Translations under genes and position numbers: made by a program | Notes under the pieces: model-generated | The model's database searches: none | What the model was told of the DNA's origin: nothing | What the model saw: the letters and a program-made list of their open reading frames with translations, nothing else | Shown here: positions 1 through 64,000 of the stretch, in pieces | Numbering within the stretch: the stretch's first letter is position 1 | Layout: every line of letters begins with the position of its first letter | Assembly (NCBI GenBank): GCA_035765895.1 | Contig: DASTWL010000080.1 | Coordinates: forward strand, 8,597 to 72,596 | From: Verrucomicrobiia bacterium | GTDB lineage: Bacteria > Verrucomicrobiota > Verrucomicrobiia > Limisphaerales > DSYF01 | Length of the DNA stretch: 64,000 bases | Direction of reading: 5' to 3'

Positions 1-666
1 GGCCTGGAGCTTCACCAGTTCCTGTTTGGCTTCTTCGAGCCGCGCGGGGTGGGCGTCGCACTCGGCGTTGATGACCTTGTAGAGCCGTTCGAGTTCGGCG
101 ATGGCGTCACGTTCGAGCGCGGGGCGATCCAGGATTTGTTTCCAGCCGAGCAGCAGCTTGCCGAATTGCGTGCCCCAATCGCCGATGTGGTTGTCGGTGA
201 TGACGCGGTGGCCGAGCAGGCGCAGGATGCGCTGGAGCGCGTCGCCGATGCCGGTGGATCGAATGTGCCCGACGTGCATCGGCTTGGCGACGTTCGGCGA
301 ACTGAAATCCACCACGACCGTGAGCGGATTGGCCGCGCGGCTAAAAAACAGATGCTGGCCCACGAGCGCTTCACCGAGGCACGCGGCCACGGCGGCGGGC
401 TTGAGGCGGAAATTGAGGAAGCCCGCGCCGGCGATTTCGACGGGTTCGCACCACGCGGCGACGTCGAGCTTGGCCTTCACCTGTTCGGCGAGTTGGCGCG
501 GGTTCAGCTTGCGCGCCTTGGCGAGGGCCATGAGGGCGTTGCTCTGGTAATCGCCGAATTTCGGGTCCGGGCACGGGCGCACGAGCACGGCGCTCACGTC
601 GGCGTCCGGCAGGACGGCGCGGACGGCGGCTTGCAGCGCGGCTTCAATGTGTTTGTTGGGCAGCAT
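1..666 (-). CDS. argS: Arginine--tRNA ligase, N-terminal part (gene runs off the left window edge)
   Basis: Absent from the ORF track because it is open to the window edge. My reverse-strand translation from ATG at 666 gives MLPNKHIEAALQAAV... In the same frame it gives TVVVDFSSPNVAKPMHVGHIRST, a class-I HIGH motif in typical ArgRS context. The + strand ORF 49..699 is its antisense shadow. Confidence 0.85.
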   Translation of the reverse strand, partial: MLPNKHIEAALQAAVRAVLPDADVSAVLVRPCPDPKFGDYQSNALMALAKARKLNPRQLAEQVKAKLDVAAWCEPVEIAGAGFLNFRLKPAAVAACLGEALVGQHLFFSRAANPLTVVVDFSSPNVAKPMHVGHIRSTGIGDALQRILRLLGHRVITDNHIGDWGTQFGKLLLGWKQILDRPALERDAIAELERLYKVINAECDAHPARLEEAKQELVKLQA

Positions 667-745
667 GACAGGATGCGTGAACACGTCACGCGGGCGTGAT
701 TATTGCTAAAGACGGATGAAAAACCAGACGAGAGAATGGGATCGA

Positions 746-1816
746 TCAGTGTTGACATAGCAGCGCTCGACGCGCGACACGCCACGAGCATCTGCGTTGA
801 ACACGCATGAGTTTTGAGAGTAGGCGAGACCTCAATTCTGGCTGGATACCGGATGAATCACTGGCGATCTGCGCTCCCCAGCAATCAGGGAAGTATGTGA
901 GCGACCACTTTGAATTACACGCAGCCTCCAGTTGCTTTGAGAACGGATGACGTTCGAGATCCGCAAGCTCACCGGAGCGATTGACTGTCTTTATGGCAGC
1001 CAGAATTTTGTGAGCGAGGCAGCGCCAGCAGCGAACGTCCAGATGCCTCGAAACATTTTCGAGCGCCAGCTTGAGTAAATCCAAAGGAACATTGCGCAGA
1101 TTTAAGTCTTGAATCCGTGCCCAGTTCTCTGGGAAATCCCAAAAACTTGAGGTATGAGCATCTGCGAGCGCACGGATTATCGAGGTTGGACCGTCATACT
1201 GGATGCGATTGAGCTCAAGCAGCCTGGCAGAACGGATTTGCTCTTGGCGCGCTCGCTCTGCCATTTCCTGTTCCTCTTGGGTTCTGCGCTCAAGCTCGCG
1301 CCTTTCCAGTTCCGCACGCCACAAAGGCAACGCATCACGCAAAACCTGATACCCACTCGCAACGGGATGGTAGTAATCAAACAGGGCAATTGTATCCTGA
1401 AGCCTGCTTTCTGCACGAATCGCAGCTTCCAACAGAAGAGGCGCAATGGTGGGATGCTGGTGAAATTTGCGTTGAAATGGAGCGGAGCCGCGTTTGATAA
1501 ACCACTGGTGATTGTCGGTGGATGCAAGGCGGATGATTTGCCAAGCAAGCGAGCCGCTGAAGGGAGCACGTAAAGAAAGATTCGTAATAAAGCGGTCAAA
1601 CTCGAATTGGTTCAACAGGAGGACGAGCCCAAGCAAAGGGCGGGGGTTGTCGAAGTCCGGCTCATCGCAGGCCGCAAGCGCGTCGACGAAAGATTGGCGA
1701 ATTCCGTCACTCGTAGAATCAAACCTCTCTTGAATGCCAAGGTCACACTTTAGACAGAAGCCACGACAGCGTCTGTCCAAGCCCAACGACCTTGTTGCCG
1801 TTTCAATGGCAGTCAT
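746..1816 (-). CDS. Hypothetical protein (356 aa), no family recognised; lies in a lower-GC patch
   Basis: Long uninterrupted ORF with ordinary amino-acid composition and a Glu/Arg-rich helical stretch (ELERRELERRTQEEQEMAERARQEQ). Spot GC of line 1141-1200 is 29/60, versus 39/60 in a typical background line. Confidence 0.6.
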   Translation of the reverse strand: MTAIETATRSLGLDRRCRGFCLKCDLGIQERFDSTSDGIRQSFVDALAACDEPDFDNPRPLLGLVLLLNQFEFDRFITNLSLRAPFSGSLAWQIIRLASTDNHQWFIKRGSAPFQRKFHQHPTIAPLLLEAAIRAESRLQDTIALFDYYHPVASGYQVLRDALPLWRAELERRELERRTQEEQEMAERARQEQIRSARLLELNRIQYDGPTSIIRALADAHTSSFWDFPENWARIQDLNLRNVPLDLLKLALENVSRHLDVRCWRCLAHKILAAIKTVNRSGELADLERHPFSKQLEAACNSKWSLTYFPDCWGAQIASDSSGIQPELRSRLLSKLMRVQRRCSWRVARRALLCQH

Positions 1817-1892
1817 TTGAGTTGCCTCAAAGGAATTCCGCCTCTGTCAAATTGCAGCGTCTCAAAGCGAAAGGAGGCGCAAAACACCCTTT

Positions 1893-2357
1893 CTACTTCT
1901 TCCCCTGCTCCTTGATCGCCTGGAGCATGGAGTCCGAGTCGGGGGCTTGTTCGAGCGCCTGACGGAAATCGGACTTGTGGAGCATTTTGGCGATGTTGGC
2001 GAGGGTGTGGAGGTGTTTCTGAAACTGGCCTTGCGGAACGAGGAAGAGCATCACGAGGTGAACCGGCTGATTGTCGAGGGCGTTGAAGTCCACACCCTGC
2101 TTGGACCGGCCCAGCGCGCCGACGACTTCGTAGATCAGGTCCGTGGACGCGTGCGGAATACCGATGCCGAAGCCAATGCCGGTGCTCATCGAGGTCTCGC
2201 GCTTGCGCACCACAGCCGTGATCGCCTCCCGATGCTCAGGCTTGATCTTGCCGGTGACGACGAGGTTGTTGATCAACTCATCAATCGCCTGCCAGCGATC
2301 CGCCGCCTGCAAGTCGGGGACGATCTGCTCTTTGGCGAGTATGTCTCCAAGGTCCAT
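1893..2357 (-). CDS. ptsN: PTS EIIA(Ntr)-type nitrogen regulatory protein
   Basis: MDLGDILAKEQIVPDLQAADRWQAIDELI..., GIGIPHAS (phosphorylatable His context) and the conserved LFLVPQ tail match PTS_EIIA_2/PtsN. I chose the ATG at 2357 over the longer 2393 start because it gives the canonical N-terminus. Confidence 0.8.
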   Translation of the reverse strand: MDLGDILAKEQIVPDLQAADRWQAIDELINNLVVTGKIKPEHREAITAVVRKRETSMSTGIGFGIGIPHASTDLIYEVVGALGRSKQGVDFNALDNQPVHLVMLFLVPQGQFQKHLHTLANIAKMLHKSDFRQALEQAPDSDSMLQAIKEQGKK

Positions 2358-2440
2358 AGATTTAATCCGCAATCGGGATTTCGCCCGAAACAATCCGGCA
2401 ATTCAAGACAGAATTCAGCCGGAATAGTTACGGACCGGTC

Positions 2441-3205
2441 TCAGATGGCGGTGCGCAATGCGTGGAGCACCTGTGTGGTTCCTTCCACCCACCAATGCCC
2501 CACCGTCACCAGGTTGGTCCGGGACGTCAGCAGCGGCAGCCCAACCAGCAGCAGGCCGATGTTGCCCAGGAAAATGACCACGGCGGAAAACAAATAGCCG
2601 TGTTCCGTGATGTCCGTCTGCCGGCTTTGCAGCACGTAGCCCGTCAAAGTGACGTGAAAGGCGTAGGCGGCCCCGAGCAGCAGGTGGAACCAGACGGCAA
2701 AGCGTTGCCAGTTCCACACCCAATGGCCGAGCGCAAACAGGCCAACCACCAGCGCGGCGTAAAGCGGGAAGAAGTAAGGCGCCAGGGCGATGAGAAAGTT
2801 GGTTTTGGTCACGATGACGTGCCCGCCTTTGGAGGTGACCTTCAGGCGTTTCACTTCGCCGCCGAACAGCCATGCCCAGAGCGCGTGGGTCAGCTCGTGG
2901 CCGAGCACATACACCCACATGGGTTTGGGCAGAATGAAGAAAATCGCCAGCCAGCAACCGGCCCCTGCCAGGGTCGCCACCCAGATGGCGTCGGCCTGGC
3001 CCGTGGCGAGAATGACCCGCCACAACGCCAGCCCCGCCCCCGCGCACACCGGCAGGAGCAGAATGGCGATGATGAACTTGAACCACTTCGGCACGGCGGA
3101 AGAAAAGGCGAAGCCCGTCGCTGTGGCGAGCCGAAAGCCGGCGAAATGTCCGCGATTGCACTTTCCACTTTGAACTTGGCGCGGTGAATTTACGATGGCG
3201 CGCAT
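2441..3205 (-). CDS. Integral-membrane zinc metalloprotease-like protein (Peptidase_M50B-like, HExxH)
   Basis: Multi-TM protein with GHELTHALWAWLFGGEV (HExxH in a TM context). The start is uncertain because the longest ORF overlaps the divergent pyrE start. Confidence 0.6.
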   Translation of the reverse strand: MRAIVNSPRQVQSGKCNRGHFAGFRLATATGFAFSSAVPKWFKFIIAILLLPVCAGAGLALWRVILATGQADAIWVATLAGAGCWLAIFFILPKPMWVYVLGHELTHALWAWLFGGEVKRLKVTSKGGHVIVTKTNFLIALAPYFFPLYAALVVGLFALGHWVWNWQRFAVWFHLLLGAAYAFHVTLTGYVLQSRQTDITEHGYLFSAVVIFLGNIGLLLVGLPLLTSRTNLVTVGHWWVEGTTQVLHALRTAI

Positions 3206-3770
3206 GACACAAGACGAGGTGTTGGCTGTGTTTCGCCGGACGGGCGCGCTGCGGGAAGGGCATTTTATTCTCCGCAGCGGCCTGCATAGCCGGCAATTTT
3301 TTCAGTGCGCGCTCGCGTTGCAGCACATGCCCGACGTGGAAAGGCTGGGCGCGGCGCTGGCGGAAAAGACGCGGCCTTTGGGCGTGACCACGGTGGTTTC
3401 ACCGGCCATGGGCGGACTGGTCATCGGCCAGGAAGTGGCGCGTCAACTGGGCGTGCGCTTCATCTTCGTCGAGAAAGAGGAGGGAAAACTCGTCCTCCGC
3501 CGCGGCTTCAAGATCCCGGCCGGCGAAAAGATTCTCGTTGTCGAGGACGTCGTCACCAAGGGCGGGCGCGTGCAGGAGACGATGGACATCGTCAGTTCGA
3601 ACGGCGGCACCGTGGCGGGCGTGGCGATGGTGGTGGACCGCTCGAATGGCGGCGTGAATCTCGGCGTGCCCGCGTTCAGCCTCCTGGCGCTCAAGGTTGA
3701 GGCGTTTCCGGCGGACAGCCTGCCGCCCGATCTCGCGGCACTTCCGGCCGTGAAGCCGGGGAGCAAGTAG
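3195..3770 (+). CDS. pyrE: Orotate phosphoribosyltransferase
   Basis: REGHFILRSGLHSRQFFQC and the PRPP-binding loop ILVVEDVVTKGGR are typical of PyrE. An alternative start is at 3204. Confidence 0.85.
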   Translation: MARMTQDEVLAVFRRTGALREGHFILRSGLHSRQFFQCALALQHMPDVERLGAALAEKTRPLGVTTVVSPAMGGLVIGQEVARQLGVRFIFVEKEEGKLVLRRGFKIPAGEKILVVEDVVTKGGRVQETMDIVSSNGGTVAGVAMVVDRSNGGVNLGVPAFSLLALKVEAFPADSLPPDLAALPAVKPGSK

Positions 3771-3911
3771 GCGGGGTCGAATTGCAGCGGGTGTGAATTT
3801 CCACCGGCCGACGAGGGTGGTTCGGCACGCCGGCGTGATTTGACATTCGCACCATTTACTGGAGCGCAAAATTGAGCTTTGAAGTTGACGCCTGCCCGTT
3901 AGCCTTGCCGC

Positions 3912-4586
3912 ATGTTCAAACCGGCCGATTTGTTCGATCTGGCGCAGACGGAACACGCCGCCCTGTTTGAGGGCTGCGACTTCGCGTGGAGCGCGTTGAA
4001 GCGGATCAAGGATTACCTCGCCGCCAGCCCGCGCCGCGGCCTGCACAACCGCTGTGAAGGCGTCGCCTTCATCGGCGAGAACGTCTTCATCGGCGAAGGC
4101 ACCGTGGTTGAGGACGGCGTGATGATCAAGGGGCCGGCCATCATCGGCCGCAACTGTCAGATCCGGCACAACGCCTACTTCCGCGAGCACGTCATCGTGG
4201 GCGACGATTGCGTGGTGGGCAATGCGTGCGAACTCAAAAACGCGCTGTTGTTCAACGGCTGCCAGGTGCCGCACTTCAACTACGTGGGCGACTCCATTCT
4301 CGGGCACAAGGTTCACCTCGGCGCGGGCGTGGTGCTGTCGAATGTGAAATCCATCAAGGGCAACGTGGTGGTGCAACACGGAACGGAGCGACACGACACC
4401 GGCCTGCGCAAATTTGGAGCGCTCGTGGGCGACGGCGTGGAAATCGGCTGCAACACCGTGCTGAATCCGGGCAGCGTCATCGGCCGGCACGCGCTGATTT
4501 ACCCGGCGGTCAACTGGCGCGGCGTGCTGCCCGCCGGAAACATCGCCAAGAACAAGTCGATGGTTGAAGTGGTCGCCCGCCGGTGA
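3912..4586 (+). CDS. Left-handed beta-helix (hexapeptide-repeat) transferase, GlmU C-terminal-like
   Basis: Successive hexapeptide-type repeats (IGENVFIGEGTVVEDGVMIKGPAIIGRNCQIRHNAYFREHVIVGDDCVVGNACELKNALL...). Confidence 0.7.
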   Translation: MFKPADLFDLAQTEHAALFEGCDFAWSALKRIKDYLAASPRRGLHNRCEGVAFIGENVFIGEGTVVEDGVMIKGPAIIGRNCQIRHNAYFREHVIVGDDCVVGNACELKNALLFNGCQVPHFNYVGDSILGHKVHLGAGVVLSNVKSIKGNVVVQHGTERHDTGLRKFGALVGDGVEIGCNTVLNPGSVIGRHALIYPAVNWRGVLPAGNIAKNKSMVEVVARR

Positions 4587-4652
4587 GAGCCTGCAAAGAA
4601 CGGTCAAAGGTCGGCAATTCCCGTGTGGCTGCGCAGTGGTGATTGTCCCTGA

Positions 4653-5432
4653 ATGAGGGCGAACCACGGAAAGCTTATGACCGAAGTCAATGACCGGGCA
4701 GCCTGGCTCGTCGGCGGAGCAGCCCACTGCAATCATCCCCCGCGTCCGCGCTTACACCCTTACCGTCTCGTGCTGCTGGGCGCGCCCGGCGTGGGCAAGG
4801 GAACGCAGGCGGAATTAATTTGTGAACGACTCGGCACCTGTCAGCTCTCCACCGGCGATGTGTTCCGCGCCGCGCGGACACAGTGCAATTGTCATTCCAG
4901 TCCGGCCCTGGCTGCGGCGCTGGATTTCATGCGCCGCGGTGAACTTGTTCCGGACGAAACCGTGCTGCAAATTGTCCGCGAACGCGCGGCCTGCCTTGAT
5001 TGCGGCGGCGGGTTCGTGCTCGATGGCTTTCCGCGCACGGTCGCACAGGCCGAGGCCCTGGCCCAGTTGTTTGCGGAGCATCACATCGCACCCAAGGCCG
5101 TCATCAACTACGAACTGCCGCTGGAAACCATCGTGGGACGGCTCAGCGGGCGACGCACCTGCGCCACGTGCAAGGCCGTGTATCACGTGGACGCGAAACC
5201 GCCGAAGACGCCGGACCGTTGTGATCATTGCGGCGGCCGGCTTGTGCAACGGGAGGACGACCGTCCGGAAGCCGTGCGTGTGCGCATGGCGGCCTACCTG
5301 AAAAGCACCGCGCCGTTGACGGAGTATTATCGCCAGCGCGACTTGCTGGTGAACATCCTGGCCAATGGTTCGCCCGAAGAAATTTTTCAGCACACCCTTC
5401 AGGCACTTCAGGCGCGCGCCGACGTGGCGTAG
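4653..5432 (+). CDS. adk: Adenylate kinase (zinc-lid type)
   Basis: P-loop LLGAPGVGKGTQ and lid CATCKAVYHVDAKPPKTPDRCDHCGG (CxxC-x16-CxxC). The N-terminal extension means the real start may be 4677 or later. Confidence 0.85.
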   Translation: MRANHGKLMTEVNDRAAWLVGGAAHCNHPPRPRLHPYRLVLLGAPGVGKGTQAELICERLGTCQLSTGDVFRAARTQCNCHSSPALAAALDFMRRGELVPDETVLQIVRERAACLDCGGGFVLDGFPRTVAQAEALAQLFAEHHIAPKAVINYELPLETIVGRLSGRRTCATCKAVYHVDAKPPKTPDRCDHCGGRLVQREDDRPEAVRVRMAAYLKSTAPLTEYYRQRDLLVNILANGSPEEIFQHTLQALQARADVA

Positions 5433-5629
5433 CGCTGCATTGCCCCTTTGCCAAACTCCGCTACCTTGCCCCCGCGCGTGCAGCCGGCGGCCGTTGTTTG
5501 ACGGCAACTCGCTGTGATTCAGTCCGGTGCGTAGCTGATGCCCGGCTGAATAGCCGCCCTCCCAGACCAGTCGAATGAGACGAGGGTGAGCAGGCACGAA
5601 CTGTGATACCCTTAAAGTAGGTGAAGCGT

Positions 5630-7849
5630 ATGAAAACGAAACTGGTGGTGTTGGCGACCGCGATCCTGCCCCTGCTGGCCGGGTGCAACGAGGCGCGGTC
5701 CGAGCCGGAAGTCACTGGTGGCACGAATGTCGTGACCGCGATGCCCGCAGTGACAAACCCGCCGGCGGCCATGGCGACCGCGGCGCCCGACGAGGCGGTG
5801 CCCGCCGGACAGGTGGTGAACACTGAGAGTGCACCCCCGAGCAGTGTAAAGCTTTCCCCCGCGGCCTCAGAAATCGTGAAACTGGCCCAAGCGGGCGTGG
5901 ATTCGAGCGTGATGCTCGCCTACGTGACCAATTCGGTGCACACCTTCGGTCTGGCGGCGGACGAAATTGTCTATCTGAACGACCTTGGCATTCCGGCGCC
6001 CGTGATGACGGCGATGATCCAGCATGACCAACAAGTGCGCGAGGCTTCGCTGGCCGGCGCCACTGTGACTTCGCCCGCGACCCCCGCTCCGGCCCAGTCG
6101 GTCTGGGCCACACCCGCCACCGCGCCGGCCACCAACACGTGGCAACAGCCGGTGGCCGAGGCGGCCCCGGCGGCGCAAGTGGACACGACGACGACTGTGC
6201 CGCCCCCGCCGGCAGAGGAACGGCCGGATCAAACGACGGTCAATTACTTCTACGATTCGCTTTCGCCCTACGGCACGTGGATTGACATCGATGGCTACGG
6301 ACGTTGCTGGCGGCCCACGGTCGTGGTCACGTATCCCGGCTGGCGGCCGTATTGCAATGGTGGCCATTGGGTGTGGACGGACAGCGGGTGGTATTGGTAT
6401 TCGGATTACTCCTGGGGTTGGGCGCCATTCCATTATGGCCGGTGGTTTAGCCATCCCCGCTGGGGTTGGTGCTGGATGCCGGGCTCAACGTGGGGCCCCT
6501 CGTGGGTGAGCTGGCGTTATTCGGACGCTTACTGCGGTTGGGCGCCGTTGCCGCCTGCGGCGTATTACTCGCCCAGCATCGGCTTCAGTTACTTTGGCAG
6601 TTCGTGTGGCGTGGGGTTCTCGTTCGGGCTGACGTGGGATTACTTCACGTTCGTGAGCTATCACGATTTCTGCGGCCATCATTACGACCACCACCGTGTT
6701 CCGCGGCATGAAGCTGTCCAAGTTTACAACCACACGACCGTGGTGAACAACATCATCCGCGGCAACAACAACACCATCATCAACCAGGGCATCGCGCCGT
6801 CGCGGATCACCGCGGCGACCGGCACGGCCATCCATCCCGTCACCATTCGCGGCGTCACGGGCGTGCATGGCGGAACGATCACGCGGCACGAGGCAATTGC
6901 TTCGGATGGCAAGACACTGACCGTGGTGCGGGCCAATGTGCCGGGCAATGAACATCATGCGGTGACGGGTGGCACGCCGCTGCCGACCCGGGGCGGAGCG
7001 CAGGGCTTGACCACGGGCAATGCCGCGCCAACCAATCCTCGTCACACCGTGCCCACGCGCACGGTGACGCCGGGTCATAATACAGCCGGACCCGGAGCGC
7101 CGGGCAATGTCGCGAGTCATGTGCCCAACACGCCGCAAACGCCGGCCCCCGCTGCGACGCCGGCGCCGCCTGCCACACATAACGTGGCCGCTCCCACCGG
7201 CCCGTGGGCTCCGGCCTCGCCACCGCGGGCAACGCACCCGCCGCGTTCGGAAGTCAACGGCGGGGCGCTGATCATCCGCTCTGAACCGGCCGCGAATACG
7301 CGGGCCAACACGCCGGCCCCTGCGCCTGCCGCTCCGGTGCCCGTGCGGCAGCCGGCAACCACGACCACGCCGCCCCGTGTCAACACGCCCGCGGCCACGC
7401 CGTGGTTGAACAACACGCGGTCGCAGCCGCAACCGAACGTCAAAGCGAATCCGGCAAACCCGATGCCCAGCACGTGGCAGCACACGTCGCCGTGGAGCCA
7501 GAACACTGTTCGCGTGATCCGGCAGGCTCCACAGAACAATTACACGCCGGCCGCGCCGGCGCCCGTGACGCCGCCGCGCAACAATTATCAGGCGCCCACG
7601 TATCAGACGCCGAGCGCGCCGCGCATCGAGCGGTCCGCACCGGCCTATTCCGCCCCGGCGCCGGCCCAAAATTTCCGGTCTTACTCGCCCCCGGCCACGC
7701 GCAGCTACGAGCCGCCGCGGACGTATTCGGCGCCATCCTATTCACCGCCGCGCGCCCCGGCCGCGCCCCCGGCCGCGTCGCATTCATCGGGCCGGTCTTA
7801 CGACTCGGGCGGTTCCCGGGGCGGTGGAAAAGCCGAACGAGGGCGTTGA
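5630..7849 (+). CDS. Proline-rich lipoprotein with a Trp-rich YXWGXW-type repeat core
   Basis: Lipobox MKTKLVVLATAILPLLAGC, with AGGTGA 7 nt upstream of ATG 5630. The core is GHWVWTDSGWYWYSDYSWGWAPFHYGRWFSHPRWGWCWMPGSTWGPSWVSWRY. A Pro/Ala/Thr-rich tail of about 300 aa ends in SY/YS-PP repeats. Confidence 0.8.
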   Translation: MKTKLVVLATAILPLLAGCNEARSEPEVTGGTNVVTAMPAVTNPPAAMATAAPDEAVPAGQVVNTESAPPSSVKLSPAASEIVKLAQAGVDSSVMLAYVTNSVHTFGLAADEIVYLNDLGIPAPVMTAMIQHDQQVREASLAGATVTSPATPAPAQSVWATPATAPATNTWQQPVAEAAPAAQVDTTTTVPPPPAEERPDQTTVNYFYDSLSPYGTWIDIDGYGRCWRPTVVVTYPGWRPYCNGGHWVWTDSGWYWYSDYSWGWAPFHYGRWFSHPRWGWCWMPGSTWGPSWVSWRYSDAYCGWAPLPPAAYYSPSIGFSYFGSSCGVGFSFGLTWDYFTFVSYHDFCGHHYDHHRVPRHEAVQVYNHTTVVNNIIRGNNNTIINQGIAPSRITAATGTAIHPVTIRGVTGVHGGTITRHEAIASDGKTLTVVRANVPGNEHHAVTGGTPLPTRGGAQGLTTGNAAPTNPRHTVPTRTVTPGHNTAGPGAPGNVASHVPNTPQTPAPAATPAPPATHNVAAPTGPWAPASPPRATHPPRSEVNGGALIIRSEPAANTRANTPAPAPAAPVPVRQPATTTTPPRVNTPAATPWLNNTRSQPQPNVKANPANPMPSTWQHTSPWSQNTVRVIRQAPQNNYTPAAPAPVTPPRNNYQAPTYQTPSAPRIERSAPAYSAPAPAQNFRSYSPPATRSYEPPRTYSAPSYSPPRAPAAPPAASHSSGRSYDSGGSRGGGKAERGR

Positions 7850-7852
7850 TTC

Positions 7853-8830
7853 ATGGCGCACCACCTGATCGTGAAGACGGAGCGGCACCTTCGTTTCGGG
7901 ACGGGTTGCCTGTTGCTGTTGCTGTTCTTGGGCAGTGGCGCGGCGGCACGGGCCGACAGCGCGACGCTTTACGCCACGCAATTCGAACCGGGCGAGGGTT
8001 TCAGCACGGATTTTTACCTGGCCGGTCAAGGCGGGTGGATGAGCTCCGGTTCGGGCGGGAACGGGGTGGTGTCCAACTACATTGAAAACCTCGGGCAACA
8101 GGCCTACGTGGGCTACTTCCCGCCCGATCCTGGCGATGCGGCCCTCTTCGTTTGGCATCCGGTCAATTACTACCCCAGCAACGCTCCCAAGGTCCGCTTC
8201 TCCGTGGAAATGGCCGTCATCGATTCCACGACCAACCAGCCCAACCGCGACCAATTCCGCTGGGCGGTTTACAACGTTGCCGGGGATCCATTGTTCTCGC
8301 TCTTGTTTGACAACGCGGACCTCTCCATCTGGCGCGGGCTGGACAATGGAAATTTTTATGACACGGGCTGGGGCTTCACCAACAGCGAGTCCTACACCCT
8401 CGAAGTGGCGATGGATTTTGCCGTCAACCGCTGGAACGCCTGGCTGAATGGCGTGCAAATCGTGACGAACTCGCAGATGACCACCCAGAGCGCTGCGCTC
8501 AATTTTGGCGATGCGGATGCCGTGTGGGTGCCGGCGGATTCGTCCCAGCCGGGCGACAACTATCTGCTGTTCGACAATTACGCGATCACGGTGGATGCGC
8601 CGGTTCAGATTGATGCCAGCCTGCAACCGCCGCTGGCCGTGGGCGGCGGCCAGTATGTGCTTCGCGTCAAGGGCAAGGAAAACGCGCGTTACGCCGTTGA
8701 GGCGAGCACCAATTTGTTGAACTGGCTGCCGCTGAAAACGAACGTCGTGACGGGCGGCTACTTCGATTACCTCGACGCCGGCGCGGCCGGCTTGAAACAA
8801 CGCTTCTATCGCGCCCGGTGGGTGCCTTAA
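7853..8830 (+). CDS. Secreted hypothetical protein with C-terminal FYR-type beta-sandwich-like module
   Basis: Signal-like N-terminus ([16 protein letters not shown]). It starts 4 nt after the upstream lipoprotein stop. The C-terminus is [21 protein letters not shown]...RFYRARWVP. Confidence 0.7.
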
Positions 8831-10041
8831 AACGGCATCTGCAAACCCACCTTGTCGGCCACTTGCGCCACGTCCTTGTCGCCGCGGCCGGAGAGATTCA
8901 CGATGACCAGGGATTCCTTGTCCAGCTTCGGCACGCGTTTGATGGCTTCGGCAATCGCGTGCGAGCTTTCCAGCGCGGGGATGATGCCTTCCAGCCGCGC
9001 GAGCCGGTTGAAGGCGTCCAGCGCCTCGGCGTCGGTGGCGTAGGTGTATTCCGCGCGGCCGGCGTCCCGCAACCACGCATGCTCGGGCCCCACCGCGGCG
9101 TAATCCAGTCCGGCGCTCACGCTGTGGGTGAGCTGAATCTGCCCGTAGTCGTCCTGCAAAATGTAACTGCGCGTGCCCTGCAGCACGCCGAGTGAACCGC
9201 CCTGAAACCGCGCCGCGTGTTGCTCGGGCCGGATGCCCAGCCCGCCGGCCTCGACGCCGGTCAGCTTCACGGTCGGGTCGTTGAGAAACGCGTAGAAGAG
9301 GCCGATGGCGTTCGAGCCGCCGCCGACGCAGGCGATGAGCTGGTCCGGGAGGCGGTTTTCCTTTTCGAGAATTTGCGCCCGCGCCTCGTCGCCGATGACG
9401 CGCTGAAAGTTGCGGACCATTTCCGGATACGGGTGCGCGCCGTAAGCCGTGCCGAGGATGTAGTGCGTGCTGCGGACGTTCGTGACCCAGTCGCGCATGG
9501 CCTCGTTCACGGCCTCCTTGAGGGTTTGCTGGCCGGCCTTCACGGGCACCACGTCGGCGCCGAGCATTTTCATGCGGAACACGTTCAACTTCTGTCGTTC
9601 GCAGTCCACTGCGCCCATGTAGATGACGCATTTCAGGCCGAACATGGCGGCGACGGTGGCCGTGGCGACGCCGTGCTGGCCCGCGCCGGTTTCGGCGATG
9701 ATGCGCGTCTTGCCCATGCGCCGGGCGAGGAGAATCTGGCCCATGGCGTTGTTGATCTTGTGGGCGCCGGTGTGCAACAGATCCTCGCGCTTGAGATAAA
9801 TTTTTGCCCCGCCCAGCTCGCGCGTCAGGCGTTCGGCGAAGTAAAGCGGCGTGGGCCGGCCGCAGAACTCGCGGAGGTAGTATTCAAACTCGTGGCGAAA
9901 TTCCGGGTCCTGCTGCGCCCGGCGGTATTCGGCCTCCAGCTCCTGCAACGGGTGCATGAGCGTTTCGGGCACATAGCGGCCGCCATAGGGACCGAAATGG
10001 CCCTGCGCATCCGGCAGGCTGAGATCAGCGACGTTGTTCAT
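8827..10041 (-). CDS. trpB: Tryptophan synthase beta chain
   Basis: [26 protein letters not shown] (PLP lysine) and GGGSNAIG. I chose the start at ATG 10041 (MNNVADL); the 575-aa track ORF carries a spurious N-terminal extension. Confidence 0.95.
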
Positions 10042-10131
10042 GACAAAGCGCCCGGAATGTCGCGCAAAGTGGCGGTGCCGCCAAGTGATTTTCCCCTTGC
10101 GCCCCAATCGCCGCCGCCGCCGAATGGTTCC

Positions 10132-10614
10132 ATGCGTGAGCTGCCTCACACCAAATCCTGCTTCGTCTGCGGCGAGGCCAACCCCGTCGGCCTCCGGCAA
10201 CGCTTTGAAACGGATGGCCGCATCGTGCGCGCCCATTTCCGGCCGCGGCCGGAGCATGCGGGCTTTCAGGGCGTGGTCCACGGCGGTGTTCTGGCCACGC
10301 TGCTGGATGAAATCATGGTCTGGGCCTGTGCCGTGCCGACGCGGAAGTTCGGCTTCTGCGCCGAAATGACGGTGCGCTATCAGCGGCCGGCGACCCCGGG
10401 CGAGGAACTGGTGGCGGAAGCGGAACTCGTGGCAAACCGGCGGGGAAGAATTTTTGAAGCGAAGGCTGAATTGCGCAATGCCGCGGGGGAAATGCTGGCG
10501 AGCGCCACCGGCAAATACATGCCCATTCGCGATGCCGACCTGGCGGGACTGCAACGCGACCTGGTCGGCGACGCGGGCTGGCTGCTGAATCCCGCCGCGC
10601 CGCCGGCGGCCTGA
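10132..10614 (+). CDS. PaaI-family hotdog-fold thioesterase
   Basis: [16 protein letters not shown]... and [17 protein letters not shown] are typical of PaaI/4HBT thioesterases. I chose the start MRELPH at 10132; the upstream part of ORF 9217.. is antisense to trpB. Confidence 0.75.
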
Positions 10615-10625
10615 ACGGCGGGGCT

Positions 10626-12143
10626 TTACTTCACGGTCAGATCAATCTTCCGGCGCTCCAGCGTGGTGCCTTCCGCCTGGGCCAGTTGCGCAAGCGAGCG
10701 CTTGTATTGCACCAGCGCGCTGATTTCGTCGGACCGTGCCGAGGTCAGGTCACGCTGCAACGACAACACCACAAAGCTCGTGCTCTTGCCGTTCTCCAGC
10801 TTCTTCTCTTCCGCAGCCAGGGCGGCTTCGGCGTATTCGCGTGCCTTGCGTGTTGCATCGATGCGCTCGTAGTTTGACTGTGCGAGTTTGATCGCGTTGT
10901 CGATCTGGATCATGATGTCCTGCTCCATTTTCTTGAGCGTAAGGACGCTTTGTTCGCGTGCGGCCTTGGCGGAGTTGTAGCGGTTGCGCGCGGCGCCGTT
11001 GCCCAGCGGAATCACGAGCCGCCCGCCGTAAACGTAGAAGGGCCGGTCGCGCTGGTTGACTTCATTCAGCGCGTCGCTGAATTCCTGACCGGAGCCGTTA
11101 TAGCCGAAAGTGCCGAAGGCATCCAGCTGCGGGTAAAGCTGGTTGCGGTTGTATTTCAACTGAATGCCCGCCTGTTCCAAGTCGAGCCGGGACTGCAAAT
11201 AATCCGGGCGCATCGTGAGCCCCTTGGTCCAGCTGTCCTGCAAGTCGAACAACTGTGACTGCGCATTCAGGCTGTCCGACGGTTCCAGGTTCTGGCGGCT
11301 CCAGCTCTTGAAGTCGTCGTTCACCAGCTGCTTGAGGTTGTTTTCCAGCATGTCGAGATTGCGCTGGCCGGCGATGAGGTCGGCCTGGCGCGCGGCGACC
11401 TCGGACTCGGATTGCTTTTCGTCCAGCGGGGCGAGGGCGCCGACCTGCACGCGCTTGCGGTTTTCCTCGAGCAGCCGCTGGGCGAGTTCAAGCGCCTTCT
11501 GTTGCACCTTCAAATTCTCGTAGCTGAACTCGAGATCGTAGTAGGCCAGTTCAACGCGGGTGACGATGTCGATGATGGTTGATTTGAGGGCGAGCTCCGA
11601 ATATTGCACCCGGTTCTTCGCGACGGCGATGTTCAGGCGGGTCGAATCGATCCAGAGATTCTTGAGGAGCGGTTGCGTCACCTGCAACGCCACGGAGCTC
11701 TGGCTGCTGTCGAACGGGAGTCCCACCGCCTGGTTCACGTTCGTGTCGAACGCGAAATTCTGGCCGTATTGTTCGTTCGCGTTGGCGCTGACGTCGTAGT
11801 TCATGCCCCACGGCGTCAACCCGCTGAGGCCGCCGCTGAAATTGTCCGAATCGGTCTTTGCGCCGGGGATGCTGAAGCCGCCGGACAGGATGCGCGAACC
11901 GGATTCGCTGTGATCGTGCTCGCCGGCGAGGCTGAGCGTGGGCTCATAGCCCGCGCGGGCGGCCGCGAGGTTGAACAACGCAAATTGGGGATTGTAGCGT
12001 TCAATGCGCAGATCGAGATTTTTTTGCAGCGCCATTTCAATGCATTCCTGCAACGAAATGGGCCGGGGCGGCGGCGAGTCCGCGGCGAACAGCGACGGGA
12101 TAAAGGCGGTGAACAGCGCAGCGGCGCAGATCCAGAGTCTCAT
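10626..12143 (-). CDS. TolC-family outer-membrane efflux protein
   Basis: Signal peptide [20 protein letters not shown], then [23 protein letters not shown] and a duplicated alpha-helical/beta-barrel repeat pattern. Confidence 0.8.
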
Positions 12144-12370
12144 GGTTTTGGGAGATTGCGGCATTCGCTCAAGTTCGTCAAACAGCCGTGCAGAGTTCGA
12201 CCTGAGCCGGCCCCAAAAATTCATCCACAAACTCCGGCGGGCCTGTGAAATATTTGCGCACCCGGCGGTTGTGCTTTTGCCTTGAACCAGTGTGGGAAAG
12301 CGGGTGAAGTGCGGTCGCGTCGGCGGGATTCATTACCGCCGAACGGAGGGGGGACATCCAAGAATAGCGA

Positions 12371-13273
12371 GTGAAAAACAACCAGCCGCATCTTTTCCTG
12401 ATGGCGTTGACTGGCCTGTTGGCCTGGCCGGCACAAGCCCAGGTAAATCCTGCGTCCGCCTGCTCATCATGGACGGCCATCGGTTACGGGCCTGCCGGTT
12501 TCCCCGACCCGGCCGGCGATCAACAAACGGGTTCGTCCGAAGGCGACCTGGTGGGAAACGCGGCTAATCCGTCGTTTTATTCCACCTTCGACAATGGTGG
12601 CACACCCGCGCTCTTCACGGATGGTCAACTGGCTTTCCGCCTGCGTGTCGGGGCGGATAAAAGTCCACCGGGCTACACGGGCTGCGCGTTCGTGGGAATG
12701 GACCTGGATGGCAACGGCTCGCTGGATTTGTTCGCGGGCGTCAACAACAGCGGCTCGACAGCCTTGATTAGCCTCTGGTGGGCTGGTTCGGGCAGCAACC
12801 TTTCGCCCGGCACCACTACCATCGCCGGCACCCCGACGTTTTCGTATGCGGAAACCGCGGCCAGCTACTCATGGATGGCGGTGACGCTGGCGAACAACCC
12901 TGGCGGCACCAGCACGGACATGGATGGCGCCGGGCAGGCGGATTATTTCCTGTCGTTCGTGGTGCCGTTTGCCGATGTGGTAGCCATGGCCCACACCAAG
13001 GGCTTGGCCGGATTTGATGAGCACAGCACGCTGTCCTATGTGGCGGCGACCGCCACCCAGGCCAACAGTTTGAACCAGGATTTGAACGGCGTTGCGGGCG
13101 GCGTGAACTCGTCGGACAGTTGGGCATCGATGGGGGCAATATCAGCGCCCATCACGGCCGCCGGTCCGCTTCCGGTGCCTGAACCTTCCACCTTGGCGCT
13201 GATCGTCCTCGGCCTGGGCGGTTTGGTGGTTCATTACGGGCGAAGGCCGCGGCTCCAGCGTGATCGCCGTTGA
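12371..13273 (+). CDS. PEP-CTERM sorting-domain secreted protein
   Basis: Signal peptide ending AWPAQAQ. C-terminal PVPEPSTLALIVLGLGGLVVHYGRRPR gives the PEP motif, a TM helix and a basic tail. The start is GTG. Confidence 0.8.
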   Translation: MKNNQPHLFLMALTGLLAWPAQAQVNPASACSSWTAIGYGPAGFPDPAGDQQTGSSEGDLVGNAANPSFYSTFDNGGTPALFTDGQLAFRLRVGADKSPPGYTGCAFVGMDLDGNGSLDLFAGVNNSGSTALISLWWAGSGSNLSPGTTTIAGTPTFSYAETAASYSWMAVTLANNPGGTSTDMDGAGQADYFLSFVVPFADVVAMAHTKGLAGFDEHSTLSYVAATATQANSLNQDLNGVAGGVNSSDSWASMGAISAPITAAGPLPVPEPSTLALIVLGLGGLVVHYGRRPRLQRDRR

Positions 13274-13293
13274 GCGGCTCGTCACGATTTGCT

Positions 13294-14301
13294 TCAAGCC
13301 GCTCCGCGCGTCAATCGGTCACTGATGGCCCGCCATTCCGCAGTCGCAGGCGGAGCTTCCACAATGATTTCCTCGGCGCCCGCATCATCGCATTGGTGCA
13401 ACTCCGCATACAGGGCACGTGCGAAGGCTTCGGCGTCGTGCGGCACCACGGCAACGCGCAACCAGTCCGAGCTGCCGGGCACGTGCGTATGGGCTACCAC
13501 ACAGGTCCGCCCACAGGGCGCGCGGCCGGCCTGCTGGGCGCGCAGTTCCGCCTCATTCAGCCAGCGCAAAATCCGCAGGCGGGCGCGTGGCGAGTAATGC
13601 TTTCGCAGCAAACCGGGGCTGCGCAAAACACCGGCCGGTCCGCCGATGGCCAGTTCACCGGTGACGGCGAGCAGGGCTTCTTCGTGAATCATGCCCGGGC
13701 GCAACAAACGCGGCGGGACGTCGCTCACATCGACCACGGTCGATTCGATCCCCACGTTGGACTGGCCGCCGTCCACGATCAGCGGGATTTTGCCATCCAG
13801 TTGTTTCCGCACGTGTTCAGCGCTCGTCGGGGAAAGCTGGTTTGAGAGGTTTGCGCTGGGCGCGGCGAGCGGGAAATCACAGGCCGCGATGACCGCCTGC
13901 ATGAACGGATGACCCGGCCAGCGAATGCCCACCGTCGATCCGCCGGCGGTGACAATTTCCGGAATGAGCGGCGCCCGGGGCAGCACCAGCGTCAGCGGTC
14001 CCGGCCAGAACGCACGGGCCAGCGCCGCCGCCGCCGGCGGCCACGCCGTCACGCATCGCCGGGCCAGTGCGTGGCCGGCCACGTGACAAATGATGGGATT
14101 GTGCGCAGGCCGGCCCTTCACGTCATAGATGCGCGCGACGGCGGCGGGATCCAGCGCATTGGCCGAGAGGCCGTAAACGGTTTCCGTGGGCAGCGCCACC
14201 ACCTCGCCTGCCCGGAGCAGGGCCACGGCCCGGAGCACCGCCGCGTCGAACAACGCCGGCGTGTGGGTGGGCAGGATTTCTGTGCGGAATAATTTGCGCA
14301 T
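13294..14301 (-). CDS. tsaC: L-threonylcarbamoyladenylate synthase (Sua5/YrdC type, with Sua5 C-terminal domain)
   Basis: VVALPTETVYGLSANALDPAAVARIYDVKGRPAHNPIICHV, then GIRWPGHP and APSANLS. Start chosen at ATG 14301. Confidence 0.85.
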   Translation of the reverse strand: MRKLFRTEILPTHTPALFDAAVLRAVALLRAGEVVALPTETVYGLSANALDPAAVARIYDVKGRPAHNPIICHVAGHALARRCVTAWPPAAAALARAFWPGPLTLVLPRAPLIPEIVTAGGSTVGIRWPGHPFMQAVIAACDFPLAAPSANLSNQLSPTSAEHVRKQLDGKIPLIVDGGQSNVGIESTVVDVSDVPPRLLRPGMIHEEALLAVTGELAIGGPAGVLRSPGLLRKHYSPRARLRILRWLNEAELRAQQAGRAPCGRTCVVAHTHVPGSSDWLRVAVVPHDAEAFARALYAELHQCDDAGAEEIIVEAPPATAEWRAISDRLTRGAA

Positions 14302-14404
14302 GGCCAGCCGCAGGCTGCGCGAATTTGGGCCTGCGCGCAACTTGCGCCGTGCGCCTTGGATTTTCCGGCTTCCGGGAAACGCCGGCCAAAACTAGAATCA
14401 AACC

Positions 14405-15490
14405 GTGCAGTTGCCAAATCTCACCGCCCAACTGGAAGCCGGCACAGACCTGTCCGAAACGCAGGTTGCCGCCGCGCTCGACGCGCTCGTGAATGACGCG
14501 CTCGCCGTCGCGCAGAAGGCCGACTTTCTGGCGGCGCTGGCGCGGAAGGGCGAATCCATTGCCGAAATCACGGCCTTCGCCCGGCAGTTGCGCGAACGGG
14601 CAGTAGCCGTGCCCCTCGACCCGCGCACGCGCACGCGGGAGATTCTCGATGTCGTCGGCACCGGCGGCGACCGGCTGAACACCTTCAACATTTCCTCCAC
14701 CGCGGCGCTGTTGTGCGCAGCGGCGGGTGTCACCGTGGCAAAGCACGGCAATCGCGCGGCCACTTCGGCCTCGGGCAGCGCGGATGTGCTGGAATCGCTG
14801 GGCATCAACCTCCATCTCGCCCCGGCGGCGGCGGCGGCGCGGCTCCACGAGCGCGGCTTCGCCTTCCTGTTTGCGCCTAACTATCATCCGACCTTCCAGC
14901 ACATTGGCCCGGCGCGCAAGCTGTGTGCGGAACGCGGACAACGGACCATCTTCAATTTTCTCGGCCCGCTGCTGAATCCGGTCCGGCCCACCGCCATGTT
15001 GCTCGGCGTGCCCCGGCCGGACATGTGCGAACCCATCGCGCACGTGCTGCAATCGCTCGGCGTGCGGCGGGCCATGGTGGTATGTGGCGCCGTCCCGCCC
15101 GCCGAACCCGGCGCCGCTGGCCAGCCGGCCGTTCCGGCGTCGGTCCGCCATCTCGACGAACTTTCCACGCTGGGCGAATCGACCGTGGCCGAGTTCTATC
15201 AGGAGCGTGGCTTTGCGGTGTCCACGTTCAGCCCCGCCGATTTTCCGGTGCAACCCGCCCGGCTTTCCGATCTTGTGGGCGGCGACAAGCTGGCCAATGC
15301 GGAAACCGCCCGGTGCATTTTGCGCGGGGACGAGCGCGGCCCCAAACGGGATGCCGTGCTGTTGAACGCGGCGGCGGCCCTGTTTGTGGCGGGGCGTTGC
15401 CGGACGATGGCCGAGGGCTGGGAGCTGGGCGAAACTTTGATTGCCGACGGTCGCGCCATCGCCAAACTGACTGAGCTGATCCAACCGTGA
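14405..15490 (+). CDS. trpD: Anthranilate phosphoribosyltransferase
   Basis: ILDVVGTGGDRLNTFNISSTAALLCAAAGVTVAKHGNRAATSASGSADVLE. The start is GTG. Confidence 0.9.
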   Translation: MQLPNLTAQLEAGTDLSETQVAAALDALVNDALAVAQKADFLAALARKGESIAEITAFARQLRERAVAVPLDPRTRTREILDVVGTGGDRLNTFNISSTAALLCAAAGVTVAKHGNRAATSASGSADVLESLGINLHLAPAAAAARLHERGFAFLFAPNYHPTFQHIGPARKLCAERGQRTIFNFLGPLLNPVRPTAMLLGVPRPDMCEPIAHVLQSLGVRRAMVVCGAVPPAEPGAAGQPAVPASVRHLDELSTLGESTVAEFYQERGFAVSTFSPADFPVQPARLSDLVGGDKLANAETARCILRGDERGPKRDAVLLNAAAALFVAGRCRTMAEGWELGETLIADGRAIAKLTELIQP

Positions 15491-15960
15491 ACGAATCCTT
15501 GCCGGACCATCAACCAACGCTGGCGGCCGTGCCACCAATCATCGACGCGGGCAAGCCGTCTGCGCGGGCGGTGCGCGGGATTCTGTTGGCGCTGGGCGGC
15601 GGGCTGGCGGTTTTGCTGGGCGTGTTGTTCTGGTTCAATCCGGCGCGGCACGGTTTCTACCCGACCTGCGTCTTTCACCGGTTGACGGGCCTCGAATGCC
15701 CCGGCTGCGGCGGCCTCCGCGCGGTGCATCATCTCCTGCACGGCGAAATTCTGACGGCCTTCCGGTTCAATCCGCTGGTGGTCGTGGCCTTGCCGTTCCT
15801 CTTGATCTGGGGTATTCGCCGCTGGTGGTGCGGCCCGCGGGTGCCGCCACTTTCGCACCGGGTGCAGGCGCGCTGGGGGTGGTTTGCATTTGGGGTGCTG
15901 ATGGTCTTCTGGATCGTTCGTAATCTGCCGCTGGCGATGTTCCAACTGCCGCCCGGTTAA
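15487..15960 (+). CDS. DUF2752-type membrane protein
   Basis: CVFHRLTGLECPGCGGLRAVHHLLHGE flanked by TM helices. The GTG start overlaps the trpD stop. Confidence 0.7.
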   Translation: MNESLPDHQPTLAAVPPIIDAGKPSARAVRGILLALGGGLAVLLGVLFWFNPARHGFYPTCVFHRLTGLECPGCGGLRAVHHLLHGEILTAFRFNPLVVVALPFLLIWGIRRWWCGPRVPPLSHRVQARWGWFAFGVLMVFWIVRNLPLAMFQLPPG

Positions 15961-16053
15961 CAAGCTTGCCGCAGGTGGTAGAAAGTGCGGCGACAGGCTT
16001 GCCTCGCTGCGTGAGTTGGCGTAAAAGGCGCTCAATCAGAACAAAGGACCAGC

Positions 16054-16704
16054 ATGTATAAGATTCGCGGGGGTGACGGCAACGAATACGGACCAGTGAC
16101 GGCGGACGCCTTGCGGCAGTGGATCGCCGAGCGGCGCGCCAATGCCGAAACGTTGGTCCAACGCGAGGGCACCACGATGTGGCAGGTGCTGGGCAGCCTG
16201 CCGGAATTCGCTGATGTATTTGGAGCGGCGGGCGCGGCAGCTGGCACGGGGGGCGGGCCTGGTTTGACGCCGGGCGTGAGCGCGGATCAAGGCGCACAAG
16301 GTCTCGCCAAGCCGGCGGGTTGGGCGCTGACGGTGGTGGGCATTCTGGGCATCCTCTGGAACCTGGGGCAGGGCGTGTTCTACGCCGTGGGGGGCACGGC
16401 CACCAATCCGATGTTTCAAAATTTTCTGCAACGCAATCCCTCGTCGTCCGGCGCGATGAAGGCGGGATTCATCTTCGGGCTGGTGTTCGCGCTCGTCTTC
16501 GGCGTCGTGTGGGCGGGCTTTGTGGCTTATGCGGGCACCAAGCTGCGCCGGCTGGAATCGTGGGGCCTGGTGCTGACGGCGGCCATTCTTTGTCTGGTGC
16601 CGTGCTTTGGCAGCAGTCTGCCGGTCTGTTTTTTAAGCTTTCCAGTGGGCGTGTGGGTGATCATCGTGCTGTGCCAGCCCAAGGTGAAGAACGCGTTTAC
16701 CTGA
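16054..16704 (+). CDS. GYF_2 (DUF4339) domain protein 1, fused to an unassigned 4-TM module
   Basis: N-terminus MYKIRGGDGNEYGPVTADALRQWIAERRANAETLVQREGTTMWQVLGSLPEFADVF, then an Ala/Gly linker and hydrophobic helices. Confidence 0.8.
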   Translation: MYKIRGGDGNEYGPVTADALRQWIAERRANAETLVQREGTTMWQVLGSLPEFADVFGAAGAAAGTGGGPGLTPGVSADQGAQGLAKPAGWALTVVGILGILWNLGQGVFYAVGGTATNPMFQNFLQRNPSSSGAMKAGFIFGLVFALVFGVVWAGFVAYAGTKLRRLESWGLVLTAAILCLVPCFGSSLPVCFLSFPVGVWVIIVLCQPKVKNAFT

Positions 16705-16743
16705 ACTCCAAACGAGGCAGTCCCAATACAAGAAAGGCCATCC

Positions 16744-17250
16744 ATGTATAAAATTCTCGGCGGCGACGGCAAAGAATACGGCCCGGTTTCGGCGGAAACG
16801 CTGCAACAATGGGTCAACGAAGGGCGCGCCAACGCGCAGACGCAGGTGCAGGCCGAGGGCGGCACCGGCTGGACGGCCATGGGGCAATTGCCGGAGTTCG
16901 CGACGTTGTTCGCGCCGCCGCCCCCCCCGCCGCCGGGCGCGCCGGGAACCATCAGTCCAGCCACCGCCACCGCCGTGCCTCCCGGCACAAAAATTCCGAA
17001 CTATCTGGTCCAGTCCATTCTCGTCACATTGTGCTGCTGCCTGCCCTTCGGCATCGCGGCCATTGTTTACGCGGCGCAGGTGAACTCGAAGCTGGCTGCC
17101 GGTGATCTCGCCGGGGCGCAGGACAGTTCCAACAAGGCCAAGATGTGGTGCTGGATTGCCTTCGGCCTGGGCCTGGTGCTGAACCTTATCGTCGTGGCCG
17201 TCCAAATCATCGGCCTGGCGGCCAGCGGTGGAATGCAACACATGCACTGA
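16744..17250 (+). CDS. GYF_2 domain protein 2, fused to a CD225/dispanin-like module
   Basis: MYKILGGDGKEYGPVSAETLQQWVNEGRANAQTQVQAEGGTGWTAMGQLPEFATLF, a PPPPPPPGAPG linker, then NYLVQSILVTLCCCLPFGIAAIVYAAQV...AKMWCWIAFGLG. Confidence 0.8.
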   Translation: MYKILGGDGKEYGPVSAETLQQWVNEGRANAQTQVQAEGGTGWTAMGQLPEFATLFAPPPPPPPGAPGTISPATATAVPPGTKIPNYLVQSILVTLCCCLPFGIAAIVYAAQVNSKLAAGDLAGAQDSSNKAKMWCWIAFGLGLVLNLIVVAVQIIGLAASGGMQHMH

Positions 17251-17251
17251 A

Positions 17252-17752
17252 ATGAACGACGCGTTCAGGCTCGTGGGAGCGGACGGACGCGAATACGGCC
17301 CGGCGACGGCAGGACAAGTCAGCCAGTGGATTCGCGAAGGACGGGTGCACGGCCAAACCCGGATGAAACGGGAAGACGCGGCGGAGTGGACCACGCTGGG
17401 GCAACTTCCGGAATTCGCCGGCGAACTCAACGTTCCGCCCCGGCTGGCGCCGCCGCCGCCGGCCGTCGAAACCGGCCTGGCGCAACTCATCCCCTATCGC
17501 AACGGTCTGGCGCTGGGCGCCTACTATTGCGCCGTGTTTGCGCTGATTCCCGTCGTCGGCCTGCTGCTCGGCTGGGTGGCCTTTGGTCTCGGTCTGGCCG
17601 CATTGCGGTTTCTGCGGCGCAATCCCGCAGCAGGCGGCAAGGTGCATGCCTGGATCGGCATCGTGCTTGGCGCGCTCTGCGGCCTCGGCAACATCATGCT
17701 GTTTGCATTGCCGGTGGGCGCGGCGCTCCTGCGCCATCAGGCAGGCAGGTGA
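17252..17752 (+). CDS. GYF_2 domain protein 3, fused to a DUF4190-like module
   Basis: MNDAFRLVGADGREYGPATAGQVSQWIREGRVHGQTRMKREDAAEWTTLGQLPEFAGEL, a Pro-rich linker, then two TM helices with RRNPAAGGKVHAWIGIVLG. The start is 1 nt after the previous stop. Confidence 0.8.
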   Translation: MNDAFRLVGADGREYGPATAGQVSQWIREGRVHGQTRMKREDAAEWTTLGQLPEFAGELNVPPRLAPPPPAVETGLAQLIPYRNGLALGAYYCAVFALIPVVGLLLGWVAFGLGLAALRFLRRNPAAGGKVHAWIGIVLGALCGLGNIMLFALPVGAALLRHQAGR

Positions 17753-17754
17753 TC

Positions 17755-18444
17755 ATGTTCAAAGTCCTCGGCAATGATGGCCGGGAATACGGTCCGGTGG
17801 ACGCCGCCGTGCTGCGGCAGTGGATTCATGAGGGGCGCGCCGGAGCCGGCACGCAAATCCGCGAGACCGACGCGACGACGTGGCAGCCGCTCCAATCGCA
17901 TGCCAGTTTCGCTGATTTGTTTCAATCGCCCGCACCGCCTGTCAGCGCGGGCAGTCGCGGGCTTCCTTTGGCGGTGCGCATCATAGGCGTGGCGACACTG
18001 GCGGCGGGTTTGTTTATTTTGCTGCGCCAGATAGGCACCTGGTCCGCGTTGATGCAGCACTCCGTCAACCCGCGGCAATTTCCGCCCACGTTTATCCTGT
18101 TCCAGACGCTTGCGCTGCTCGGCGTCGTGGTGCGGCTGGTCAGCGGTGCGGGGCTGCTCCTTCGGCGGGAATGGGCGCGGCGTCTGGCACAGTATTACGC
18201 GGTCTTTGCCATCGCGTTGGGGCTTTATGGCCTGGGACAGACCTTCCTGTGGCTGACGACACGTGCCGGCTCGTTCAACGGGTTCACATCCATTACTTTT
18301 CTCGCCGGCATTGGTTTCAGTTTGGTGATGCTCGGGTTTGATGGGGTGACGATCCTGGTGTTGAGACGCCAGGATGTGCGGGCGGCGTTTGGGGCCGCCC
18401 GCCAATTGGACGGTAACGTTAGTTCCAAAACGGGGTTGAAATAA
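17755..18444 (+). CDS. GYF_2 domain protein 4, fused to a second unassigned 4-TM module
   Basis: MFKVLGNDGREYGPVDAAVLRQWIHEGRAGAGTQIRETDATTWQPLQSHASFADLF. The start is 2 nt after the previous stop. The upstream part of track ORF 17326.. is an out-of-context extension. Confidence 0.8.
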   Translation: MFKVLGNDGREYGPVDAAVLRQWIHEGRAGAGTQIRETDATTWQPLQSHASFADLFQSPAPPVSAGSRGLPLAVRIIGVATLAAGLFILLRQIGTWSALMQHSVNPRQFPPTFILFQTLALLGVVVRLVSGAGLLLRREWARRLAQYYAVFAIALGLYGLGQTFLWLTTRAGSFNGFTSITFLAGIGFSLVMLGFDGVTILVLRRQDVRAAFGAARQLDGNVSSKTGLK

Positions 18445-18517
18445 TACTGGGCCGGCGTGACGGGCCGGGTTTATTGAAATTGCGCTCAGTGCAGTCAACC
18501 TCGTGAAGGGAGCAACC

Positions 18518-19015
18518 ATGTTCAACATCATTGGAGCAGACGGCAAGGCCTACGGCCCGGTGTCCCGGGAAGTAATTGGCCAGTGGATTCGGGAGGGCCG
18601 GGCGAACGGCGCCACGCCGGCGCAACCCGCTGGCGCGACCAGCTGGCAGACGCTGGCGACGCTCCCGGAATTCGCCGACCAGTTTTCGGGCGGGCCCAGT
18701 GCGCCGCCCACCCTGAGCCCGCCGCGGCTGGATCTCGCGGCGCGCGCCAGCAACAAAATCGCGGCCGGCGTTTGCGGCCTGTTGCTGGGTGGCTTGGGCG
18801 TGCACAAATTCATTCTCGGCTACACCAATGCCGGCCTCATCATGCTCGCCGTCACCCTGGGCGGGTTCCTGCTGGGCTTTGCCACGTGCGGCGTTACGTT
18901 CCTGGCCTGCTCGGCGATGAGCATCGTTGGGCTGGTCGAAGGCATCATCTATCTCACCAAAACGGACGAGGAATTCGTCCGCGTTTACGTGGACGGCCGG
19001 AAGGAATGGTTCTGA
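18518..19015 (+). CDS. GYF_2 domain protein 5, fused to a TM2-like module
   Basis: MFNIIGADGKAYGPVSREVIGQWIREGRANGATPAQPAGATSWQTLATLPEFADQF, a Pro-rich linker, then AAGVCGLLLGGLGVHKFILGYTNAGLIML. Confidence 0.8.
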   Translation: MFNIIGADGKAYGPVSREVIGQWIREGRANGATPAQPAGATSWQTLATLPEFADQFSGGPSAPPTLSPPRLDLAARASNKIAAGVCGLLLGGLGVHKFILGYTNAGLIMLAVTLGGFLLGFATCGVTFLACSAMSIVGLVEGIIYLTKTDEEFVRVYVDGRKEWF

Positions 19016-19033
19016 ACAACGGGAGGACGCAAC

Positions 19034-19882
19034 ATGTATCACATCATTGGAGCGGATGGAAAAACTTACGGACCGGTTCCCGCCGACGAAATTCGCCAGT
19101 GGGTCCGGGAAGGGCGGGCCGGCGGGCAGACCCAGGTTCGCGCCGAAGGCAGCAGTGAATGGCAAAAGCTGTCCGTGCTGCCGGAATTTGCCGACCTGTT
19201 TGGCGACACTGCGGCCGGTTCGCCGCCGGTTTTGTCAAACCCGCCCGCGGGCGCGCCTCCCAATCCCGATGCCCTGGTGGCCGAGGTGCTGGCACGGCAT
19301 CCCGTCGTTGACGCCGGTGCGTGTTTCAGCCGCGCGTGGACGCTGGTGAGCAACCGCTTCTGGCTCAGCGTGGGTGTCGGCCTGGTGGGGGCGTTGTTGA
19401 CCAATGTGCCGTTCCTCTACGGCGTGGCCTACGCCGGCATGTTTTGGTTTTTCCTGCGGTGCATCCGGGGCGAGTCCGCCAAGTTTGAGGACCTGTTCGC
19501 GCCGTTCAGTGTGGCCTTCCTGCAAACCTTTCTCGCCGGGTTGGTGGCTTCCCTGCTGGCGTCGCTCGGGTTCATGTTGTGCATCATTCCCGGGCTCGTA
19601 TTGATGGCGCTGTGGACATTCACCTGGCCGTTGCTGATGGACAAGCGGCTTGAATTCTGGCCCGCGATGGAAGTGAGCCGGAAGGTGCTCTGGCCGAATA
19701 TCTGGGGTGTGTTGTGGCTGTGGGTGCTGAGTTTTCTCATCATGTGCCTTGGCCTGTTGTGCTGCTACGTCGGCGTGTTTGTGGCATTTCCGCTGGTCAT
19801 CGCCGCGCAGGCCTACGCCTATGAAGATTTCTTCGGTCGCAAGCCGGTTTCGCGGGGGCTGGCCCTGCCCACCGCACCGTGA
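19034..19882 (+). CDS. GYF_2 domain protein 6, fused to a DUF975-like multi-TM module
   Basis: MYHIIGADGKTYGPVPADEIRQWVREGRAGGQTQVRAEGSSEWQKLSVLPEFADLF, a Pro-rich linker, then a membrane domain of about 190 aa (FSRAWTLVSNRFW...IRGESAKFEDLF...). Confidence 0.8.
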   Translation: MYHIIGADGKTYGPVPADEIRQWVREGRAGGQTQVRAEGSSEWQKLSVLPEFADLFGDTAAGSPPVLSNPPAGAPPNPDALVAEVLARHPVVDAGACFSRAWTLVSNRFWLSVGVGLVGALLTNVPFLYGVAYAGMFWFFLRCIRGESAKFEDLFAPFSVAFLQTFLAGLVASLLASLGFMLCIIPGLVLMALWTFTWPLLMDKRLEFWPAMEVSRKVLWPNIWGVLWLWVLSFLIMCLGLLCCYVGVFVAFPLVIAAQAYAYEDFFGRKPVSRGLALPTAP

Positions 19883-20295
19883 GCGCCGGGAATTGTGCGT
19901 GTCCTGCGGACGTGCCCTGGGCTAGGGTGAAGGCCGTGAAAGTTTCGTTTCTCCACGGTCCCCTCACGCCTGCGCGCGCGCGCACCTTCGCCCTGCTCAA
20001 TCAATTTGCCACGCCGGGCCTGGGCTCCCTGCTCGGACGGCGCTGGGTGTCGGGCGGCGGCCAACTGTTGCTCGCCGTGGCGGGGTTTCTGTTGTTCTGC
20101 GCGTGGTTCGTCAACGTGCTCCAGCAATACTACGGCCTGATCGACAGTGATCGACCGGTGCATTTGCATCCCGGCTGGGCGGCGGCGGGCGTGGGTGTTT
20201 TTGCGCTGGCGTGGTTGTGGGCGCTGGTCACCAGCATCAGTTTGCTGCGCGAAGGGCGGCGCAACGAGCGGGAAGGCCGGCTGCCGCCGCTTTGA
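19879..20295 (+). CDS. Small 2-TM membrane protein with no GYF module, closing the GYF array
   Basis: The GTG start overlaps the stop of the preceding gene by 4 nt. There are two clear hydrophobic helices (LLLAVAGFLLFCAWFVNVL; AAAGVGVFALAWLWALVTSISLL). The start is uncertain. Confidence 0.5.
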   Translation: MSAGNCACPADVPWARVKAVKVSFLHGPLTPARARTFALLNQFATPGLGSLLGRRWVSGGGQLLLAVAGFLLFCAWFVNVLQQYYGLIDSDRPVHLHPGWAAAGVGVFALAWLWALVTSISLLREGRRNEREGRLPPL

Positions 20296-20336
20296 CGCCG
20301 CTTGCAACCCGGCACGTCCCGCCGCACTTTGTGGTC

Positions 20337-20615
20337 ATGGCCAAGCTGACCACCGCCCAAATCAAGGCCGCTCTGGCGTCGCTGCCGGAGTGGAAAAAAC
20401 AGGGTTCTCTGATTGCGCGCACCTTCGTCTTCAAGGACTTTCCGGCGGCGTTGCGGTTTGTGAACAAGGTGGCCGTGGCCGCCGAAAAGGCCTGGCACCA
20501 TCCCGACATCGACATTCGCTGGAACCGCGTCACGCTGGCGCTGACCACGCACGACGAAGGCGGACTGACCGCCAAGGATTTCCAGCTCGCCCAAAAGTTC
20601 AACCGGCTGGCGTAA
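20337..20615 (+). CDS. phhB: Pterin-4-alpha-carbinolamine dehydratase
   Basis: LPEWKKQG...FKDFPAALRFVNKVAVAAEKAWHHPDIDIRWNRVTLALTTHDEGGLTAKD matches the PCD/DCoH signature. Start at ATG 20337. Confidence 0.85.
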   Translation: MAKLTTAQIKAALASLPEWKKQGSLIARTFVFKDFPAALRFVNKVAVAAEKAWHHPDIDIRWNRVTLALTTHDEGGLTAKDFQLAQKFNRLA

Positions 20616-20676
20616 GGTCGGTCAGAACCCGTTGCGCGTCCTGCGGCCAGATATTTTTCGCTTCGTCCATTGTTTC

Positions 20677-21876
20677 ATGCCAGCCCTCGCCGACCACGCG
20701 GTTCAAGCGCTGTTCAAGCAGCATTTCGGATTTCGCCCGGCGCACGTGGCCCGGGCGCCGGCCAAGGTGGAACTGCTCGGCAGCCACGTGGAAGCCTGTG
20801 AAGGATTGGTGCTGACCGCGGCAGTGGATCGTTACGCGTTTGTGGCGGTGTCGCCGCGCACGGATGGCCGCATCGAACTGGTTCACGCTGATCGCGCCCC
20901 GGAGCGGTTCTGGATCACGGAACTGCGCGCCCAGCCCGCGGCGCCGTGGGCGGACGCCTTCAAAGCCATGCTGCGGGAATTGCGCCAGCGCAAGGTTCAC
21001 TTCAGCGGCTTCAACGTGGCCGTTCACAGCGACATTCCGGCCGGACTCGGCCTGGGCGAGGAGGCGGCCGGCGTGGTGGCGGCCCTGCTGGCGGTGCGCA
21101 AATTGTTTCCGTTCGGGCTCGGCGACAGCGGGGCAACGCTGCCGCCCCGGCGCAACGACCGGGGGGAACTGCCGCCTCTGCCGGCCCTGGAACGGATGCA
21201 CTTCGCCCGAGTGGTGCAGGCGGCCCTGGCTTCTCTGGGAACGGACCGCGGGGGGTTTGTGGATGCGGCCACGTCCCTCGCGGGCAAGCAGTGGAATGTG
21301 CTGAACCTCGACTGCCGGTTTCGTTCCATCGAGCCGTCGCCGTTTGTGGGCACGGCCGTGATCGTATGCGACTCGGGTGTGCGGATGGCGCCGGACCCGT
21401 TCGCCGTCGAAATTCAAGTCCACGGGCGCGGCGCGGCCGACAAACTGCGCGCGAAAACCCTGCGCTCCGTGGAACCCAAACTCCTGCGCGCCGCCCGCCC
21501 GCAATTGACCGAACGCGAGTTTGCCTGCGCCAGCCACATCACGGGCGAAATTCAGCGCGTGGCGGCGGCGGAACGCGCCGTGCGCGAGGAGGATCACCGG
21601 CAGTTGGGCAACTACCTGTCGTTGAGCCACGAAAGCCTGCGTGACACGTTGCAGGCGAGCGGGCCGGAACTGGATGCGCTCGTTGCGCTGGCTCGGGCGC
21701 ACGCCGGCTGCTTCGGCGCGCGGGCCATGGGGCTGGGGCTGGGCGGTGCGACGGTCAATCTGGTGGCCTACCATGCGGCGGAGCCGTTCATGACCTACCT
21801 GGCCAAGGCCTACGAAGCCAGAACGGGCCGCCGAACCCACCCCGTCGTCTGCCAGATCGTGGACGGTGCGGCGTGA
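20677..21876 (+). CDS. Galactokinase-like GHMP-family protein with divergent active-site motifs
   Basis: Overall GalK-like layout: APAKVELLGSHVEACEGLVLTAAVD; IPAGLGLGEEAAGVVAALLAV; GARAMGLGLGGATVNLV. Confidence 0.65.
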   Translation: MPALADHAVQALFKQHFGFRPAHVARAPAKVELLGSHVEACEGLVLTAAVDRYAFVAVSPRTDGRIELVHADRAPERFWITELRAQPAAPWADAFKAMLRELRQRKVHFSGFNVAVHSDIPAGLGLGEEAAGVVAALLAVRKLFPFGLGDSGATLPPRRNDRGELPPLPALERMHFARVVQAALASLGTDRGGFVDAATSLAGKQWNVLNLDCRFRSIEPSPFVGTAVIVCDSGVRMAPDPFAVEIQVHGRGAADKLRAKTLRSVEPKLLRAARPQLTEREFACASHITGEIQRVAAAERAVREEDHRQLGNYLSLSHESLRDTLQASGPELDALVALARAHAGCFGARAMGLGLGGATVNLVAYHAAEPFMTYLAKAYEARTGRRTHPVVCQIVDGAA

Positions 21877-21953
21877 GCAGGCGGTAAAATTTTCATTGAA
21901 TCAGGCGATTGACGCGCAAAGATGCGGCAAACGCACGAACGCTGCCTCCCATC

Positions 21954-22505
21954 ATGAACACCCTGCCGCCTTCGATTAAACCCGTTGCCCCTCCGCCCAC
22001 GTCGCAACGCTGCGGGCTTGCCGTATGGAGTCTGGTGCTGGGAATTGCCGCGCTGGTGCTCAGCGTGGTGTGCGTGGGGCCGTTGCTCGCCATTCCGGCG
22101 GTGATTTGCGGGCACAAAGCCCTCGGACGCATCAAACGCTCCGGCGGCGTGCTGGCCGGTGAAGGGCTCGCGACGGGTGGCCTCATCACGGGTTACATCG
22201 GCATTGCGCTGATACCGATCATGCTGCTGCTTTCGGCGATTGCGGTGCCGAATTTCATTCGCGCCCGCAACATTGAGCAACGCAACCGGTGCATCAACAA
22301 CCTGCGGCAGATCGATGCCGCGAAGCAGGAATGGGCGCTGGAGCGCGAAAAGCAGCAGGACGCCGTGCCCACGTGGAATGAGTTGTCGCCCTTCTTGAAA
22401 ACGAATTACCAGGCCCTGGTCTGTCCCAAGGGCGGCACCTACACCATCGGAGCGGTGCAGGATTTGCCCACGTGCTCCGTGCCCGGGCACACCTTGCCGG
22501 AGTGA
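21954..22505 (+). CDS. DUF4190-like membrane anchor fused to a pseudopilin-like globular domain
   Basis: Two TM helices with GHKALGRIKRSGGVLAGEG (DUF4190-like). They are followed by IMLLLSAIAVPNFIRARNIEQRNRCINNLRQIDAAKQEW, which resembles the C-terminal half of a type IV pilin N-terminal helix plus head. Confidence 0.65.
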   Translation: MNTLPPSIKPVAPPPTSQRCGLAVWSLVLGIAALVLSVVCVGPLLAIPAVICGHKALGRIKRSGGVLAGEGLATGGLITGYIGIALIPIMLLLSAIAVPNFIRARNIEQRNRCINNLRQIDAAKQEWALEREKQQDAVPTWNELSPFLKTNYQALVCPKGGTYTIGAVQDLPTCSVPGHTLPE

Positions 22506-22523
22506 ACGGGAATTGAGGCCGTG

Positions 22524-24092
22524 TCAACCCAGAGTCTTTTGTTCCTCGGTCGAGGCCGCCTCGGAGCGGGGAATCTCCGGTTCGCGCCCGGCTTCCTGCA
22601 CCTGGATGTATTTCCGCAGGAGGAAGGTTCCCACCGGCGTGGTCAGCGCCATGCAACCGATGATGAACCACATCATTTCCGGATGACGCGGGCCGGTTTC
22701 CGGACAGTATTCCGTCAACAGCCATCCCGACGTGCCGCCCACGAAGAATTTGGCCAGGAAATACGGCAGCATCGAGAGCGCCATGTAGGAGGCCTCCTGG
22801 CCTTTCGGCGCGATGGCCGCGGAATATTCGTAGAGCCGCGGTGACCAGATGGCCTCGCCCACCGACAGCAGCGCGACAAAGAGAAAAATCGTGATGTAAA
22901 GCGGGTTCACCGGACCGGTCACGCCCAGCCAGCGGTGGCCGATCCAATCCCCCAGCCAGCCGTCCGCCAGCGGCTTGAACCACGCGGGCGGCAGCGCGAT
23001 GAAAAACACCGACAGCGCCGAGATCAGGCTGCCCACGGTCACCATGCGGTAGGCGGAAACCCGTGCCGTGAGCACGCCGCACACCGGCACCAGCGCGAGA
23101 ATCAACAGTTCGTTCAGGACGCCACTCAGCCGGCCTACCGGTGCGCCTTCGCCCAGTTCGCGGATGCCGTATTTGGGAAACGTGTAGAACAAATGGTAGT
23201 AAATCATCCGCACGCCGACCACGAGCGTCATGAAGATCAGGAAACGGTAAAACGACTTTTGCCGCCACAGGCCCGCGAAGATTTCAAGCGTTTTAGCGGT
23301 CGTCTCGCGGCAGGTCGTCACCAGGGCGGTCAGCATGTTTTGGCCGGCGGCGGCGGGCGCCCGCGGAGTGATGCGCACGCCCGTTTCCGTCATCTCCACG
23401 CCGTCGCGCAGGCAGAACCACACCAGCACCATGCCCGGCGCCGTGAACACCGCGCCAATCAGAATGAGCACCCGATACGTGCTCAGTTCCGTGCCCAGCC
23501 AGGGGAGCACCCAGGAGCCGTGTTCGCCCAGTCCGCCCGCGCTGCGCAGGTAGTCGAACAGCCAGTCGCCGACGGCATAGCCGAGGTTCATCAGGGCGTA
23601 ATACAGCGCGAATGCCAGCGAACGCTGCGCGGCGTTGGAGTATTTCTTCACGCCGGCGATCATCACGGGCACCATCAAGGCGATGCCCAGCGCCTGCAAA
23701 TACAGGCCAAGCGGCAGCACGATCCATTTGTCCACGGTGAGCGCCATGATCGTGCGGGACGCGAGGCAGACCGCGAAGCCGAGCAGAAACGTGCGCCGCA
23801 CCCCGAGCGCGTCCGTCAGCGAACCGATCATCACGGTGATCAGCGTCATCAGCGCCGACCACGAGGCAATCATGGTCCCGGCTTTGACATCCGTGAAGCC
23901 CAGGTCCGAAGACAGCCACAACGTCAGCACGGAGGCGGCGCCGACCTTGTAGGCGAGATTTTCCAGGATGTAGGCGATGTAGATGATCCACAGCTCGCGC
24001 GGAGCACTGCCCAGGCAGGTGAACTTCGCCACGAACTGGCGGAACCGCGATGGCGTGGGAGGCTGGCTCATGTCGCTCACAATCTGGCGCAC
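22524..24092 (-). CDS. MFS-type transporter
   Basis: Hydrophobic protein of about 12 TM helices with MFS-like organisation (GSLTDALGVRRTFLLG loop between TM2 and TM3). An alternative start is at 24071. Confidence 0.7.
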   Translation of the reverse strand: MRQIVSDMSQPPTPSRFRQFVAKFTCLGSAPRELWIIYIAYILENLAYKVGAASVLTLWLSSDLGFTDVKAGTMIASWSALMTLITVMIGSLTDALGVRRTFLLGFAVCLASRTIMALTVDKWIVLPLGLYLQALGIALMVPVMIAGVKKYSNAAQRSLAFALYYALMNLGYAVGDWLFDYLRSAGGLGEHGSWVLPWLGTELSTYRVLILIGAVFTAPGMVLVWFCLRDGVEMTETGVRITPRAPAAAGQNMLTALVTTCRETTAKTLEIFAGLWRQKSFYRFLIFMTLVVGVRMIYYHLFYTFPKYGIRELGEGAPVGRLSGVLNELLILALVPVCGVLTARVSAYRMVTVGSLISALSVFFIALPPAWFKPLADGWLGDWIGHRWLGVTGPVNPLYITIFLFVALLSVGEAIWSPRLYEYSAAIAPKGQEASYMALSMLPYFLAKFFVGGTSGWLLTEYCPETGPRHPEMMWFIIGCMALTTPVGTFLLRKYIQVQEAGREPEIPRSEAASTEEQKTLG

Positions 24093-24219
24093 AGTAAAGA
24101 GCGTCCGCGCCGATGAACAGGGCGAAGTGCGGGAAATCCCGTTTGTCCGCCGGACCGGCAGTTTTTCACCTTTACAAAAAACCCGTTCGGCCGAACGTGA
24201 AAGCGAATCCCATCACGCC

Positions 24220-24738
24220 ATGAAAACACATCTGCTATGGTTGTCGTTGTCCCTGGTGCTGCTGCTGCCTGCCGCCCGCGCGGAGGAAAAGCAACTCTGG
24301 GCGAAATCCTTTCTCGGCAAACCGGCGCCCAAGTTCGTCGTCGAGAAGTGGCTGTCCACCGAGCCGGACCGGCAGGGCAAATATGTGTTGATTGATTTCT
24401 GGGCCACCTGGTGCGGACCGTGCCGGCGCGCGATTCCCGAGCTGAACCAATTCCACAAAAAGTTTGGCGACAAGCTGGTGGTCATTGGCGTTTCCGACGA
24501 GCCGGAGGAAAAGGTGAAGGCGATGAAGGATCCCAAGATCGAGTATTTCAGCGCCATCGACCCGCAGCAGCGCATGAAGAAGGAACTCCAGGTGACGGGC
24601 ATTCCGCACGTCATCCTCATCGATCCGCAGGGCATCGTCCGGTGGGAAGGATTTCCGTTGCTGCAAGGGCACGAACTTACTGAAAAAGTCATCGCCGACA
24701 TTCTGGCGGTCAAACCCGCGCCGGCGCCCGCCAAATAG
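24220..24738 (+). CDS. TlpA-like periplasmic thiol:disulfide oxidoreductase
   Basis: Signal peptide MKTHLLWLSLSLVLLLPAARA and a thioredoxin motif FWATWCGPCRRAIPEL. Start at ATG 24220 within the longer track ORF. Confidence 0.85.
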   Translation: MKTHLLWLSLSLVLLLPAARAEEKQLWAKSFLGKPAPKFVVEKWLSTEPDRQGKYVLIDFWATWCGPCRRAIPELNQFHKKFGDKLVVIGVSDEPEEKVKAMKDPKIEYFSAIDPQQRMKKELQVTGIPHVILIDPQGIVRWEGFPLLQGHELTEKVIADILAVKPAPAPAK

Positions 24739-24747
24739 CCGGCGCAT

Positions 24748-26301
24748 CTATTGCCCCCGCACGCGAAAGAAGGCGCGGGCAGCATCCAATGGCAGGCTCA
24801 CGTCGGGCACATTGGAAGTCATCCACGGCGCCCACGCAGCGGGTGACAGGCTGGGGCTGCGCTCCACCACGAAGGGCGCCGTGCCGCCGGTCCACGTGAG
24901 TTCCAGTTGGCTGCCCGCGGGTTGCAGCTCCAGCGCAATGGCCGGGGCGACGGTAATGACGACGGCATCGCGGGCCACGGCATGCACACCATCGTCAGCG
25001 CTCAACAGCAGGGTGTATTGGCCCGGCCCGCCAAATGTCACCGTGGTGTTGGTTTGTTGTGCATCGCCGAACGTGGCGGTTCCCGGGCCGGCGTAGAGCG
25101 TCCATTGCACGGTGGGTGCGAGGTTGCTGAAAGTCACCGTGCCGGCGAGTGTCGCGGTTAGTCCGGCGACCACCGTTTGGTCCACTCCGGCGTTGGCCGT
25201 CGGCGCGCCGGGCGAGCGCGGTCCTTCGGTGGGGCCGGTGGTCTGCACCACTTCAAAATTGGTGATGCCGAGGGTGCTCAGGTGATCGAAACATCCGGCG
25301 GGCCAGCGGTCGTCGGGGGTGACGGAGATGGAGAAGAAGTTTCCGTTGTCGGCCACCAGCGCGCCGTATTTTTTCAAACCGAGCAGCACGGCCTTCTCCT
25401 CCAGAGTCCAAGCTGGGTTGATGACAAAGGAGGATTTCAATCGCAGCCGCTGGCCCATCATCGGCAGGTTGGCGCTCGTGTTGGTGCCGGGCGCAGCGTA
25501 ATGCGTGGCCGGGTAGAGGTTCGTGCCGTAACGAGTGCGTTTCACCACCAGCCGCATCGCGTGCTCCACCATGCCGCGCTCGCATTCGTCGAAGCGCACC
25601 AGCGCCGGAAACATCGGCAGCCCCGCGGCGTCGCCGGAAGTCCAGCCCGGCGGGCGCAGGGCGTTGGTGTTCAAGTTGAACATGGCCCCGTTGGCCGCCG
25701 ACCAGTTGGTGCCGGTGCGCGCGGTGCGCCACGTTTCAAACAGGCGGCCCGTGCCCGGCTGCACCATGATGGCGTGCCGGTCGCTGCCATCGTCATTTTG
25801 CTGCCATTGGTCGAGCGTTTGACCGCCGGTTTCCGAGGGCCAGGTCTCAATGGGCAGGTTGTCCGGAACCGGATACTGCCCCACGGGAAACGTGCCGCCA
25901 TTGAGGTCGGATTCATCCGGGTAATCCAGAAAATCGACGGGCCGCAGCGGCTGGTCGTCCGGCACCAGCACGAAATTCATTTCCTTGAACAGGCGCAGCG
26001 TCTGGCGGCTGGCGGCGAGATCGTTGGTGATTTGCGCGATCATGGCGGCCGAATTGGCCAGCAACGGCCGGCGCGAGATGTCCTCGTTCCATGGATTGGT
26101 GAGCGGCAGGATTTGCAGGGCCGACACCACCGCGTCGGCGTTGGTGGTGTTGAACAGATGCACGTCGGTCACCACGGGCACCGGCCCGAGGATGCGCCCT
26201 TCCTGGTTGATGCGCTCCGCGTGACTCGTCAGGGCGAAGCTGAGGCCGACCGCGAGAAGCCAAAAATTTCGCCGGCACGGAAGAGGCAGCGTGTTTTGCA
26301 C
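24748..26301 (-). CDS. Secreted hypothetical protein with a PKD/Ig-like region and C-terminal FFRVR module
   Basis: Signal peptide (FWLLAVGLSFALTSHA). A PKD-like segment reads ANAGVDQTVVAGLTATLAGTV...YTLLLSADDG. The C-terminus is LELTWTGGTAPFVVERSPSLSPAAWAPW...ARAFFRVRGQ. Confidence 0.7.
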   Translation of the reverse strand: MQNTLPLPCRRNFWLLAVGLSFALTSHAERINQEGRILGPVPVVTDVHLFNTTNADAVVSALQILPLTNPWNEDISRRPLLANSAAMIAQITNDLAASRQTLRLFKEMNFVLVPDDQPLRPVDFLDYPDESDLNGGTFPVGQYPVPDNLPIETWPSETGGQTLDQWQQNDDGSDRHAIMVQPGTGRLFETWRTARTGTNWSAANGAMFNLNTNALRPPGWTSGDAAGLPMFPALVRFDECERGMVEHAMRLVVKRTRYGTNLYPATHYAAPGTNTSANLPMMGQRLRLKSSFVINPAWTLEEKAVLLGLKKYGALVADNGNFFSISVTPDDRWPAGCFDHLSTLGITNFEVVQTTGPTEGPRSPGAPTANAGVDQTVVAGLTATLAGTVTFSNLAPTVQWTLYAGPGTATFGDAQQTNTTVTFGGPGQYTLLLSADDGVHAVARDAVVITVAPAIALELQPAGSQLELTWTGGTAPFVVERSPSLSPAAWAPWMTSNVPDVSLPLDAARAFFRVRGQ

Positions 26302-26378
26302 AAAACCAAATGAGCAAGACCAACGCCAGCCGCGCTTGCCGGGGCATTGTTCTTCCCTACATTGCCGGTGGGCCGTTC

Positions 26379-28568
26379 ATGAGCACCGCGCGTCTTACCA
26401 CTGGATTCCATCGCCTGTTCGAGCATTCCGTGCTGAAGACGGACGTAGCCCGGGCGTTGCGCAGTTCGGTGGCGTTCGTCGGGGCGTGGATGGTTTGCCT
26501 CGTAACGGGACATGCCAGCGTGGCGCCCTTCATGGCCACGGCGGCACAGAACATCGCCCTGGCCGATGTGCGGGGCGATTATCATGCGCGTTTCGCCATT
26601 CTGCTGCTGATGACACTGGTGATGGCCGCGTATGCCTGGACGGGCACGCTCGTGGGCGCCAACCCGGTCAGCGCGATTCTCATGATGGGCGCGGTCGGTT
26701 TGATGGGCGGCGTCTGGCGGCATCTCAGCGGTGATTACGGGCCCAGCCTGGCCATCGTGTCGGCGTTGCTGTTTCTCATCGCGCTCTCGCAGCCGGGCAA
26801 CTGGCAGACTGGCGCCGCGCTCGCGGGCTGGATTGCCTTGGGCGGCGCGGGGGCCATCGTCTTGCAGGTGGCGGCGTGGTTTTTCCGTCCCCAACACGCC
26901 CTGCGCCATGCCGTCGCCGAAAGCTGGGTGGCCGCTTCCGACTTGATCACCGCGTTGCGCACGGAGACGAACGAGGGCGAACAATGCCAGGCCAGTTCAA
27001 CCAGCCAGGAAAACGCGCTGCGCGCCACGCTGGACCGGACCAGCCAGGTGCTTGAAGCGGCCGTCGGCCGGAAACCTTCGCCATTTCTCACCCACCTGGA
27101 CAGCACCCATCACCTGGCAGCGCGGCTGGCCACTCGCGTGGCCGCGTTCAGCACGGCGTGGGAGCCGTTGCGGTCGCGTCCGGAGTTTGCCGGCGTCGGC
27201 CCCACGATTGATTCCGTGTTGCGGGCGCTCGCCAATGCGGCGCGCTCGGTGGCGCTGACCCTGATCACGCACCGCGCCGAGCAGTTCGTCTCTTTGCAAG
27301 TCCGGCTCCGACGGTGTGAACACTTGATTCGGGTGCTGGATGAACGCTGGTCGCAGGCGCCGGTGGCGGATTCCGATCTGACGCAGGCGCGGCAGGCGTT
27401 GGCGCAGGTCGCGGAAATGTTGCCCGTCATCCGGCAAACCCTGGCGGAAACCGCGGATCACACCGGCCCGGGAAACAGTTTTCCGCTGCGGCTGCCCGAG
27501 CTGGGCGGATTCTCGATGCGCGCGCTGGGTTCGTGGTTGAACCGCGCGCCGCAGCTTGACCCCGCGCTCGTGCGTTACGCGGCGCGCATGAGCGTGGTCA
27601 CGATGCTGGCCGTGGCCATTTATGAATGGACGCGGGTGCCGCACGGCTACTGGATTGCCTTCACGGCGTTGGTGGTGTTGCAGCCCGATTACGGTTCAAC
27701 GCGGCAGAAGGCGGCCCAGCGCATCGTCGGAACCATCGCGGGCAGCCTGCTGGGCAGCGCGTTGTTGTGGGTCAAACTGCCCTTGGGAGTAATGCTGGCC
27801 TTCGCCGGTTTGATGGCCTTTTGCTTCGGCTATTTTCTGCGGCGCCGTTACGGGCTGGCGGTGTTCTTCGTCACGCTGATGCTGGTGCTCATCACCGAAG
27901 CCGTGGTGCCGGTGCGCCTGGATTTCACCGCGAGCCGGCTGTTGTCCAACGTGGCGGGCGGCGGCATGGCCCTGCTGGCGGCGCTGTTTTTCTGGCCGCG
28001 CTGGGAGCGAGCGCAATTCCCGCCCATCATGGCCGGCGCCGTGCGGGCGAATCACGCCTATCTCGCCGCGCTCGGCCGGCGGCTGCAATCAGGGGAACCT
28101 TTCACAGGGGACGCCGTTCACAAGAAGCGCCAGGCGGAGCGGGCGAACAGTCTGGCGGCCGCTTCCCTGCAGCGGCTGCTTGGCGAACCTGCGGCGCGCC
28201 GGGAGAACGTGGACTGCGCCGCCGCCCTGGCCGCCTACAATCAGCGGATTACCCGGGCACTGACCGTGCTCGCGCTTCAGCTCAACCAACGCCAGCGACT
28301 AGCCGGACCGGAACTGCCCGCCATCGTGCGAATCGTCAGCGAAGCCTTGGAGCGGCTGGCCCGGCTGATTGAGGCGGGCTCCCCGGCGGACGCCATCGAA
28401 GCCCGCGCCGGCACGGTGCAGGCCGTGGATGCGTGCTGGCCGAATGCCCCAGGCCCCGGACCGGCCCCGTCCGCCGGGCTCGCTTTCAATCAGTTGGTCA
28501 AAGTGGCCACCGAAATTGACGCCATGAGCCTGGCCTTGAAGACGAACTCCGTGACAGCGGCCGCTTGA
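26379..28568 (+). CDS. FUSC/YccS-family membrane protein (aromatic-acid exporter-like)
   Basis: Two multi-TM blocks are separated by a long helical region. The second block carries LQPDYGSTRQKAAQRIVGTIAGSLLG, typical of the FUSC family. The start could be 26310. Confidence 0.7.
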   Translation: MSTARLTTGFHRLFEHSVLKTDVARALRSSVAFVGAWMVCLVTGHASVAPFMATAAQNIALADVRGDYHARFAILLLMTLVMAAYAWTGTLVGANPVSAILMMGAVGLMGGVWRHLSGDYGPSLAIVSALLFLIALSQPGNWQTGAALAGWIALGGAGAIVLQVAAWFFRPQHALRHAVAESWVAASDLITALRTETNEGEQCQASSTSQENALRATLDRTSQVLEAAVGRKPSPFLTHLDSTHHLAARLATRVAAFSTAWEPLRSRPEFAGVGPTIDSVLRALANAARSVALTLITHRAEQFVSLQVRLRRCEHLIRVLDERWSQAPVADSDLTQARQALAQVAEMLPVIRQTLAETADHTGPGNSFPLRLPELGGFSMRALGSWLNRAPQLDPALVRYAARMSVVTMLAVAIYEWTRVPHGYWIAFTALVVLQPDYGSTRQKAAQRIVGTIAGSLLGSALLWVKLPLGVMLAFAGLMAFCFGYFLRRRYGLAVFFVTLMLVLITEAVVPVRLDFTASRLLSNVAGGGMALLAALFFWPRWERAQFPPIMAGAVRANHAYLAALGRRLQSGEPFTGDAVHKKRQAERANSLAAASLQRLLGEPAARRENVDCAAALAAYNQRITRALTVLALQLNQRQRLAGPELPAIVRIVSEALERLARLIEAGSPADAIEARAGTVQAVDACWPNAPGPGPAPSAGLAFNQLVKVATEIDAMSLALKTNSVTAAA

Positions 28569-28583
28569 GAGCGCCCGGGGGGA

Positions 28584-29150
28584 TCAGGGCGGCGAGGTGG
28601 CCTCCAGTTCGTTCAATCTCGGGCCAATGACGCGCCGGGCGTGCTTGAACGATTCGGAGAGCATGACGAAGAACACCACGACCGCGATCGCCGTGATCAA
28701 GGTGCTCCACCAGTGACGCGGCCGGAAGCGTTTCAGCGACGGCGCGTAGGCGAGGAGTCCGAGTGCGGCCGCCAGCACGCCGACGGCATCCCAGCTCGCA
28801 CGCTGCCAGTAACCGCCGCCCAGGCGCACCCACATCCCAAACTCGTCGAACGTCAGCCCGAGGCCCACGCCGTAAAACGCCGCGGCCACGGTCAATTCAC
28901 GTCCGTGCGGCCGCCGGAACAACAGGTAGCCGCCCAGCCCGGCCAGCAGGAAAATGCCGTAATTCAGATGGTGAATGTGCGTGCCGCCCAGATGCACATA
29001 GAGGTCGGGCAATTGCCGCGACATGATCAGAAACACCACGATGCGCGCGGCCACGAAGGTCAGCAGAAAGCTGAACAGGATGACGCGCGCCAGCCGGTTT
29101 TTCCGGTCGGCGCGCGGCTCTGTGGGTGGCGCTGCGGCGGGTTCGGCCAT
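28584..29150 (-). CDS. Integral membrane protein, function unknown
   Basis: 188-aa ORF with 5-6 hydrophobic helices (THIHHLNYGIFLLAGLGGYLLF...). Confidence 0.55.
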   Translation of the reverse strand: MAEPAAAPPTEPRADRKNRLARVILFSFLLTFVAARIVVFLIMSRQLPDLYVHLGGTHIHHLNYGIFLLAGLGGYLLFRRPHGRELTVAAAFYGVGLGLTFDEFGMWVRLGGGYWQRASWDAVGVLAAALGLLAYAPSLKRFRPRHWWSTLITAIAVVVFFVMLSESFKHARRVIGPRLNELEATSPP

Positions 29151-29178
29151 GGGAATGCGCGCGGTGCGGCGTGGGCGT

Positions 29179-29598
29179 TCAGCGCAGTCCGCCCAAAATC
29201 CGGGCGGCTTTCACGGCGTCACGCTCCGTGTCCAACGCAATGTGGCAGACGAATTTTTTGCCGATGGCCGCCGCCGCGAGGCCGCGCAGATTCAGGCCGC
29301 CGTCGGCCAGCACCGCGGCGATGCGGGCGCCCTGCCCGGACTTGTTTGCGCCTTCCACCCGCAATGTATGCAGGCTGGCGGTCTTCGTGAAGCCCGCCGC
29401 GCCGGCGGTGCCGACTTGTTTGGCGCCCTGAATCGGCGTTACAAACACCACGCTCCTCCCGGGGTGCGCCCCGTCGCGTCGCGCGATGACGAATTCCAGA
29501 TTGGCGCCCGCTTCGGCCAGCGTTTTGAGTTTGGCCGCCAAAGCGCCCGGCCGGTCGGGAATGGATGCGGCCCATGTGTCCACGCGTTCTGATTTCAT
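29179..29598 (-). CDS. Stand-alone tandem ACT-domain protein
   Basis: MKSERVDTWAASIPDRPGALAAKLKTLAEAGANLEFV... and a second ACT-like half (GQGARIAAVLADGGLNLRGL). A GGAGG sequence lies upstream of ATG 29598. Confidence 0.6.
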   Translation of the reverse strand: MKSERVDTWAASIPDRPGALAAKLKTLAEAGANLEFVIARRDGAHPGRSVVFVTPIQGAKQVGTAGAAGFTKTASLHTLRVEGANKSGQGARIAAVLADGGLNLRGLAAAAIGKKFVCHIALDTERDAVKAARILGGLR

Positions 29599-29812
29599 AA
29601 AACCTCCAGTTGTCGCCTGCGTTTGTTTCACCGCGCCGAAGCAACCGGCCGGGAAGCGTCCGGTGATCGGTTCGGTTTCGGTTGGAAGATGCGCCCTAAC
29701 TTCCGGCACGCGGCGGGGCTTGGCAAGTGCGTTCCCCACGGGGCTGCGCGGTTTGTCCGCGAACCGTTGCTCCGGCCGTTGAACGCCGTCGCGGGCCGCC
29801 TGTCTCAACGGC

Positions 29813-30001
29813 ATGAACGCAGCAGGCTTTCGGCGGCGGGCGCGGCACTGGTGGCGGACGGAAATCCGGCCCTTGTTGATTCTGGTCCTGGTGTTGTGCT
29901 CGATCCGCTCGTCGCTGGCCGACTGGTATTCCGTGCCGAGCGGTTCCATGCAACCGACCATTCTCGTGGGCGACCGCGTCTTCGTGAACAAGCTCGCCTA
30001 A
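29813..30001 (+). pseudogene. lepB: Signal peptidase I, 5' fragment only (62 codons, then a stop at the junction)
   Basis: RTEIRPLLILVLVLCSIRSSLADWYSVPSGSMQPTILVGDRVFVNKLA* contains the TM anchor and catalytic-Ser box SGSMxPT. All downstream boxes, including the catalytic Lys, are missing. Confidence 0.75.
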
Positions 30002-30003
30002 CC

Positions 30004-30873
30004 AATGGAGTGCCGCCGACTGTTGGCGTGGTCACATTCAACGAGGTGCAGCGCGATCTGATTGAGGACATGCTCATGGATGAAGCCGCAAAGGACACGC
30101 AGTTTCAGGTTCGATACGTCGCCGAGCGTAACCGCGTTGAGAATGAGCAAGACGTTGGATTTTTCGTCAAGAATCTTGAATCTGTTCAGGGTGATGAACG
30201 CGACGTGATGATTTTCTCAACGACGTTTGGGCGTGATCCGCAAGGCCAATTCCGCCGCTTCTTCGGCCCGATCAATAGACAAGGCGGCGAGCGCCGCTTG
30301 AACGTCGCAGTGACACGCGCAAAAAAGCGTAACTACGTCGTCACCTCAATGCCCCTGCATGAAATCTCAGATGCCCTTGCTGGTGGTGCGCCCGTGGGCG
30401 CCACCGTAAGTGGACGCGATTACCTTCATGCTTACATGCAATATGTGAAGGCGGTTTCAAACCAAGACGCAGAGGCGCAAACCCAATCGTTACACGTTGC
30501 TGGGCGGCTTGCCGCATCTGCTGGTGAATCGCGTTCTGCTGGCAAGGAGGATTCATTGTTTGAAGCCGAAGTCCGCGACGCTTTACGTGCACTTGGCTAC
30601 AACATCGAATCTCAGGTGGGGGAAAGTGGTTTCCGGATTGATTTGGCTGTCGTGCATCAGAATCCGGAGCGCGGCTATATTCTTGGCATTGAGTGTGACG
30701 GCAAGGCATACCACTCAGAATGGTCGGCTCGCGCTCGTGATGTGTGGCGGCAACGTATTCTTGAACATCGTGGCTGGAAAATTCACCGAGTTTGGTCAAC
30801 AAACTGGTGGTTAGACCGTGGTTTTGAAATAAAGAAACTTGTAGCGCGGATTAAATCACTTGGCGGAAGTTGA
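30004..30873 (+). pseudogene. 3' remnant of a large SF1 (Upf1-like, AAA_12) helicase with a DUF559/restriction-endonuclease-like C-terminal domain
   Basis: VGVVTFNEVQRDLI...VQGDERDVMIFS...GERRLNVAVTRAKK are helicase motifs V/VI. FEAEVRDALRALGYNIESQVGESGFRIDLAV...LGIECDGKAYHS...RILEHRGWKIHRVWSTNWW follows. No Walker A/B region lies upstream, and similarity starts exactly at the junction. Confidence 0.7.
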
Positions 30874-30892
30874 CCTCGACTCCTCACCCCGG

Positions 30893-30930
30893 CCCTCTCC
30901 TCACCCGATGAGGAGAGGGAGTTTTATTTT
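30893..30930 (+). terminator. Rho-independent terminator after the helicase remnant
   Basis: CCCTCTCCTC / ACCCGAT loop / GAGGAGAGGG (perfect 10-bp stem) followed by AGTTTTATTTT. Confidence 0.7.
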
Positions 30931-31279
30931 ATGGGGCGTTTACCCAGGGTATTCGCTGCGCTCAAACCCTGGGCTAATATCCTTCGCCCCTATAGGGCTT
31001 CGGTTTGGCTTCGCGGTCTTTGCAGACGGCCACCGAGGCGGCGCGGCAGCACCGCCCTACCGGAATCAGATTCGTGAAATTCGTGTCAGAATCCCGGCTC
31101 GCGACGACGCTCGCTCCACCGAATCCGTGCTTCATCTGTGTGAATCTGTGGCCAGGAATCGTATTCCATTCCCGCGCACGAGCAGACGGGATTGCAGCCA
31201 ATCCAACGCGGAGTGACGAGTGCAGATTGCGGAATGAAACGGCGCTTCGACCATGGGGGCCTGGATACTCCGGTTCGCG

Positions 31280-34200
31280 TCACCAGACGAGCACGCGGTA
31301 ATACATCTGCGGCGCATTCCACGGGCTGCGCGGGTCCGTGACAATGATCGCGGCGCCCGTGCCGGGGATTTGGTCTTCGATGATTTCCCACGTTTGCAGG
31401 TCGGTGGAGGCCTCCACGCGGTAGGTCCGGTTGACCGCCGAGGCAAAGGCGATCTGGTAATGGCCGTAAAGCCCGGTGGCGCTTGGCGGCTGCACGGCGA
31501 ATTTGGAACCAGGATCCTGTGGATCGGTGCCGGCCCAATACTCGCTCCAGGTCGGCACGCCGTCGCCATCCGGATCCTGCAGCTCCGCATTGGCGAAGTC
31601 GCTGGTGATGCCGTGGGCAATCAGCCAGGGAACCGGCGTGCCGTGCGGCAGCGGCGCGAAGGTTTCCACGAAGCTCGTCCCGTTCGTGAGCTGGAAGCTG
31701 GGGCCGTTCGTGGGATAAACGCTGTTGTCCACGGCGAACCCGCTGAAGGCGCTGGCGGGATCGGCCAAATCGCGCAGGTCAAAGCGGACCAGATCGCCAA
31801 AGGAGGCGAAAGGCAGATAGTTCGTCGGGCCCGGACTTGCCAGATCCAGCCAGAGCCCGCCGCTGCCGTCGTTGGTTCCGGAAACGCTCCAGCCCGCGAG
31901 AATTTCGCCCGGCGCGACAGATTGCAACGCGTAGGTCATCGGCCAGTTGGGCTGCACGTGCAGGCGCAGTTGGCGGACGTAGCGCGGAATGTAGGTGGCC
32001 TGCAGCGTCACCGATGCCGGCGCTACCGCGGGATCGTTCACCAGCCGCAGCGACCCCACGGTCACGTCGCCGGCATAGCTCGCCGGATTGAAATACGAGA
32101 TGATGAAGTTGGTCGTGTAGTTGGTCACCGGCGGATCCACGGTGTCGTCCACCTCCATGCTGATGGGATTGGTGGGCGAATCGGCCGTGAATCCTTGATA
32201 GGAAATTTGGAACGAGGGCATGAAGGGTTTGTTGCTCCGCTTCAACGTGGCCCACCGCACGATGTAGCGTCCAGCCAGGTCCTTGGCGACCTGCGACAGT
32301 TCGTCCGGAATGTCCGTTGCCACGTCGGCCGTGTAATAACGTCCGCCGGTTTGCGCGGCGATCCGGGTCAGATCGGCGGCGTTCGGCTGCGAACCGATGG
32401 CCACGCAGAAGACCTTCACGCTGGCGTTCGTGGCGGCATCGATCACGTCGTCGGCCGTGTTGATGCTGGATTCATCCTGGCCGTCCGAAAGGCAGATGAC
32501 GCAGCGTTGCGCCGCGGCATTGGTGGCCGCCAGGTCGGCGATGGCCGTTGAAAGCGCGTCCCAACACAGGGAGCCGGCCGGGAATCCTTGGACGTAATTG
32601 GTCCAGATGCCGTTGATGGCCGCGTGCAGCGCCGCGCGGTCCGAGGTCAGCGCGAGAACTTGCTGCGGGTCCGCGTCGTCGCGGTGGAACTCGTAAACCC
32701 CAATCAACGCATCCGGCGGCAGGCTGTCCACAAATGCGTTGGCCGCGGTCGTGAGATTGTCCACCGCGTCGGAGATGCCGTTGGTGTTGGCATCGCCGTT
32801 GGCCAGCGAGGCGATGCTGGCGGTGAAATCCAGGACCAGGTTGGCCAGGATCGGCTGGTTGCCGGGCCGGGCGCGGTTGCTGGCCGGGGCGATTTGCGCG
32901 CCGGTTTCCGAGGCGCTGATCACCTTGTCGTCCTCCCTGCAGGTCACCGACAGCAGCCGCGGCGGCACCACGACCGCGTGATCGGCGGTGGGATCGCTGC
33001 CGTCGCGCAGAGAGAACTCGAACTCCAGCAGATAGGGCGACGCATAGTTCGTTTTGACATCTTCAATCGCGAGCCCCGCCACTTGCGCATACCCAAAGCT
33101 GAGGTGCAGGTTCGTCGTCGCCGCGCCCCAGAGATTGCTGGCGAGCAGGGTGACGTCGTATTCGCCGCCGTAGAGCGGCACGCCGGTGATGTTTCCCGTC
33201 ACCGGATCGACGTGCAGGTTCAGCGGCAGACCCGTGGCGCCAAAGCCGGTGGGTGAACCGCTGGCCGTGATTTGATAGTTGAACGCGGCGCCTTCCGTGC
33301 CCGTCGCCGTGACGGCGCTGGTGATGGCCGGTGCCGAGGCGACCAGGCTGAGCATCAGCGTTTGCACATCCTGCGCGCACTCGTTGCCGGTTCGCAGCGT
33401 CACCTCAAACAGTCCGCTTTCCAGTGGCACGCCCGCGATGACGCCATTCGTGGCATTGACCGCCAGGCCGGCCGGCAACCCAAAGGCGCCAAATTCCGTC
33501 GGTGAATGCAGCGCGGTGATGGTGTAGGTGAACGGCTCGCCCTGTTTGCCCGTGACTGTCAGTGAACTCGTTATGGTCGGGGTTTCGCCCAGCACCATCA
33601 ATTGCGCCAGCCGGCTGGTCACGGCGCCAAAGGCATTGCTGATGACCACGGAATACAGCCCATCGCCGCTGGACGTGACGTGATTCAGGGCAAGGATGGC
33701 ATTCGTTGCGTCCGTAATCGGCAGTTCCTGAAAGAACCATTGGTAGGCAAACGGAGATGTGCCATCGGCCACCACCTGGAACGCGGTGTTGTCGCCGCAA
33801 ACCACGGAGCCATCCTGCGGCTGCTCGACAATCCACGGCGGAATGGCCAGGGGCGTCACGGTGGCGGGGGCGCTCAGCGCCGCGCCGTGGCCGTTGTAAA
33901 CCTGCACGCGGTATTCGCCCGCGTCGGCGGCTTGAATGTTGGCCAGATGCAGGGCCGGGGCGGTCGCGCCGTTCAGGTTCGTGCCATTGTGGGACCACTG
34001 GTAGGATAACGGCGCATCGCCGGCGGCCAGGACGCGGAGCACGGTGTCCTTGCCCAGCGCCACCGCCTGGCTGAAGGGCTGGATGGTGATCGTTGGCGAA
34101 CCGTCACCGACCAGCGCCAGATTGTGATACAAACCCGCGGCCACGCTCGCGACATGGGAAAGATTCGACGAGGTGGTCGCCTGGCCAAAATCATTGCGGC

Positions 34201-35053
34201 CCCAGGCCCAAACCTTGCCGGCCGCCGTCAACGCCACGTTGTGCGCGCTGCCGGCGGCGATGGCCACCACGTTGCTCAAGCCGGCCGGAATGTTCGTCTG
34301 CCCATCGGCATTGTTGCCCCAGGCGCGCAGCGTGCCGTCACTCAGCAGCACCAGGCTGTGCGCGTCCCCTGCCGCCACGGCCACCGCGTTGGAAATACCA
34401 GCCGGGACCCCGGCCTGACCGGCTGCATTGTTGCCCCAGGCCACCACTGTTCCGTCAGCCTTCAGGGCAAGGCTGTGACCGTTGCCGGCCGCGATGGCGA
34501 CCACATTGGACAAGCCCGGCGGCGGGAGGTTGGTGCCATCCCAACTGACGACTGTCCCGTCGCTCCGCAGCGCAAGTTCGTGATCATAACCCGCCACGAT
34601 GGCCGTCACATTGGTCACGCCCGCAGGCACTGCGCCGGCTTGCGAACCCCAGCCGACCACGGTGCCATCGCGCTTCAACGCGAGGCTGTCGCCGTAATTC
34701 GCGGCGATGGCGAGGACATTGGTCAGATTGGCGGGAACGGTGGTTTCGCCAAACGAGCCGCCGCCCCACGCCACCACCGTGCCGTTGTCACGCAACGCGA
34801 GGCTGTGCACGCCGCCGCCCGCCAGCGCCGTGACGTTCGTCAAGCCGGGCGGGACGTTGCACTGGCCATCGTTGTTGGCACCCCAGGCGAGCACCTGGCT
34901 GCCCGCATGCAGCGGCGCAGCCGTCACCAGCGCTCCGCCCATGAGCAGCGACAGGAACAACCTTTTCCGGCGCGTCCGGGGGGACGCGGATGGTTTCAGT
35001 GATGAGTGCAAAAAAAACAGCCTCCCAGGCGAAGTGAAAAAAGTGCGTTCCAT
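31280..35053 (-). CDS. Giant secreted multidomain protein: 7-blade RCC1-like propeller, 2 Ig (I-set-like), 2 cadherin/dystroglycan-like Ig, vWA, TSP3-like Ca-binding motif, C-terminal YYRV module
   Basis: Seven VxAWG blades. The Ig regions read YQWSHNGTNLNG...AGEYRVQVYN and YQWFFQ. The vWA-like region is VICLSDGQDESS...VKVFCVAIG...AAQTGGRYY, followed by DPDGDGVPTWSEYWAGTDPQD. The C-terminus is YRVEASTDLQTWEII...MYYRVLVW. Confidence 0.85.
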   Translation of the reverse strand: MERTFFTSPGRLFFLHSSLKPSASPRTRRKRLFLSLLMGGALVTAAPLHAGSQVLAWGANNDGQCNVPPGLTNVTALAGGGVHSLALRDNGTVVAWGGGSFGETTVPANLTNVLAIAANYGDSLALKRDGTVVGWGSQAGAVPAGVTNVTAIVAGYDHELALRSDGTVVSWDGTNLPPPGLSNVVAIAAGNGHSLALKADGTVVAWGNNAAGQAGVPAGISNAVAVAAGDAHSLVLLSDGTLRAWGNNADGQTNIPAGLSNVVAIAAGSAHNVALTAAGKVWAWGRNDFGQATTSSNLSHVASVAAGLYHNLALVGDGSPTITIQPFSQAVALGKDTVLRVLAAGDAPLSYQWSHNGTNLNGATAPALHLANIQAADAGEYRVQVYNGHGAALSAPATVTPLAIPPWIVEQPQDGSVVCGDNTAFQVVADGTSPFAYQWFFQELPITDATNAILALNHVTSSGDGLYSVVISNAFGAVTSRLAQLMVLGETPTITSSLTVTGKQGEPFTYTITALHSPTEFGAFGLPAGLAVNATNGVIAGVPLESGLFEVTLRTGNECAQDVQTLMLSLVASAPAITSAVTATGTEGAAFNYQITASGSPTGFGATGLPLNLHVDPVTGNITGVPLYGGEYDVTLLASNLWGAATTNLHLSFGYAQVAGLAIEDVKTNYASPYLLEFEFSLRDGSDPTADHAVVVPPRLLSVTCREDDKVISASETGAQIAPASNRARPGNQPILANLVLDFTASIASLANGDANTNGISDAVDNLTTAANAFVDSLPPDALIGVYEFHRDDADPQQVLALTSDRAALHAAINGIWTNYVQGFPAGSLCWDALSTAIADLAATNAAAQRCVICLSDGQDESSINTADDVIDAATNASVKVFCVAIGSQPNAADLTRIAAQTGGRYYTADVATDIPDELSQVAKDLAGRYIVRWATLKRSNKPFMPSFQISYQGFTADSPTNPISMEVDDTVDPPVTNYTTNFIISYFNPASYAGDVTVGSLRLVNDPAVAPASVTLQATYIPRYVRQLRLHVQPNWPMTYALQSVAPGEILAGWSVSGTNDGSGGLWLDLASPGPTNYLPFASFGDLVRFDLRDLADPASAFSGFAVDNSVYPTNGPSFQLTNGTSFVETFAPLPHGTPVPWLIAHGITSDFANAELQDPDGDGVPTWSEYWAGTDPQDPGSKFAVQPPSATGLYGHYQIAFASAVNRTYRVEASTDLQTWEIIEDQIPGTGAAIIVTDPRSPWNAPQMYYRVLVW
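34063..34900 (-). repeat. Intragenic tandem repeats encoding the seven RCC1-like blades
   Basis: Periodic units of about 35-50 codons, each with GxxHSLAL...DGTVxAWG, visible at protein level and partly at DNA level. Confidence 0.7.
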
Positions 35054-35206
35054 ATCGGGCTTGAACCCTTAAGGAAGGGCTGCCCGCCACCGCAAAGCAA
35101 GCTTAAGATGTTGTCAATCTGGCTTCCCCGCCGTCTTCGGCCGGGGGCTTGGCGCCATGGGCGGCGCATTGAACCTGCCCCAAAAACTCATCGGCGCGGG
35201 CGGAAG

Positions 35207-37279
35207 CTACCAGATCTTCGCCCGCAGTTCCGGCGCCCGCCACATGGGATCGGTGGCGGTAATGCCGAAGGCGTCGTAGAACGACTGCACATTCACGAGC
35301 GGTCCGATGGCGCGGAACTGTCCGGGCGAATGCGGGTCCACGGTAACGAGCCGGCGTTGCTCGGCATCGCGGATGTTGGTGCGCCAGATTTGTGCGAATG
35401 AGATGAAGAACCGTTGTTCGGGCGTGAAGCCATCGATTGTTTTCCGCTGCGCCGGATTTTTGGCCAAAGCCCGTTGCAAGGCGTCGTAGGCAATGGTCAC
35501 GCCACCGAGATCGGCGATGTTTTCTCCCAGCGTCAACTTGCCGTTGACGTGCAGGCCCGGCAGCGGTTCATAGGCATTGTATTGATCCACGACCTTTTGG
35601 GCGCGGGCCTCGAAATTCGTGGCGTCGGCGTCCGTCCACCAGTCGTTCAGGTTGCCGTCCGCATCGAACTTGCGCCCCTGGTCATCGTAGCCGTGCGTGA
35701 TTTCGTGGCCGATGACCACGCCGATGGCGCCATAATTCACCGCGTCGTCCATGGTCATGTCGAAGAACGGCGGCTGCAGGATGCCCGCGGGGAAGACGAT
35801 TTCGTTTTGGGACGGATTGAAGTAGGCGTTGACGGTTTCCGGCGTCATGTGCCATTCGGTTTTATCCACCGCCTTGCCCAGGCGGACCAGCTCCCGCCGG
35901 TCCTCAAACGCCGCGGCGCGTTTGACATTGCCCAGAAAATCATCGCGCCGGATTTCGAGGCTGGAGTAATCACGGAACTTGTCCGGGTAACCAATCTTCT
36001 GCGTGAACCGGTCGAACTTTGCCAGGGCTTTCGCGCGGGTCGCGTCGGACATCCAGTCCAGCTTCAGCAGATGATCGTGAAAAACCTCCTTCAGGTTTTT
36101 CACGAGTTCGTTCATTCGCGCCTTGGCTTCCGGCGGGAAATATTTTTCGACGTAAAGCTGGCCCAGCGCCTCGCCGATGCAACCGTCGATGACCTTGCCC
36201 GCCCGCTTCCAGCGCGGTTCCTGTTCCTGCTGGCCGCTGATGACCTTGCCGAAGAACGCGAAGTTTTCCTGTTCGACCGCACGTTGCAGGAACGGCGCCG
36301 CGCCATGCAACAGATGCCAGCGCAAATAGACCCGCCAATCCTGGATCGGGCGTTCGGCGAGCAGTTTGTCCAGGGCCGTGAAGAACTCCGGCTGCCCGAC
36401 GATTTCGTAGTTGAGCGGCACGAGATTCTTTCCTGTAACTCCGGGTCCAGATGCCAGGCCATATTCGGTGAAGTAAACCGTCCACGGAATCGTCGGGTTG
36501 GCCTTTAAGAATTCAGCAGTTGTGAATTTGTTATAGTTTTTTTCCGGATTGCGCAGTTCTTCGCGGGCGCGGCTTGCCTTGGCCAGCGCCGTTTCCAGGT
36601 CCAGCACGATCGCGGCGTTGGTGGCGGCAGCCGCGGGTTTGTCGCCCAGCAACGCGAACATTTTGGTCAGATGCGCGCGGTATTTTTCCCGGACTTCGGC
36701 GAAGCTTTCCTTGAGATAATAATCCCGATCGGGAAGCGTCAGCCCACCCTGGCCGAGTTGATAGGCATAGATGGAACTGTTCTTTTCGTCCGGCCCTACG
36801 CCTGCGCCGAACAGCCCGCCAACACCGGTGCGATGGAAATCCGCCAGCAACGCGAATAGTTCCTTCGTTGAGCGGACGGAATCGATGCGCTTGAGATCGG
36901 CGGCAATCGGCTTGAAGCCGAGCGTTTCGATCCGATTGGTGTCCATGGCTGACGCGAAAAAATCACCGACCTGCTTTCGAGGCGTGTTGGGACCGGCGGA
37001 TTCCTGGCTCGCCGTTTCAAGGATTTCGTGAATCAAATACCAGTTGCGCTCGGCCAGCTCGATGAAGCTGCCCCAACGGGATTTGTCCGCCGGCACCGGA
37101 TTGTTTTTAGCCCAGTTGCCGTTGGCGAATTCGTAGAAATTCGTCCCCGGCGACACCGAACGATCCATGTAGCCGACGGAGAACCGCGGCACGACTGGTG
37201 GTTTGTCCGCGGCCGTGGAGGGCAAAACCATTACAGCAATGGAAAATGTGTAGCAGAAAAAGCGGGCGAAATTTTTCAT
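35207..37279 (-). CDS. pepO: M13-family zinc metallopeptidase (PepO/neprilysin-like)
   Basis: VIGHEITHGYDDQG (HExxH) and GENIADLGG (ENxADxGG). Signal peptide MKNFARFFCYTFSIAVMVLPSTAA from ATG 37279; the longer track ORF to 37582 is an extension. Confidence 0.9.
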   Translation of the reverse strand: MKNFARFFCYTFSIAVMVLPSTAADKPPVVPRFSVGYMDRSVSPGTNFYEFANGNWAKNNPVPADKSRWGSFIELAERNWYLIHEILETASQESAGPNTPRKQVGDFFASAMDTNRIETLGFKPIAADLKRIDSVRSTKELFALLADFHRTGVGGLFGAGVGPDEKNSSIYAYQLGQGGLTLPDRDYYLKESFAEVREKYRAHLTKMFALLGDKPAAAATNAAIVLDLETALAKASRAREELRNPEKNYNKFTTAEFLKANPTIPWTVYFTEYGLASGPGVTGKNLVPLNYEIVGQPEFFTALDKLLAERPIQDWRVYLRWHLLHGAAPFLQRAVEQENFAFFGKVISGQQEQEPRWKRAGKVIDGCIGEALGQLYVEKYFPPEAKARMNELVKNLKEVFHDHLLKLDWMSDATRAKALAKFDRFTQKIGYPDKFRDYSSLEIRRDDFLGNVKRAAAFEDRRELVRLGKAVDKTEWHMTPETVNAYFNPSQNEIVFPAGILQPPFFDMTMDDAVNYGAIGVVIGHEITHGYDDQGRKFDADGNLNDWWTDADATNFEARAQKVVDQYNAYEPLPGLHVNGKLTLGENIADLGGVTIAYDALQRALAKNPAQRKTIDGFTPEQRFFISFAQIWRTNIRDAEQRRLVTVDPHSPGQFRAIGPLVNVQSFYDAFGITATDPMWRAPELRAKIW

Positions 37280-37417
37280 GGAATTATCACTCGAATAATT
37301 TGGCAACGATGTGGGCAAGATGGAACGCTTTTCCTTCGCGCAGGTCAAACCAGCAGTCGATTTGCAGGAGGGTTCGCTTTCTGGTTGTTCTTCAGCCAAA
37401 TAACATGGCGGCCGAAT

Positions 37418-38800
37418 TTGACTCTTGTACATCAACGTGTACAGAATGTTTGTGTGATTGGGCAGTTCTTCACCCCCGCGATTGTCGCTGAATGCATGTT
37501 CCAGCTCGCCGGCGTTTCGGCGAGGGAACGGGTCATTGACCCAAGCTGTGGTGATGGCGCCTTTCTCCGATCCGCTCCCCAAGGGGTTTTATTCCACGGT
37601 TGCGAGATTGATCCACAGCCTGCGTCGGCGGCACGTCCGTTGGTGCCGGCCGGGCGTTTTATTGAAGGGGATGCGCTTCGGGGGTTGACGGAACTGTGGG
37701 GGACTTTTGATTTAGCCATTGGCAATCCCCCGTTCAGCGCACAATCGAACCTGGAAACCCGCGCAGAAGTTCTACGAGGTTATGACCTGGGTGCGGGGCG
37801 GAAATCGCAATGTCTCGAAATTTTGTTTCTCGAATTGTTCTGGAAGCTTGCGAAGCCGGGCGGAAAGATTGCGATTATCCTCCCGGACGGCCCCCTGAGC
37901 AACAAGCCATTCAAGCATGTGCGCGACTGGTTGCTTTGCCGGGTGCATGTTGAGGCCATCATCAGTTTGCCGCGCGGTATTTTCAGAGGAACCACGGCTA
38001 AAACGAACATCCTGATTGCACAGCGGTTGCCATTATCATCTCGGGCATATCGCGACCCCACCTGTCTGCTCGAATGCGCAAGCGTCACTGATTTGAAACC
38101 TCTCCGGTTGCATGAATGGCGAAAAGTTGAGTCGCGTTGGCGGCAAGCAGTCTTGGCTGACGAACCGGATTGGCGGCCGGAAGCACAGGATCGAAACGGC
38201 TTGGAGTTGGCAAGCAATTCTGTGCGCTTGGGCGACCTGTTCCGGCTAAGGACGGGCTACGCACTCTACGGCAAAAAGCGTGACTTGTTTGATTACCCCG
38301 GCCAAGAACGCGTGCTGCTCATTCGGGCCAAGAATCTGGCTCCCGAAGGAGGCCTGCGGCTGGACCAAAACTGCGCTTACATTTCACGCGCGGGAGAGAT
38401 GCATTGCGAAGCATCCCTCGTGCAACCGGGGGAGATTTTGTTCGTGAGGGTAGGCGCCGGTTGTTACGGACGAACCGCCCTCGTGCCGCGTGGGCTCGAG
38501 GCTCAGGCGGATGATTGGATTCATGTGCTTACGCCGTTGAGGGATGTTGACGGGCCGGGCGTGGTCGCATGGTTCAACAGCGAGGCGGGGCGTTCTGCCG
38601 TCCGAAGGCTGGCGAAAGGAGTTGGAACCTTGAGCATTTCTAAAACATCGCTGGCCGAGTTAAGGCTTCCAAAGGCGCTGGTTCGACCGAACGGGCACGC
38701 TCCAAAACTGGAACCCCAATCAGCCACAACGAAACGAAGGGAAAAGGTCGCGCAATCAGTTTCACGCGGGTCGTCACTGTGTGTGGATGCGGTCAATTGA
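37418..38800 (+). CDS. N6-adenine DNA methyltransferase (gamma-class order) with fused C-terminal target-recognition domain
   Basis: GQFFTP (motif X), VIDPSCGDGAFL (motif I) and IGNPPFS (motif IV, NPPF). The C-terminal 200 aa are HsdS/TRD-like. The start is uncertain (in-frame TTG 37418 or GTG 37454), and upstream track ORF sequence overlaps pepO. This is a lower-GC region. Confidence 0.8.
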   Translation: MTLVHQRVQNVCVIGQFFTPAIVAECMFQLAGVSARERVIDPSCGDGAFLRSAPQGVLFHGCEIDPQPASAARPLVPAGRFIEGDALRGLTELWGTFDLAIGNPPFSAQSNLETRAEVLRGYDLGAGRKSQCLEILFLELFWKLAKPGGKIAIILPDGPLSNKPFKHVRDWLLCRVHVEAIISLPRGIFRGTTAKTNILIAQRLPLSSRAYRDPTCLLECASVTDLKPLRLHEWRKVESRWRQAVLADEPDWRPEAQDRNGLELASNSVRLGDLFRLRTGYALYGKKRDLFDYPGQERVLLIRAKNLAPEGGLRLDQNCAYISRAGEMHCEASLVQPGEILFVRVGAGCYGRTALVPRGLEAQADDWIHVLTPLRDVDGPGVVAWFNSEAGRSAVRRLAKGVGTLSISKTSLAELRLPKALVRPNGHAPKLEPQSATTKRREKVAQSVSRGSSLCVDAVN

Positions 38801-39428
38801 AAGTTCTCGCCGAGGATTTGATCGGGTTTGGGAAAGCGCGTCCCCACAATTCAGGTTCATTCTGAGTTTGTGGTGTGCGACCAACGACCTCCCAAAACGT
38901 TTTGAAAGGCAAGGAGCATTGAATCCGGCGCTGTGTCTTTGAATCAATCTTCGGATTGATGACAATGGTGCTGGATCTGACCGCTGGCCCACGTTTCCAC
39001 TCCCGCGCCATTCGGCGGACGGTTGAGTAATGTTCAGCCAAGTTCTTCACCACGGCGTCAATCGAAGAAATTTCTGCCAGTGTCAAATGACCCCAGAGAT
39101 TTTGCCAGTCGGTAGCAGAGAAGCGGGCGCAGCCAATCTCGACGATCCATTTGTGCGTCTGGGTTCGTTGTTCCCAGAAACCAACGATCATCAGAAAGTC
39201 TCGATCAATCTGGCGCTGGCGAAGAACGTCTCCCAGCCCAATCGGACTCCCAAGTTTGGCAGTCTTGATCGAGACGGGCAGATTGTGGAACTCGCTCGGG
39301 ACGGAAACGTGGTTGTTCTGATCGGGCGGCACATCCCATTTCTGCATGTAGTTGCCCGCATAACCCGAAAAGAAATGGTCGCGCACCCATTTCTCGAAGG
39401 TGAAACCATGCGATTGGACTTCAACCAT
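38793..39428 (-). CDS. Putative cognate type II restriction endonuclease
   Basis: 211-aa ORF convergent with the methyltransferase, with 3' ends overlapping by 8 nt. Same lower-GC composition (line 38761-38820 is 32/60 GC). A possible PD-x16-SIK variant of the PD-(D/E)xK motif (VPPD...PVSIK) is present. No family assignment is possible by eye. Confidence 0.5.
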   Translation of the reverse strand: MVEVQSHGFTFEKWVRDHFFSGYAGNYMQKWDVPPDQNNHVSVPSEFHNLPVSIKTAKLGSPIGLGDVLRQRQIDRDFLMIVGFWEQRTQTHKWIVEIGCARFSATDWQNLWGHLTLAEISSIDAVVKNLAEHYSTVRRMAREWKRGPAVRSSTIVINPKIDSKTQRRIQCSLPFKTFWEVVGRTPQTQNEPELWGRAFPNPIKSSARTFN

Positions 39429-39446
39429 AGGCTATTACTCGTGTGT

Positions 39447-42143
<2,697 letters not shown>

Positions 42144-42541
42144 GCGTGCCGGGGAAGTTAAAAAAGAAGCCTGGAGAGGTCGAAATCAAAACGCGGATGA
42201 GGAGGTTGTGCGACGAAATAACACGCCGCCTGTCACCCGGTCCAACCCAGGTCTTCGCGCCACCTTGCCTTGGGTGGCTTGCGTGCGCTGCTGCCATCCC
42301 TGGCGTAACGCAGCCTGCCGACGACCCGATTGGAACCGGCGGGGCGGGCAACAGACCAATTCGTGATCCGAATGCTGCCGGGCAGCACGGGACGCCAACC
42401 CGGGGCGGGCGGCAAGAAAATGCGTGCTGCGAGAACGGATGGCCGGGGGGACCAGTGAAAGCGTTAAGAAGCGCCCCTTTCAGGAGGAATTGGGCTCCGG
42501 ATTGACAGATTACCCTGCAAATGCTGAGGATGGTGGCACCA

Positions 42542-44255
<1,714 letters not shown>

Positions 44256-44263
44256 CGGGCGCT

Positions 44264-45025
44264 TCAGGGAAAACCGCGCGGGGAGGTCGCAGTGTGCGCC
44301 TCGGCGTCCAGCCGTTGGTGGCATTTTTGCCGGCGCGCCGTCCAGTCCGCCCATGCGGCAGTCCAGGCGTCGCCGGCGAATTGCTGGCGTGCCTGTTCCC
44401 ATCCGGCGTCGAGCGCGACCAGTTCCTTGCGGGCCGTGGCGGTTTCCCCGTATTTGAGACAGGCTTCGATCCAGTTCAACCGGTTTTCGGGATATTCGGG
44501 CGCCAGTTCCAAGGCACGTTTGAGATGCTGCCGGGCCTTGCTGCGGCTGCCAATGCTCGCGAGGACGGGGGCCTCAAAGTAAAGCAGGCCCAGGTTCCGA
44601 TCCGGCCCTGCGAAGTCGAAATGCTCGTCCAGCTTCCGGGCAGTTTTGAACTCCACCTCCATGTCGTCCACGATGGACAGTGCGCCCAATGTTTTGGTGC
44701 GGGCAAGCTGGCCGAGATTCATCCCCAAATAATAAGGGCCGGCCACGGCGTTGGAATTTTGGGCAATCAGCGCGCGGCTGGCGGCAATGCCCTCCTCGGC
44801 GAGCGCGGCCCGTTGGGTGTTGTTGCTCGCGAACTCGGCCCAGTCGAAACAGGCGCGCGCAAAGTGCCAGATCGCCCCGGGTTCAGCCGGGTGCGCGTGA
44901 TACGCTGTCTTCGTCTCTTGATAAATGCGCAACGCGCGGGCGGCCGGCTCCTGCGGCGCGGCGTTCGTGGCGTCGGCCCGCGCCGCCTGGGCCAGCGCCA
45001 GGCCGAGCCCGACCAGCAGCGCCAT
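44264..45025 (-). CDS. Secreted TPR-like helical-repeat protein
   Basis: Signal peptide MALLVGLGLALAQAARA from ATG 45025. Helical-repeat character (ARQHLKRALELAPEYPENRLNWIEACLKYGE). Confidence 0.6.
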   Translation of the reverse strand: MALLVGLGLALAQAARADATNAAPQEPAARALRIYQETKTAYHAHPAEPGAIWHFARACFDWAEFASNNTQRAALAEEGIAASRALIAQNSNAVAGPYYLGMNLGQLARTKTLGALSIVDDMEVEFKTARKLDEHFDFAGPDRNLGLLYFEAPVLASIGSRSKARQHLKRALELAPEYPENRLNWIEACLKYGETATARKELVALDAGWEQARQQFAGDAWTAAWADWTARRQKCHQRLDAEAHTATSPRGFP

Positions 45026-45118
45026 GGCGCGCCGCAAAGTCGTCCTATCCCGCAGAGCCACAATAACTCGGCAATAATGCATTGCGAAGGTCATTACCTG
45101 ACTTATACTCACAGCTCA

Positions 45119-45328
45119 GTGAAGTTACGCTGGAACATCGGGCTTGTCGCGTTGCTGGCCATTATTCCCTTTCTGGGGGCTGGCTGCAGCGGCATCAACA
45201 CCACCCAGAGTGTTTCACCCGCGTCGTTCCTTATACCAGGCCTGATGCAGACCGATCCGCCACCGGCAGATCCTGTTCCCGTGTTGCCACCGGCCGGACC
45301 GGTCCGCCAAATGGCCCAAGCCCGCTGA
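45119..45328 (+). CDS. Small lipoprotein (69 aa)
   Basis: GTG start and lipobox VKLRWNIGLVALLAIIPFLGAGCSG. It ends 5 nt before hpnH. The upstream part of track ORF 44294.. is antisense to the TPR gene. Confidence 0.55.
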   Translation: MKLRWNIGLVALLAIIPFLGAGCSGINTTQSVSPASFLIPGLMQTDPPPADPVPVLPPAGPVRQMAQAR

Positions 45329-45333
45329 ATTCT

Positions 45334-46749
45334 ATGCGTTTTCCGTTCGCGCTGTCGGCAAAAATCGCCAGCCACATCATCAAACACAAGGTCAAGCGCA
45401 CGCCGCGTTTCGCGATGGTGCTGCAACTCGAGCCGCTGCATACGTGCAATCTGACGTGCACCGGGTGCGGCCGTATTCGCGAATATTCCACCAGCCTCAA
45501 GGACATGGTGCCGCTGGAGAAATGCCTCGCGGCCGCCCAGGAATGCGATGCGCCGATGGTCAGTGTCTGCGGTGGCGAACCGCTGATCTATCCGAAGATC
45601 GAGGAGCTGGTGAACGGCCTGCTCGGTCAGGGCCGCATCGTTTACATCTGCACGAACGGCGTGTTCATGCGGAAGAAAATGCGCGAATACATGGCGGCGA
45701 ATTACTCGCCCGCGATGGAAGACCAGCTCAAGCAGCTCGTCGCGCAGCAGCTCGTTACAGAAAAGGAAGCGGAAGCCATCCGCAAAGCCGACGCGGCCGC
45801 CAGGAGCAAATCCGTCATCGCGCCGAGCAAATGGCATTACTGGAACGTCCACGTGGACGGACTCGAATTCACGCACGACCTCATCGTTGAGCGCGAAGGG
45901 GTGTTCAAGGAATGTGTCGCCGCCATCAAGATGGCGAAGATTCTCGGCTACCAGACGGCGACCAACACCACCGTCTATCGCGAAACCGACGTGCAGGAGC
46001 TGGAGGACATGTTCAAGTTCCTCAGCTCGCTGAACGTGGACGGCCACACGATTTCGCCCGGCTACGATTATGACGCCGCGAAGAAGGACATGGTGAAGCG
46101 CCTCGGCAAGAAGCCGGAAGATTTCTTCCTCACGCGCAAGATGACCGTCGCGAAGTTCTCGAAGATCGAGGAGTGGGGCCGTCTGTTTACCATCTTCGGC
46201 ACGCCGGTGTATCAGGAATTCCTTGCCGGCAAACGCGATCTCACCTGCACCGCGTGGGCCATCCCGACTTACAACGTCAAGGGCTGGAAGGCTCCGTGTT
46301 ACCTGATGACCGACGGTCATTACGACGGCTATCAGGAGATGCTGTCGAAAGTAAACTGGGAGAAATACGGCGTGGTGGACGGCGTCGCGCGCGACCCGCG
46401 GTGCGAGAACTGCATGGTGCATTGCGGCTACGATCCCAGCGGCGCGCTCGGCACCAATTACAAGTCCGGCGACAACTGGAAGAATTTCAGATACAACTTC
46501 GGCGCGAAGCCGAAGCCATACCCGGCCAGCGCTGAACTCGACAAACGTGCCTTTAACGGCTTCACCATCGGCAAGGGTCACCTTGCCGAAGCGAAGGCGG
46601 CGATTAATTCTCCGGCGGCCAGCGCGCGTGGAGCCTTCTCAAATAACGGGCACGGCCACGAAGAGCATGTCGGCAGTCACTGCGGCAGCGGCGACACCAG
46701 CGAGCGCGATGCGCTGCTGGCGAAGATCAAAGAGACGGGCAAAGCCTGA
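45334..46749 (+). CDS. hpnH: Adenosyl-hopene transferase (radical SAM) HpnH
   Basis: LQLEPLHTCNLTCTGCGRIREY (CxxxCxxC), VSVCGGEPL, WNVHVDG, VDGHTISPGYDY, CTAWAIPTYNVKGWKAPCYL and CENCMVHCGYD align with HpnH as I remember it. Confidence 0.85.
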   Translation: MRFPFALSAKIASHIIKHKVKRTPRFAMVLQLEPLHTCNLTCTGCGRIREYSTSLKDMVPLEKCLAAAQECDAPMVSVCGGEPLIYPKIEELVNGLLGQGRIVYICTNGVFMRKKMREYMAANYSPAMEDQLKQLVAQQLVTEKEAEAIRKADAAARSKSVIAPSKWHYWNVHVDGLEFTHDLIVEREGVFKECVAAIKMAKILGYQTATNTTVYRETDVQELEDMFKFLSSLNVDGHTISPGYDYDAAKKDMVKRLGKKPEDFFLTRKMTVAKFSKIEEWGRLFTIFGTPVYQEFLAGKRDLTCTAWAIPTYNVKGWKAPCYLMTDGHYDGYQEMLSKVNWEKYGVVDGVARDPRCENCMVHCGYDPSGALGTNYKSGDNWKNFRYNFGAKPKPYPASAELDKRAFNGFTIGKGHLAEAKAAINSPAASARGAFSNNGHGHEEHVGSHCGSGDTSERDALLAKIKETGKA

Positions 46750-46780
46750 TTTAGTTAGCGGTTCCCAAAGAAGTTTTTCC

Positions 46781-48235
46781 ATGAGCAAGACGTTATTCCT
46801 TTCACCTCCATCGTTTGACGGTTTCGACGGCGGCGCCGGTGCGCGATATCAGGCGCGCCGCGAAGTCACGAGCTACTGGTATCCCACCTGGCTCGCGCAA
46901 CCCGCCGCACTCGTCCCGAACTCGCGTCTGCTCGACTGCCCGCCGCACAACATCGGCGTCGAGGAATGCCTCCGCATCGCAAAGGACTTCGATCACGTCA
47001 TCATCAACACCTCCACGCCGTCGCTGAAGAACGATTGCAAGGTGGCCGAGGCCATCAAGCAGCAGCGGCCCGAAACGAAGGTCGGCTTCGTCGGCGCGCA
47101 CGCGATGGTGCTGCCCACCGAAACACTCAAGGCGTCTTGGGCGATTGACTGGGTCGGCCGCAAGGAATTCGACTTCACGTGCAAAGAGGTCGCCGAAGGC
47201 CGCGCGCTCAAGGACATTGCTGGCCTGAGCTATCGCGACAGCGAAGGGAAGATCAAACACAACCCCGAGCGCGAGATGATTTCCGACATGGATTCGCTCC
47301 CGTGGGTGGCGGATGTTTACAAGCGCGACCTCGAGATCGAGAAGTATTTCATCGGCTACCTCCAGCATCCCTACGTCTCGATGTATACCGGCCGCGGCTG
47401 CCCGGCGCAGTGCACGTTCTGCCTCTGGCCGCAGACCATCGGCGGCCACAAATACCGGGTCCGTTCGGCGCAGAACGTCGCCGACGAGATGGCTTACATG
47501 AAGAAAATCTTCCCGCAGGTGCGTGAGTTCTTCTTCGACGACGACACGTTCACCGCGAACCTGCCGCGCGCGCGCGAAATCGCGAAGAAGCTCGGCCCGC
47601 TCGGCGTGGATTGGAGCTGCAACAGCCGTGCGAACCTTGATTACGACACGATCAAGAGCTTCAAGGATAATGGCCTTCGCCTGTTCCTCGTCGGCTACGA
47701 AAGTGGAAACGATGACACACTCAAACGCATCAAGAAGGGCGTCACGACCGACGAGATGCGCAAATTTACGAAGGACTGCCACAAGGCAGGCGTGGTGATC
47801 CACGGCACGTTCATCCTTGGTCTGCCCGTCGAGACGAAGGAAACCATCGAGCAGACGATTCGTTTCGCGCAGGAGCTGGACGTCTTCAGCCTGCAAGTCT
47901 CGCTCGCCGCGCCATATCCGGGCACGGAGCTTTACGAACAAGCCAAGCTCAACGGCTGGTTTGTGAAGAAGGACAAGACCGACCTCATCGAAGGCGACGG
48001 CTTGCAGCAGTCCACGCTCGAATATCCCGGCCTCAGCAAGGAGCAGATCTTCGAGGACGTGGAACGCTTCTATCGCAGTTACTACCTGCGTCCGAAGCCG
48101 ATTCTGCGCATCATCAAGACCATGCTCGAGGACAAGGACGTCTGCGTGCGTCGCTTGCGCGAAGGCTACGAATTCTTCAAGAGCATGGCCCAGCGCCGGA
48201 GCGATCTGGCGGCGGCCCGAAGTGTGACAGGTTGA
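46781..48235 (+). CDS. hpnJ: Hopanoid-biosynthesis-associated B12-binding radical SAM protein HpnJ
   Basis: MSKTLFLSPPSFDGFDGGAGARYQARREVTSYWYPTWLAQPAALVP and the radical SAM box YTGRGCPAQCTFCLWPQ. Confidence 0.8.
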   Translation: MSKTLFLSPPSFDGFDGGAGARYQARREVTSYWYPTWLAQPAALVPNSRLLDCPPHNIGVEECLRIAKDFDHVIINTSTPSLKNDCKVAEAIKQQRPETKVGFVGAHAMVLPTETLKASWAIDWVGRKEFDFTCKEVAEGRALKDIAGLSYRDSEGKIKHNPEREMISDMDSLPWVADVYKRDLEIEKYFIGYLQHPYVSMYTGRGCPAQCTFCLWPQTIGGHKYRVRSAQNVADEMAYMKKIFPQVREFFFDDDTFTANLPRAREIAKKLGPLGVDWSCNSRANLDYDTIKSFKDNGLRLFLVGYESGNDDTLKRIKKGVTTDEMRKFTKDCHKAGVVIHGTFILGLPVETKETIEQTIRFAQELDVFSLQVSLAAPYPGTELYEQAKLNGWFVKKDKTDLIEGDGLQQSTLEYPGLSKEQIFEDVERFYRSYYLRPKPILRIIKTMLEDKDVCVRRLREGYEFFKSMAQRRSDLAAARSVTG

Positions 48236-48241
48236 GGCACG

Positions 48242-50128
48242 TTGCAATCCGGTTCCCCAAACATTTCCCAACGACTGAGCGTCGTCGCGCTGACTGCGGC
48301 GACGCTCTTCGCCTTTTGGACGACGGCGCAGGCTGCGCCCGCTGCTTCAACCTCCCGTCTCACGCTGCCCAATCATCGCCGCTACGACCTGGCCGCGTCA
48401 GCCGACGTGCGGCGTCTGAAAGGCGATCTGGAGCGGATGATTCAGGACGAGGCCCGGTTCCTCGCCCAACGCAAAGCGCAGCGTCAGGCGTGGCGCGAAC
48501 AGACGCCGTTGGCGGAAATGAGCCGGACGGAGCTGCGGCGCTATTTCGACGAGCCGCTCGCGGCACCCTCGAACAATGAACTGCGCGGCCTGCGGGAACT
48601 CCAATCCCTGCTGGACCGCTGGGAACACGCGCCGGATTTTGGCACCCGGACCAACGTGGCACGCTGGATGGTCGAGATCGCGCATTCGCTTGGGAACCTG
48701 CATCGCACGCCGATTCCAACCCGGGTCGAAGTGACGTTGATGCCGCTGCTGTTCGCGGAATATCTGCACCGGCCGATGGTCAAAGGCACCACCCGCGCCG
48801 CGGACGTGCCGCCCGCCGGGCCCAACGCCGACTTCAGCCGGGTTGATCCGCCCGATTCCAGTTTCTGGCAAAAGCCGGCGAACGTGGCGCAGGCCGATCT
48901 GTTCCATTGCTTCGGCCGCACCAACTGGCCGGCGTATCCGGATCTGCTCTGGGAATATGACGCGCCCAAGACCAGCTTTGGCTCCAATCCGGGATTCACC
49001 CTCAAGCACGGCGACCTGGAGTTGAAGGCCAAGTTTGGTGAATGGCATTCCGAGCCGTTTGCCACCCGGATTTTCAACGCCCTCGGCTACCATTCCGAAC
49101 CGGCCGACTTCGCTCCATTCCTGCGGGTGAAATATGACCGCCGGCTGTTCCGCGAATTTCATCTGCGCCGGGAACTCGGCCTGCATTTCCGCCTGTTGGG
49201 CGTTGTTCCGCTGGGGCAAGTCTCGATTCAAAAGCGCCGCGATCCGTTTCAATGCATCACCGAAGCGGTGCTCAAGAACGGCCACCGTCTGAGCGGAACC
49301 GAATTCAAGCAGCGCCTGCTGCGCGACGCCGCGCGCGAGCATCCCGAGGACGATCCGGCGAACTTCGATCCGGCGTTTGAAGCGCAGATTGATTACCTGG
49401 TGACGCAGGGCGCCAACGTGCAGCTCAAGGATGACCGCTTCCACAACCTCGGTGCGTGGGATTTCGGCGGCCTGGGCCACGAAAATTTGCGCGAGCTGCG
49501 CGGCGCAGGGCTGCTCGCCGCGTGGCTCGGCTACACGGATGTGCGCTTCGACAACACACGGCTCAAGCTGGTGAGAACCGGCGACCACGTGACAGTGCAG
49601 CACTTTTTTTCCGACCTGGGCGGCGGCCTGGGCAAGGGCGCCGGCGTCTTCTCATGGCATTCCGACCAGCCAAATCTTTTCGCCTGGACATGCACCGCTC
49701 CGCCGCGGGAACAGGGCAAGGGACGCATGACGATTCCCTTTCGCATTGTCAATTACCGGCCGATCGATCCGGTGCCGGCCTTCGCCAACATGACGTGGGA
49801 CGACGCGCGGTGGATGGCGCGTTGGATCGGACAACTGAGCGAAGCGCAGCTCGTCGCCGGACTCATCGGTTCTGGTTTCGACGCGGCTGAAGTGCGGCTG
49901 TTGACGGAAAAGCTCATCAGCCGCCGTGACCAAATGATCCAGGACTTGCGGCTGACCGGGGAAATCCCCCTGCTCCGGCCCGCCGGGCCGCAGCGGGATT
50001 TTGATTACCGCCCGCAAACCGGGGGGACCATGACCGCCGTGCTGCCCGATGGAACGCGGGTGGCCGCGCGGGTGACGGACCAATACATCGAACACGGTCG
50101 CATCGTCACGCCGGTCAAGCTGCCCTAG
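48242..50128 (+). CDS. Secreted hypothetical protein with PI3K/PI4K-like catalytic-loop motifs
   Basis: TTG start 6 nt after the hpnJ stop. Signal peptide LSVVALTAATLFAFWTTAQA. Motifs are LELKAKFGEWHSEPFATRIFNALGY, LLAAWLGYTDVRFDNTRL and HFFSDLGGGLG. Confidence 0.65.
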   Translation: MQSGSPNISQRLSVVALTAATLFAFWTTAQAAPAASTSRLTLPNHRRYDLAASADVRRLKGDLERMIQDEARFLAQRKAQRQAWREQTPLAEMSRTELRRYFDEPLAAPSNNELRGLRELQSLLDRWEHAPDFGTRTNVARWMVEIAHSLGNLHRTPIPTRVEVTLMPLLFAEYLHRPMVKGTTRAADVPPAGPNADFSRVDPPDSSFWQKPANVAQADLFHCFGRTNWPAYPDLLWEYDAPKTSFGSNPGFTLKHGDLELKAKFGEWHSEPFATRIFNALGYHSEPADFAPFLRVKYDRRLFREFHLRRELGLHFRLLGVVPLGQVSIQKRRDPFQCITEAVLKNGHRLSGTEFKQRLLRDAAREHPEDDPANFDPAFEAQIDYLVTQGANVQLKDDRFHNLGAWDFGGLGHENLRELRGAGLLAAWLGYTDVRFDNTRLKLVRTGDHVTVQHFFSDLGGGLGKGAGVFSWHSDQPNLFAWTCTAPPREQGKGRMTIPFRIVNYRPIDPVPAFANMTWDDARWMARWIGQLSEAQLVAGLIGSGFDAAEVRLLTEKLISRRDQMIQDLRLTGEIPLLRPAGPQRDFDYRPQTGGTMTAVLPDGTRVAARVTDQYIEHGRIVTPVKLP

Positions 50129-50131
50129 CGC

Positions 50132-52264
50132 TCAATCTGCGGTGGCCGGTGGTCGCACCGGGCGCAACAGCCACAACGCCACCAGCACCAGCGCCAGGGC
50201 GGGCAGCGTCATGGACCACGGGACGTAGGTCGCATCCTCCAGGCCGAAACGCGTCGTCAACGCGTGGGAGCGCGCCAACGTCACCGCCAGTCCGTTGTTC
50301 AATGCATGAATGATCATGCTGCAAAACAGCGAGCCTGTTTTCAGCACGATGTAGCCCAGGAGCAGGCCGAGGCAGAACGTCGGCAGCAGCCGGTAAATCG
50401 AAGCGTGCGCGACGGCAAACAAAAGTGAGGAAATCAGCAGCGCCGGCCACGGGCCCAGCCGCCGCAGGCCGGAGAGGATCAGGCCGCGGAACAGCAACTC
50501 CTCGCAACACGCCGGCGTTATCGCCATTACCAGCCACAACAGCCACAGCGGCGACTGGCTGTTCTCCAGCAGCACGATTTTCTCCAGCGCCTTGACGAGC
50601 GACTCGGGAGGCGGCAAGAGGCGCAACACCAGTCCGCCGACCGCCGCCCAGCCTGATACGCCAATCAAAATTGCAGCCAGCACGCCGCGCCATGGCGGCC
50701 GGCGCAAGGACAACGTCGCGCGCGGGGAAAACTTCATCAGCACCACGAGCGCCGCCACCGGCAGCAGGAAGAACGCGCCCTGGGTCGTCAGCACGGCGGT
50801 GATGACGCTGGCGTGCGCCAGCAGCAGGCTGCCGTAATAGGCGAGCACCATGGCGCCCGCGAACGTGGCCAGCGCCAGTGAGGGCGTCGGCGTGGCGCGG
50901 GATTGGTTTTCCGGGCGCAACAGGACGCCAATCGTTCCGCGGCCGCCCAGCAGAATCTGTTCACGCCCGAAGGTGCGGGCGGCGAACGCAATCGCCAGGG
51001 CGGCGTAAAGCAGGGAGGACAACACGGCGAGGAACAGCGTGTCGGCGCGGGCTTCGCCGAGGAAAAGCGCCTTCGTCAGCAGCGAAAGGTTCACCAGCGG
51101 CACAAAAGCGGTCCAGGCATTCAGACTGACGCCCGGCATCAGCACGGCGCCCATCGGCATCATGAGCAGCGTCAGGCTGGCGCCCAGGAAATTGCCTGCG
51201 TCCTTGGCGTCGCGGGCCAGCATCGCCACCGCGAGAAAGAACGAAGTGATGGTGAACGTGGCCGGCAGCAGCAGCGCAAACGCCAGCAGCACGGTGCCGG
51301 GCTGCAGGTTCAACAAGCTCAGCGAAGTGCCGGCGGCGGCGCGCGCAATGGTGGCCGCGATGCTCGCAGCGTTGGCCAGCGCGGCGAGCAGGCTGATGCA
51401 CCAAACAGTCAGGAATTTGCCCGCCACGATTTCGAGATTTTGCACGGGCGCGCACAGCAAGGTCTGCATCGTCGCGCGATCCTTTTCACCCGCGGTCAGG
51501 TCGATGGACGCATACATGGCGCCCGTGGCGGAGAGAAGAATGATGACGAACGGCAGCAGCAAACCGATTTTTTCACCGGTCTGCCGTTTCAGCGGCGCGA
51601 GGTTCAAGGAGCGAATCTCCACGCCGGTGGCGAAACCTTCGCTCAAACCATGCGCCTGCACCCGTTCGCGCACCAAGTGACGGCGGTAGGCGCCCAAGGC
51701 GTCGCGCAGCCGGTCGCGGGCCGCTTCGGAGCCCGGGCGCACCGAATCGTAGCAGATGGCAACGCGCCCCAAACTTTCGTCGGTCACCGCGCGCTGGAAA
51801 CCAGGCCAGGCAATCACAACGGCATCCAGCTTGCCGCCGAGCACGGCCGCCCGGGCGGTGTCCCACAGTTCCTTTTGCTGGCGACTGGCCGGCAGATTGG
51901 GGCCGAGCTGGGCCCGCTCCCGGCCGTCATCGTTGGTGCCATCTGGCGGCGGCAAATAACTTCCCGTGGCGAATCCCTCGCGAATGGCCGCGGTGGCGCC
52001 CGCCCAGTTGGTGACGCTGAGATGATTGGTGGCGTTCAGCCAGGCGATTAGTGCCGCCGGCGCTTCGCCCCAAACCCCCACCCGCGAAACACGCTCTTCC
52101 TGGGCCGCCTCCTGCGACGCTTGAATTTTGCTCAGGCCCAGAATCATCAGCGGATACAGCAGAATGGGCAGGCCGATGACGACGAACAGCGTCAGCCGGT
52201 CACGCAACGCCTCGGTGAGTTCCTTGCGGAAAATCGTCCAGATGATTTGCGGGCGCATGGTCAC
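50132..52264 (-). CDS. ABC-2 (NatB-like) permease fused to a CPBP (CAAX) intramembrane protease domain
   Basis: The N-terminus IIWTIFRKELTEALRDRLTLFVVIGLPILLYP, a large extracytoplasmic loop and 5 TM form the permease part. The C-terminal domain has the CPBP motifs CCEELLFRG, LFAVAHAS and IIHALNNG. The GTG start overlaps the ATPase stop; ATG 52258 is an alternative. Confidence 0.8.
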   Translation of the reverse strand: MTMRPQIIWTIFRKELTEALRDRLTLFVVIGLPILLYPLMILGLSKIQASQEAAQEERVSRVGVWGEAPAALIAWLNATNHLSVTNWAGATAAIREGFATGSYLPPPDGTNDDGRERAQLGPNLPASRQQKELWDTARAAVLGGKLDAVVIAWPGFQRAVTDESLGRVAICYDSVRPGSEAARDRLRDALGAYRRHLVRERVQAHGLSEGFATGVEIRSLNLAPLKRQTGEKIGLLLPFVIILLSATGAMYASIDLTAGEKDRATMQTLLCAPVQNLEIVAGKFLTVWCISLLAALANAASIAATIARAAAGTSLSLLNLQPGTVLLAFALLLPATFTITSFFLAVAMLARDAKDAGNFLGASLTLLMMPMGAVLMPGVSLNAWTAFVPLVNLSLLTKALFLGEARADTLFLAVLSSLLYAALAIAFAARTFGREQILLGGRGTIGVLLRPENQSRATPTPSLALATFAGAMVLAYYGSLLLAHASVITAVLTTQGAFFLLPVAALVVLMKFSPRATLSLRRPPWRGVLAAILIGVSGWAAVGGLVLRLLPPPESLVKALEKIVLLENSQSPLWLLWLVMAITPACCEELLFRGLILSGLRRLGPWPALLISSLLFAVAHASIYRLLPTFCLGLLLGYIVLKTGSLFCSMIIHALNNGLAVTLARSHALTTRFGLEDATYVPWSMTLPALALVLVALWLLRPVRPPATAD

Positions 52265-53022
52265 GAGGCGGCGGGAAGGGCGGGTGCTGCGCTGTTGCGC
52301 AGGCGAAACATGAACGCGTCGGTGAGGTTGGCGCAGCCGGTCCGGCCGAGGAGTTCCTCCAGCCGGCCGTGGTCGGTGATGCGGCCGGCGTTGAGGAACA
52401 GGATGCGATCACACAAACGCTCCGCTTCGCCCATGATGTGCGTGGAAAACAGCACCGCGCAGCCGGCGGCGCGTTTGCGGCGGATGGCCTCCACAATGAA
52501 CTCGCCGCTCACGATGTCGAGCGCGGCTGTGGGCTCGTCGAGGATGAGCACGTCGGGTTCGTGCAGAAAGGCGCGCGCGATGTTGGCCCGTTGCTTTTGG
52601 CCGGAGGACAATGTGCGGCACGGGCGATCGGCAAAGCCGGCCATTTCGAGCTCTTCAATCTGCCGGTCGATGCGCGGCTCGAGTTCCGCCGCCGGGATCC
52701 CATAAAGCCGGCCAAAATAACGCAGCACTTCGCGCGGCGAGAGCCGCTGGTAAAGCTGGGTGTCGCCCGAGAGAAAGCCGATGCGCTGCTTGGCGGCCAG
52801 CGTCTGCTGGTGCAAATCCGTTCCATTGACCAGCACGCGCCCGCCACTCGGCGTCAGAATGCCGGCGAGCATCCGGAGCGTGGTGGTTTTCCCGGCCCCG
52901 TTCGGCCCCAGCAGGCCCACCACTTCCCCGGCGCCGACGCTGAAGCTGACGCCCGCAACGGCAGTGATTCCGTCAAAGTGCTTCACCAAATCTTGAGCCG
53001 TGAGAACGTCAGGTTCGAGCAT
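52261..53022 (-). CDS. ABC transporter ATP-binding protein
   Basis: Walker A GPNGAGKTT, signature LSSGQKQR and Walker B LILDEPT. Confidence 0.9.
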   Translation of the reverse strand: MLEPDVLTAQDLVKHFDGITAVAGVSFSVGAGEVVGLLGPNGAGKTTTLRMLAGILTPSGGRVLVNGTDLHQQTLAAKQRIGFLSGDTQLYQRLSPREVLRYFGRLYGIPAAELEPRIDRQIEELEMAGFADRPCRTLSSGQKQRANIARAFLHEPDVLILDEPTAALDIVSGEFIVEAIRRKRAAGCAVLFSTHIMGEAERLCDRILFLNAGRITDHGRLEELLGRTGCANLTDAFMFRLRNSAAPALPAAS

Positions 53023-53145
53023 GAGCTTGTGGCGTGGCCATTAAACCGTCCGGACGGCGGGCGTCACGCAAAACTTTCAGCCCGGCCGCCGGCGCGGACC
53101 GGGCGAACCTACACTTGATGGCGCGTTTGCGGAAGCGAGCGGGCC

Positions 53146-53181
53146 AAAAGAAAAAGCCCGCCGGAACGGGCTCGGGCGGGC
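53146..53181 (-). terminator. Rho-independent terminator after the GNAT gene
   Basis: On the minus strand: GCCCGCC, a 12-nt loop and GGCGGGC, followed by TTTTTCTTTT. Confidence 0.7.
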
Positions 53182-53201
53182 ATTCGCGTGCGGCCAACGG
53201 T

Positions 53202-53786
53202 TCAACCAATGGCGGCCGTGTATTCCTCGTCGGTTTTCAGGTCCAGCCCCATCAGCACGAAGTCGTGCGTCTGGCGGGTCATGTCGATGACGTAATCGGG
53301 CAGGCTGTAGAGCTTGCGGAAGCCGAGGGTTTCGAGCGAATGCAGCGCGATGGTGCGTTCGCCGTTCAACTCCGCCTCCAGTTTCCAGAGCCCCAAATAG
53401 CGGGCGGCCGTGACGATTTCCTCGAGCAACAGCCGCGAAACGTCCCGGCCGCGATAGTTGGGGTGGGTCAACAGCGTGATCCGGCCGATGTGCCGCCGCC
53501 AGCCGCCCTGGCGTTGGTGCAGATTCACCCAGCCGATCATCTTTGGGCCATGCCACATCACCAGCGTCAGGTCCTGGTCGAAGTCGAGCCTGGTGCAGGC
53601 ATCGGTGAAGAACTTCTTGTCGGTGACGGGGCGTTCGATGAAGAGGCGCTCGGGCTCCGGAACGGCGTAAAAGAATTTTTGCAGCGCGTTGGCGTCGCGT
53701 TTGGACAACGGCCGGATGCACACCTCCGTGCCATCCTTCAGCCGGGCCTTGACCGGAAATTTTTCCAGGGCGTAATCGAGTGACAT
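53202..53786 (-). CDS. GNAT-family N-acetyltransferase
   Basis: Acetyl-CoA site-like HPNYRGRDVSRLLLEEIV and a GNAT beta-alpha pattern. Start at ATG 53786 within the longer track ORF. Confidence 0.7.
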   Translation of the reverse strand: MSLDYALEKFPVKARLKDGTEVCIRPLSKRDANALQKFFYAVPEPERLFIERPVTDKKFFTDACTRLDFDQDLTLVMWHGPKMIGWVNLHQRQGGWRRHIGRITLLTHPNYRGRDVSRLLLEEIVTAARYLGLWKLEAELNGERTIALHSLETLGFRKLYSLPDYVIDMTRQTHDFVLMGLDLKTDEEYTAAIG

Positions 53787-53995
53787 AACATTCCTTTCCC
53801 GCGGGCTCCTGCCCACGCCGTCATTCTGACAGGGCGTGACGCGGCCTCTGCCCCGAAATTGCCCAAGACGCACCAAGAATTGTTCCCTGCCGCGCGGCGC
53901 CGGCGGATTCGACACCCGGTCCCGCTAGCCGTAACCGGGCGGCGGCCAGCATTTCGGCATTGACCCATCCGGCCAGTGCCGCCATTTCAACGGCC

Positions 53996-54283
53996 ATGAA
54001 ATCGGCCTACGAACTGGCAATGGAGCGCCTGCAAAAGCAGGCGCCAACGGTCAAACTCAGCGCGGCACAAAAGGCGGCCATTGCCGAACTGGAGTCGCAA
54101 TTTGCCGCCCGCAGCGCGCAACGGGAAATTGGGTTAAAGGATGAAATCACGCGGGCCGAGAGCCAGGGTGATGCAGAGGAGGCCGCCAAATTGCGTGAAC
54201 AGCTTGCCCGCGAGAAGCAGAAGTTGCAGGCCGAATTGGAGGAGAAAAAGGAACGCGTCCGCCAGGGCCGGCTCGACGATTGA
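53996..54283 (+). CDS. Small charged coiled-coil protein, function unknown
   Basis: MKSAYELAMERLQKQ...AEEAAKLREQLAREKQKLQAELEEKKERV. The start could be TTG 53960. Confidence 0.5.
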   Translation: MKSAYELAMERLQKQAPTVKLSAAQKAAIAELESQFAARSAQREIGLKDEITRAESQGDAEEAAKLREQLAREKQKLQAELEEKKERVRQGRLDD

Positions 54284-54293
54284 AGTCCGTCTT

Positions 54294-54857
54294 TCAGCCG
54301 GCCCCCTGCGGGAGACCGCGTTGCCACAAGTCAAAGTGGTAAAGCGCCACTGCCACCAACGCGTGACGGATTTTGCCGGTGGCGATGAGGCGGGGGATGT
54401 CCGCGGCCGGCACCAGGCGCGTGACCAGGTCCTCACTGTGGTCCCATTCCACCGGATGCGTGAGGCGGCTGTTTTCGACCAGCACGGTGTAGCACGTGTT
54501 GCTCATGATGGCTGGATTGGGAAAGATTTCGCCAATGATGCGGGCATCGGTGCCGGTGTAGCCCGTTTCCTCGCGCAGCTCGCGTTCGCCGGCGGCCACG
54601 GGCGAGGTCTCGTGCGGATCCATCATGCCGCCCGGAATCTCCAGCTCCACGGTGTTCGAGCCGTGGCGGTATTGCTCCACCATGACCAGTTCCCGGTCAG
54701 GGGTCACGGCCACCACATTCACCCAGTTGACGGCATCAATGACGAAGAAGTCGTGTTCCCTGCCGGTGCGGGGCGACTGCTTGCGGTCGGACCGGATGGT
54801 GAAGATGCGAAAATCGCCGACGGGCTTGGTGCCGAGTTTGGGCCAGGGCTTGATCAT
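54294..54857 (-). CDS. NUDIX hydrolase (ADP-ribose pyrophosphatase-like)
   Basis: Nudix box GGMMDPHETSPVAAGERELREETGY. Confidence 0.85.
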   Translation of the reverse strand: MIKPWPKLGTKPVGDFRIFTIRSDRKQSPRTGREHDFFVIDAVNWVNVVAVTPDRELVMVEQYRHGSNTVELEIPGGMMDPHETSPVAAGERELREETGYTGTDARIIGEIFPNPAIMSNTCYTVLVENSRLTHPVEWDHSEDLVTRLVPAADIPRLIATGKIRHALVAVALYHFDLWQRGLPQGAG

Positions 54858-54938
54858 GGGTGAATGGGTTTGGGGCCACCGCGATGCGCGGGCCGCGCCC
54901 TCATGGTGCGCTGCTGGCCGCCGCCGTAAATCGCAAAT

Positions 54939-55133
54939 TCAAAAACCCCGTTCCTTGGCCGCCCAGCCTTCGCGCATCAATTGGAGCAGATGCGTCAGGG
55001 CTTGCTCATAGGTGCGGCCTTTTTGGACAGCCAGTTGGTGGGCGCGCTTGTCGAGTTGCGCGGCCATTGCGGCGGATTTTTCGGCCGGACAACCCATTGC
55101 GGTGAGCAATTGCGCCAGTTGTTCCAGGTCCAT
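54939..55133 (-). CDS. Small helical protein (64 aa), function unknown
   Basis: Clean 64-aa ORF with ordinary composition (MDLEQLAQLLTAMGCPAEKSAAMAAQLDKRAHQLAV...). No motif recognised. Confidence 0.4.
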   Translation of the reverse strand: MDLEQLAQLLTAMGCPAEKSAAMAAQLDKRAHQLAVQKGRTYEQALTHLLQLMREGWAAKERGF

Positions 55134-55169
55134 GAAAGAAAGGCGCGGGTGAGCTGCCCCACCCGCGCC
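55134..55169 (-). terminator. Candidate terminator after the cytoplasmic cyclophilin gene
   Basis: GGCGCGGGT (55142-55150) pairs with ACCCGCGCC (55161-55169). On the minus strand the stem is followed by TTTCTTTC. Confidence 0.45.
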
Positions 55170-55181
55170 GGGAAAGGCCGC

Positions 55182-55697
55182 TTATTGGGCCGGCTGGGCC
55201 GGGACGATTTTCACGCTCGTGACTTCCACGCGCATCGACGGTTTGCTGCGTTCGCCCATGCCGCCGGCACCGCACGGGATGTTGGCGATTTTCTCCAGGA
55301 CGTCGTCGCCCTGCGTCAACTTGCCGAAGGCCGTGTATTGCCGGTCGAGGAACGAGGCATCGCCGTGGACGATGAAAAACTGGCTGCCGGCGGAATTCGG
55401 ATCCTGGGAACGCGCCATCGAGATGACGCCGCGCTGGTGCGAACGGTCGTTGAACTCCGCCTTCACCTTGTGCCCGGGTCCGCCCGTGCCCCAAAGATGT
55501 TCCTTGCTCGGATCCTTCGTCAACGGGTCGCCGCCCTGGATCATGAAACCCTTGATGATCCGGTGAAAACAGGTGCCGTCGTAAAAGCCCTGCTGCGCGA
55601 GCGTTTTGAAGTTTTCGACCGTTTTCGGGGCGACGTCCGGCCAGAACTCGATGACCATGTCGCCCGCCGTGGTGCTGATGATGGCTACTTCACTCAT
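55182..55697 (-). CDS. ppiB: Peptidyl-prolyl cis-trans isomerase, cyclophilin type (cytoplasmic)
   Basis: FHRIIKGFMIQGGDP, GVISMARSQDPNSAGSQFFI and LDRQYTAFGKL. Confidence 0.9.
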   Translation of the reverse strand: MSEVAIISTTAGDMVIEFWPDVAPKTVENFKTLAQQGFYDGTCFHRIIKGFMIQGGDPLTKDPSKEHLWGTGGPGHKVKAEFNDRSHQRGVISMARSQDPNSAGSQFFIVHGDASFLDRQYTAFGKLTQGDDVLEKIANIPCGAGGMGERSKPSMRVEVTSVKIVPAQPAQ

Positions 55698-55718
55698 GAT
55701 GGATTTCGGGGTTGGTGA

Positions 55719-56405
55719 TTATTTGATGCTGTCGGCCGGAACAATCTTGATGCTTTCGACTGCTATACGCGTCTGCGGCTTGCTTGGCTCGCCCTGCGGG
55801 CTCATGCCGACGGGGATTTTTTCGATCTTTGCCAGAGTGTCTTCACCTTTGATGACCTTGCCAAAGGCAGTGTAGCGACCGTCGAGCGAAGTCGCCGGTC
55901 CAAAGCAAATGAAGAACTGTGACCCTGCGGTGTTGGCGAACTCCGCACGGGGCATTGCGCCGGTGCGCTCCAGCGGGTCTCCATTGCGCGCCATGGAGAG
56001 GACACCGCGGACGTGTTTGCGGTCGTTGAATTCAGCGGGGATCTTGTAGCCGGGGTCGCCGGTGCCGTATTCGGATTCTTTCGACGGATCCTTGGTTTTG
56101 GGATCGCCTAGCTGGACCATGAAGCCCGGGATCATCCGGTGCGACGCGGTGCCATCGTAAAAGCCCTTCTTCGCGAGCTTCTTGAAATTTTCCACAGTCT
56201 TTGGGGCAACATCGCTCCAGAATTCGACGACCATTTCCCCCTCGCTCGTCTTGATGACCGCCACTTCATTTGTCGAAGGTTTGACCGCTTCCTTCGATTC
56301 AGTCGTGGCTTCCGCCTTCTTCTCTTCCTTCTTGGCATCCTCGGCGCGGGCCAAGGTCAGCCCCAGCGTGAGGCTCAACGTGCAAATCATCCACAGATTT
56401 TTCAT
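55719..56405 (-). CDS. ppiA: Peptidyl-prolyl cis-trans isomerase, cyclophilin type (secreted)
   Basis: Signal peptide [21 protein letters not shown] from ATG 56405, then [23 protein letters not shown] and [11 protein letters not shown]. Confidence 0.9.
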
Positions 56406-56519
56406 AGGGGCGAAAAACTTCCACATCAACCCTCCAAAGTCACGCCTGGAATGGCTGGCGGCTTGCCACTGCTGGATTTCGTCGCTACAACGGCTGGGCG
56501 CGCCGCGCCACTTCCCGCC

Positions 56520-57647
56520 ATGAAAAAAATCAAGCGCATCGGCATCTTAACCTCCGGCGGCGACGCCCCCGGACTCAATGCAACCATCCGCGGCGTGGGC
56601 AAGGCCTGCCTCGGGCGCTACGGCATCGAGGTCATCGGCATTCGCGACGGCTTTCTGGGCTTGATCGAGAACCACACCCTGCGCCTGGACAAGGCCACGT
56701 TGGCGGGCATTCTCACCGTCGGCGGCACCATTCTGGGCACCAGCCGCATCAAGCCGCACCGGATGGAGGTGAAAGGCAAAATCCGCGACCTGCGCGACAC
56801 CATCGTCGCGAACTATCACCGCAACCGGCTCGATGCGCTGGTTTGCATCGGCGGCGGCGGCACGCAGAAGAACGCCCTGCGCCTCGTCGAAAAGGGCCTC
56901 AATGTCATCACCCTGCCCAAGACCATCGACAACGACGTGGCGCTGACGGACACCAGCTTTGGTTTTGACACCGCGCTCACCATCGCCACGGAGGCGGTGG
57001 ACCGGTTGCACAGCACAGCCCACAGCCATCACCGCATCATTGTGGCCGAAATCATGGGGCATCGGGCTGGCTGGCTGGCGTTGGGTGCCGGCATCGCCGG
57101 CGGCGCGGATGTCATTTTGATACCGGAAATCCCCTACGACGTGCAGCAGATTGCGAAAGCCATCCGCCGCCGCAGCGAACACGGCACCAATTTCAGCATC
57201 GTGGCCGTGGCGGAAGGCGCCTTGTCGCAGGAAAACGCCGCGTTGTTCAAGGCGGCCAAAAAACGCAAGGAAGCCGCGCGGTCGGCTTCCGCCAAAGCCA
57301 GGGCCAAGGCGGACCTGGCGGAATTGGACCGCGCCCACGCCGGCAACACGTTGCGGCTGGCGCATCAACTGGAAGAACTCACCGGCTTGGAGTCCCGCCT
57401 GTCGATTCTGGGTTACGTGCAACGGGGCGGAACACCATCGCCGGCCGACCGGCTCCTGGCCACGCGTTTGGGCACCGCCTGTGCGGAGTTGATCCATCAA
57501 CGGGTGTTTGGCGTGATGGTGGCGGCCCGCGGCGACGGCTGGCATCCCGTGCCGATTCGCGACGTGGCGGGCAATCGCAAGGAAGTGCCGCGCGATCACC
57601 AATGGGTGCAGGCCGCCCGGGCCGTGGGAACATGCCTGGGGGATTGA
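56520..57647 (+). CDS. pfkA: 6-phosphofructokinase
   Basis: [41 protein letters not shown] and [10 protein letters not shown]. Start at ATG 56520 within the longer track ORF. Confidence 0.9.
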
Positions 57648-57693
57648 TGCTGTGCGCTCGACTTGCCGGCGCACGCCGGATTAGCCTTTGTCC

Positions 57694-58656
57694 ATGAATT
57701 TCCTGGTCACCGGCGGGGCTGGCTTCATCGGTTCACACGTGTGTGAACGGCTGCTCCAGGACGGCCACGCGGTCTGGGCGTTCGACGACCTCAATCCGTT
57801 TTACGATCCGGCCCTCAAGCGCGCCAACATCCGCGACCTTCAATCACTCGCGAAACCCTTCGAGTTTGTCCAAGGCGACATTACCGACCGGGCCGCACTG
57901 GACGAATTATTTGCCAGCGTGCGGTTTGATCAGATGATTCATCTGGCGGCGCGGGCGGGCGTGCGGCCCAGCCTGCTGGAGCCGGCGCTTTACCAGCGCG
58001 TCAACGTCGAAGGCACGGTGAACCTGCTCGAAGCCGCGCGCCAGAACGGCGTGAAGAAGGTGACGCTGGCGTCGTCTTCCTCCGTTTACGGCGTGAATGC
58101 AAAGGTGCCGTTCAGCGAAAGCGATCCGATTTTCACCGCCATTTCGCCTTACGCGGCCAGCAAGCTGGCGTGCGAGGCGCTGGGCCATGTGTATCACCAC
58201 GTTTACGGGCTGGATGTGGCCATGCTGCGGTTTTTCACGGTGTATGGTCCGCGGCAACGGCCGGATCTGGCCATCCGCAAGTTTGCCACGCTGATGGCGG
58301 CGGGCAAGCCCATCGAAATGTTTGGGGACGGCTCGACGGCCCGGGATTACACCCACATCGATGACATTGTGGCTGGAGTTGTGGCTTGCACGACCCGGGA
58401 TTTTGGTTACGAAATCTTCAACCTCGGCGAATCCCAGACGGTGACCCTGGCGCGTTTGATCGAGTTGCTGGAGCAGGCCTTGGGCGTCAAGGCGGTGGTG
58501 CAGCGCAAGCCGGTGCAGCCCGGCGACGTGCCGATCACCTACGCCAATGTGGACAAGGCCCGGGCGAAACTGGGCTACCAACCGCGGGTAAAGATTGACC
58601 AGGGCATCCCGCGGTTTGTTGAATGGCTGCGGCTGCGGGCCGAAGGAACGAACTAA
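57694..58656 (+). CDS. NAD-dependent nucleotide-sugar epimerase/dehydratase (SDR, UDP-glucuronate 4-epimerase-like)
   Basis: MNFLVTGGAGFIGSH (Rossmann) and YAASKLACE (YxxxK). Confidence 0.85.
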   Translation: MNFLVTGGAGFIGSHVCERLLQDGHAVWAFDDLNPFYDPALKRANIRDLQSLAKPFEFVQGDITDRAALDELFASVRFDQMIHLAARAGVRPSLLEPALYQRVNVEGTVNLLEAARQNGVKKVTLASSSSVYGVNAKVPFSESDPIFTAISPYAASKLACEALGHVYHHVYGLDVAMLRFFTVYGPRQRPDLAIRKFATLMAAGKPIEMFGDGSTARDYTHIDDIVAGVVACTTRDFGYEIFNLGESQTVTLARLIELLEQALGVKAVVQRKPVQPGDVPITYANVDKARAKLGYQPRVKIDQGIPRFVEWLRLRAEGTN

Positions 58657-58657
58657 C

Positions 58658-59245
58658 ATGCAAGACGCGCAGAAGTATCAACGTCCGACCTTTGACGAGG
58701 CCCTCCACGAGTGGCAGAAAGTTCTCACCGGCAGCGGATTGCCCGCGGAATGCGAGTGGATTCTCGATGAAAACCTGATCTTCGAGAAGGATCCGGCGGC
58801 TCCCTCCGGCCTGCGGCTGGCGTATCAAACCCGGTTCACCCCCCGCCCCAAGGAGCTGAGCGAGGTGACCTACGAGTTCTTCAGCGATTTTGAGGCGCGG
58901 ATGGTGTTTTATCGCGTCGGCACGGCGCACGGCAAATCGGTCTGCCTGCTGTTGTGCGACCCGGTTTTCGAGACGCGCGGCCCGGCGGAAGGCTTTCTGC
59001 GGCGCGACGACTGGCTGATGTCCTTCCATCCCGGTGCCCAGCAGGAAATCGAGGAGGTGACCGACGTGCAGCGTTGGAAGAACCGCCTCGTCGGCGGCCG
59101 GCCGCTGGCCGATGTGGATTTTTGCCTGCCGCTCACGATCGTGCGCGAGCTGGAGGCCCACGGCCGCGTGTTGTCGCCGTATGAGCGATTTGGCGTCAAA
59201 ATGATCGAAGCCTGGAAGCGCTGGCAGCGCTCGTCCGAGCCTTAA
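58658..59245 (+). CDS. Hypothetical protein (195 aa)
   Basis: ATG 1 nt after the epimerase stop. Ordinary composition; no family recognised. Confidence 0.55.
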   Translation: MQDAQKYQRPTFDEALHEWQKVLTGSGLPAECEWILDENLIFEKDPAAPSGLRLAYQTRFTPRPKELSEVTYEFFSDFEARMVFYRVGTAHGKSVCLLLCDPVFETRGPAEGFLRRDDWLMSFHPGAQQEIEEVTDVQRWKNRLVGGRPLADVDFCLPLTIVRELEAHGRVLSPYERFGVKMIEAWKRWQRSSEP

Positions 59246-59327
59246 CCGCCGGAGCGTCGCCGGCGGTGGACCGCCCGGCCGTTGCCCGGGTGCCGGCCGG
59301 CCGGAGGCGACGTTTCGCCATCAATCC

Positions 59328-60455
59328 ATGACCAGCACTGAAAAACTTTTGCGCGCCCTGGTGGCGTTGCCCAGCGTCAACCCGGCATTCCTGCCGGCGG
59401 GCCACAAACGTGCCAACGAACAAAGCATCGCTGAATTCCTCGCGACGGTCGGCGCGCGCGCCGGATTGGAAGTGGAGTTGCAGCCGGTGCAGCCCGGACG
59501 GCCCAATCTCATCGCCCGCCTGACCCCGCGCGGCACGCCGCGGCAACGCGTTTTGCTCGCGCCGCATTTGGACACGGTCAACGGCACGGATGAACAGTTC
59601 ACACCCGTCACCAAACACGGCCGCCTGCACGGCCGCGGCGCCTGCGACACCAAAGGTTCCGTGGCCGCCATGTTTTCGGCCATGTGCGAACTGGCCCACG
59701 GCGACCGGCGGCCGGCCGAGACGGAAATTGTGTTCGCCGGTTTGGTGGATGAAGAGAACGCCCAGGCCGGCTCGCGCGCCCTGGTGGCGACCGGGTTCAA
59801 GGCGGATCTGGCCATAGTCGGTGAGCCCACGAAGCTTGCCGTGTTCACGGCGCACAAAGGGAACATCTGGATTCGCGTGGAAGCGAAGGGCAAGGCCGCC
59901 CACGGCGCCACGCCGCAGCTCGGCAAAAACGCCATTCATGCCATCGCGCACGCGGTGGAAGTGTTTGAAACCACTTACCGCGCGCAACTGGCCCGGCGCA
60001 AACACCCGCTCCTCGGCTCGCCAACGTCCAACGTCGGCGTGGTGACCGGTGGATCGCAGGCGAACATCGTGCCGGACCACTGTTTCATCGACATTGACCG
60101 GCGCACTTTGCCCGGTGAAACCGAGGCAGTCGTGCGGCGGGAGATTGCGGACCTGCTCAAGCAACACAAGCTGAAGGCGACGTTCAACTTCCTTAAAACC
60201 GCGCCCTGTCCGCCCATGGAAACCGACGTCCGCCTGCCGTTGGTGCAGCAGTTCTTGCGCAGCGCGGGGCAGTCCAAACCGCAGGGCGCGCAATATTTCT
60301 GCGACGCCGCCGTGTTGTCCGAAGCAGGCATCCCCAGCGTGGTGTTCGGTCCGGGTGACATTGCCCAGGCCCACACCACGGATGAGTGGCTTGAACTGGA
60401 ACAGCTTGAACGTGGGCGCCGGATGCTGGTCGAATTCCTGCATTCACTGCCATGA
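59328..60455 (+). CDS. M20-family deacylase (ArgE/DapE-like)
   Basis: APHLDTV, GRGACDTKG, VDEENAQAG and GPGDIAQAHTTDEWLE. Confidence 0.8.
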   Translation: MTSTEKLLRALVALPSVNPAFLPAGHKRANEQSIAEFLATVGARAGLEVELQPVQPGRPNLIARLTPRGTPRQRVLLAPHLDTVNGTDEQFTPVTKHGRLHGRGACDTKGSVAAMFSAMCELAHGDRRPAETEIVFAGLVDEENAQAGSRALVATGFKADLAIVGEPTKLAVFTAHKGNIWIRVEAKGKAAHGATPQLGKNAIHAIAHAVEVFETTYRAQLARRKHPLLGSPTSNVGVVTGGSQANIVPDHCFIDIDRRTLPGETEAVVRREIADLLKQHKLKATFNFLKTAPCPPMETDVRLPLVQQFLRSAGQSKPQGAQYFCDAAVLSEAGIPSVVFGPGDIAQAHTTDEWLELEQLERGRRMLVEFLHSLP

Positions 60456-60542
60456 AATCGCCAGTTCTCACGCTCGCAGGCCGCTTCGCATGAGCATTAT
60501 CTCCGTTTTGGCTCCATCCATCGCCGCGTTGCCCTGTCAACC

Positions 60543-61814
60543 ATGAGTGACGACGCCCACGACAAGGCTTTTTTTCGCCAGAGCGGCTGGCTGATGATTT
60601 CCGGCATCATGAGTGGAATCCTCATGATGGGGGTGCACTTGCTGTCCAAGAAAATTCCCACGGCCGAATATGGCACCGTGGTTAAAATGCTGGCCGTGAC
60701 CATCATCATTCCGACGATGCCGTTGCAGATGGTGTTTGCCCGGGAAACGGCTGCGGCTTTGGCGTTGGGAAAGAATCGTCCGTTGGCGGGGTTAATCCAA
60801 AAAACCGTATTGATCATGTCCGGACTATGGTTGATGGCCGCGCTGGTGGGGCTGGCCTTCCAGCAGTCCATTCTCATGCATTGGAACGTTGCCCAAGCGT
60901 CCGCTCTTTGGCTGTTGATGTTGGTCGTATGGGCGTCGCTCGTGGCGCCGGTGTTCATGGGCACGCTTCAAGGGGCACAGAATTTTCCCTGGCTGGGCGG
61001 GGTCATGATTCTCAATGGTGGAGTTCGACTGGCTGGGGCGGCATTGTTGGTGTTTTGCTTCACGGGCACGGCGGCGGGCGTCATGACCGGCGTGTTGGCC
61101 GGCGTCGGGGCATCCGTTCTGCTCGGAGTGTGGCAAACGCGCCGGCTCTGGGCCGCGACCGCCGAAGCTTTTGCCTGGCGGCCGTTGCTGAAACAGGCGA
61201 TTCCCTTGCTGATCGGCTTCTCGGCCTATCAATTTCTCTTTTCGGCGGACACGATCTTTGTGGGCGGCTTCTTTTCCGGCGATGAAACGGGCTATTACGG
61301 CGCGGCCGGCACGCTGGCGCGGGCGTTGATTTGGTTGGTGGCGCCGCTGGCCACGGTGATGTTTCCCAAACTCGTGCAAAGCACGGCTAAGGCGCAAAGG
61401 AACAATTTGCTGGGGCTTACGTTGCTCGGCACGGCGATTCTGGGTCTGGGTGGTGCACTGGGCTTGGTGCTCGTCGGCCCTTTGGTGGTGAAAATGGTTT
61501 TTACCAGTAACTACGTTGCCGCCGTAACGCGAATCATCCCGTGGTATGCAGGCGCCATGATTCCGCTGTCTCTCGCCAATGTTCTTGTCAATAATTTGCT
61601 GGCAAGGTCGGACTTTCGGGTGGTTCCGTGGCTGGCCTTGCTGGCGATTGGTTACACGATCGTTCTCAATGCATGGCACCCCAGTCTCACCGCAGTGCTC
61701 CAATGCATGGCTGGCTTTAACGCGATAACGTTCCTGATTTGCTCGCTTTACACTTGGGGGCCGCTGGCTAAAAAGTATCAAATTTCGCTCGCTCAGCTGC
61801 CTTTGGCCGAGTGA
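60543..61814 (+). CDS. Polysaccharide-biosynthesis membrane protein (MOP/Wzx-type flippase-like)
   Basis: 423-aa protein with about 12 TM helices and flippase-like topology. It sits next to glycosyltransferase and sugar-epimerase genes. Confidence 0.6.
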   Translation: MSDDAHDKAFFRQSGWLMISGIMSGILMMGVHLLSKKIPTAEYGTVVKMLAVTIIIPTMPLQMVFARETAAALALGKNRPLAGLIQKTVLIMSGLWLMAALVGLAFQQSILMHWNVAQASALWLLMLVVWASLVAPVFMGTLQGAQNFPWLGGVMILNGGVRLAGAALLVFCFTGTAAGVMTGVLAGVGASVLLGVWQTRRLWAATAEAFAWRPLLKQAIPLLIGFSAYQFLFSADTIFVGGFFSGDETGYYGAAGTLARALIWLVAPLATVMFPKLVQSTAKAQRNNLLGLTLLGTAILGLGGALGLVLVGPLVVKMVFTSNYVAAVTRIIPWYAGAMIPLSLANVLVNNLLARSDFRVVPWLALLAIGYTIVLNAWHPSLTAVLQCMAGFNAITFLICSLYTWGPLAKKYQISLAQLPLAE

Positions 61815-62638
61815 TTTTGATGGATTGCATCCTGCCCCATGACCCGGTGCGGAGCGCGGAGCTTCTTGTAGATCCAAATCTCCAACGGCCGCAACGGCCG
61901 CACCCAGCGATAGCAGCGTGAATAGATCAACCACAGCCGGACTACAGACAAAAACATTGTCAATGAGACTCGGAACAGTGATGCGGTTACTTTGGAACCG
62001 ATTTTGTCCGTCCACTCAATCGGCACTTCCAAAACTTTCAACCGTGCGCGTTTCATTGCGACCAGCAAGTTAACGTCGAACGCTAAGTCGGCGATGGCGA
62101 GGTTGGAATGAATCGCCTCAATCGCTGCCCGGCGCGCTACTTTGGCGGGGCATTGGGTGTCCTTGATGTGCATCCAGAACAGGGTTTCCACCACCAAATG
62201 AAAGCAGCGGCTGGTGAAGCGACGCAGCAACGGTTGCGCCTGATGCAGCACGGCGCCGGGCAGCCAGCGCGAGCCAATCACGCAATCCGCCTGGTCGATC
62301 ATTTGGACGAGCTTGTGGAAGGATCGGGGTGGGGTGGCGCCATCCGCGTCCACATAGCCAATGACATCCGCCAGCGGCGCGAGTTTGAGCCCTTCGATCA
62401 GGGCGCCGCCCTTGCCGATCGGGTCCGGATGGTTCTCCCACTTGATGGCCGGGTGGTCGGCCGCGACGCGTTGCACGACGTCGAGGGTGTTGTCGCGGCA
62501 ACCGTTAAGCACGACGACGATCTGGAATTTGCCCTGGTAGTTCGCCTCGAAATAACCCGCGATTTCGCGGAGGACCGGTTCAATGCGGTCCGCCTCGTTA
62601 TAGGCGGGAATCAACAACAACAGACTGGGTTCGGGCAC
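61793..62638 (-). CDS. Family 2 glycosyltransferase (polyprenol-phosphate glycosyltransferase-like)
   Basis: LLLIPAYNEADRI, VVVLNGCRDNT and YVDADGATPP (DxD), with a C-terminal TM. The 3' end overlaps the convergent flippase gene by 22 nt. Confidence 0.8.
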   Translation of the reverse strand: MPEPSLLLLIPAYNEADRIEPVLREIAGYFEANYQGKFQIVVVLNGCRDNTLDVVQRVAADHPAIKWENHPDPIGKGGALIEGLKLAPLADVIGYVDADGATPPRSFHKLVQMIDQADCVIGSRWLPGAVLHQAQPLLRRFTSRCFHLVVETLFWMHIKDTQCPAKVARRAAIEAIHSNLAIADLAFDVNLLVAMKRARLKVLEVPIEWTDKIGSKVTASLFRVSLTMFLSVVRLWLIYSRCYRWVRPLRPLEIWIYKKLRAPHRVMGQDAIHQNHSAKGS

Positions 62639-62821
62639 GCCGTGGATTTAGCAGGGCGGCAGACGTTTGTCTAATTCAGCCTGCGGCTTTGCCCTTCAAT
62701 TCGCTGGCCAAGGGCGTTGGGGTGGGTCATGTTTAGCACATCAGGTCACAGGCTGGCATTTCGGCGGAACTAATTTCCGTGAGCGCCGTCTAATGTTTTA
62801 ACACGTGATCATCCGAGGCTT

Positions 62822-64000
62822 ATGAGCGAAATCCAACTCGTCACTTCCTCGTTGGAACGGGCTTCCCGCCGTCTCCGTCTCAATCGCGCCCTGCGCGGCC
62901 TCTGGCTTGGGCTGCTGGCAGGCGCCGGTCTCTGGCTGCTGGCCCTGGCAGTTTACAAAGTGGCACCGATTCCCGCCCAAGTATTGAACCTCGCCGCTTT
63001 TTGTGGGGCGGCTTGTGCGGTTGGCGGGTTTCTGTTCGGCGGCTGGCGCAAACCCACCCTCGCTGCCACCGCGCGCTGGGTGGACGTGCAGCAAAACCTC
63101 AAGGAGCGCATGAGCACCGCGCTGGAAGTGGCCAATGCTCCGTCCGATCCGCTCTGGCGCGAACTGGTCGTGCACGATGCCGCCAGCCACGCCAAGGAAA
63201 TTGATCCGCGTTCACTCGTGCCGTTCCGCCTGACGCGCGCGGCGCACTGGGCGGTCCTGTTGCTGGCCGTCGCCTTCGGCGTCGGTTTCATTCCCGAATA
63301 CCGCACGCAGTCCTTCAAAAAACGCGAGGCGGACAAGGCGGTCATCAAGGATGTGGGACACGGCATGGCCGAAGTGACGCGCCACGAACTGGCGGCCCGT
63401 CCGCCAGCAGCCGAACCTGTTCGCCAATCTTTGGAAAAAGTGGCCGCGCTCGGCGACGCCTTTCAGAAAGCGGAGCTGACCCGCGCAGAGGCGTTGAAGG
63501 ATCTCGCCAGCGTGCAGGATAAAATCAAGGATCAGCTCAAGGAACTCGGCAAGGAGCCGGCCATGAAACGCCTCGATCAGGCCATGCGCGCCAGCGGACC
63601 GAATCAGCCTTCCGGCGCGGACCTGCAGAAGCAGATGGAAGCATTGCAAAAGCAACTCGGCACTGACAAGCCGGACCCTGAGAAAACGCAGCAGTTGAAG
63701 GACAAGCTGGAGAAACTCCAGGACGCCGCACGCGCCATGGCCGACAAGGGCAACGCCGGCAATGAAGCGGCGCGCAAGGAGCTTTCCGAATCGCTCGCCG
63801 CCCTTTCGCGCGAAGCCGCCGAAATGGGCTTGAACCTGCCAGACCTCGAGCAGGCCATCAACGCGCTTGCGGCCAGCGACACCGACAAGTTCTTGAAGAA
63901 CCTCGACGCCTCGCTTTCAGACCTGGACAAGCTTAACAGCCTCGCGAAGCAGATGCAGCAGCTCAGCCAGCAGATGGAAAAGCTCGGCAAAAACCTTGCC
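62822..64000 (+). CDS. Membrane-anchored coiled-coil protein, N-terminal part (runs off the right window edge)
   Basis: Absent from the ORF track because it is open to the edge. My translation from ATG 62822 gives MSEIQLVTSSLERASRRLRLNRALRGLWLGLLAGAGLWLLALAVY..., a second TM, then a long Lys/Glu/Leu/Gln-rich helical region with no stop to 64000. Confidence 0.65.
   Translation, partial: MSEIQLVTSSLERASRRLRLNRALRGLWLGLLAGAGLWLLALAVYKVAPIPAQVLNLAAFCGAACAVGGFLFGGWRKPTLAATARWVDVQQNLKERMSTALEVANAPSDPLWRELVVHDAASHAKEIDPRSLVPFRLTRAAHWAVLLLAVAFGVGFIPEYRTQSFKKREADKAVIKDVGHGMAEVTRHELAARPPAAEPVRQSLEKVAALGDAFQKAELTRAEALKDLASVQDKIKDQLKELGKEPAMKRLDQAMRASGPNQPSGADLQKQMEALQKQLGTDKPDPEKTQQLKDKLEKLQDAARAMADKGNAGNEAARKELSESLAALSREAAEMGLNLPDLEQAINALAASDTDKFLKNLDASLSDLDKLNSLAKQMQQLSQQMEKLGKNLA

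Follow-up and report, generated by a model that had tools for sequence, protein, structure and literature searches.

To our knowledge, GltJ is the only characterized bacterial GYF protein. Its GYF domain, located in the cytosol, recognizes a proline-rich sequence at micromolar affinity; it uses a β-sheet face and shows no binding of the CD2 peptide (PMC11135422). According to Attia et al. 2024 (PMC11135422), GYF domains of bacteria typically precede a membrane module in the protein, and their genes often lie in conserved operons with those of transmembrane proteins. This combination is thus already described, and the original prediction, which knew of no description of an array such as the one analyzed here, needs to be qualified in this respect.

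The window, i.e. the whole 64-kb stretch of DNA that was analyzed, contains six consecutive GYF genes (G1–G6) spanning 16054-19882, preceded by a DUF2752 gene and followed by P8 (Table 1). A coordinate check recovered all eight ORFs on the forward strand, and the gaps between the GYF genes (39, 1, 2, 73 and 18 nt) are as originally predicted. The GTG start of the DUF2752 gene at 15487 overlaps the trpD stop in the sequence GTGA, again as predicted. The start of P8 is ambiguous: the proposed overlap with G6 holds for the start at 19879 and is lost with the start at 19936, which is used by gene callers. The locus was found again in six independent assemblies, with 23 synonymous versus 11 nonsynonymous codon differences among strains; the array genes are real. 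In strain L001 the final 13 codons of G4 are missing.

The hairpin in the gap between G4 and G5 is weak and is no evidence of function; as a possible internal transcript boundary it could divide the array into two transcripts, which would count against a reading of the array as a single complex. Three genes downstream of the array lies a gene for a GYF-less DUF4190 and pseudopilin-like protein. Loci L010 and L011 contain this architecture within their arrays, preceded there by GYF_2 at the N-terminus, and the downstream product could, with low confidence, be a peripheral member of the system.

Table 1. Features of the GYF array and its vicinity, in positions of the window
Feature	Position	Strand	Support
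DUF2752 membrane protein, 157 aa	15487..15960	+	Pfam DUF2752 6.5e-21
V-P-P-I-I motif (candidate GYF ligand), DUF2752 N-tail, ~14 aa ahead of TM1	15529..15543	+	
G1: GYF_2 (16054-16224), Gly-rich linker, 4-TM module	16054..16704	+	GYF_2 1.7e-9
G2: GYF_2, poly-Pro linker, CD225/dispanin module	16744..17250	+	CD225 2.3e-27, GYF_2 7e-10
G3: GYF_2, PPRL/PPPP linker, DUF4190-like module	17252..17752	+	GYF_2 2e-7, DUF4190 4.5e-4
G4: GYF_2, short linker, 4-TM module	17755..18444	+	GYF_2 8.9e-5, just under threshold
Weak hairpin resembling a terminator, within the 73 nt between G4 and G5	18452..18468	+	consensus scan alone, 5-bp stem
G5: GYF_2, PPTL/PPRL linker, TM2 module	18518..19015	+	TM2 3.3e-9, GYF_2 1.4e-5
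G6: GYF_2, PPVL linker, UPF0259/YciC-like multi-TM module	19034..19882	+	GYF_2 8.3e-10
P8: GYF-less 2-TM protein, conserved last array member	19936..20295 (alternative start 19879)	+	
L-P-P-L, P8 C-terminus, candidate GYF ligand	20281..20292	+	homologue tails
Possible peripheral member, GYF-less DUF4190 + pseudopilin-like protein	21909..22505	+	DUF4190 1.2e-14

The predicted common N-terminal module was confirmed by a Pfam profile search, which matched GYF_2 (PF14237) in all six genes. The scores of G1 (37.8 bits), G2 (38.9), G3 (31.1) and G6 (38.7) are above the gathering score of 25.8, and those of G5 (25.2) and G4 (22.6) are slightly under it; both align with the other modules. The module begins at residue 1–4 of each protein. 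In an alignment of 57 columns, the six modules, each of about 57 aa, share 14 invariant positions and are 44–63% identical to G2. At the DNA level the modules constitute one six-copy family with 62–75% identity, and an HMM built from them found no further match among the other ORFs of the window.

The AF2 model of the module (pLDDT 86.5) contains strands at residues 2–5, 11–15 and 34–37, helices at 17–26 and 50–56, and a short bridge near residue 44 that is below the 3-residue listing cut-off, in agreement with the four-stranded sheet and helices of the GYF fold. Solved GYF domains account for 13 of its 16 top Foldseek matches in the PDB. The GltJ structure 7z3c matches the model at TMq 0.70, and GltJ GYF is also the best PDB match of the module by sequence. 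In the alignment, the G-Y-F tripeptide is absent from all six modules, with G-R-A/V at this position, and the canonical eukaryotic family PF02213 gave only weak matches, for G2 and G6 (values of 0.011 and 0.029). A canonical eukaryotic GYF domain with an aromatic PPG-binding pocket was rejected because of this replacement and because GltJ GYF uses a different face. A GltJ-type ZnR-linker-GYF switch was also rejected, since profile searches found no zinc ribbon beside GYF in the six proteins.

Hydropathy and the positive-inside rule, the sole basis of the topology prediction, place the GYF domains of the array in the cytoplasm. In other phyla the N-terminal position held by GYF is occupied by a zinc ribbon or RING domain, which supports this location. 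The Pro-rich lipoprotein at 5621-7849, originally proposed as a GYF ligand, has a lipobox signal peptide (LLAGC); it is thus exported, and its role as a ligand of domains predicted to be cytoplasmic is unsupported.

The C-terminal modules agree with their predicted families in part. The assignments of G2 to CD225 (PF04505; 95.3 bits, threshold 27.1) and of G5 to TM2 (PF05154; 37.3 bits, threshold 27.9) are clear, and G5 has orthologues in L007 and L009–L019. DUF4190 (PF13828) is sub-threshold for G3 (20.3 bits, threshold 35). Homologues of this module in other phyla, where it lies upstream of CD225 and is fused to a zinc ribbon, also score under the threshold (18–31 bits); clear DUF4190 fusions with GYF are present in L008, L010 and L021. 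DUF975, proposed for G6, gave no match at E ≤ 0.1. The best match of this module is instead UPF0259 (1e-3, weak; NCBIfam YciC, 7e-5), and orthologues of G6 in L090 and L091 have unmarked matches to PF06790 (UPF0259/YciC) at E ≤ 1e-5. The 4-TM module of G1 matched no family in profile searches and is seen again in locus L021; the C-terminal module of G4 shows no similarity to it. By hydropathy, the loops of the membrane modules are short, and none of the modules has an extracytoplasmic domain of notable size.

G2 has hydrophobic segments at residues 86-114 and 132-166. In BLASTP it matches human IFITM3 (2e-12), and the alignment pairs the CC and G-D-x-x-G motifs of the two proteins: CCC97-99 and G120-D-L-A-G124 of G2 correspond to C71-C72 and G91-G95 of IFITM3. 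A match to PRRT1 (9zks) was obtained at 1.1e-9.

The DUF2752 protein scores 74.6 bits against PF10825 (threshold 27), and its AF2 model (pLDDT 82.5) has three long helices and a cluster of cysteines. In 83 sequences, C61, C71, P72, C74 and G75 of the C-x9-C-P-G-C-G motif are invariant, and H81 and H85 are nearly invariant. The predicted link of this family to the array turned out to be conserved and stronger than supposed. Of 80 related loci from 11 phyla, 67 have a DUF2752 gene directly beside the CD225 gene, in most cases with no GYF; in 62 of these 67, both genes share a strand and CD225 comes first. The DUF2752 protein appears to be the hub of the system and not a bracket of the array. As most phyla have the pair without GYF, the GYF domain would be an accessory to the core function, whatever this is. 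In the six verrucomicrobial contexts of DUF2752 that were looked up, the gene always adjoins GYF_2 genes, whose membrane modules are interchangeable. The array is retained as a unit, as predicted, in variable versions: relatives have 2–8 GYF genes differing in composition and order, several with trpD upstream and/or pterin-4a dehydratase (PCD)/galK downstream. P8, which matches no Pfam family, is found at the 3′ end of arrays L007–L019, even in loci without a PCD or galK match. No soluble Pro-rich gene was found to be conserved beside the arrays among the flanking genes examined. In the other phyla, no flanking family exceeds 9 of the 86 upstream or 75 downstream ORFs scanned, barring DUF4190, Zn-ribbon, FeS_assembly_P and T2SSG.

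Proline motifs are found both on the GYF-less members of the array and in the linkers. The DUF2752 N-tail and the P8 C-tail, both predicted to be cytoplasmic (P8 is N-in/C-in by the positive-inside rule), share a conserved x-P-P-[VIRPK]-[ILM] motif. PP[VIRT][ILM] occurs in 35 of 68 N-tails of DUF2752 homologues, which are otherwise variable around the motif, versus a mean of 1.4 after shuffling, a procedure that ignores sequence relatedness. Of 49 DUF2752 genes in non-GYF loci, 48 lack the motif. DUF2752 genes with and without it alike adjoin GYF genes, so the association does not depend on the motif. Among 43 C-tails of P8 homologues, 35 have PP, and 28 have PP-hydrophobic or PPx-hydrophobic versus 8.5 in shuffled tails, relatedness again being ignored; the L-P-P-L type is present in L007–L011.

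The Pro/Ala-rich linkers ascribed to all six GYF proteins are present in most, G1 having a Gly-rich one. In 41 of 48 array proteins, PP follows the GYF domain at a distance of about 7 residues, and PPx-hydrophobic occurs in 18 of 48 GYF linkers versus 2.3 after shuffling that likewise disregards relatedness. In this array, five of the six GYF proteins have a PP-containing spacer; the G1 linker has no PP, which counts against a role of proline contacts. Pro/Ala-rich spacers are also common in high-GC genomes, which likewise counts against such a role. The PPx-hydrophobic tails of DUF2752 and P8 are additional and cleaner candidate GYF ligands than the linkers; for tails and linkers alike, as for the GYF modules as candidate proline-motif binders, the support from motif occurrence in linkers and tails is circumstantial.

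We tentatively propose, with somewhat less than even confidence, that this chromosomal array could encode a complex of non-enzymatic membrane proteins, kept together through contacts between GYF domains and proline motifs. The locus would be a vertically inherited set of small inner-membrane proteins around DUF2752 and its conserved partner CD225/dispanin, in which the CD225, TM2, DUF4190-like, YciC-like and two unassigned modules all carry the same cytoplasmic N-terminal GYF. These genes would be co-transcribed, and the GYF domains may bind in trans to the proline motifs of DUF2752 and P8, and perhaps to one another's linkers. Such multivalent, low-affinity contacts could gather the differing modules into one hetero-oligomeric membrane patch. 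The CC and GxxxG motifs of IFITM3/PRRT type retained in G2 point to membrane organization, and not catalysis or ligand sensing, as the physiological role; this could involve oligomerization, local curvature or order.

An unlikely alternative is that the GYF-tagged proteins act as separate receptor-like or anchor modules that recruit the same proline-rich protein of the cytosol, e.g. a scaffold, polarity or signalling protein encoded elsewhere, so that the array would provide alternative anchors and not one complex. GltJ and AglZ constitute a precedent, and Attia et al. (PMC11135422) described bacterial GYF proteins interfacing with diverse TM modules in operons and proposed signalling between compartments. 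A shared ligand would also fit the GYF identities, which average 50% for different modules of one genome and 53% for orthologues of the same module type, and the verrucomicrobial sub-clade L013–L019, which retains GYF arrays without PP tails on DUF2752 or P8. However, the modules have almost no extracytoplasmic sequence for sensing, the arrays lack a conserved soluble Pro-rich gene, and both the tight linkage to DUF2752 and the PP motifs of DUF2752 and P8 would be left unexplained.

Less probable still is mere paralogy without physical coupling, where tandem duplication and module swapping would have produced a cluster of independently acting members and GYF_2 would be a generic cytoplasmic head aiding folding, insertion or stability. 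The variable order and composition of the relatives, the zinc ribbon and RING domains standing in for GYF elsewhere, and the absence of a known function for any module are consistent with this scenario. Plain tandem duplication, however, does not explain the unrelated C-terminal families, the GYF copies are old by their DNA identity yet conserved, the DUF2752 linkage is kept across the 11 phyla, and the conserved PP motifs fall exactly on the GYF-less members. Finally, an IFITM-like antiviral or entry-exclusion function, by which CD225 and its partners would alter the inner membrane and block phage genome entry or fusion, is highly improbable: G2 is clearly homologous to CD225 proteins and has the IFITM3 oligomerization motif, and mycobacterial IFITM homologues expressed in human cells are reported to restrict influenza (PMC4488726), but PADLOC-DB models matched the eight array proteins in 0 families at E ≤ 0.1, the verrucomicrobial flanks are housekeeping and syntenic (trpD, PCD, galK) with no defence island, no flanking family of the other phyla exceeds the 9 ORFs given above apart from the four named there, and the CD225-DUF2752 pair is virtually missing from 50,697 phage records, 72,556 plasmid records and IMG/VR pattern scans.

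The putative GYF-held complex resembles several known systems in part. Zinc-ribbon proteins with DUF4190 or CD225 from Planctomycetota, Lentisphaerota and Bacillota have the same modules beside DUF2752 and a cytoplasmic N-terminal adaptor; in contrast to the array, this adaptor is a zinc ribbon or RING, and no multi-copy arrays were seen. The eukaryotic adaptors CD2BP2, Smy2 and GIGYF1/2 have the same fold and are top Foldseek matches, and the conserved YGP...W...EG core of CD2BP2 aligns with the array modules, whereas G-R-A/V replaces G-Y-F in all six. In eukaryotic CD225 proteins, separate WW or SH3 adaptors recognize the Pro-rich N-terminus, and the cysteines are palmitoylated. Bacterial proteins have no S-palmitoylation (PMC3282796). 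IFITM3, PRRT1 and PRRT2 share with G2 the double cysteine, G-D-x-x-G, the two hydrophobic segments and a cytoplasmic proline-rich N-terminal region preceding CD225; unlike the eukaryotic dispanins, G2 has a candidate proline-reading domain fused in cis and DUF2752 as a partner. Like the GYF proteins of the array, GltJ (AgmX) of the Agl-Glt gliding machinery of Myxococcus xanthus is a membrane protein whose cytoplasmic N-terminal part contains a GYF_2-type domain without the G-Y-F residues. Its own features are the ZnR-linker-GYF switch, a long periplasmic part and the partners MglA, MglB and AglZ. The array, in contrast, lacks a ZnR, and neither the locus nor the flanks examined contain an Mgl or AglZ-like gene; it is characterized by six consecutive GYF proteins with tiny membrane modules and DUF2752 as their constant neighbour.

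All eight plus-strand reading frames of the original prediction are present with the predicted spacings, and the GTG start of the first, at 15487, overlaps the stop codon of trpD (GTGA). Pfam assigns this first protein to DUF2752 (6.5e-21) and matches GYF_2 in each of the six middle genes, G1 to G6, which bears out their common N-terminal domain; the scores are 31-39 bits in G1, G2, G3 and G6, 25.2 bits in G5 and 22.6 bits in G4, against a threshold of 25.8. The CD225 module of G2 (2.3e-27) and the TM2 module of G5 (3.3e-9) were likewise recovered. G3, predicted as DUF4190-like, has such a match but below threshold (4.5e-4), and G6, predicted as DUF975-like, matches not DUF975 but, weakly, UPF0259/YciC (1e-3). 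With these two corrections and a third to the description of the G1 linker, the predicted array is confirmed. Even at E <= 10, Pfam has no match for P8, the GYF-less two-helix protein that ends the array, or for the membrane parts of G1 and G4. Homology between the G1 and G4 membrane modules was rejected (BLASTP E = 1.1), as was kinship of P8 with TM2 (hhalign of the P8 family against the TM2 modules, probability 0.2%); one JGI record labels a P8 homologue 'TM2 domain-containing YozV'.

Features of the array, its surroundings and selected related loci (L handles denote loci in other genomes)
Sequence	Positions	Strand	Feature
Window	5621-7849		742-aa lipoprotein, signal MKRMKTKLVVLATAILPLLAGC; Trp/Tyr/Gly-rich core, then long Pro/Ala/Thr-rich C-terminal tail
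Window	15487-15960	+	DUF2752 protein
Window	16054-19882	+	G1-G6, GYF_2 module plus membrane module
Window	17065-17196	+	SNARE-domain match (Pfam) in the CD225 module, G2 residues 108-151, 4.4e-4, sub-threshold
L057	7239-7730		CD225 module with SNARE-domain match, 3.1e-3, sub-threshold
Window	17755-18444	+	G4
L001	8074-8724		G4 of a close strain, 13 codons shorter via a stop codon
Window	19936-20295	+	P8
Window	19936-20615		Overlapping reading frames of P8 and pterin-4a-carbinolamine dehydratase (PCD)
Window	21909-22505	+	DUF4190 protein (1.2e-14) whose fused C-terminal part resembles a pseudopilin ('AIAVPNFIRARN'; PilA-type match, weak)
L021	1-7230		Most expanded relative: trpD, DUF2752, then eight consecutive GYF_2 genes

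Aligned over 57 columns, the N-terminal modules of G1 to G6 share 14 invariant residues, and their identity is 44-63%. Their DNA forms a six-copy repeat of only 62-75% identity, which indicates old copies under selection rather than recent duplicates; an HMM built from the six finds no seventh copy in the 64-kb window. The same locus is present in six independent assemblies, with 23 synonymous and 11 nonsynonymous codon differences between strains. In the close strain L001, G3 is the most diverged array gene (95.6% identity) and differs in length by one codon. Two clusters of P8 homologues (P0308, P0352) are called as P8-PCD fusions (195-198 aa, carrying PF01329), which may be genuine or an artefact of read-through in gene calling.

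For the G2 module, an AlphaFold model from an 89-sequence alignment has a strand-strand-helix-strand-helix layout (pLDDT 86.5). GYF domains make up 13 of its top 16 PDB matches in Foldseek, from Smy2, GltJ (TMq 0.70), GIGYF1/2 and CD2BP2, and the closest PDB sequence match to the module profile is the GYF domain of GltJ (7z3c). The search with the 57-aa GYF profile gave only matches of at most 105 aa, mostly fragments, and was used as the model alignment, not for architectures. The name-giving G-Y-F reads G-R-A/V in the array modules; according to Attia et al. 2024 (PMC11135422), hardly any bacterial GYF domain retains it. The GYF domain of GltJ is cytosolic; through its beta-sheet face it binds AglZ at a proline-rich sequence, with an affinity in the micromolar range, and it does not bind the canonical CD2 peptide (PMC11135422). 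In the module phylogeny, sequences group by C-terminal type in close genomes and by genome clade at greater distance; its use for separating old fusions from recent shuffling was set aside, as 57 columns are too few to decide.

The array recurs in Verrucomicrobial relatives, in variable versions with 2-8 GYF genes. Its recurrent members are GYF-CD225, DUF2752, GYF-TM2, GYF-YciC-like and P8. The trpD gene lies upstream in L007, L010, L011 and L021; PCD/galK follow in L007, L008 and L009, and galK alone in L012. P8 stays with the array also where PCD/galK have no match (L010, L011, L013-L016, L019). The predicted link to DUF2752 was found in six of six further homologue contexts looked up: GYF_2 genes adjoin DUF2752 there, and the neighbouring membrane module is CD225, TM2, DUF4190, UPF0259 or unassigned. 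What stays constant is thus DUF2752, with the GYF-tagged proteins as its interchangeable partners. The eight GYF_2 genes of L021 carry two DUF4190 modules, one CD225, one G1-like and four unassigned ones. The contig of L011 (CAZQNQ010000018.1) is labelled 'uncultured Bifidobacterium sp.', yet its array closely matches that of Verrucomicrobiota L010 (95% identity of the GYF modules in the CD225 genes); probably the bin carries a wrong label or is contaminated.

A search of genome contigs with G2 yielded 80 related loci, which were mapped by HMM and phmmer with the modules of the window. In 67 of them a DUF2752 gene ends less than 1.5 kb from the CD225 gene, and 62 have the same-strand order CD225 to DUF2752; many of the 13 exceptions to this proximity lie at contig ends. 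By their record titles, the loci fall into 11 phylum-level groups (Verrucomicrobiota, Planctomycetota, Acidobacteriota, Pseudomonadota, Hydrogenedentota, Gemmatimonadota, Lentisphaerota, Actinomycetota, Thermodesulfobacteriota, Bacteroidota and Bacillota) and include cultured organisms such as Chitinilyticum aquatile DSM 21506 (L034) and Gemmata algarum (L027). Most CD225 proteins of the 80 loci have no GYF domain, and some loci carry Zn-ribbon-CD225 or RING-GYF-CD225 proteins. GYF_2-CD225 fusions adjoin DUF2752 also in Bacteroidota, Bacillota and Phycisphaerae; the Armatimonadota loci with this fusion stop before any DUF2752 could show. In other phyla the G3-like modules are Zn-ribbon fusions, the recurring upstream neighbours are DUF4190, Zn-ribbon, FeS_assembly_P and T2SSG proteins, and no conserved gene follows the pair. 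Four Acidobacteriota loci (L032, L064, L068, L073) encode, just upstream of CD225-DUF2752, a protein in which an N-terminal zinc ribbon precedes a hydrophobic helix like that of type IV pilins ('AAIAIPNF/L'). Pfam T2SSG matched in 6 of the 86 upstream reading frames scanned (L022-L086).

The CD225 module of G2 matches human IFITM3 (BLASTP, 2e-12) and PRRT1 in PDB 9zks (1.1e-9). Its CCC97-99 aligns with IFITM3 C71/C72, and G120-x3-G124 with the oligomerisation motif G91-x3-G95. To our knowledge, neither a function nor a partner has been described for bacterial dispanins, from which IFITM and PRRT proteins are presumed to descend. IFITM-type motifs of this kind were noted in bacterial dispanins before, with function not known (PMC3282796). 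The sub-threshold SNARE-domain matches of CD225 modules recall the 'SNARE mimicry' reported for the IFITM3 CD225 domain (PMC11730294). The AlphaFold2 model of the DUF2752 protein (pLDDT 82.5) has three long helices and no fold match found in the PDB. Its cluster of invariant C61, C71 and C74 and nearly invariant H81 and H85 could be a metal or redox site.

Both GYF-less members carry proline motifs. The N-terminal tail of DUF2752 is variable (mean pairwise identity 0.26 vs 0.48 for the remainder; 83 homologues aligned). Some 14 residues ahead of TM1 it holds a conserved x-P-P-[VIRT]-[ILM] motif, AAVPPIID in the window. Of 68 tails, 35 have this motif, where shuffling, which ignores relatedness, predicts 1.4; it is missing in 48 of 49 DUF2752 genes from non-GYF loci of other phyla. 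The C-terminal tail of the P8 family has the same kind of motif (...GRLPPL in the window, present in L007-L011): PP occurs in 35 of 43 tails, and PP-hydrophobic or PPx-hydrophobic in 28 vs 8.5 shuffled, relatedness again ignored. PP follows the domain in 41 of 48 GYF proteins, at a median distance of 7 residues, and 18 of the 48 have PP[VIRTP][ILM] in the linker (2.3 when shuffled irrespective of relatedness); G1 has no PP. Positive-inside analysis predicts both tails to be cytoplasmic. No signal peptide precedes the GYF domains, and elsewhere Zn-ribbon or RING domains hold their position, so the GYF domains should lie on the same side as the tails. All membrane modules have short loops only, which argues against ligand-sensing receptors.

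We tentatively propose, at somewhat less than even probability, that DUF2752 and CD225 form the centre of a chromosomally encoded assembly of non-enzymatic membrane proteins, clustered in this lineage via GYF/PPx-hydrophobic contacts. Cytoplasmic GYF domains of partner proteins would read the motifs on DUF2752 and P8, with the linkers as possible further targets, and this reading would cluster the membrane modules. Membrane organisation is its probable physiological role, purely by inference from the analogy with CD225 proteins.

It is possible, if doubtful, that the proteins are instead independent membrane anchors recruiting an unlinked soluble proline-rich partner, in the manner of GltJ. 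In the L013-L019 sub-clade the PP tails are missing on DUF2752 and on P8, and GYF genes adjoin DUF2752 in contexts with and without the motif; since some GYF arrays have no PP tail on DUF2752, a strict correlation of the two was rejected. The proline-rich lipoprotein of the window, originally suggested as a GYF ligand, carries a lipoprotein export signal (LLAGC) and is therefore an implausible partner for a cytoplasmic domain. The DUF4190-pseudopilin protein of the window has LPPIM/LPPSI in its N-tail, not kept in the L009 orthologue; its DUF4190 and DUF1559-like architecture also occurs inside the L010 and L011 arrays, there with an N-terminal GYF_2. Paralogy without coupling is unlikely, given the conservation of the old GYF copies and the constancy of DUF2752. 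IFITM-like phage exclusion, to which the CD225 kinship would point, is very improbable: none of the eight proteins has a match among the PADLOC models, the CD225-DUF2752 pair is essentially absent from phage records, IMG/VR pattern scans and plasmid records, and a phage, plasmid or defence-island origin is thus unsupported.

The flanking genes are housekeeping and syntenic in the window and its Verrucomicrobial relatives; in other phyla the flanks of the pair differ from locus to locus. A same-strand run with short gaps extends from trpD to the DUF4190 gene ending at 22505, and operon limits are not readable from its sequence alone. Between the genes, one terminator-like hairpin alone was found, a weak one 3' of G4. 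A sigma-70 promoter scan gave 0 sites, a result that says nothing in this phylum.

The original prediction knew of no functional description of such an array. This stands only in part, as bacterial GYF domains were reported to be mostly N-terminal to membrane modules and their genes to lie often in conserved operons with transmembrane protein genes (PMC11135422), so that the general architecture had already been described. The term 'DUF2752' was absent from the searched literature of some 8 million papers. With fig. S4 of Attia et al. outside its scope, the search found no published report of a DUF2752 hub, a cross-phylum CD225-DUF2752 pair, six-to-eight-gene expansions or a PPx-hydrophobic motif on GYF-less members.

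For work on bacterial dispanins and on bacterial GYF specificity, the array gives a solid lead that can be tested. The conserved pair provides a concrete handle on the function and partner of bacterial dispanins, and the array a compact natural test bed for GYF recognition, with six readers and a few defined candidate peptides in one locus, which could extend the single characterised bacterial case, GltJ-AglZ. More speculatively, and with little confidence, DUF2752 and CD225 may form an ancient obligate two-component membrane module of at least 11 phyla, the source context of the animal IFITM/PRRT dispanins, that grew in Verrucomicrobia into a reader/ligand network, in which up to eight different small membrane proteins carry GYF and the PPx-hydrophobic motifs lie on DUF2752, P8 and linkers. 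If so, this network would correspond, in prokaryotes, to the adaptor scaffolding by proline motifs at the membranes of eukaryotes.

What the first reader, a model, noticed from the sequence alone, without database searches (positions are those of the whole stretch)
29813..30873. Abrupt junction: a 5' fragment of signal peptidase I fused head-to-tail to a 3' fragment of a large SF1 helicase, with a step down in GC
Seen:
- The ORF 29813-30001 encodes only the membrane anchor and Ser box of LepB (SGSMQPTILVGDRVFVNKLA) and stops at a TAA, where LepB normally continues.
- From the next codon (about 30004) a different frame shows helicase motifs V/VI plus a DUF559/restriction-endonuclease-like domain. 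No Walker A/B region lies upstream.
- Composition changes at the same point. Line 30121-30180 is 28/60 GC, versus 39/60 in a typical background line.

Inference: there are three possibilities. A deletion may have joined two truncated genes, this may be the edge of an acquired island, or it may be a chimeric assembly join. LepB is normally essential, so an intact copy should exist elsewhere if the join is real.
Basis: partly seen in the sequence, partly recalled or inferred. Interest (0 to 1): 0.6.

Follow-up and report, generated by a model that had tools for sequence, protein, structure and literature searches.

The report
Scar joining two broken genes
This is a real but ordinary recombination scar in a Verrucomicrobial genome: the first 62 codons of a signal peptidase gene are joined directly to the last fifth of a horizontally acquired defence-type helicase-nuclease gene, in a rearrangement-prone stretch next to mutS.

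Summary
Window 29813-30001 encodes only the membrane anchor and Ser box of LepB and stops inside the Tyr63 codon. Related genes run 218-245 aa.

From 30004 a different frame encodes residues ~1119-1407 of a ~1,400-aa SF1 helicase. This piece carries motifs V/VI and an MTES_1575 nuclease domain. It best matches the PADLOC defence candidates PDC-S37 and Hhe. It keeps its own terminator and an Acido-Lenti-1-like hairpin.

GC falls from 0.66 to 0.53, and GC3 is 0.52 against 0.75-0.84 in the native neighbours.

The junction is not an assembly chimera. Two other assemblies contain it, one of them 99.1% identical with 16 SNPs.

Related contigs carry AhpC-lepB and/or lepB-mutS, and two (L054, L055) carry all three in order. 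Where the spacing was read (L054), the lepB and mutS stop codons are 11 nt apart. In the window, 9.4 kb of mosaic DNA replaces the lepB 3' end, and a further 5 kb separates AhpC from lepB'.

Neither a 62-aa LepB nor a stand-alone ~290-aa helicase tail is a conserved gene.

Verdict: two gene remnants joined by illegitimate recombination at the edge of acquired DNA. Interest is low.

One oddity remains. An independent copy of this helicase (L002) is broken within 1-3 codons of the same site.

The parts
23983..24738 (+). AhpC/TSA thioredoxin-like gene. It is the ancestral upstream neighbour of lepB and serves as the left synteny anchor.
   Evidence: Pfam AhpC-TSA, E 2.7e-17. Its homologue lies directly upstream of lepB in L042, L043, L054 and L055.
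24748..29610 (.). Extra 5-kb block between AhpC and lepB'. It holds a PKD-domain protein (-), a FUSC transporter (+), a 188-aa membrane protein (-) and an ACT-domain protein (-). It is native-like in composition.
   Evidence: Pfam hits. The block is absent between AhpC and lepB in L054, L055, L042 and L043. Its genes are arranged differently next to mutS in the closest relatives L117 and L118. GC3 is 0.76-0.84.
29611..29812 (+). lepB upstream region. It includes a degenerate copy of the mutS 3'-end repeat found upstream of lepB in relatives.
   Evidence: Alignment A3 and sequences. No sigma-70 consensus promoter was found.
29813..30001 (+). lepB' : the 5' remnant of signal peptidase I. It keeps the start codon, TM anchor and Ser box, and ends in TAA formed at the junction inside the Tyr63 codon.
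   Evidence: Pfam S26 positions 5-48 of 168. It is 57-85% identical to the N-termini of 80 related lepB genes, which run 218-245 aa. No Lys box or GDNR box occurs anywhere in the window.
29998..30004 (+). Breakpoint interval. lepB homology ends at '...GCC TA' and helicase homology is certain from 'AAT GGA GTG'. At most 3-5 nt of microhomology is possible (CTA, or CTNGC).
   Evidence: DNA alignment A1. tblastn start points are window 29998 and P0121 residue 1119.
30004..30873 (+). hel' : the 3' remnant (289 codons, about 20%) of a ~1,400-aa SF1 helicase with a C-terminal MTES_1575/Vsr-like nuclease. The family matches PDC-S37 and Hhe. The reading frame is open and the conserved residues are intact.
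   Evidence: Pfam. PADLOC PDC-S37 E 7.8e-83 and Hhe E 1.5e-46. It aligns to residues 1122-1407 of the 1412-aa P0121. All 47 columns that are at least 90% conserved in 113 full-length relatives are retained. GC is 0.529 and GC3 0.517.
30893..30930 (+). Intrinsic terminator of the helicase gene: an 11-bp stem followed by a T-run.
   Evidence: Terminator scan and fold. The terminator is conserved in L005.
30950..31003 (+). Acido-Lenti-1-like two-hairpin repeat element with an enlarged first loop. It marks the right end of the helicase-derived segment.
   Evidence: Rfam RF01687 scores 24 bits in the window (below the gathering score of 37), 46.8 bits at the homologous place in L005 and 29.7 bits in L003. 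Homology among the window, L005 and L003 ends just after the element.
31280..37582 (-). Genes with native-like composition inside the intervening DNA: a 1257-aa RCC1/Ig/VWA protein (31280-35053) and an M13 peptidase (35207 to about 37150).
   Evidence: Pfam. GC3 is 0.81 and 0.75.
37450..39428 (.). Low-GC3 pair next to mutS: a type II MTase-like gene (+) and a 211-aa PD-(D/E)XK-like gene (38793-39428, -).
   Evidence: PADLOC MTase_II E 2e-56 and REase_II E 5e-11. The 211-aa protein is full length relative to more than 100 homologues. The order mutS, 211-aa gene, MTase is collinear in L121 at 86% nt identity. GC3 is 0.49 and 0.60.
39447..42143 (-). mutS. It is the ancestral convergent neighbour of lepB and serves as the right synteny anchor.
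   Evidence: Pfam MutS I-V. mutS lies convergent immediately downstream of lepB in L047, L054, L055, L057, L078 and L079. In L054 the two stop codons are 11 nt apart.

Best explanation
The junction is a genuine illegitimate-recombination scar that joins two dead gene remnants. It sits at the edge of horizontally acquired DNA in a hypervariable stretch beside mutS, in a Verrucomicrobiota genome.

Shown:
- The ancestral locus had AhpC, lepB and mutS together. Related contigs carry AhpC-lepB and/or lepB-mutS.
- In this lineage the last ~525 nt of lepB and the short spacer before the mutS stop codon are gone.
- In their place, starting inside lepB codon 63, lies the last 870 nt of a ~4.2-kb low-GC defence-type helicase-nuclease gene, with its own terminator and hairpin element.
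- Further mosaic DNA follows, up to the mutS stop.

Inferred:
- Most likely a full-length helicase gene first landed beside or in lepB. A later deletion, with at most a few bases of microhomology (CTA / CTNGC), then removed lepB's 3' part together with the helicase's first ~1,118 codons.
- Alternatively, an already broken incoming fragment was joined to lepB directly.
- Nothing 'works' here. lepB' lacks the catalytic Lys box and box E. hel' lacks the entire ATPase core (motifs I-IV).
- The truncation is recent. It is seen only in sequences 99-100% identical, and hel' shows no decay.
- Signal peptidase activity must come from another gene outside the window.
For: Reality of the junction:
- The same sequence is present in L001 (ENA, 99.1% identity, 16 SNPs) and L035 (Logan).

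lepB' is a fragment:
- Pfam S26 matches positions 5-48 of 168 only.
- Relatives run 218-245 aa and read 'VNKLAYDLKVPF' across the break.
- No LepB C-terminus exists anywhere in the window.

hel' is a fragment:
- Full-length relatives are 1,200-1,600 aa, and the match is always to their C-terminal ~285 aa.
- Only residues 1119-1407 are found in the window.
- The family matches PDC-S37 and Hhe.

Foreign origin:
- GC3 is 0.52 against 0.75-0.84 for the native neighbours. The same subfamily is 51-53% GC in hosts of 58-63% GC.

Ancestral synteny:
- lepB-mutS adjacency occurs in 6 related contigs and AhpC-lepB in 4. The lepB and mutS stops are 11 nt apart in L054.

Locus plasticity:
- The closest relatives by MutS (L117 at 94%, L118 at 89%, L119 at 90%) have quite different gene content beside mutS and no lepB there.

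Recency:
- All 47 family-conserved residues are intact and there are no stops or frameshifts.
- Divergence from other copies has dN/dS of about 0.03, so it accrued while the gene was functional.

Decay is the usual fate of this subfamily:
- L002 has an internal deletion plus a frameshift.
- L003 has a shorter remnant with 3 hits at conserved sites.
- The P0040 contig has a truncated and frameshifted copy.
Against: - No relative was found that carries the intermediate state (intact lepB followed by a full-length helicase). The order of events is therefore inferred.
- hel' is perfectly preserved. It sits 2 nt after the lepB' stop, behind the lepB upstream region, and ends with an intact terminator. 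Expression of a 267-287-aa product from GTG 30010 or ATG 30070 cannot be excluded.
- The breakpoint nearly coincides with that of an independent copy (L002). A purely random deletion does not predict this.
- The three assemblies that share the junction might derive from related samples.
Confidence: 0.85

Rival explanations
1. Exapted stand-alone gene. The helicase tail (half of the RecA2 domain plus a complete MTES_1575 nuclease domain) is expressed from the lepB upstream region. It is retained because the nuclease module, or a dominant-negative or decoy activity, is useful.
For: - The frame is open over 289 codons, with all 47 family-conserved residues intact.
- Its own terminator is intact.
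- It starts 2 nt after the lepB' stop, with in-frame GTG/ATG codons at 30010, 30028, 30046 and 30070.
- Remnants of the same subfamily recur in other genomes.
Against: - ORF starts of 120 short homologues are spread evenly, with no peak at this residue.
- The other remnants carry frameshifts or substitutions at conserved sites.
- The junction is only seen in 99-100% identical sequences, so intactness is explained by youth.
- 5 of 6 SNPs between the window and L001 inside hel' are non-synonymous.
- No promoter consensus was found.
- Half a RecA2 domain is unlikely to fold on its own (inference).
Confidence: 0.08
2. Mobile 3' cassette or recombination hotspot. The segment from the W-L-A codons to the Acido-Lenti-1 hairpin is a discrete unit that is moved or recombined repeatedly. 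For example, the hairpin repeat might act as an element end, or CTGGC might act as a preferred crossover site. This would explain the same 5' boundary in the window and in L002, and the same 3' boundary in the window, L005 and L003.
For: - The breakpoints in the window and L002 lie within 1-3 codons of each other, although the copies are anciently diverged.
- Homology among the window, L005 and L003 ends just after the hairpin element, in three different contexts.
- Acido-Lenti-1 is a multi-copy repeat, with 89 representatives listed in the paper's supplementary table (PMC2864571).
Against: - L002 is plainly an in-situ internal deletion. The helicase's own residues 15-119 abut the tail.
- L003 and the P0040 contig break at other residues.
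- There are no flanking repeats, target duplications or transposase.
- The coincidence has roughly a 5% chance over the pairs compared (my estimate).
Confidence: 0.05
3. Assembly chimera. Two unrelated contigs were joined at a short shared k-mer.
For: - The composition step is abrupt.
- The Logan contig L035 ends only 26 nt past the junction.
Against: - The junction sequence is identical in three assemblies made by different pipelines. One of them differs at 16 other positions, so it represents a different genotype.
- L035 itself contains the junction plus 26 nt of helicase sequence.
Confidence: 0.02

Closest known systems
Type I signal peptidase LepB (MEROPS S26A, Pfam PF10502)
   Same: The N-terminal membrane anchor and the Ser box (SGSMQPT) are 57-85% identical to 80 related lepB genes. 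The locus neighbourhood is shared: related contigs carry AhpC-lepB and/or lepB-mutS.
   Different: Only 62 of about 235 residues remain. The Lys box, box D and box E (GDNRxxSxDSR) are absent. It is a pseudogene remnant, not an enzyme.
Hhe / PDC-S37-type defence helicase-nucleases (DUF4011 + SF1 AAA_11/AAA_12 + C-terminal Vsr-like MTES_1575/DUF559)
   Same: The fragment aligns end to end with the C-terminal ~285 residues of 1,200-1,600-aa members: helicase motifs V and VI plus the nuclease domain. PADLOC gives PDC-S37 E 7.8e-83 and Hhe E 1.5e-46.
   Different: The DUF4011 N-terminus and the whole ATPase core (about 1,118 residues) are missing. No defence function can be claimed. That Hhe is a validated single-gene defence system is recalled from the literature (Gao et al. 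2020), not tested here.
Gene remnants at the borders of genomic islands and defence islands, formed by illegitimate or homology-facilitated illegitimate recombination
   Same: There is an abrupt compositional step, truncated genes on both sides of the joint and at most a few bases of microhomology. The segment is absent from relatives at the same locus, and neighbouring content is highly variable.
   Different: There is no integrase, tRNA, att repeat or transposase. The foreign part at this edge is only about 1 kb, and the intervening 9.4 kb is a mosaic rather than one island.
Acido-Lenti-1 RNA motif (Rfam RF01687; Weinberg et al. 2010, PMC2864571)
   Same: A two-hairpin element with the conserved GGCUA linker lies directly after the helicase terminator. 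The homologous element in L005 passes the Rfam gathering score (46.8 bits against 37).
   Different: The window copy has an enlarged first loop and scores only 24 bits. It was found here in Verrucomicrobiota contigs rather than in Acidobacteria or Lentisphaerae. Its function is unknown.

Membership tests
Signal peptidase I (S26A) | N-terminal transmembrane anchor followed by the Ser box (S-x-S-M-x-P-T) carrying the catalytic Ser | tested here: met
   'LLILVLVLCSIRSSLADWYSVPSGSMQPT' is present. Pfam S26 positions 5-48, E 1e-07.
Signal peptidase I (S26A) | Catalytic Lys box (…KRVxGLPGD…) and box E (GDNRxxSxDSR) | tested here: not met
   The ORF stops at codon 63. Neither a motif search nor tblastn with full-length relatives finds these parts anywhere in the 64 kb.
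Signal peptidase I (S26A) | Full length comparable to orthologues | tested here: not met
   62 aa, against 218-245 aa in 71 of 73 related ORFs.
SF1 (Upf1-like) helicase / Hhe, PDC-S37 | ATPase core with Walker A and B (motifs I, II; Pfam AAA_11) | tested here: not met
   No AAA_11 hit. tblastn of 5 full-length relatives finds only residues 1119-1407 in the window.
SF1 (Upf1-like) helicase / Hhe, PDC-S37 | Motifs V and VI (C-terminal half of AAA_12) | tested here: met
   AAA_12 positions 111-193 of 195. VQGDERD and GERRLNVAVTRAK are conserved.
SF1 (Upf1-like) helicase / Hhe, PDC-S37 | C-terminal Vsr-like / MTES_1575 restriction-endonuclease-fold domain | tested here: met
   PF18741 positions 1-96 of 96, E 6e-35. 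The conserved D213, E230, C231, D232, R249 and W258 columns are intact.
SF1 (Upf1-like) helicase / Hhe, PDC-S37 | Anti-phage activity | not testable with these tools
   The only evidence is profile similarity to PADLOC models.
Integrative genomic island | Compositional deviation and absence from the same locus in relatives | tested here: met
   GC3 is 0.52 against 0.75-0.84. Related loci carry AhpC-lepB and/or lepB-mutS with nothing in between.
Integrative genomic island | Integrase or transposase, tRNA or att target, flanking direct repeats | tested here: not met
   No such genes lie between 24.7 and 39.4 kb. No flanking repeats surround the hel' segment. The mutS 3'-end motif occurs once in the window.
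Acido-Lenti-1 RNA (RF01687) | Score at or above the Rfam gathering threshold (37 bits) | tested here: not met
   24 bits in the window. The homologous site in L005 scores 46.8 bits.

The most novel reading that the evidence does not exclude
The tail of this helicase-nuclease, from the W-L-A codons to the Acido-Lenti-1 hairpin, is a recurrently generated unit in Verrucomicrobiota and possibly a selected or mobilised one. Either a recombination hotspot in the gene repeatedly releases a nuclease-bearing 3' module, or the module is kept and expressed from captured promoters (here lepB's) as a stand-alone effector or decoy.
Probability: 0.07. Interest if true: 0.5.

Novelty: new member of a known kind. 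Interest (0 to 1): 0.18.

Why it matters
The main value is for annotation and bookkeeping.

- Gene callers turn this scar into a fictitious 394-416-aa 'AAA domain/very-short-patch-repair endonuclease' protein (P0001) and a 62-aa 'signal peptidase'. Both should be flagged as pseudogene remnants.
- The case documents a very plastic locus beside mutS in uncultured Verrucomicrobiota. Defence-type genes arrive there and decay quickly.
- The lepB copy at this locus is dispensable in this clade. It is missing in the closest relatives and internally deleted in L059.
- If the breakpoint coincidence with L002 reflects a true hotspot, it would be a small but testable point about how large defence genes are dismantled.

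Tried and rejected
1. Inversion instead of deletion. An inversion would leave a reciprocal joint of helicase 5' to lepB 3'. Neither part exists in the window. mutS keeps its ancestral orientation relative to lepB', so any inversion would have to lie inside 30004-39446. Rejected.

2. A second LepB in the window. The weak tblastn hit at 52.6-52.9 kb is an ABC-transporter ATPase.

3. Synteny through GTDB species genomes, using the ACT protein as query. The best hit is 66% identical and there are no shared neighbours. Uninformative.

4. A conserved stand-alone ~290-aa family. ORF starts of 120 short homologues are evenly spread. The search returned nothing longer than 503 aa, which I take to be a length limit of that tool. 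The exhaustive search shows that the family is 1,200-1,600 aa.

5. A 'mini-helicase' family (N-terminus plus tail), as seen in L002. None of the 120 short homologues has an N-terminal match.

6. My recollection that the L002 upstream ORF is a DUF4011 domain. Pfam did not confirm this. Direct tblastn to P0121 residues 15-119 did (E 3e-27). P0121 itself has only a sub-threshold DUF4011 hit.

7. Programmed frameshift fusing lepB' to hel'. hel' is in the -1 frame, but there is no slippery heptamer before the TAA. Rejected.

8. The 211-aa gene next to mutS as a 5'-truncated restriction enzyme marking the right-hand scar. It is full length relative to more than 100 homologues. Rejected.

9. A single R-M/helicase island. 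hel' and the MTase pair share low GC3. However, they are separated by 6.3 kb of native-like genes, and the mutS/211-aa/MTase block is independently conserved in L121. Not supported.
Full report
**1. Observation.**

- ORF 29813-30001 encodes 62 residues: 'MNAAGFRRRARHWWRTEIRPLLILVLVLCSIRSSLADWYSVPSGSMQPTILVGDRVFVNKLA*'.
- It matches Pfam Peptidase_S26 only over profile positions 5-48 of 168.
- Three bases after the TAA, in another frame, 289 codons (30004-30873) match the last part of AAA_12 (positions 111-193 of 195) and a complete MTES_1575 restriction-endonuclease-fold domain (E 6e-35).
- GC drops from 0.66-0.69 to 0.51-0.55 exactly at 30000 and recovers near 31100.
- At third codon positions the contrast is sharper: 0.517 for the helicase piece, against 0.75-0.84 for AhpC, PKD, FUSC, the 188-aa membrane protein, ACT, lepB', RCC1, M13, mutS and Amt.

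**2. Both pieces are fragments, not short genes.**

*lepB.* A metagenome scan with the 62-aa peptide returned 80 related lepB loci at 57-85% identity.

- Read to their stop codons, 71 of 73 ORFs are 218-245 aa. Two (L053, L059) are damaged at other places, and none stops at codon 63.
- All read '…GDR[VI]FVNKLAYDLKVPF…'. The window's TAA is therefore the Tyr63 codon (TAY) cut after its second base.
- No Lys box or GDNR box exists anywhere in the 64 kb.

*Helicase.* An exhaustive HMMER search of 1.84 billion representatives found 5,004 relatives at E ≤ 1e-30.

- The best are 1,200-1,600 aa, and the match always lies in their C-terminal ~285 residues. For example, the fragment aligns to residues 1122-1407 of the 1412-aa P0121 at 65% identity.
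- tblastn of five full-length relatives finds only residues ~1119-1407 in the window.
- The word-indexed search listed only proteins of 503 aa or fewer. I take this to be a length limit of that tool.
- The N-terminal overhangs of those 120 short hits, relative to the window fragment, are spread evenly from -91 to +226 residues, with no peak at zero. There is therefore no conserved stand-alone ~290-aa family.
- The full-length family matches the PADLOC models PDC-S37 (E 6.8e-170 for P0121, 7.8e-83 for the fragment) and Hhe. It is a defence-type helicase-nuclease.
- P0121 sits as a solitary gene among housekeeping genes.

**3. The junction is real.**

- ENA contig L001 (sample ERZ23578823) is 99.1% identical to window 29206-30990. 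It spans the joint, and its 16 SNPs mark a different genotype.
- Logan contig L035 (SRR31827019) covers window 28404-30027 and contains the joint plus 26 nt of helicase sequence.
- Gene callers have fused the scar into a fictitious 394-aa protein, P0001. It corresponds to the mechanical ORF 29623-30873.

**4. What the locus looked like before.**

- In related contigs, lepB is followed immediately by a convergent mutS (L047, L054, L055, L057, L078, L079). In L054 the two stop codons are only 11 nt apart.
- lepB is preceded by an AhpC/TSA-like gene in L042, L043, L054 and L055.
- The window has the same two anchors in the same orientations: AhpC/TSA at 23983-24738 and mutS at 39447-42143 (-).
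- However, 5 kb now lies between AhpC and lepB'. It holds a PKD protein, FUSC, a 188-aa membrane protein and an ACT protein.
- 9.4 kb lies between lepB codon 63 and the mutS stop. That stretch is a mosaic:
  - hel' with its terminator (30893-30930) and an Acido-Lenti-1-like hairpin element (30950-31003), all low in GC;
  - a 1257-aa RCC1/Ig/VWA protein and an M13 peptidase, with native-like GC3 of 0.81 and 0.75;
  - a type II MTase-like gene and a 211-aa PD-(D/E)XK-like gene, with GC3 of 0.49 and 0.60.
- The block mutS, 211-aa gene, MTase is collinear in another relative, L121, at 86% nt identity. The 211-aa protein is full length relative to more than 100 homologues. That part is therefore older and is not a second scar.
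- The closest relatives by MutS (L117 at 94%, L118 at 89%, L119/L120 at 90%) each carry different genes beside mutS and have no lepB there. The PKD, FUSC and membrane-protein genes appear in other orders.
- The stretch beside mutS is thus a rearrangement hotspot, and the lepB copy at this locus is dispensable in this clade.

**5. The joint itself.**

- Nucleotide alignment with a copy that continues upstream (L005) shows helicase homology that is certain from AAT GGA GTG (30004) and possible from CTA (29998). lepB homology runs to GCC TA (30000).
- At most 3-5 nt of microhomology is involved (CTA, or CTNGC encoding Leu-Ala in both genes).
- No direct or inverted repeats, target duplications, integrase, transposase or tRNA flank the segment.
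- A simple inversion is excluded. The reciprocal joint is absent and mutS keeps its orientation.
- A frameshift fusion is implausible, because there is no slippery site before the TAA.

**6. Age and state of hel'.**

- The fragment has no stops or frameshifts. It retains all 47 alignment columns that are at least 90% conserved among 113 full-length relatives, including motifs V and VI and the nuclease-domain residues.
- Its divergence from other copies is old and occurred under strong purifying selection. Nucleotide identity is 75%, dS is saturated and dN/dS is about 0.03. That divergence therefore accrued while the genes were whole.
- The joint is found only in sequences 99-100% identical. 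The simplest reading is therefore a recent truncation.
- Between the window and L001, 5 of the 6 SNPs inside hel' are non-synonymous. This is weak evidence for relaxed constraint, because that contig has only 2.3x coverage.

**7. The same helicase subfamily is seen mostly as wreckage.**

Copies at least 75% identical to the window fragment occur in other Verrucomicrobial contexts.

| Copy | State |
|---|---|
| L002 | Internal deletion joining P0121-equivalent residues 15-119 to 1116-1407, at a W-L-A / TGGCTGGC microhomology, plus a 1-nt frameshift |
| L003 | Shorter tail directly after an intact Asp/Arg-hydroxylase gene; three substitutions at conserved positions |
| P0040 contig | Truncated and frameshifted copy |

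- L004 and L005 run off their contigs and are uninformative on this point.
- In every host the gene is 51-53% GC against 58-63% for the surroundings.
- The window, L005 and L003 share the 3' flank. Homology stops just after the Acido-Lenti-1-type hairpins, which score 46.8 bits in L005 (above Rfam's gathering score), 29.7 in L003 and 24 in the window.
- That motif is a multi-copy repeat of unknown function, described from Acidobacteria and Lentisphaerae and sometimes found near group II introns (PMC2864571).

**8. Unexplained.**

- The window's breakpoint (P0121 residue ~1119) and L002's (residues 1116-1118) lie within 1-3 codons of each other.
- The two copies are anciently diverged, and each is closer to L005 than to the other.
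- For one pair the chance is about 0.5%. Over the ten pairs among five truncated loci it is about 5% (my estimate).
- No 'mini-helicase' family and no ORF-start peak supports a functional reading.
- A local recombination hotspot remains possible.

**9. Conclusion.**

- The finding is a correct observation of an ordinary thing: a recent illegitimate-recombination scar. It joins the 5' remnant of the ancestral lepB to the 3' remnant of a horizontally acquired PDC-S37/Hhe-like helicase-nuclease gene, in a hypervariable stretch beside mutS of an uncultured Verrucomicrobiota bacterium. MutS relatives are annotated Verrucomicrobiota or Limisphaerales.
- Neither remnant can perform its family's function.
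- Whether hel' is transcribed from the lepB upstream region is untested.
- Interest is low. The residual novelty lies in the breakpoint coincidence and in the hairpin-bounded 3' flank.

Noticed in passing
L054:5905-5990 and 6715-6800; L057:5103-5197, 5896-5990 and 6718-6812; window 29700-29790 and 39447-39510: The last ~60 nt of mutS (CCRAACAAATCCATYTGCGGCGGCGGGGCG…TTGAGTTTGTCGCGGT) is duplicated as a direct repeat upstream of lepB in related contigs, so lepB is bracketed by two copies. L057 has a third, more diverged copy. The window keeps only a degenerate upstream copy. This resembles repeated integration at, or duplication of, the mutS 3' end.
   Followed up: partly
window 30950-31003; L005:1070-1114; L003:10773-10805 and 14783-14827: An Acido-Lenti-1-type two-hairpin repeat lies directly downstream of the helicase terminator in three different genomic contexts, and homology between them ends just after it. 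The motif was described from Acidobacteria and Lentisphaerae; these contigs are Verrucomicrobial.
   Followed up: partly
L002:9612-10831: The same helicase subfamily carries an internal deletion of about 1,000 codons. Residues 15-119 are joined to 1116-1407 at a W-L-A microhomology, with a 1-nt frameshift. The break lies within 1-3 codons of the window's breakpoint.
   Followed up: yes
window 29623-30873: A mechanical 416-aa ORF runs across the junction, antisense-free but out of frame with lepB'. Public gene calls (P0001, 394 aa) annotate it as one AAA_12/MTES_1575 protein. This is an annotation artefact.
   Followed up: yes
L059 and L053 (lepB ORFs): Two of 73 related lepB genes are damaged at other positions. 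L059 has an in-frame internal deletion (114 aa) and L053 a premature stop (115 aa). This hints that this lepB copy is not essential in the clade.
   Followed up: no
window 37450-39428: A type II MTase-like gene lies convergent with a 211-aa PD-(D/E)XK/Cas4-like gene, 18 nt downstream of the mutS stop. Both have low GC3 (0.49 and 0.60). The 211-aa protein belongs to a widely conserved Verrucomicrobial family of 211-214 aa with no Pfam domain.
   Followed up: partly
window 16000-19300: tblastx with L109 shows a ~50-aa unit repeated at about 16057, 16747, 17237, 17758, 18521 and 19037. This suggests a series of paralogous genes or domains.
   Followed up: no
window 1001-2000: A second GC trough (0.53) as deep as the one at the finding. 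Not examined.
   Followed up: no
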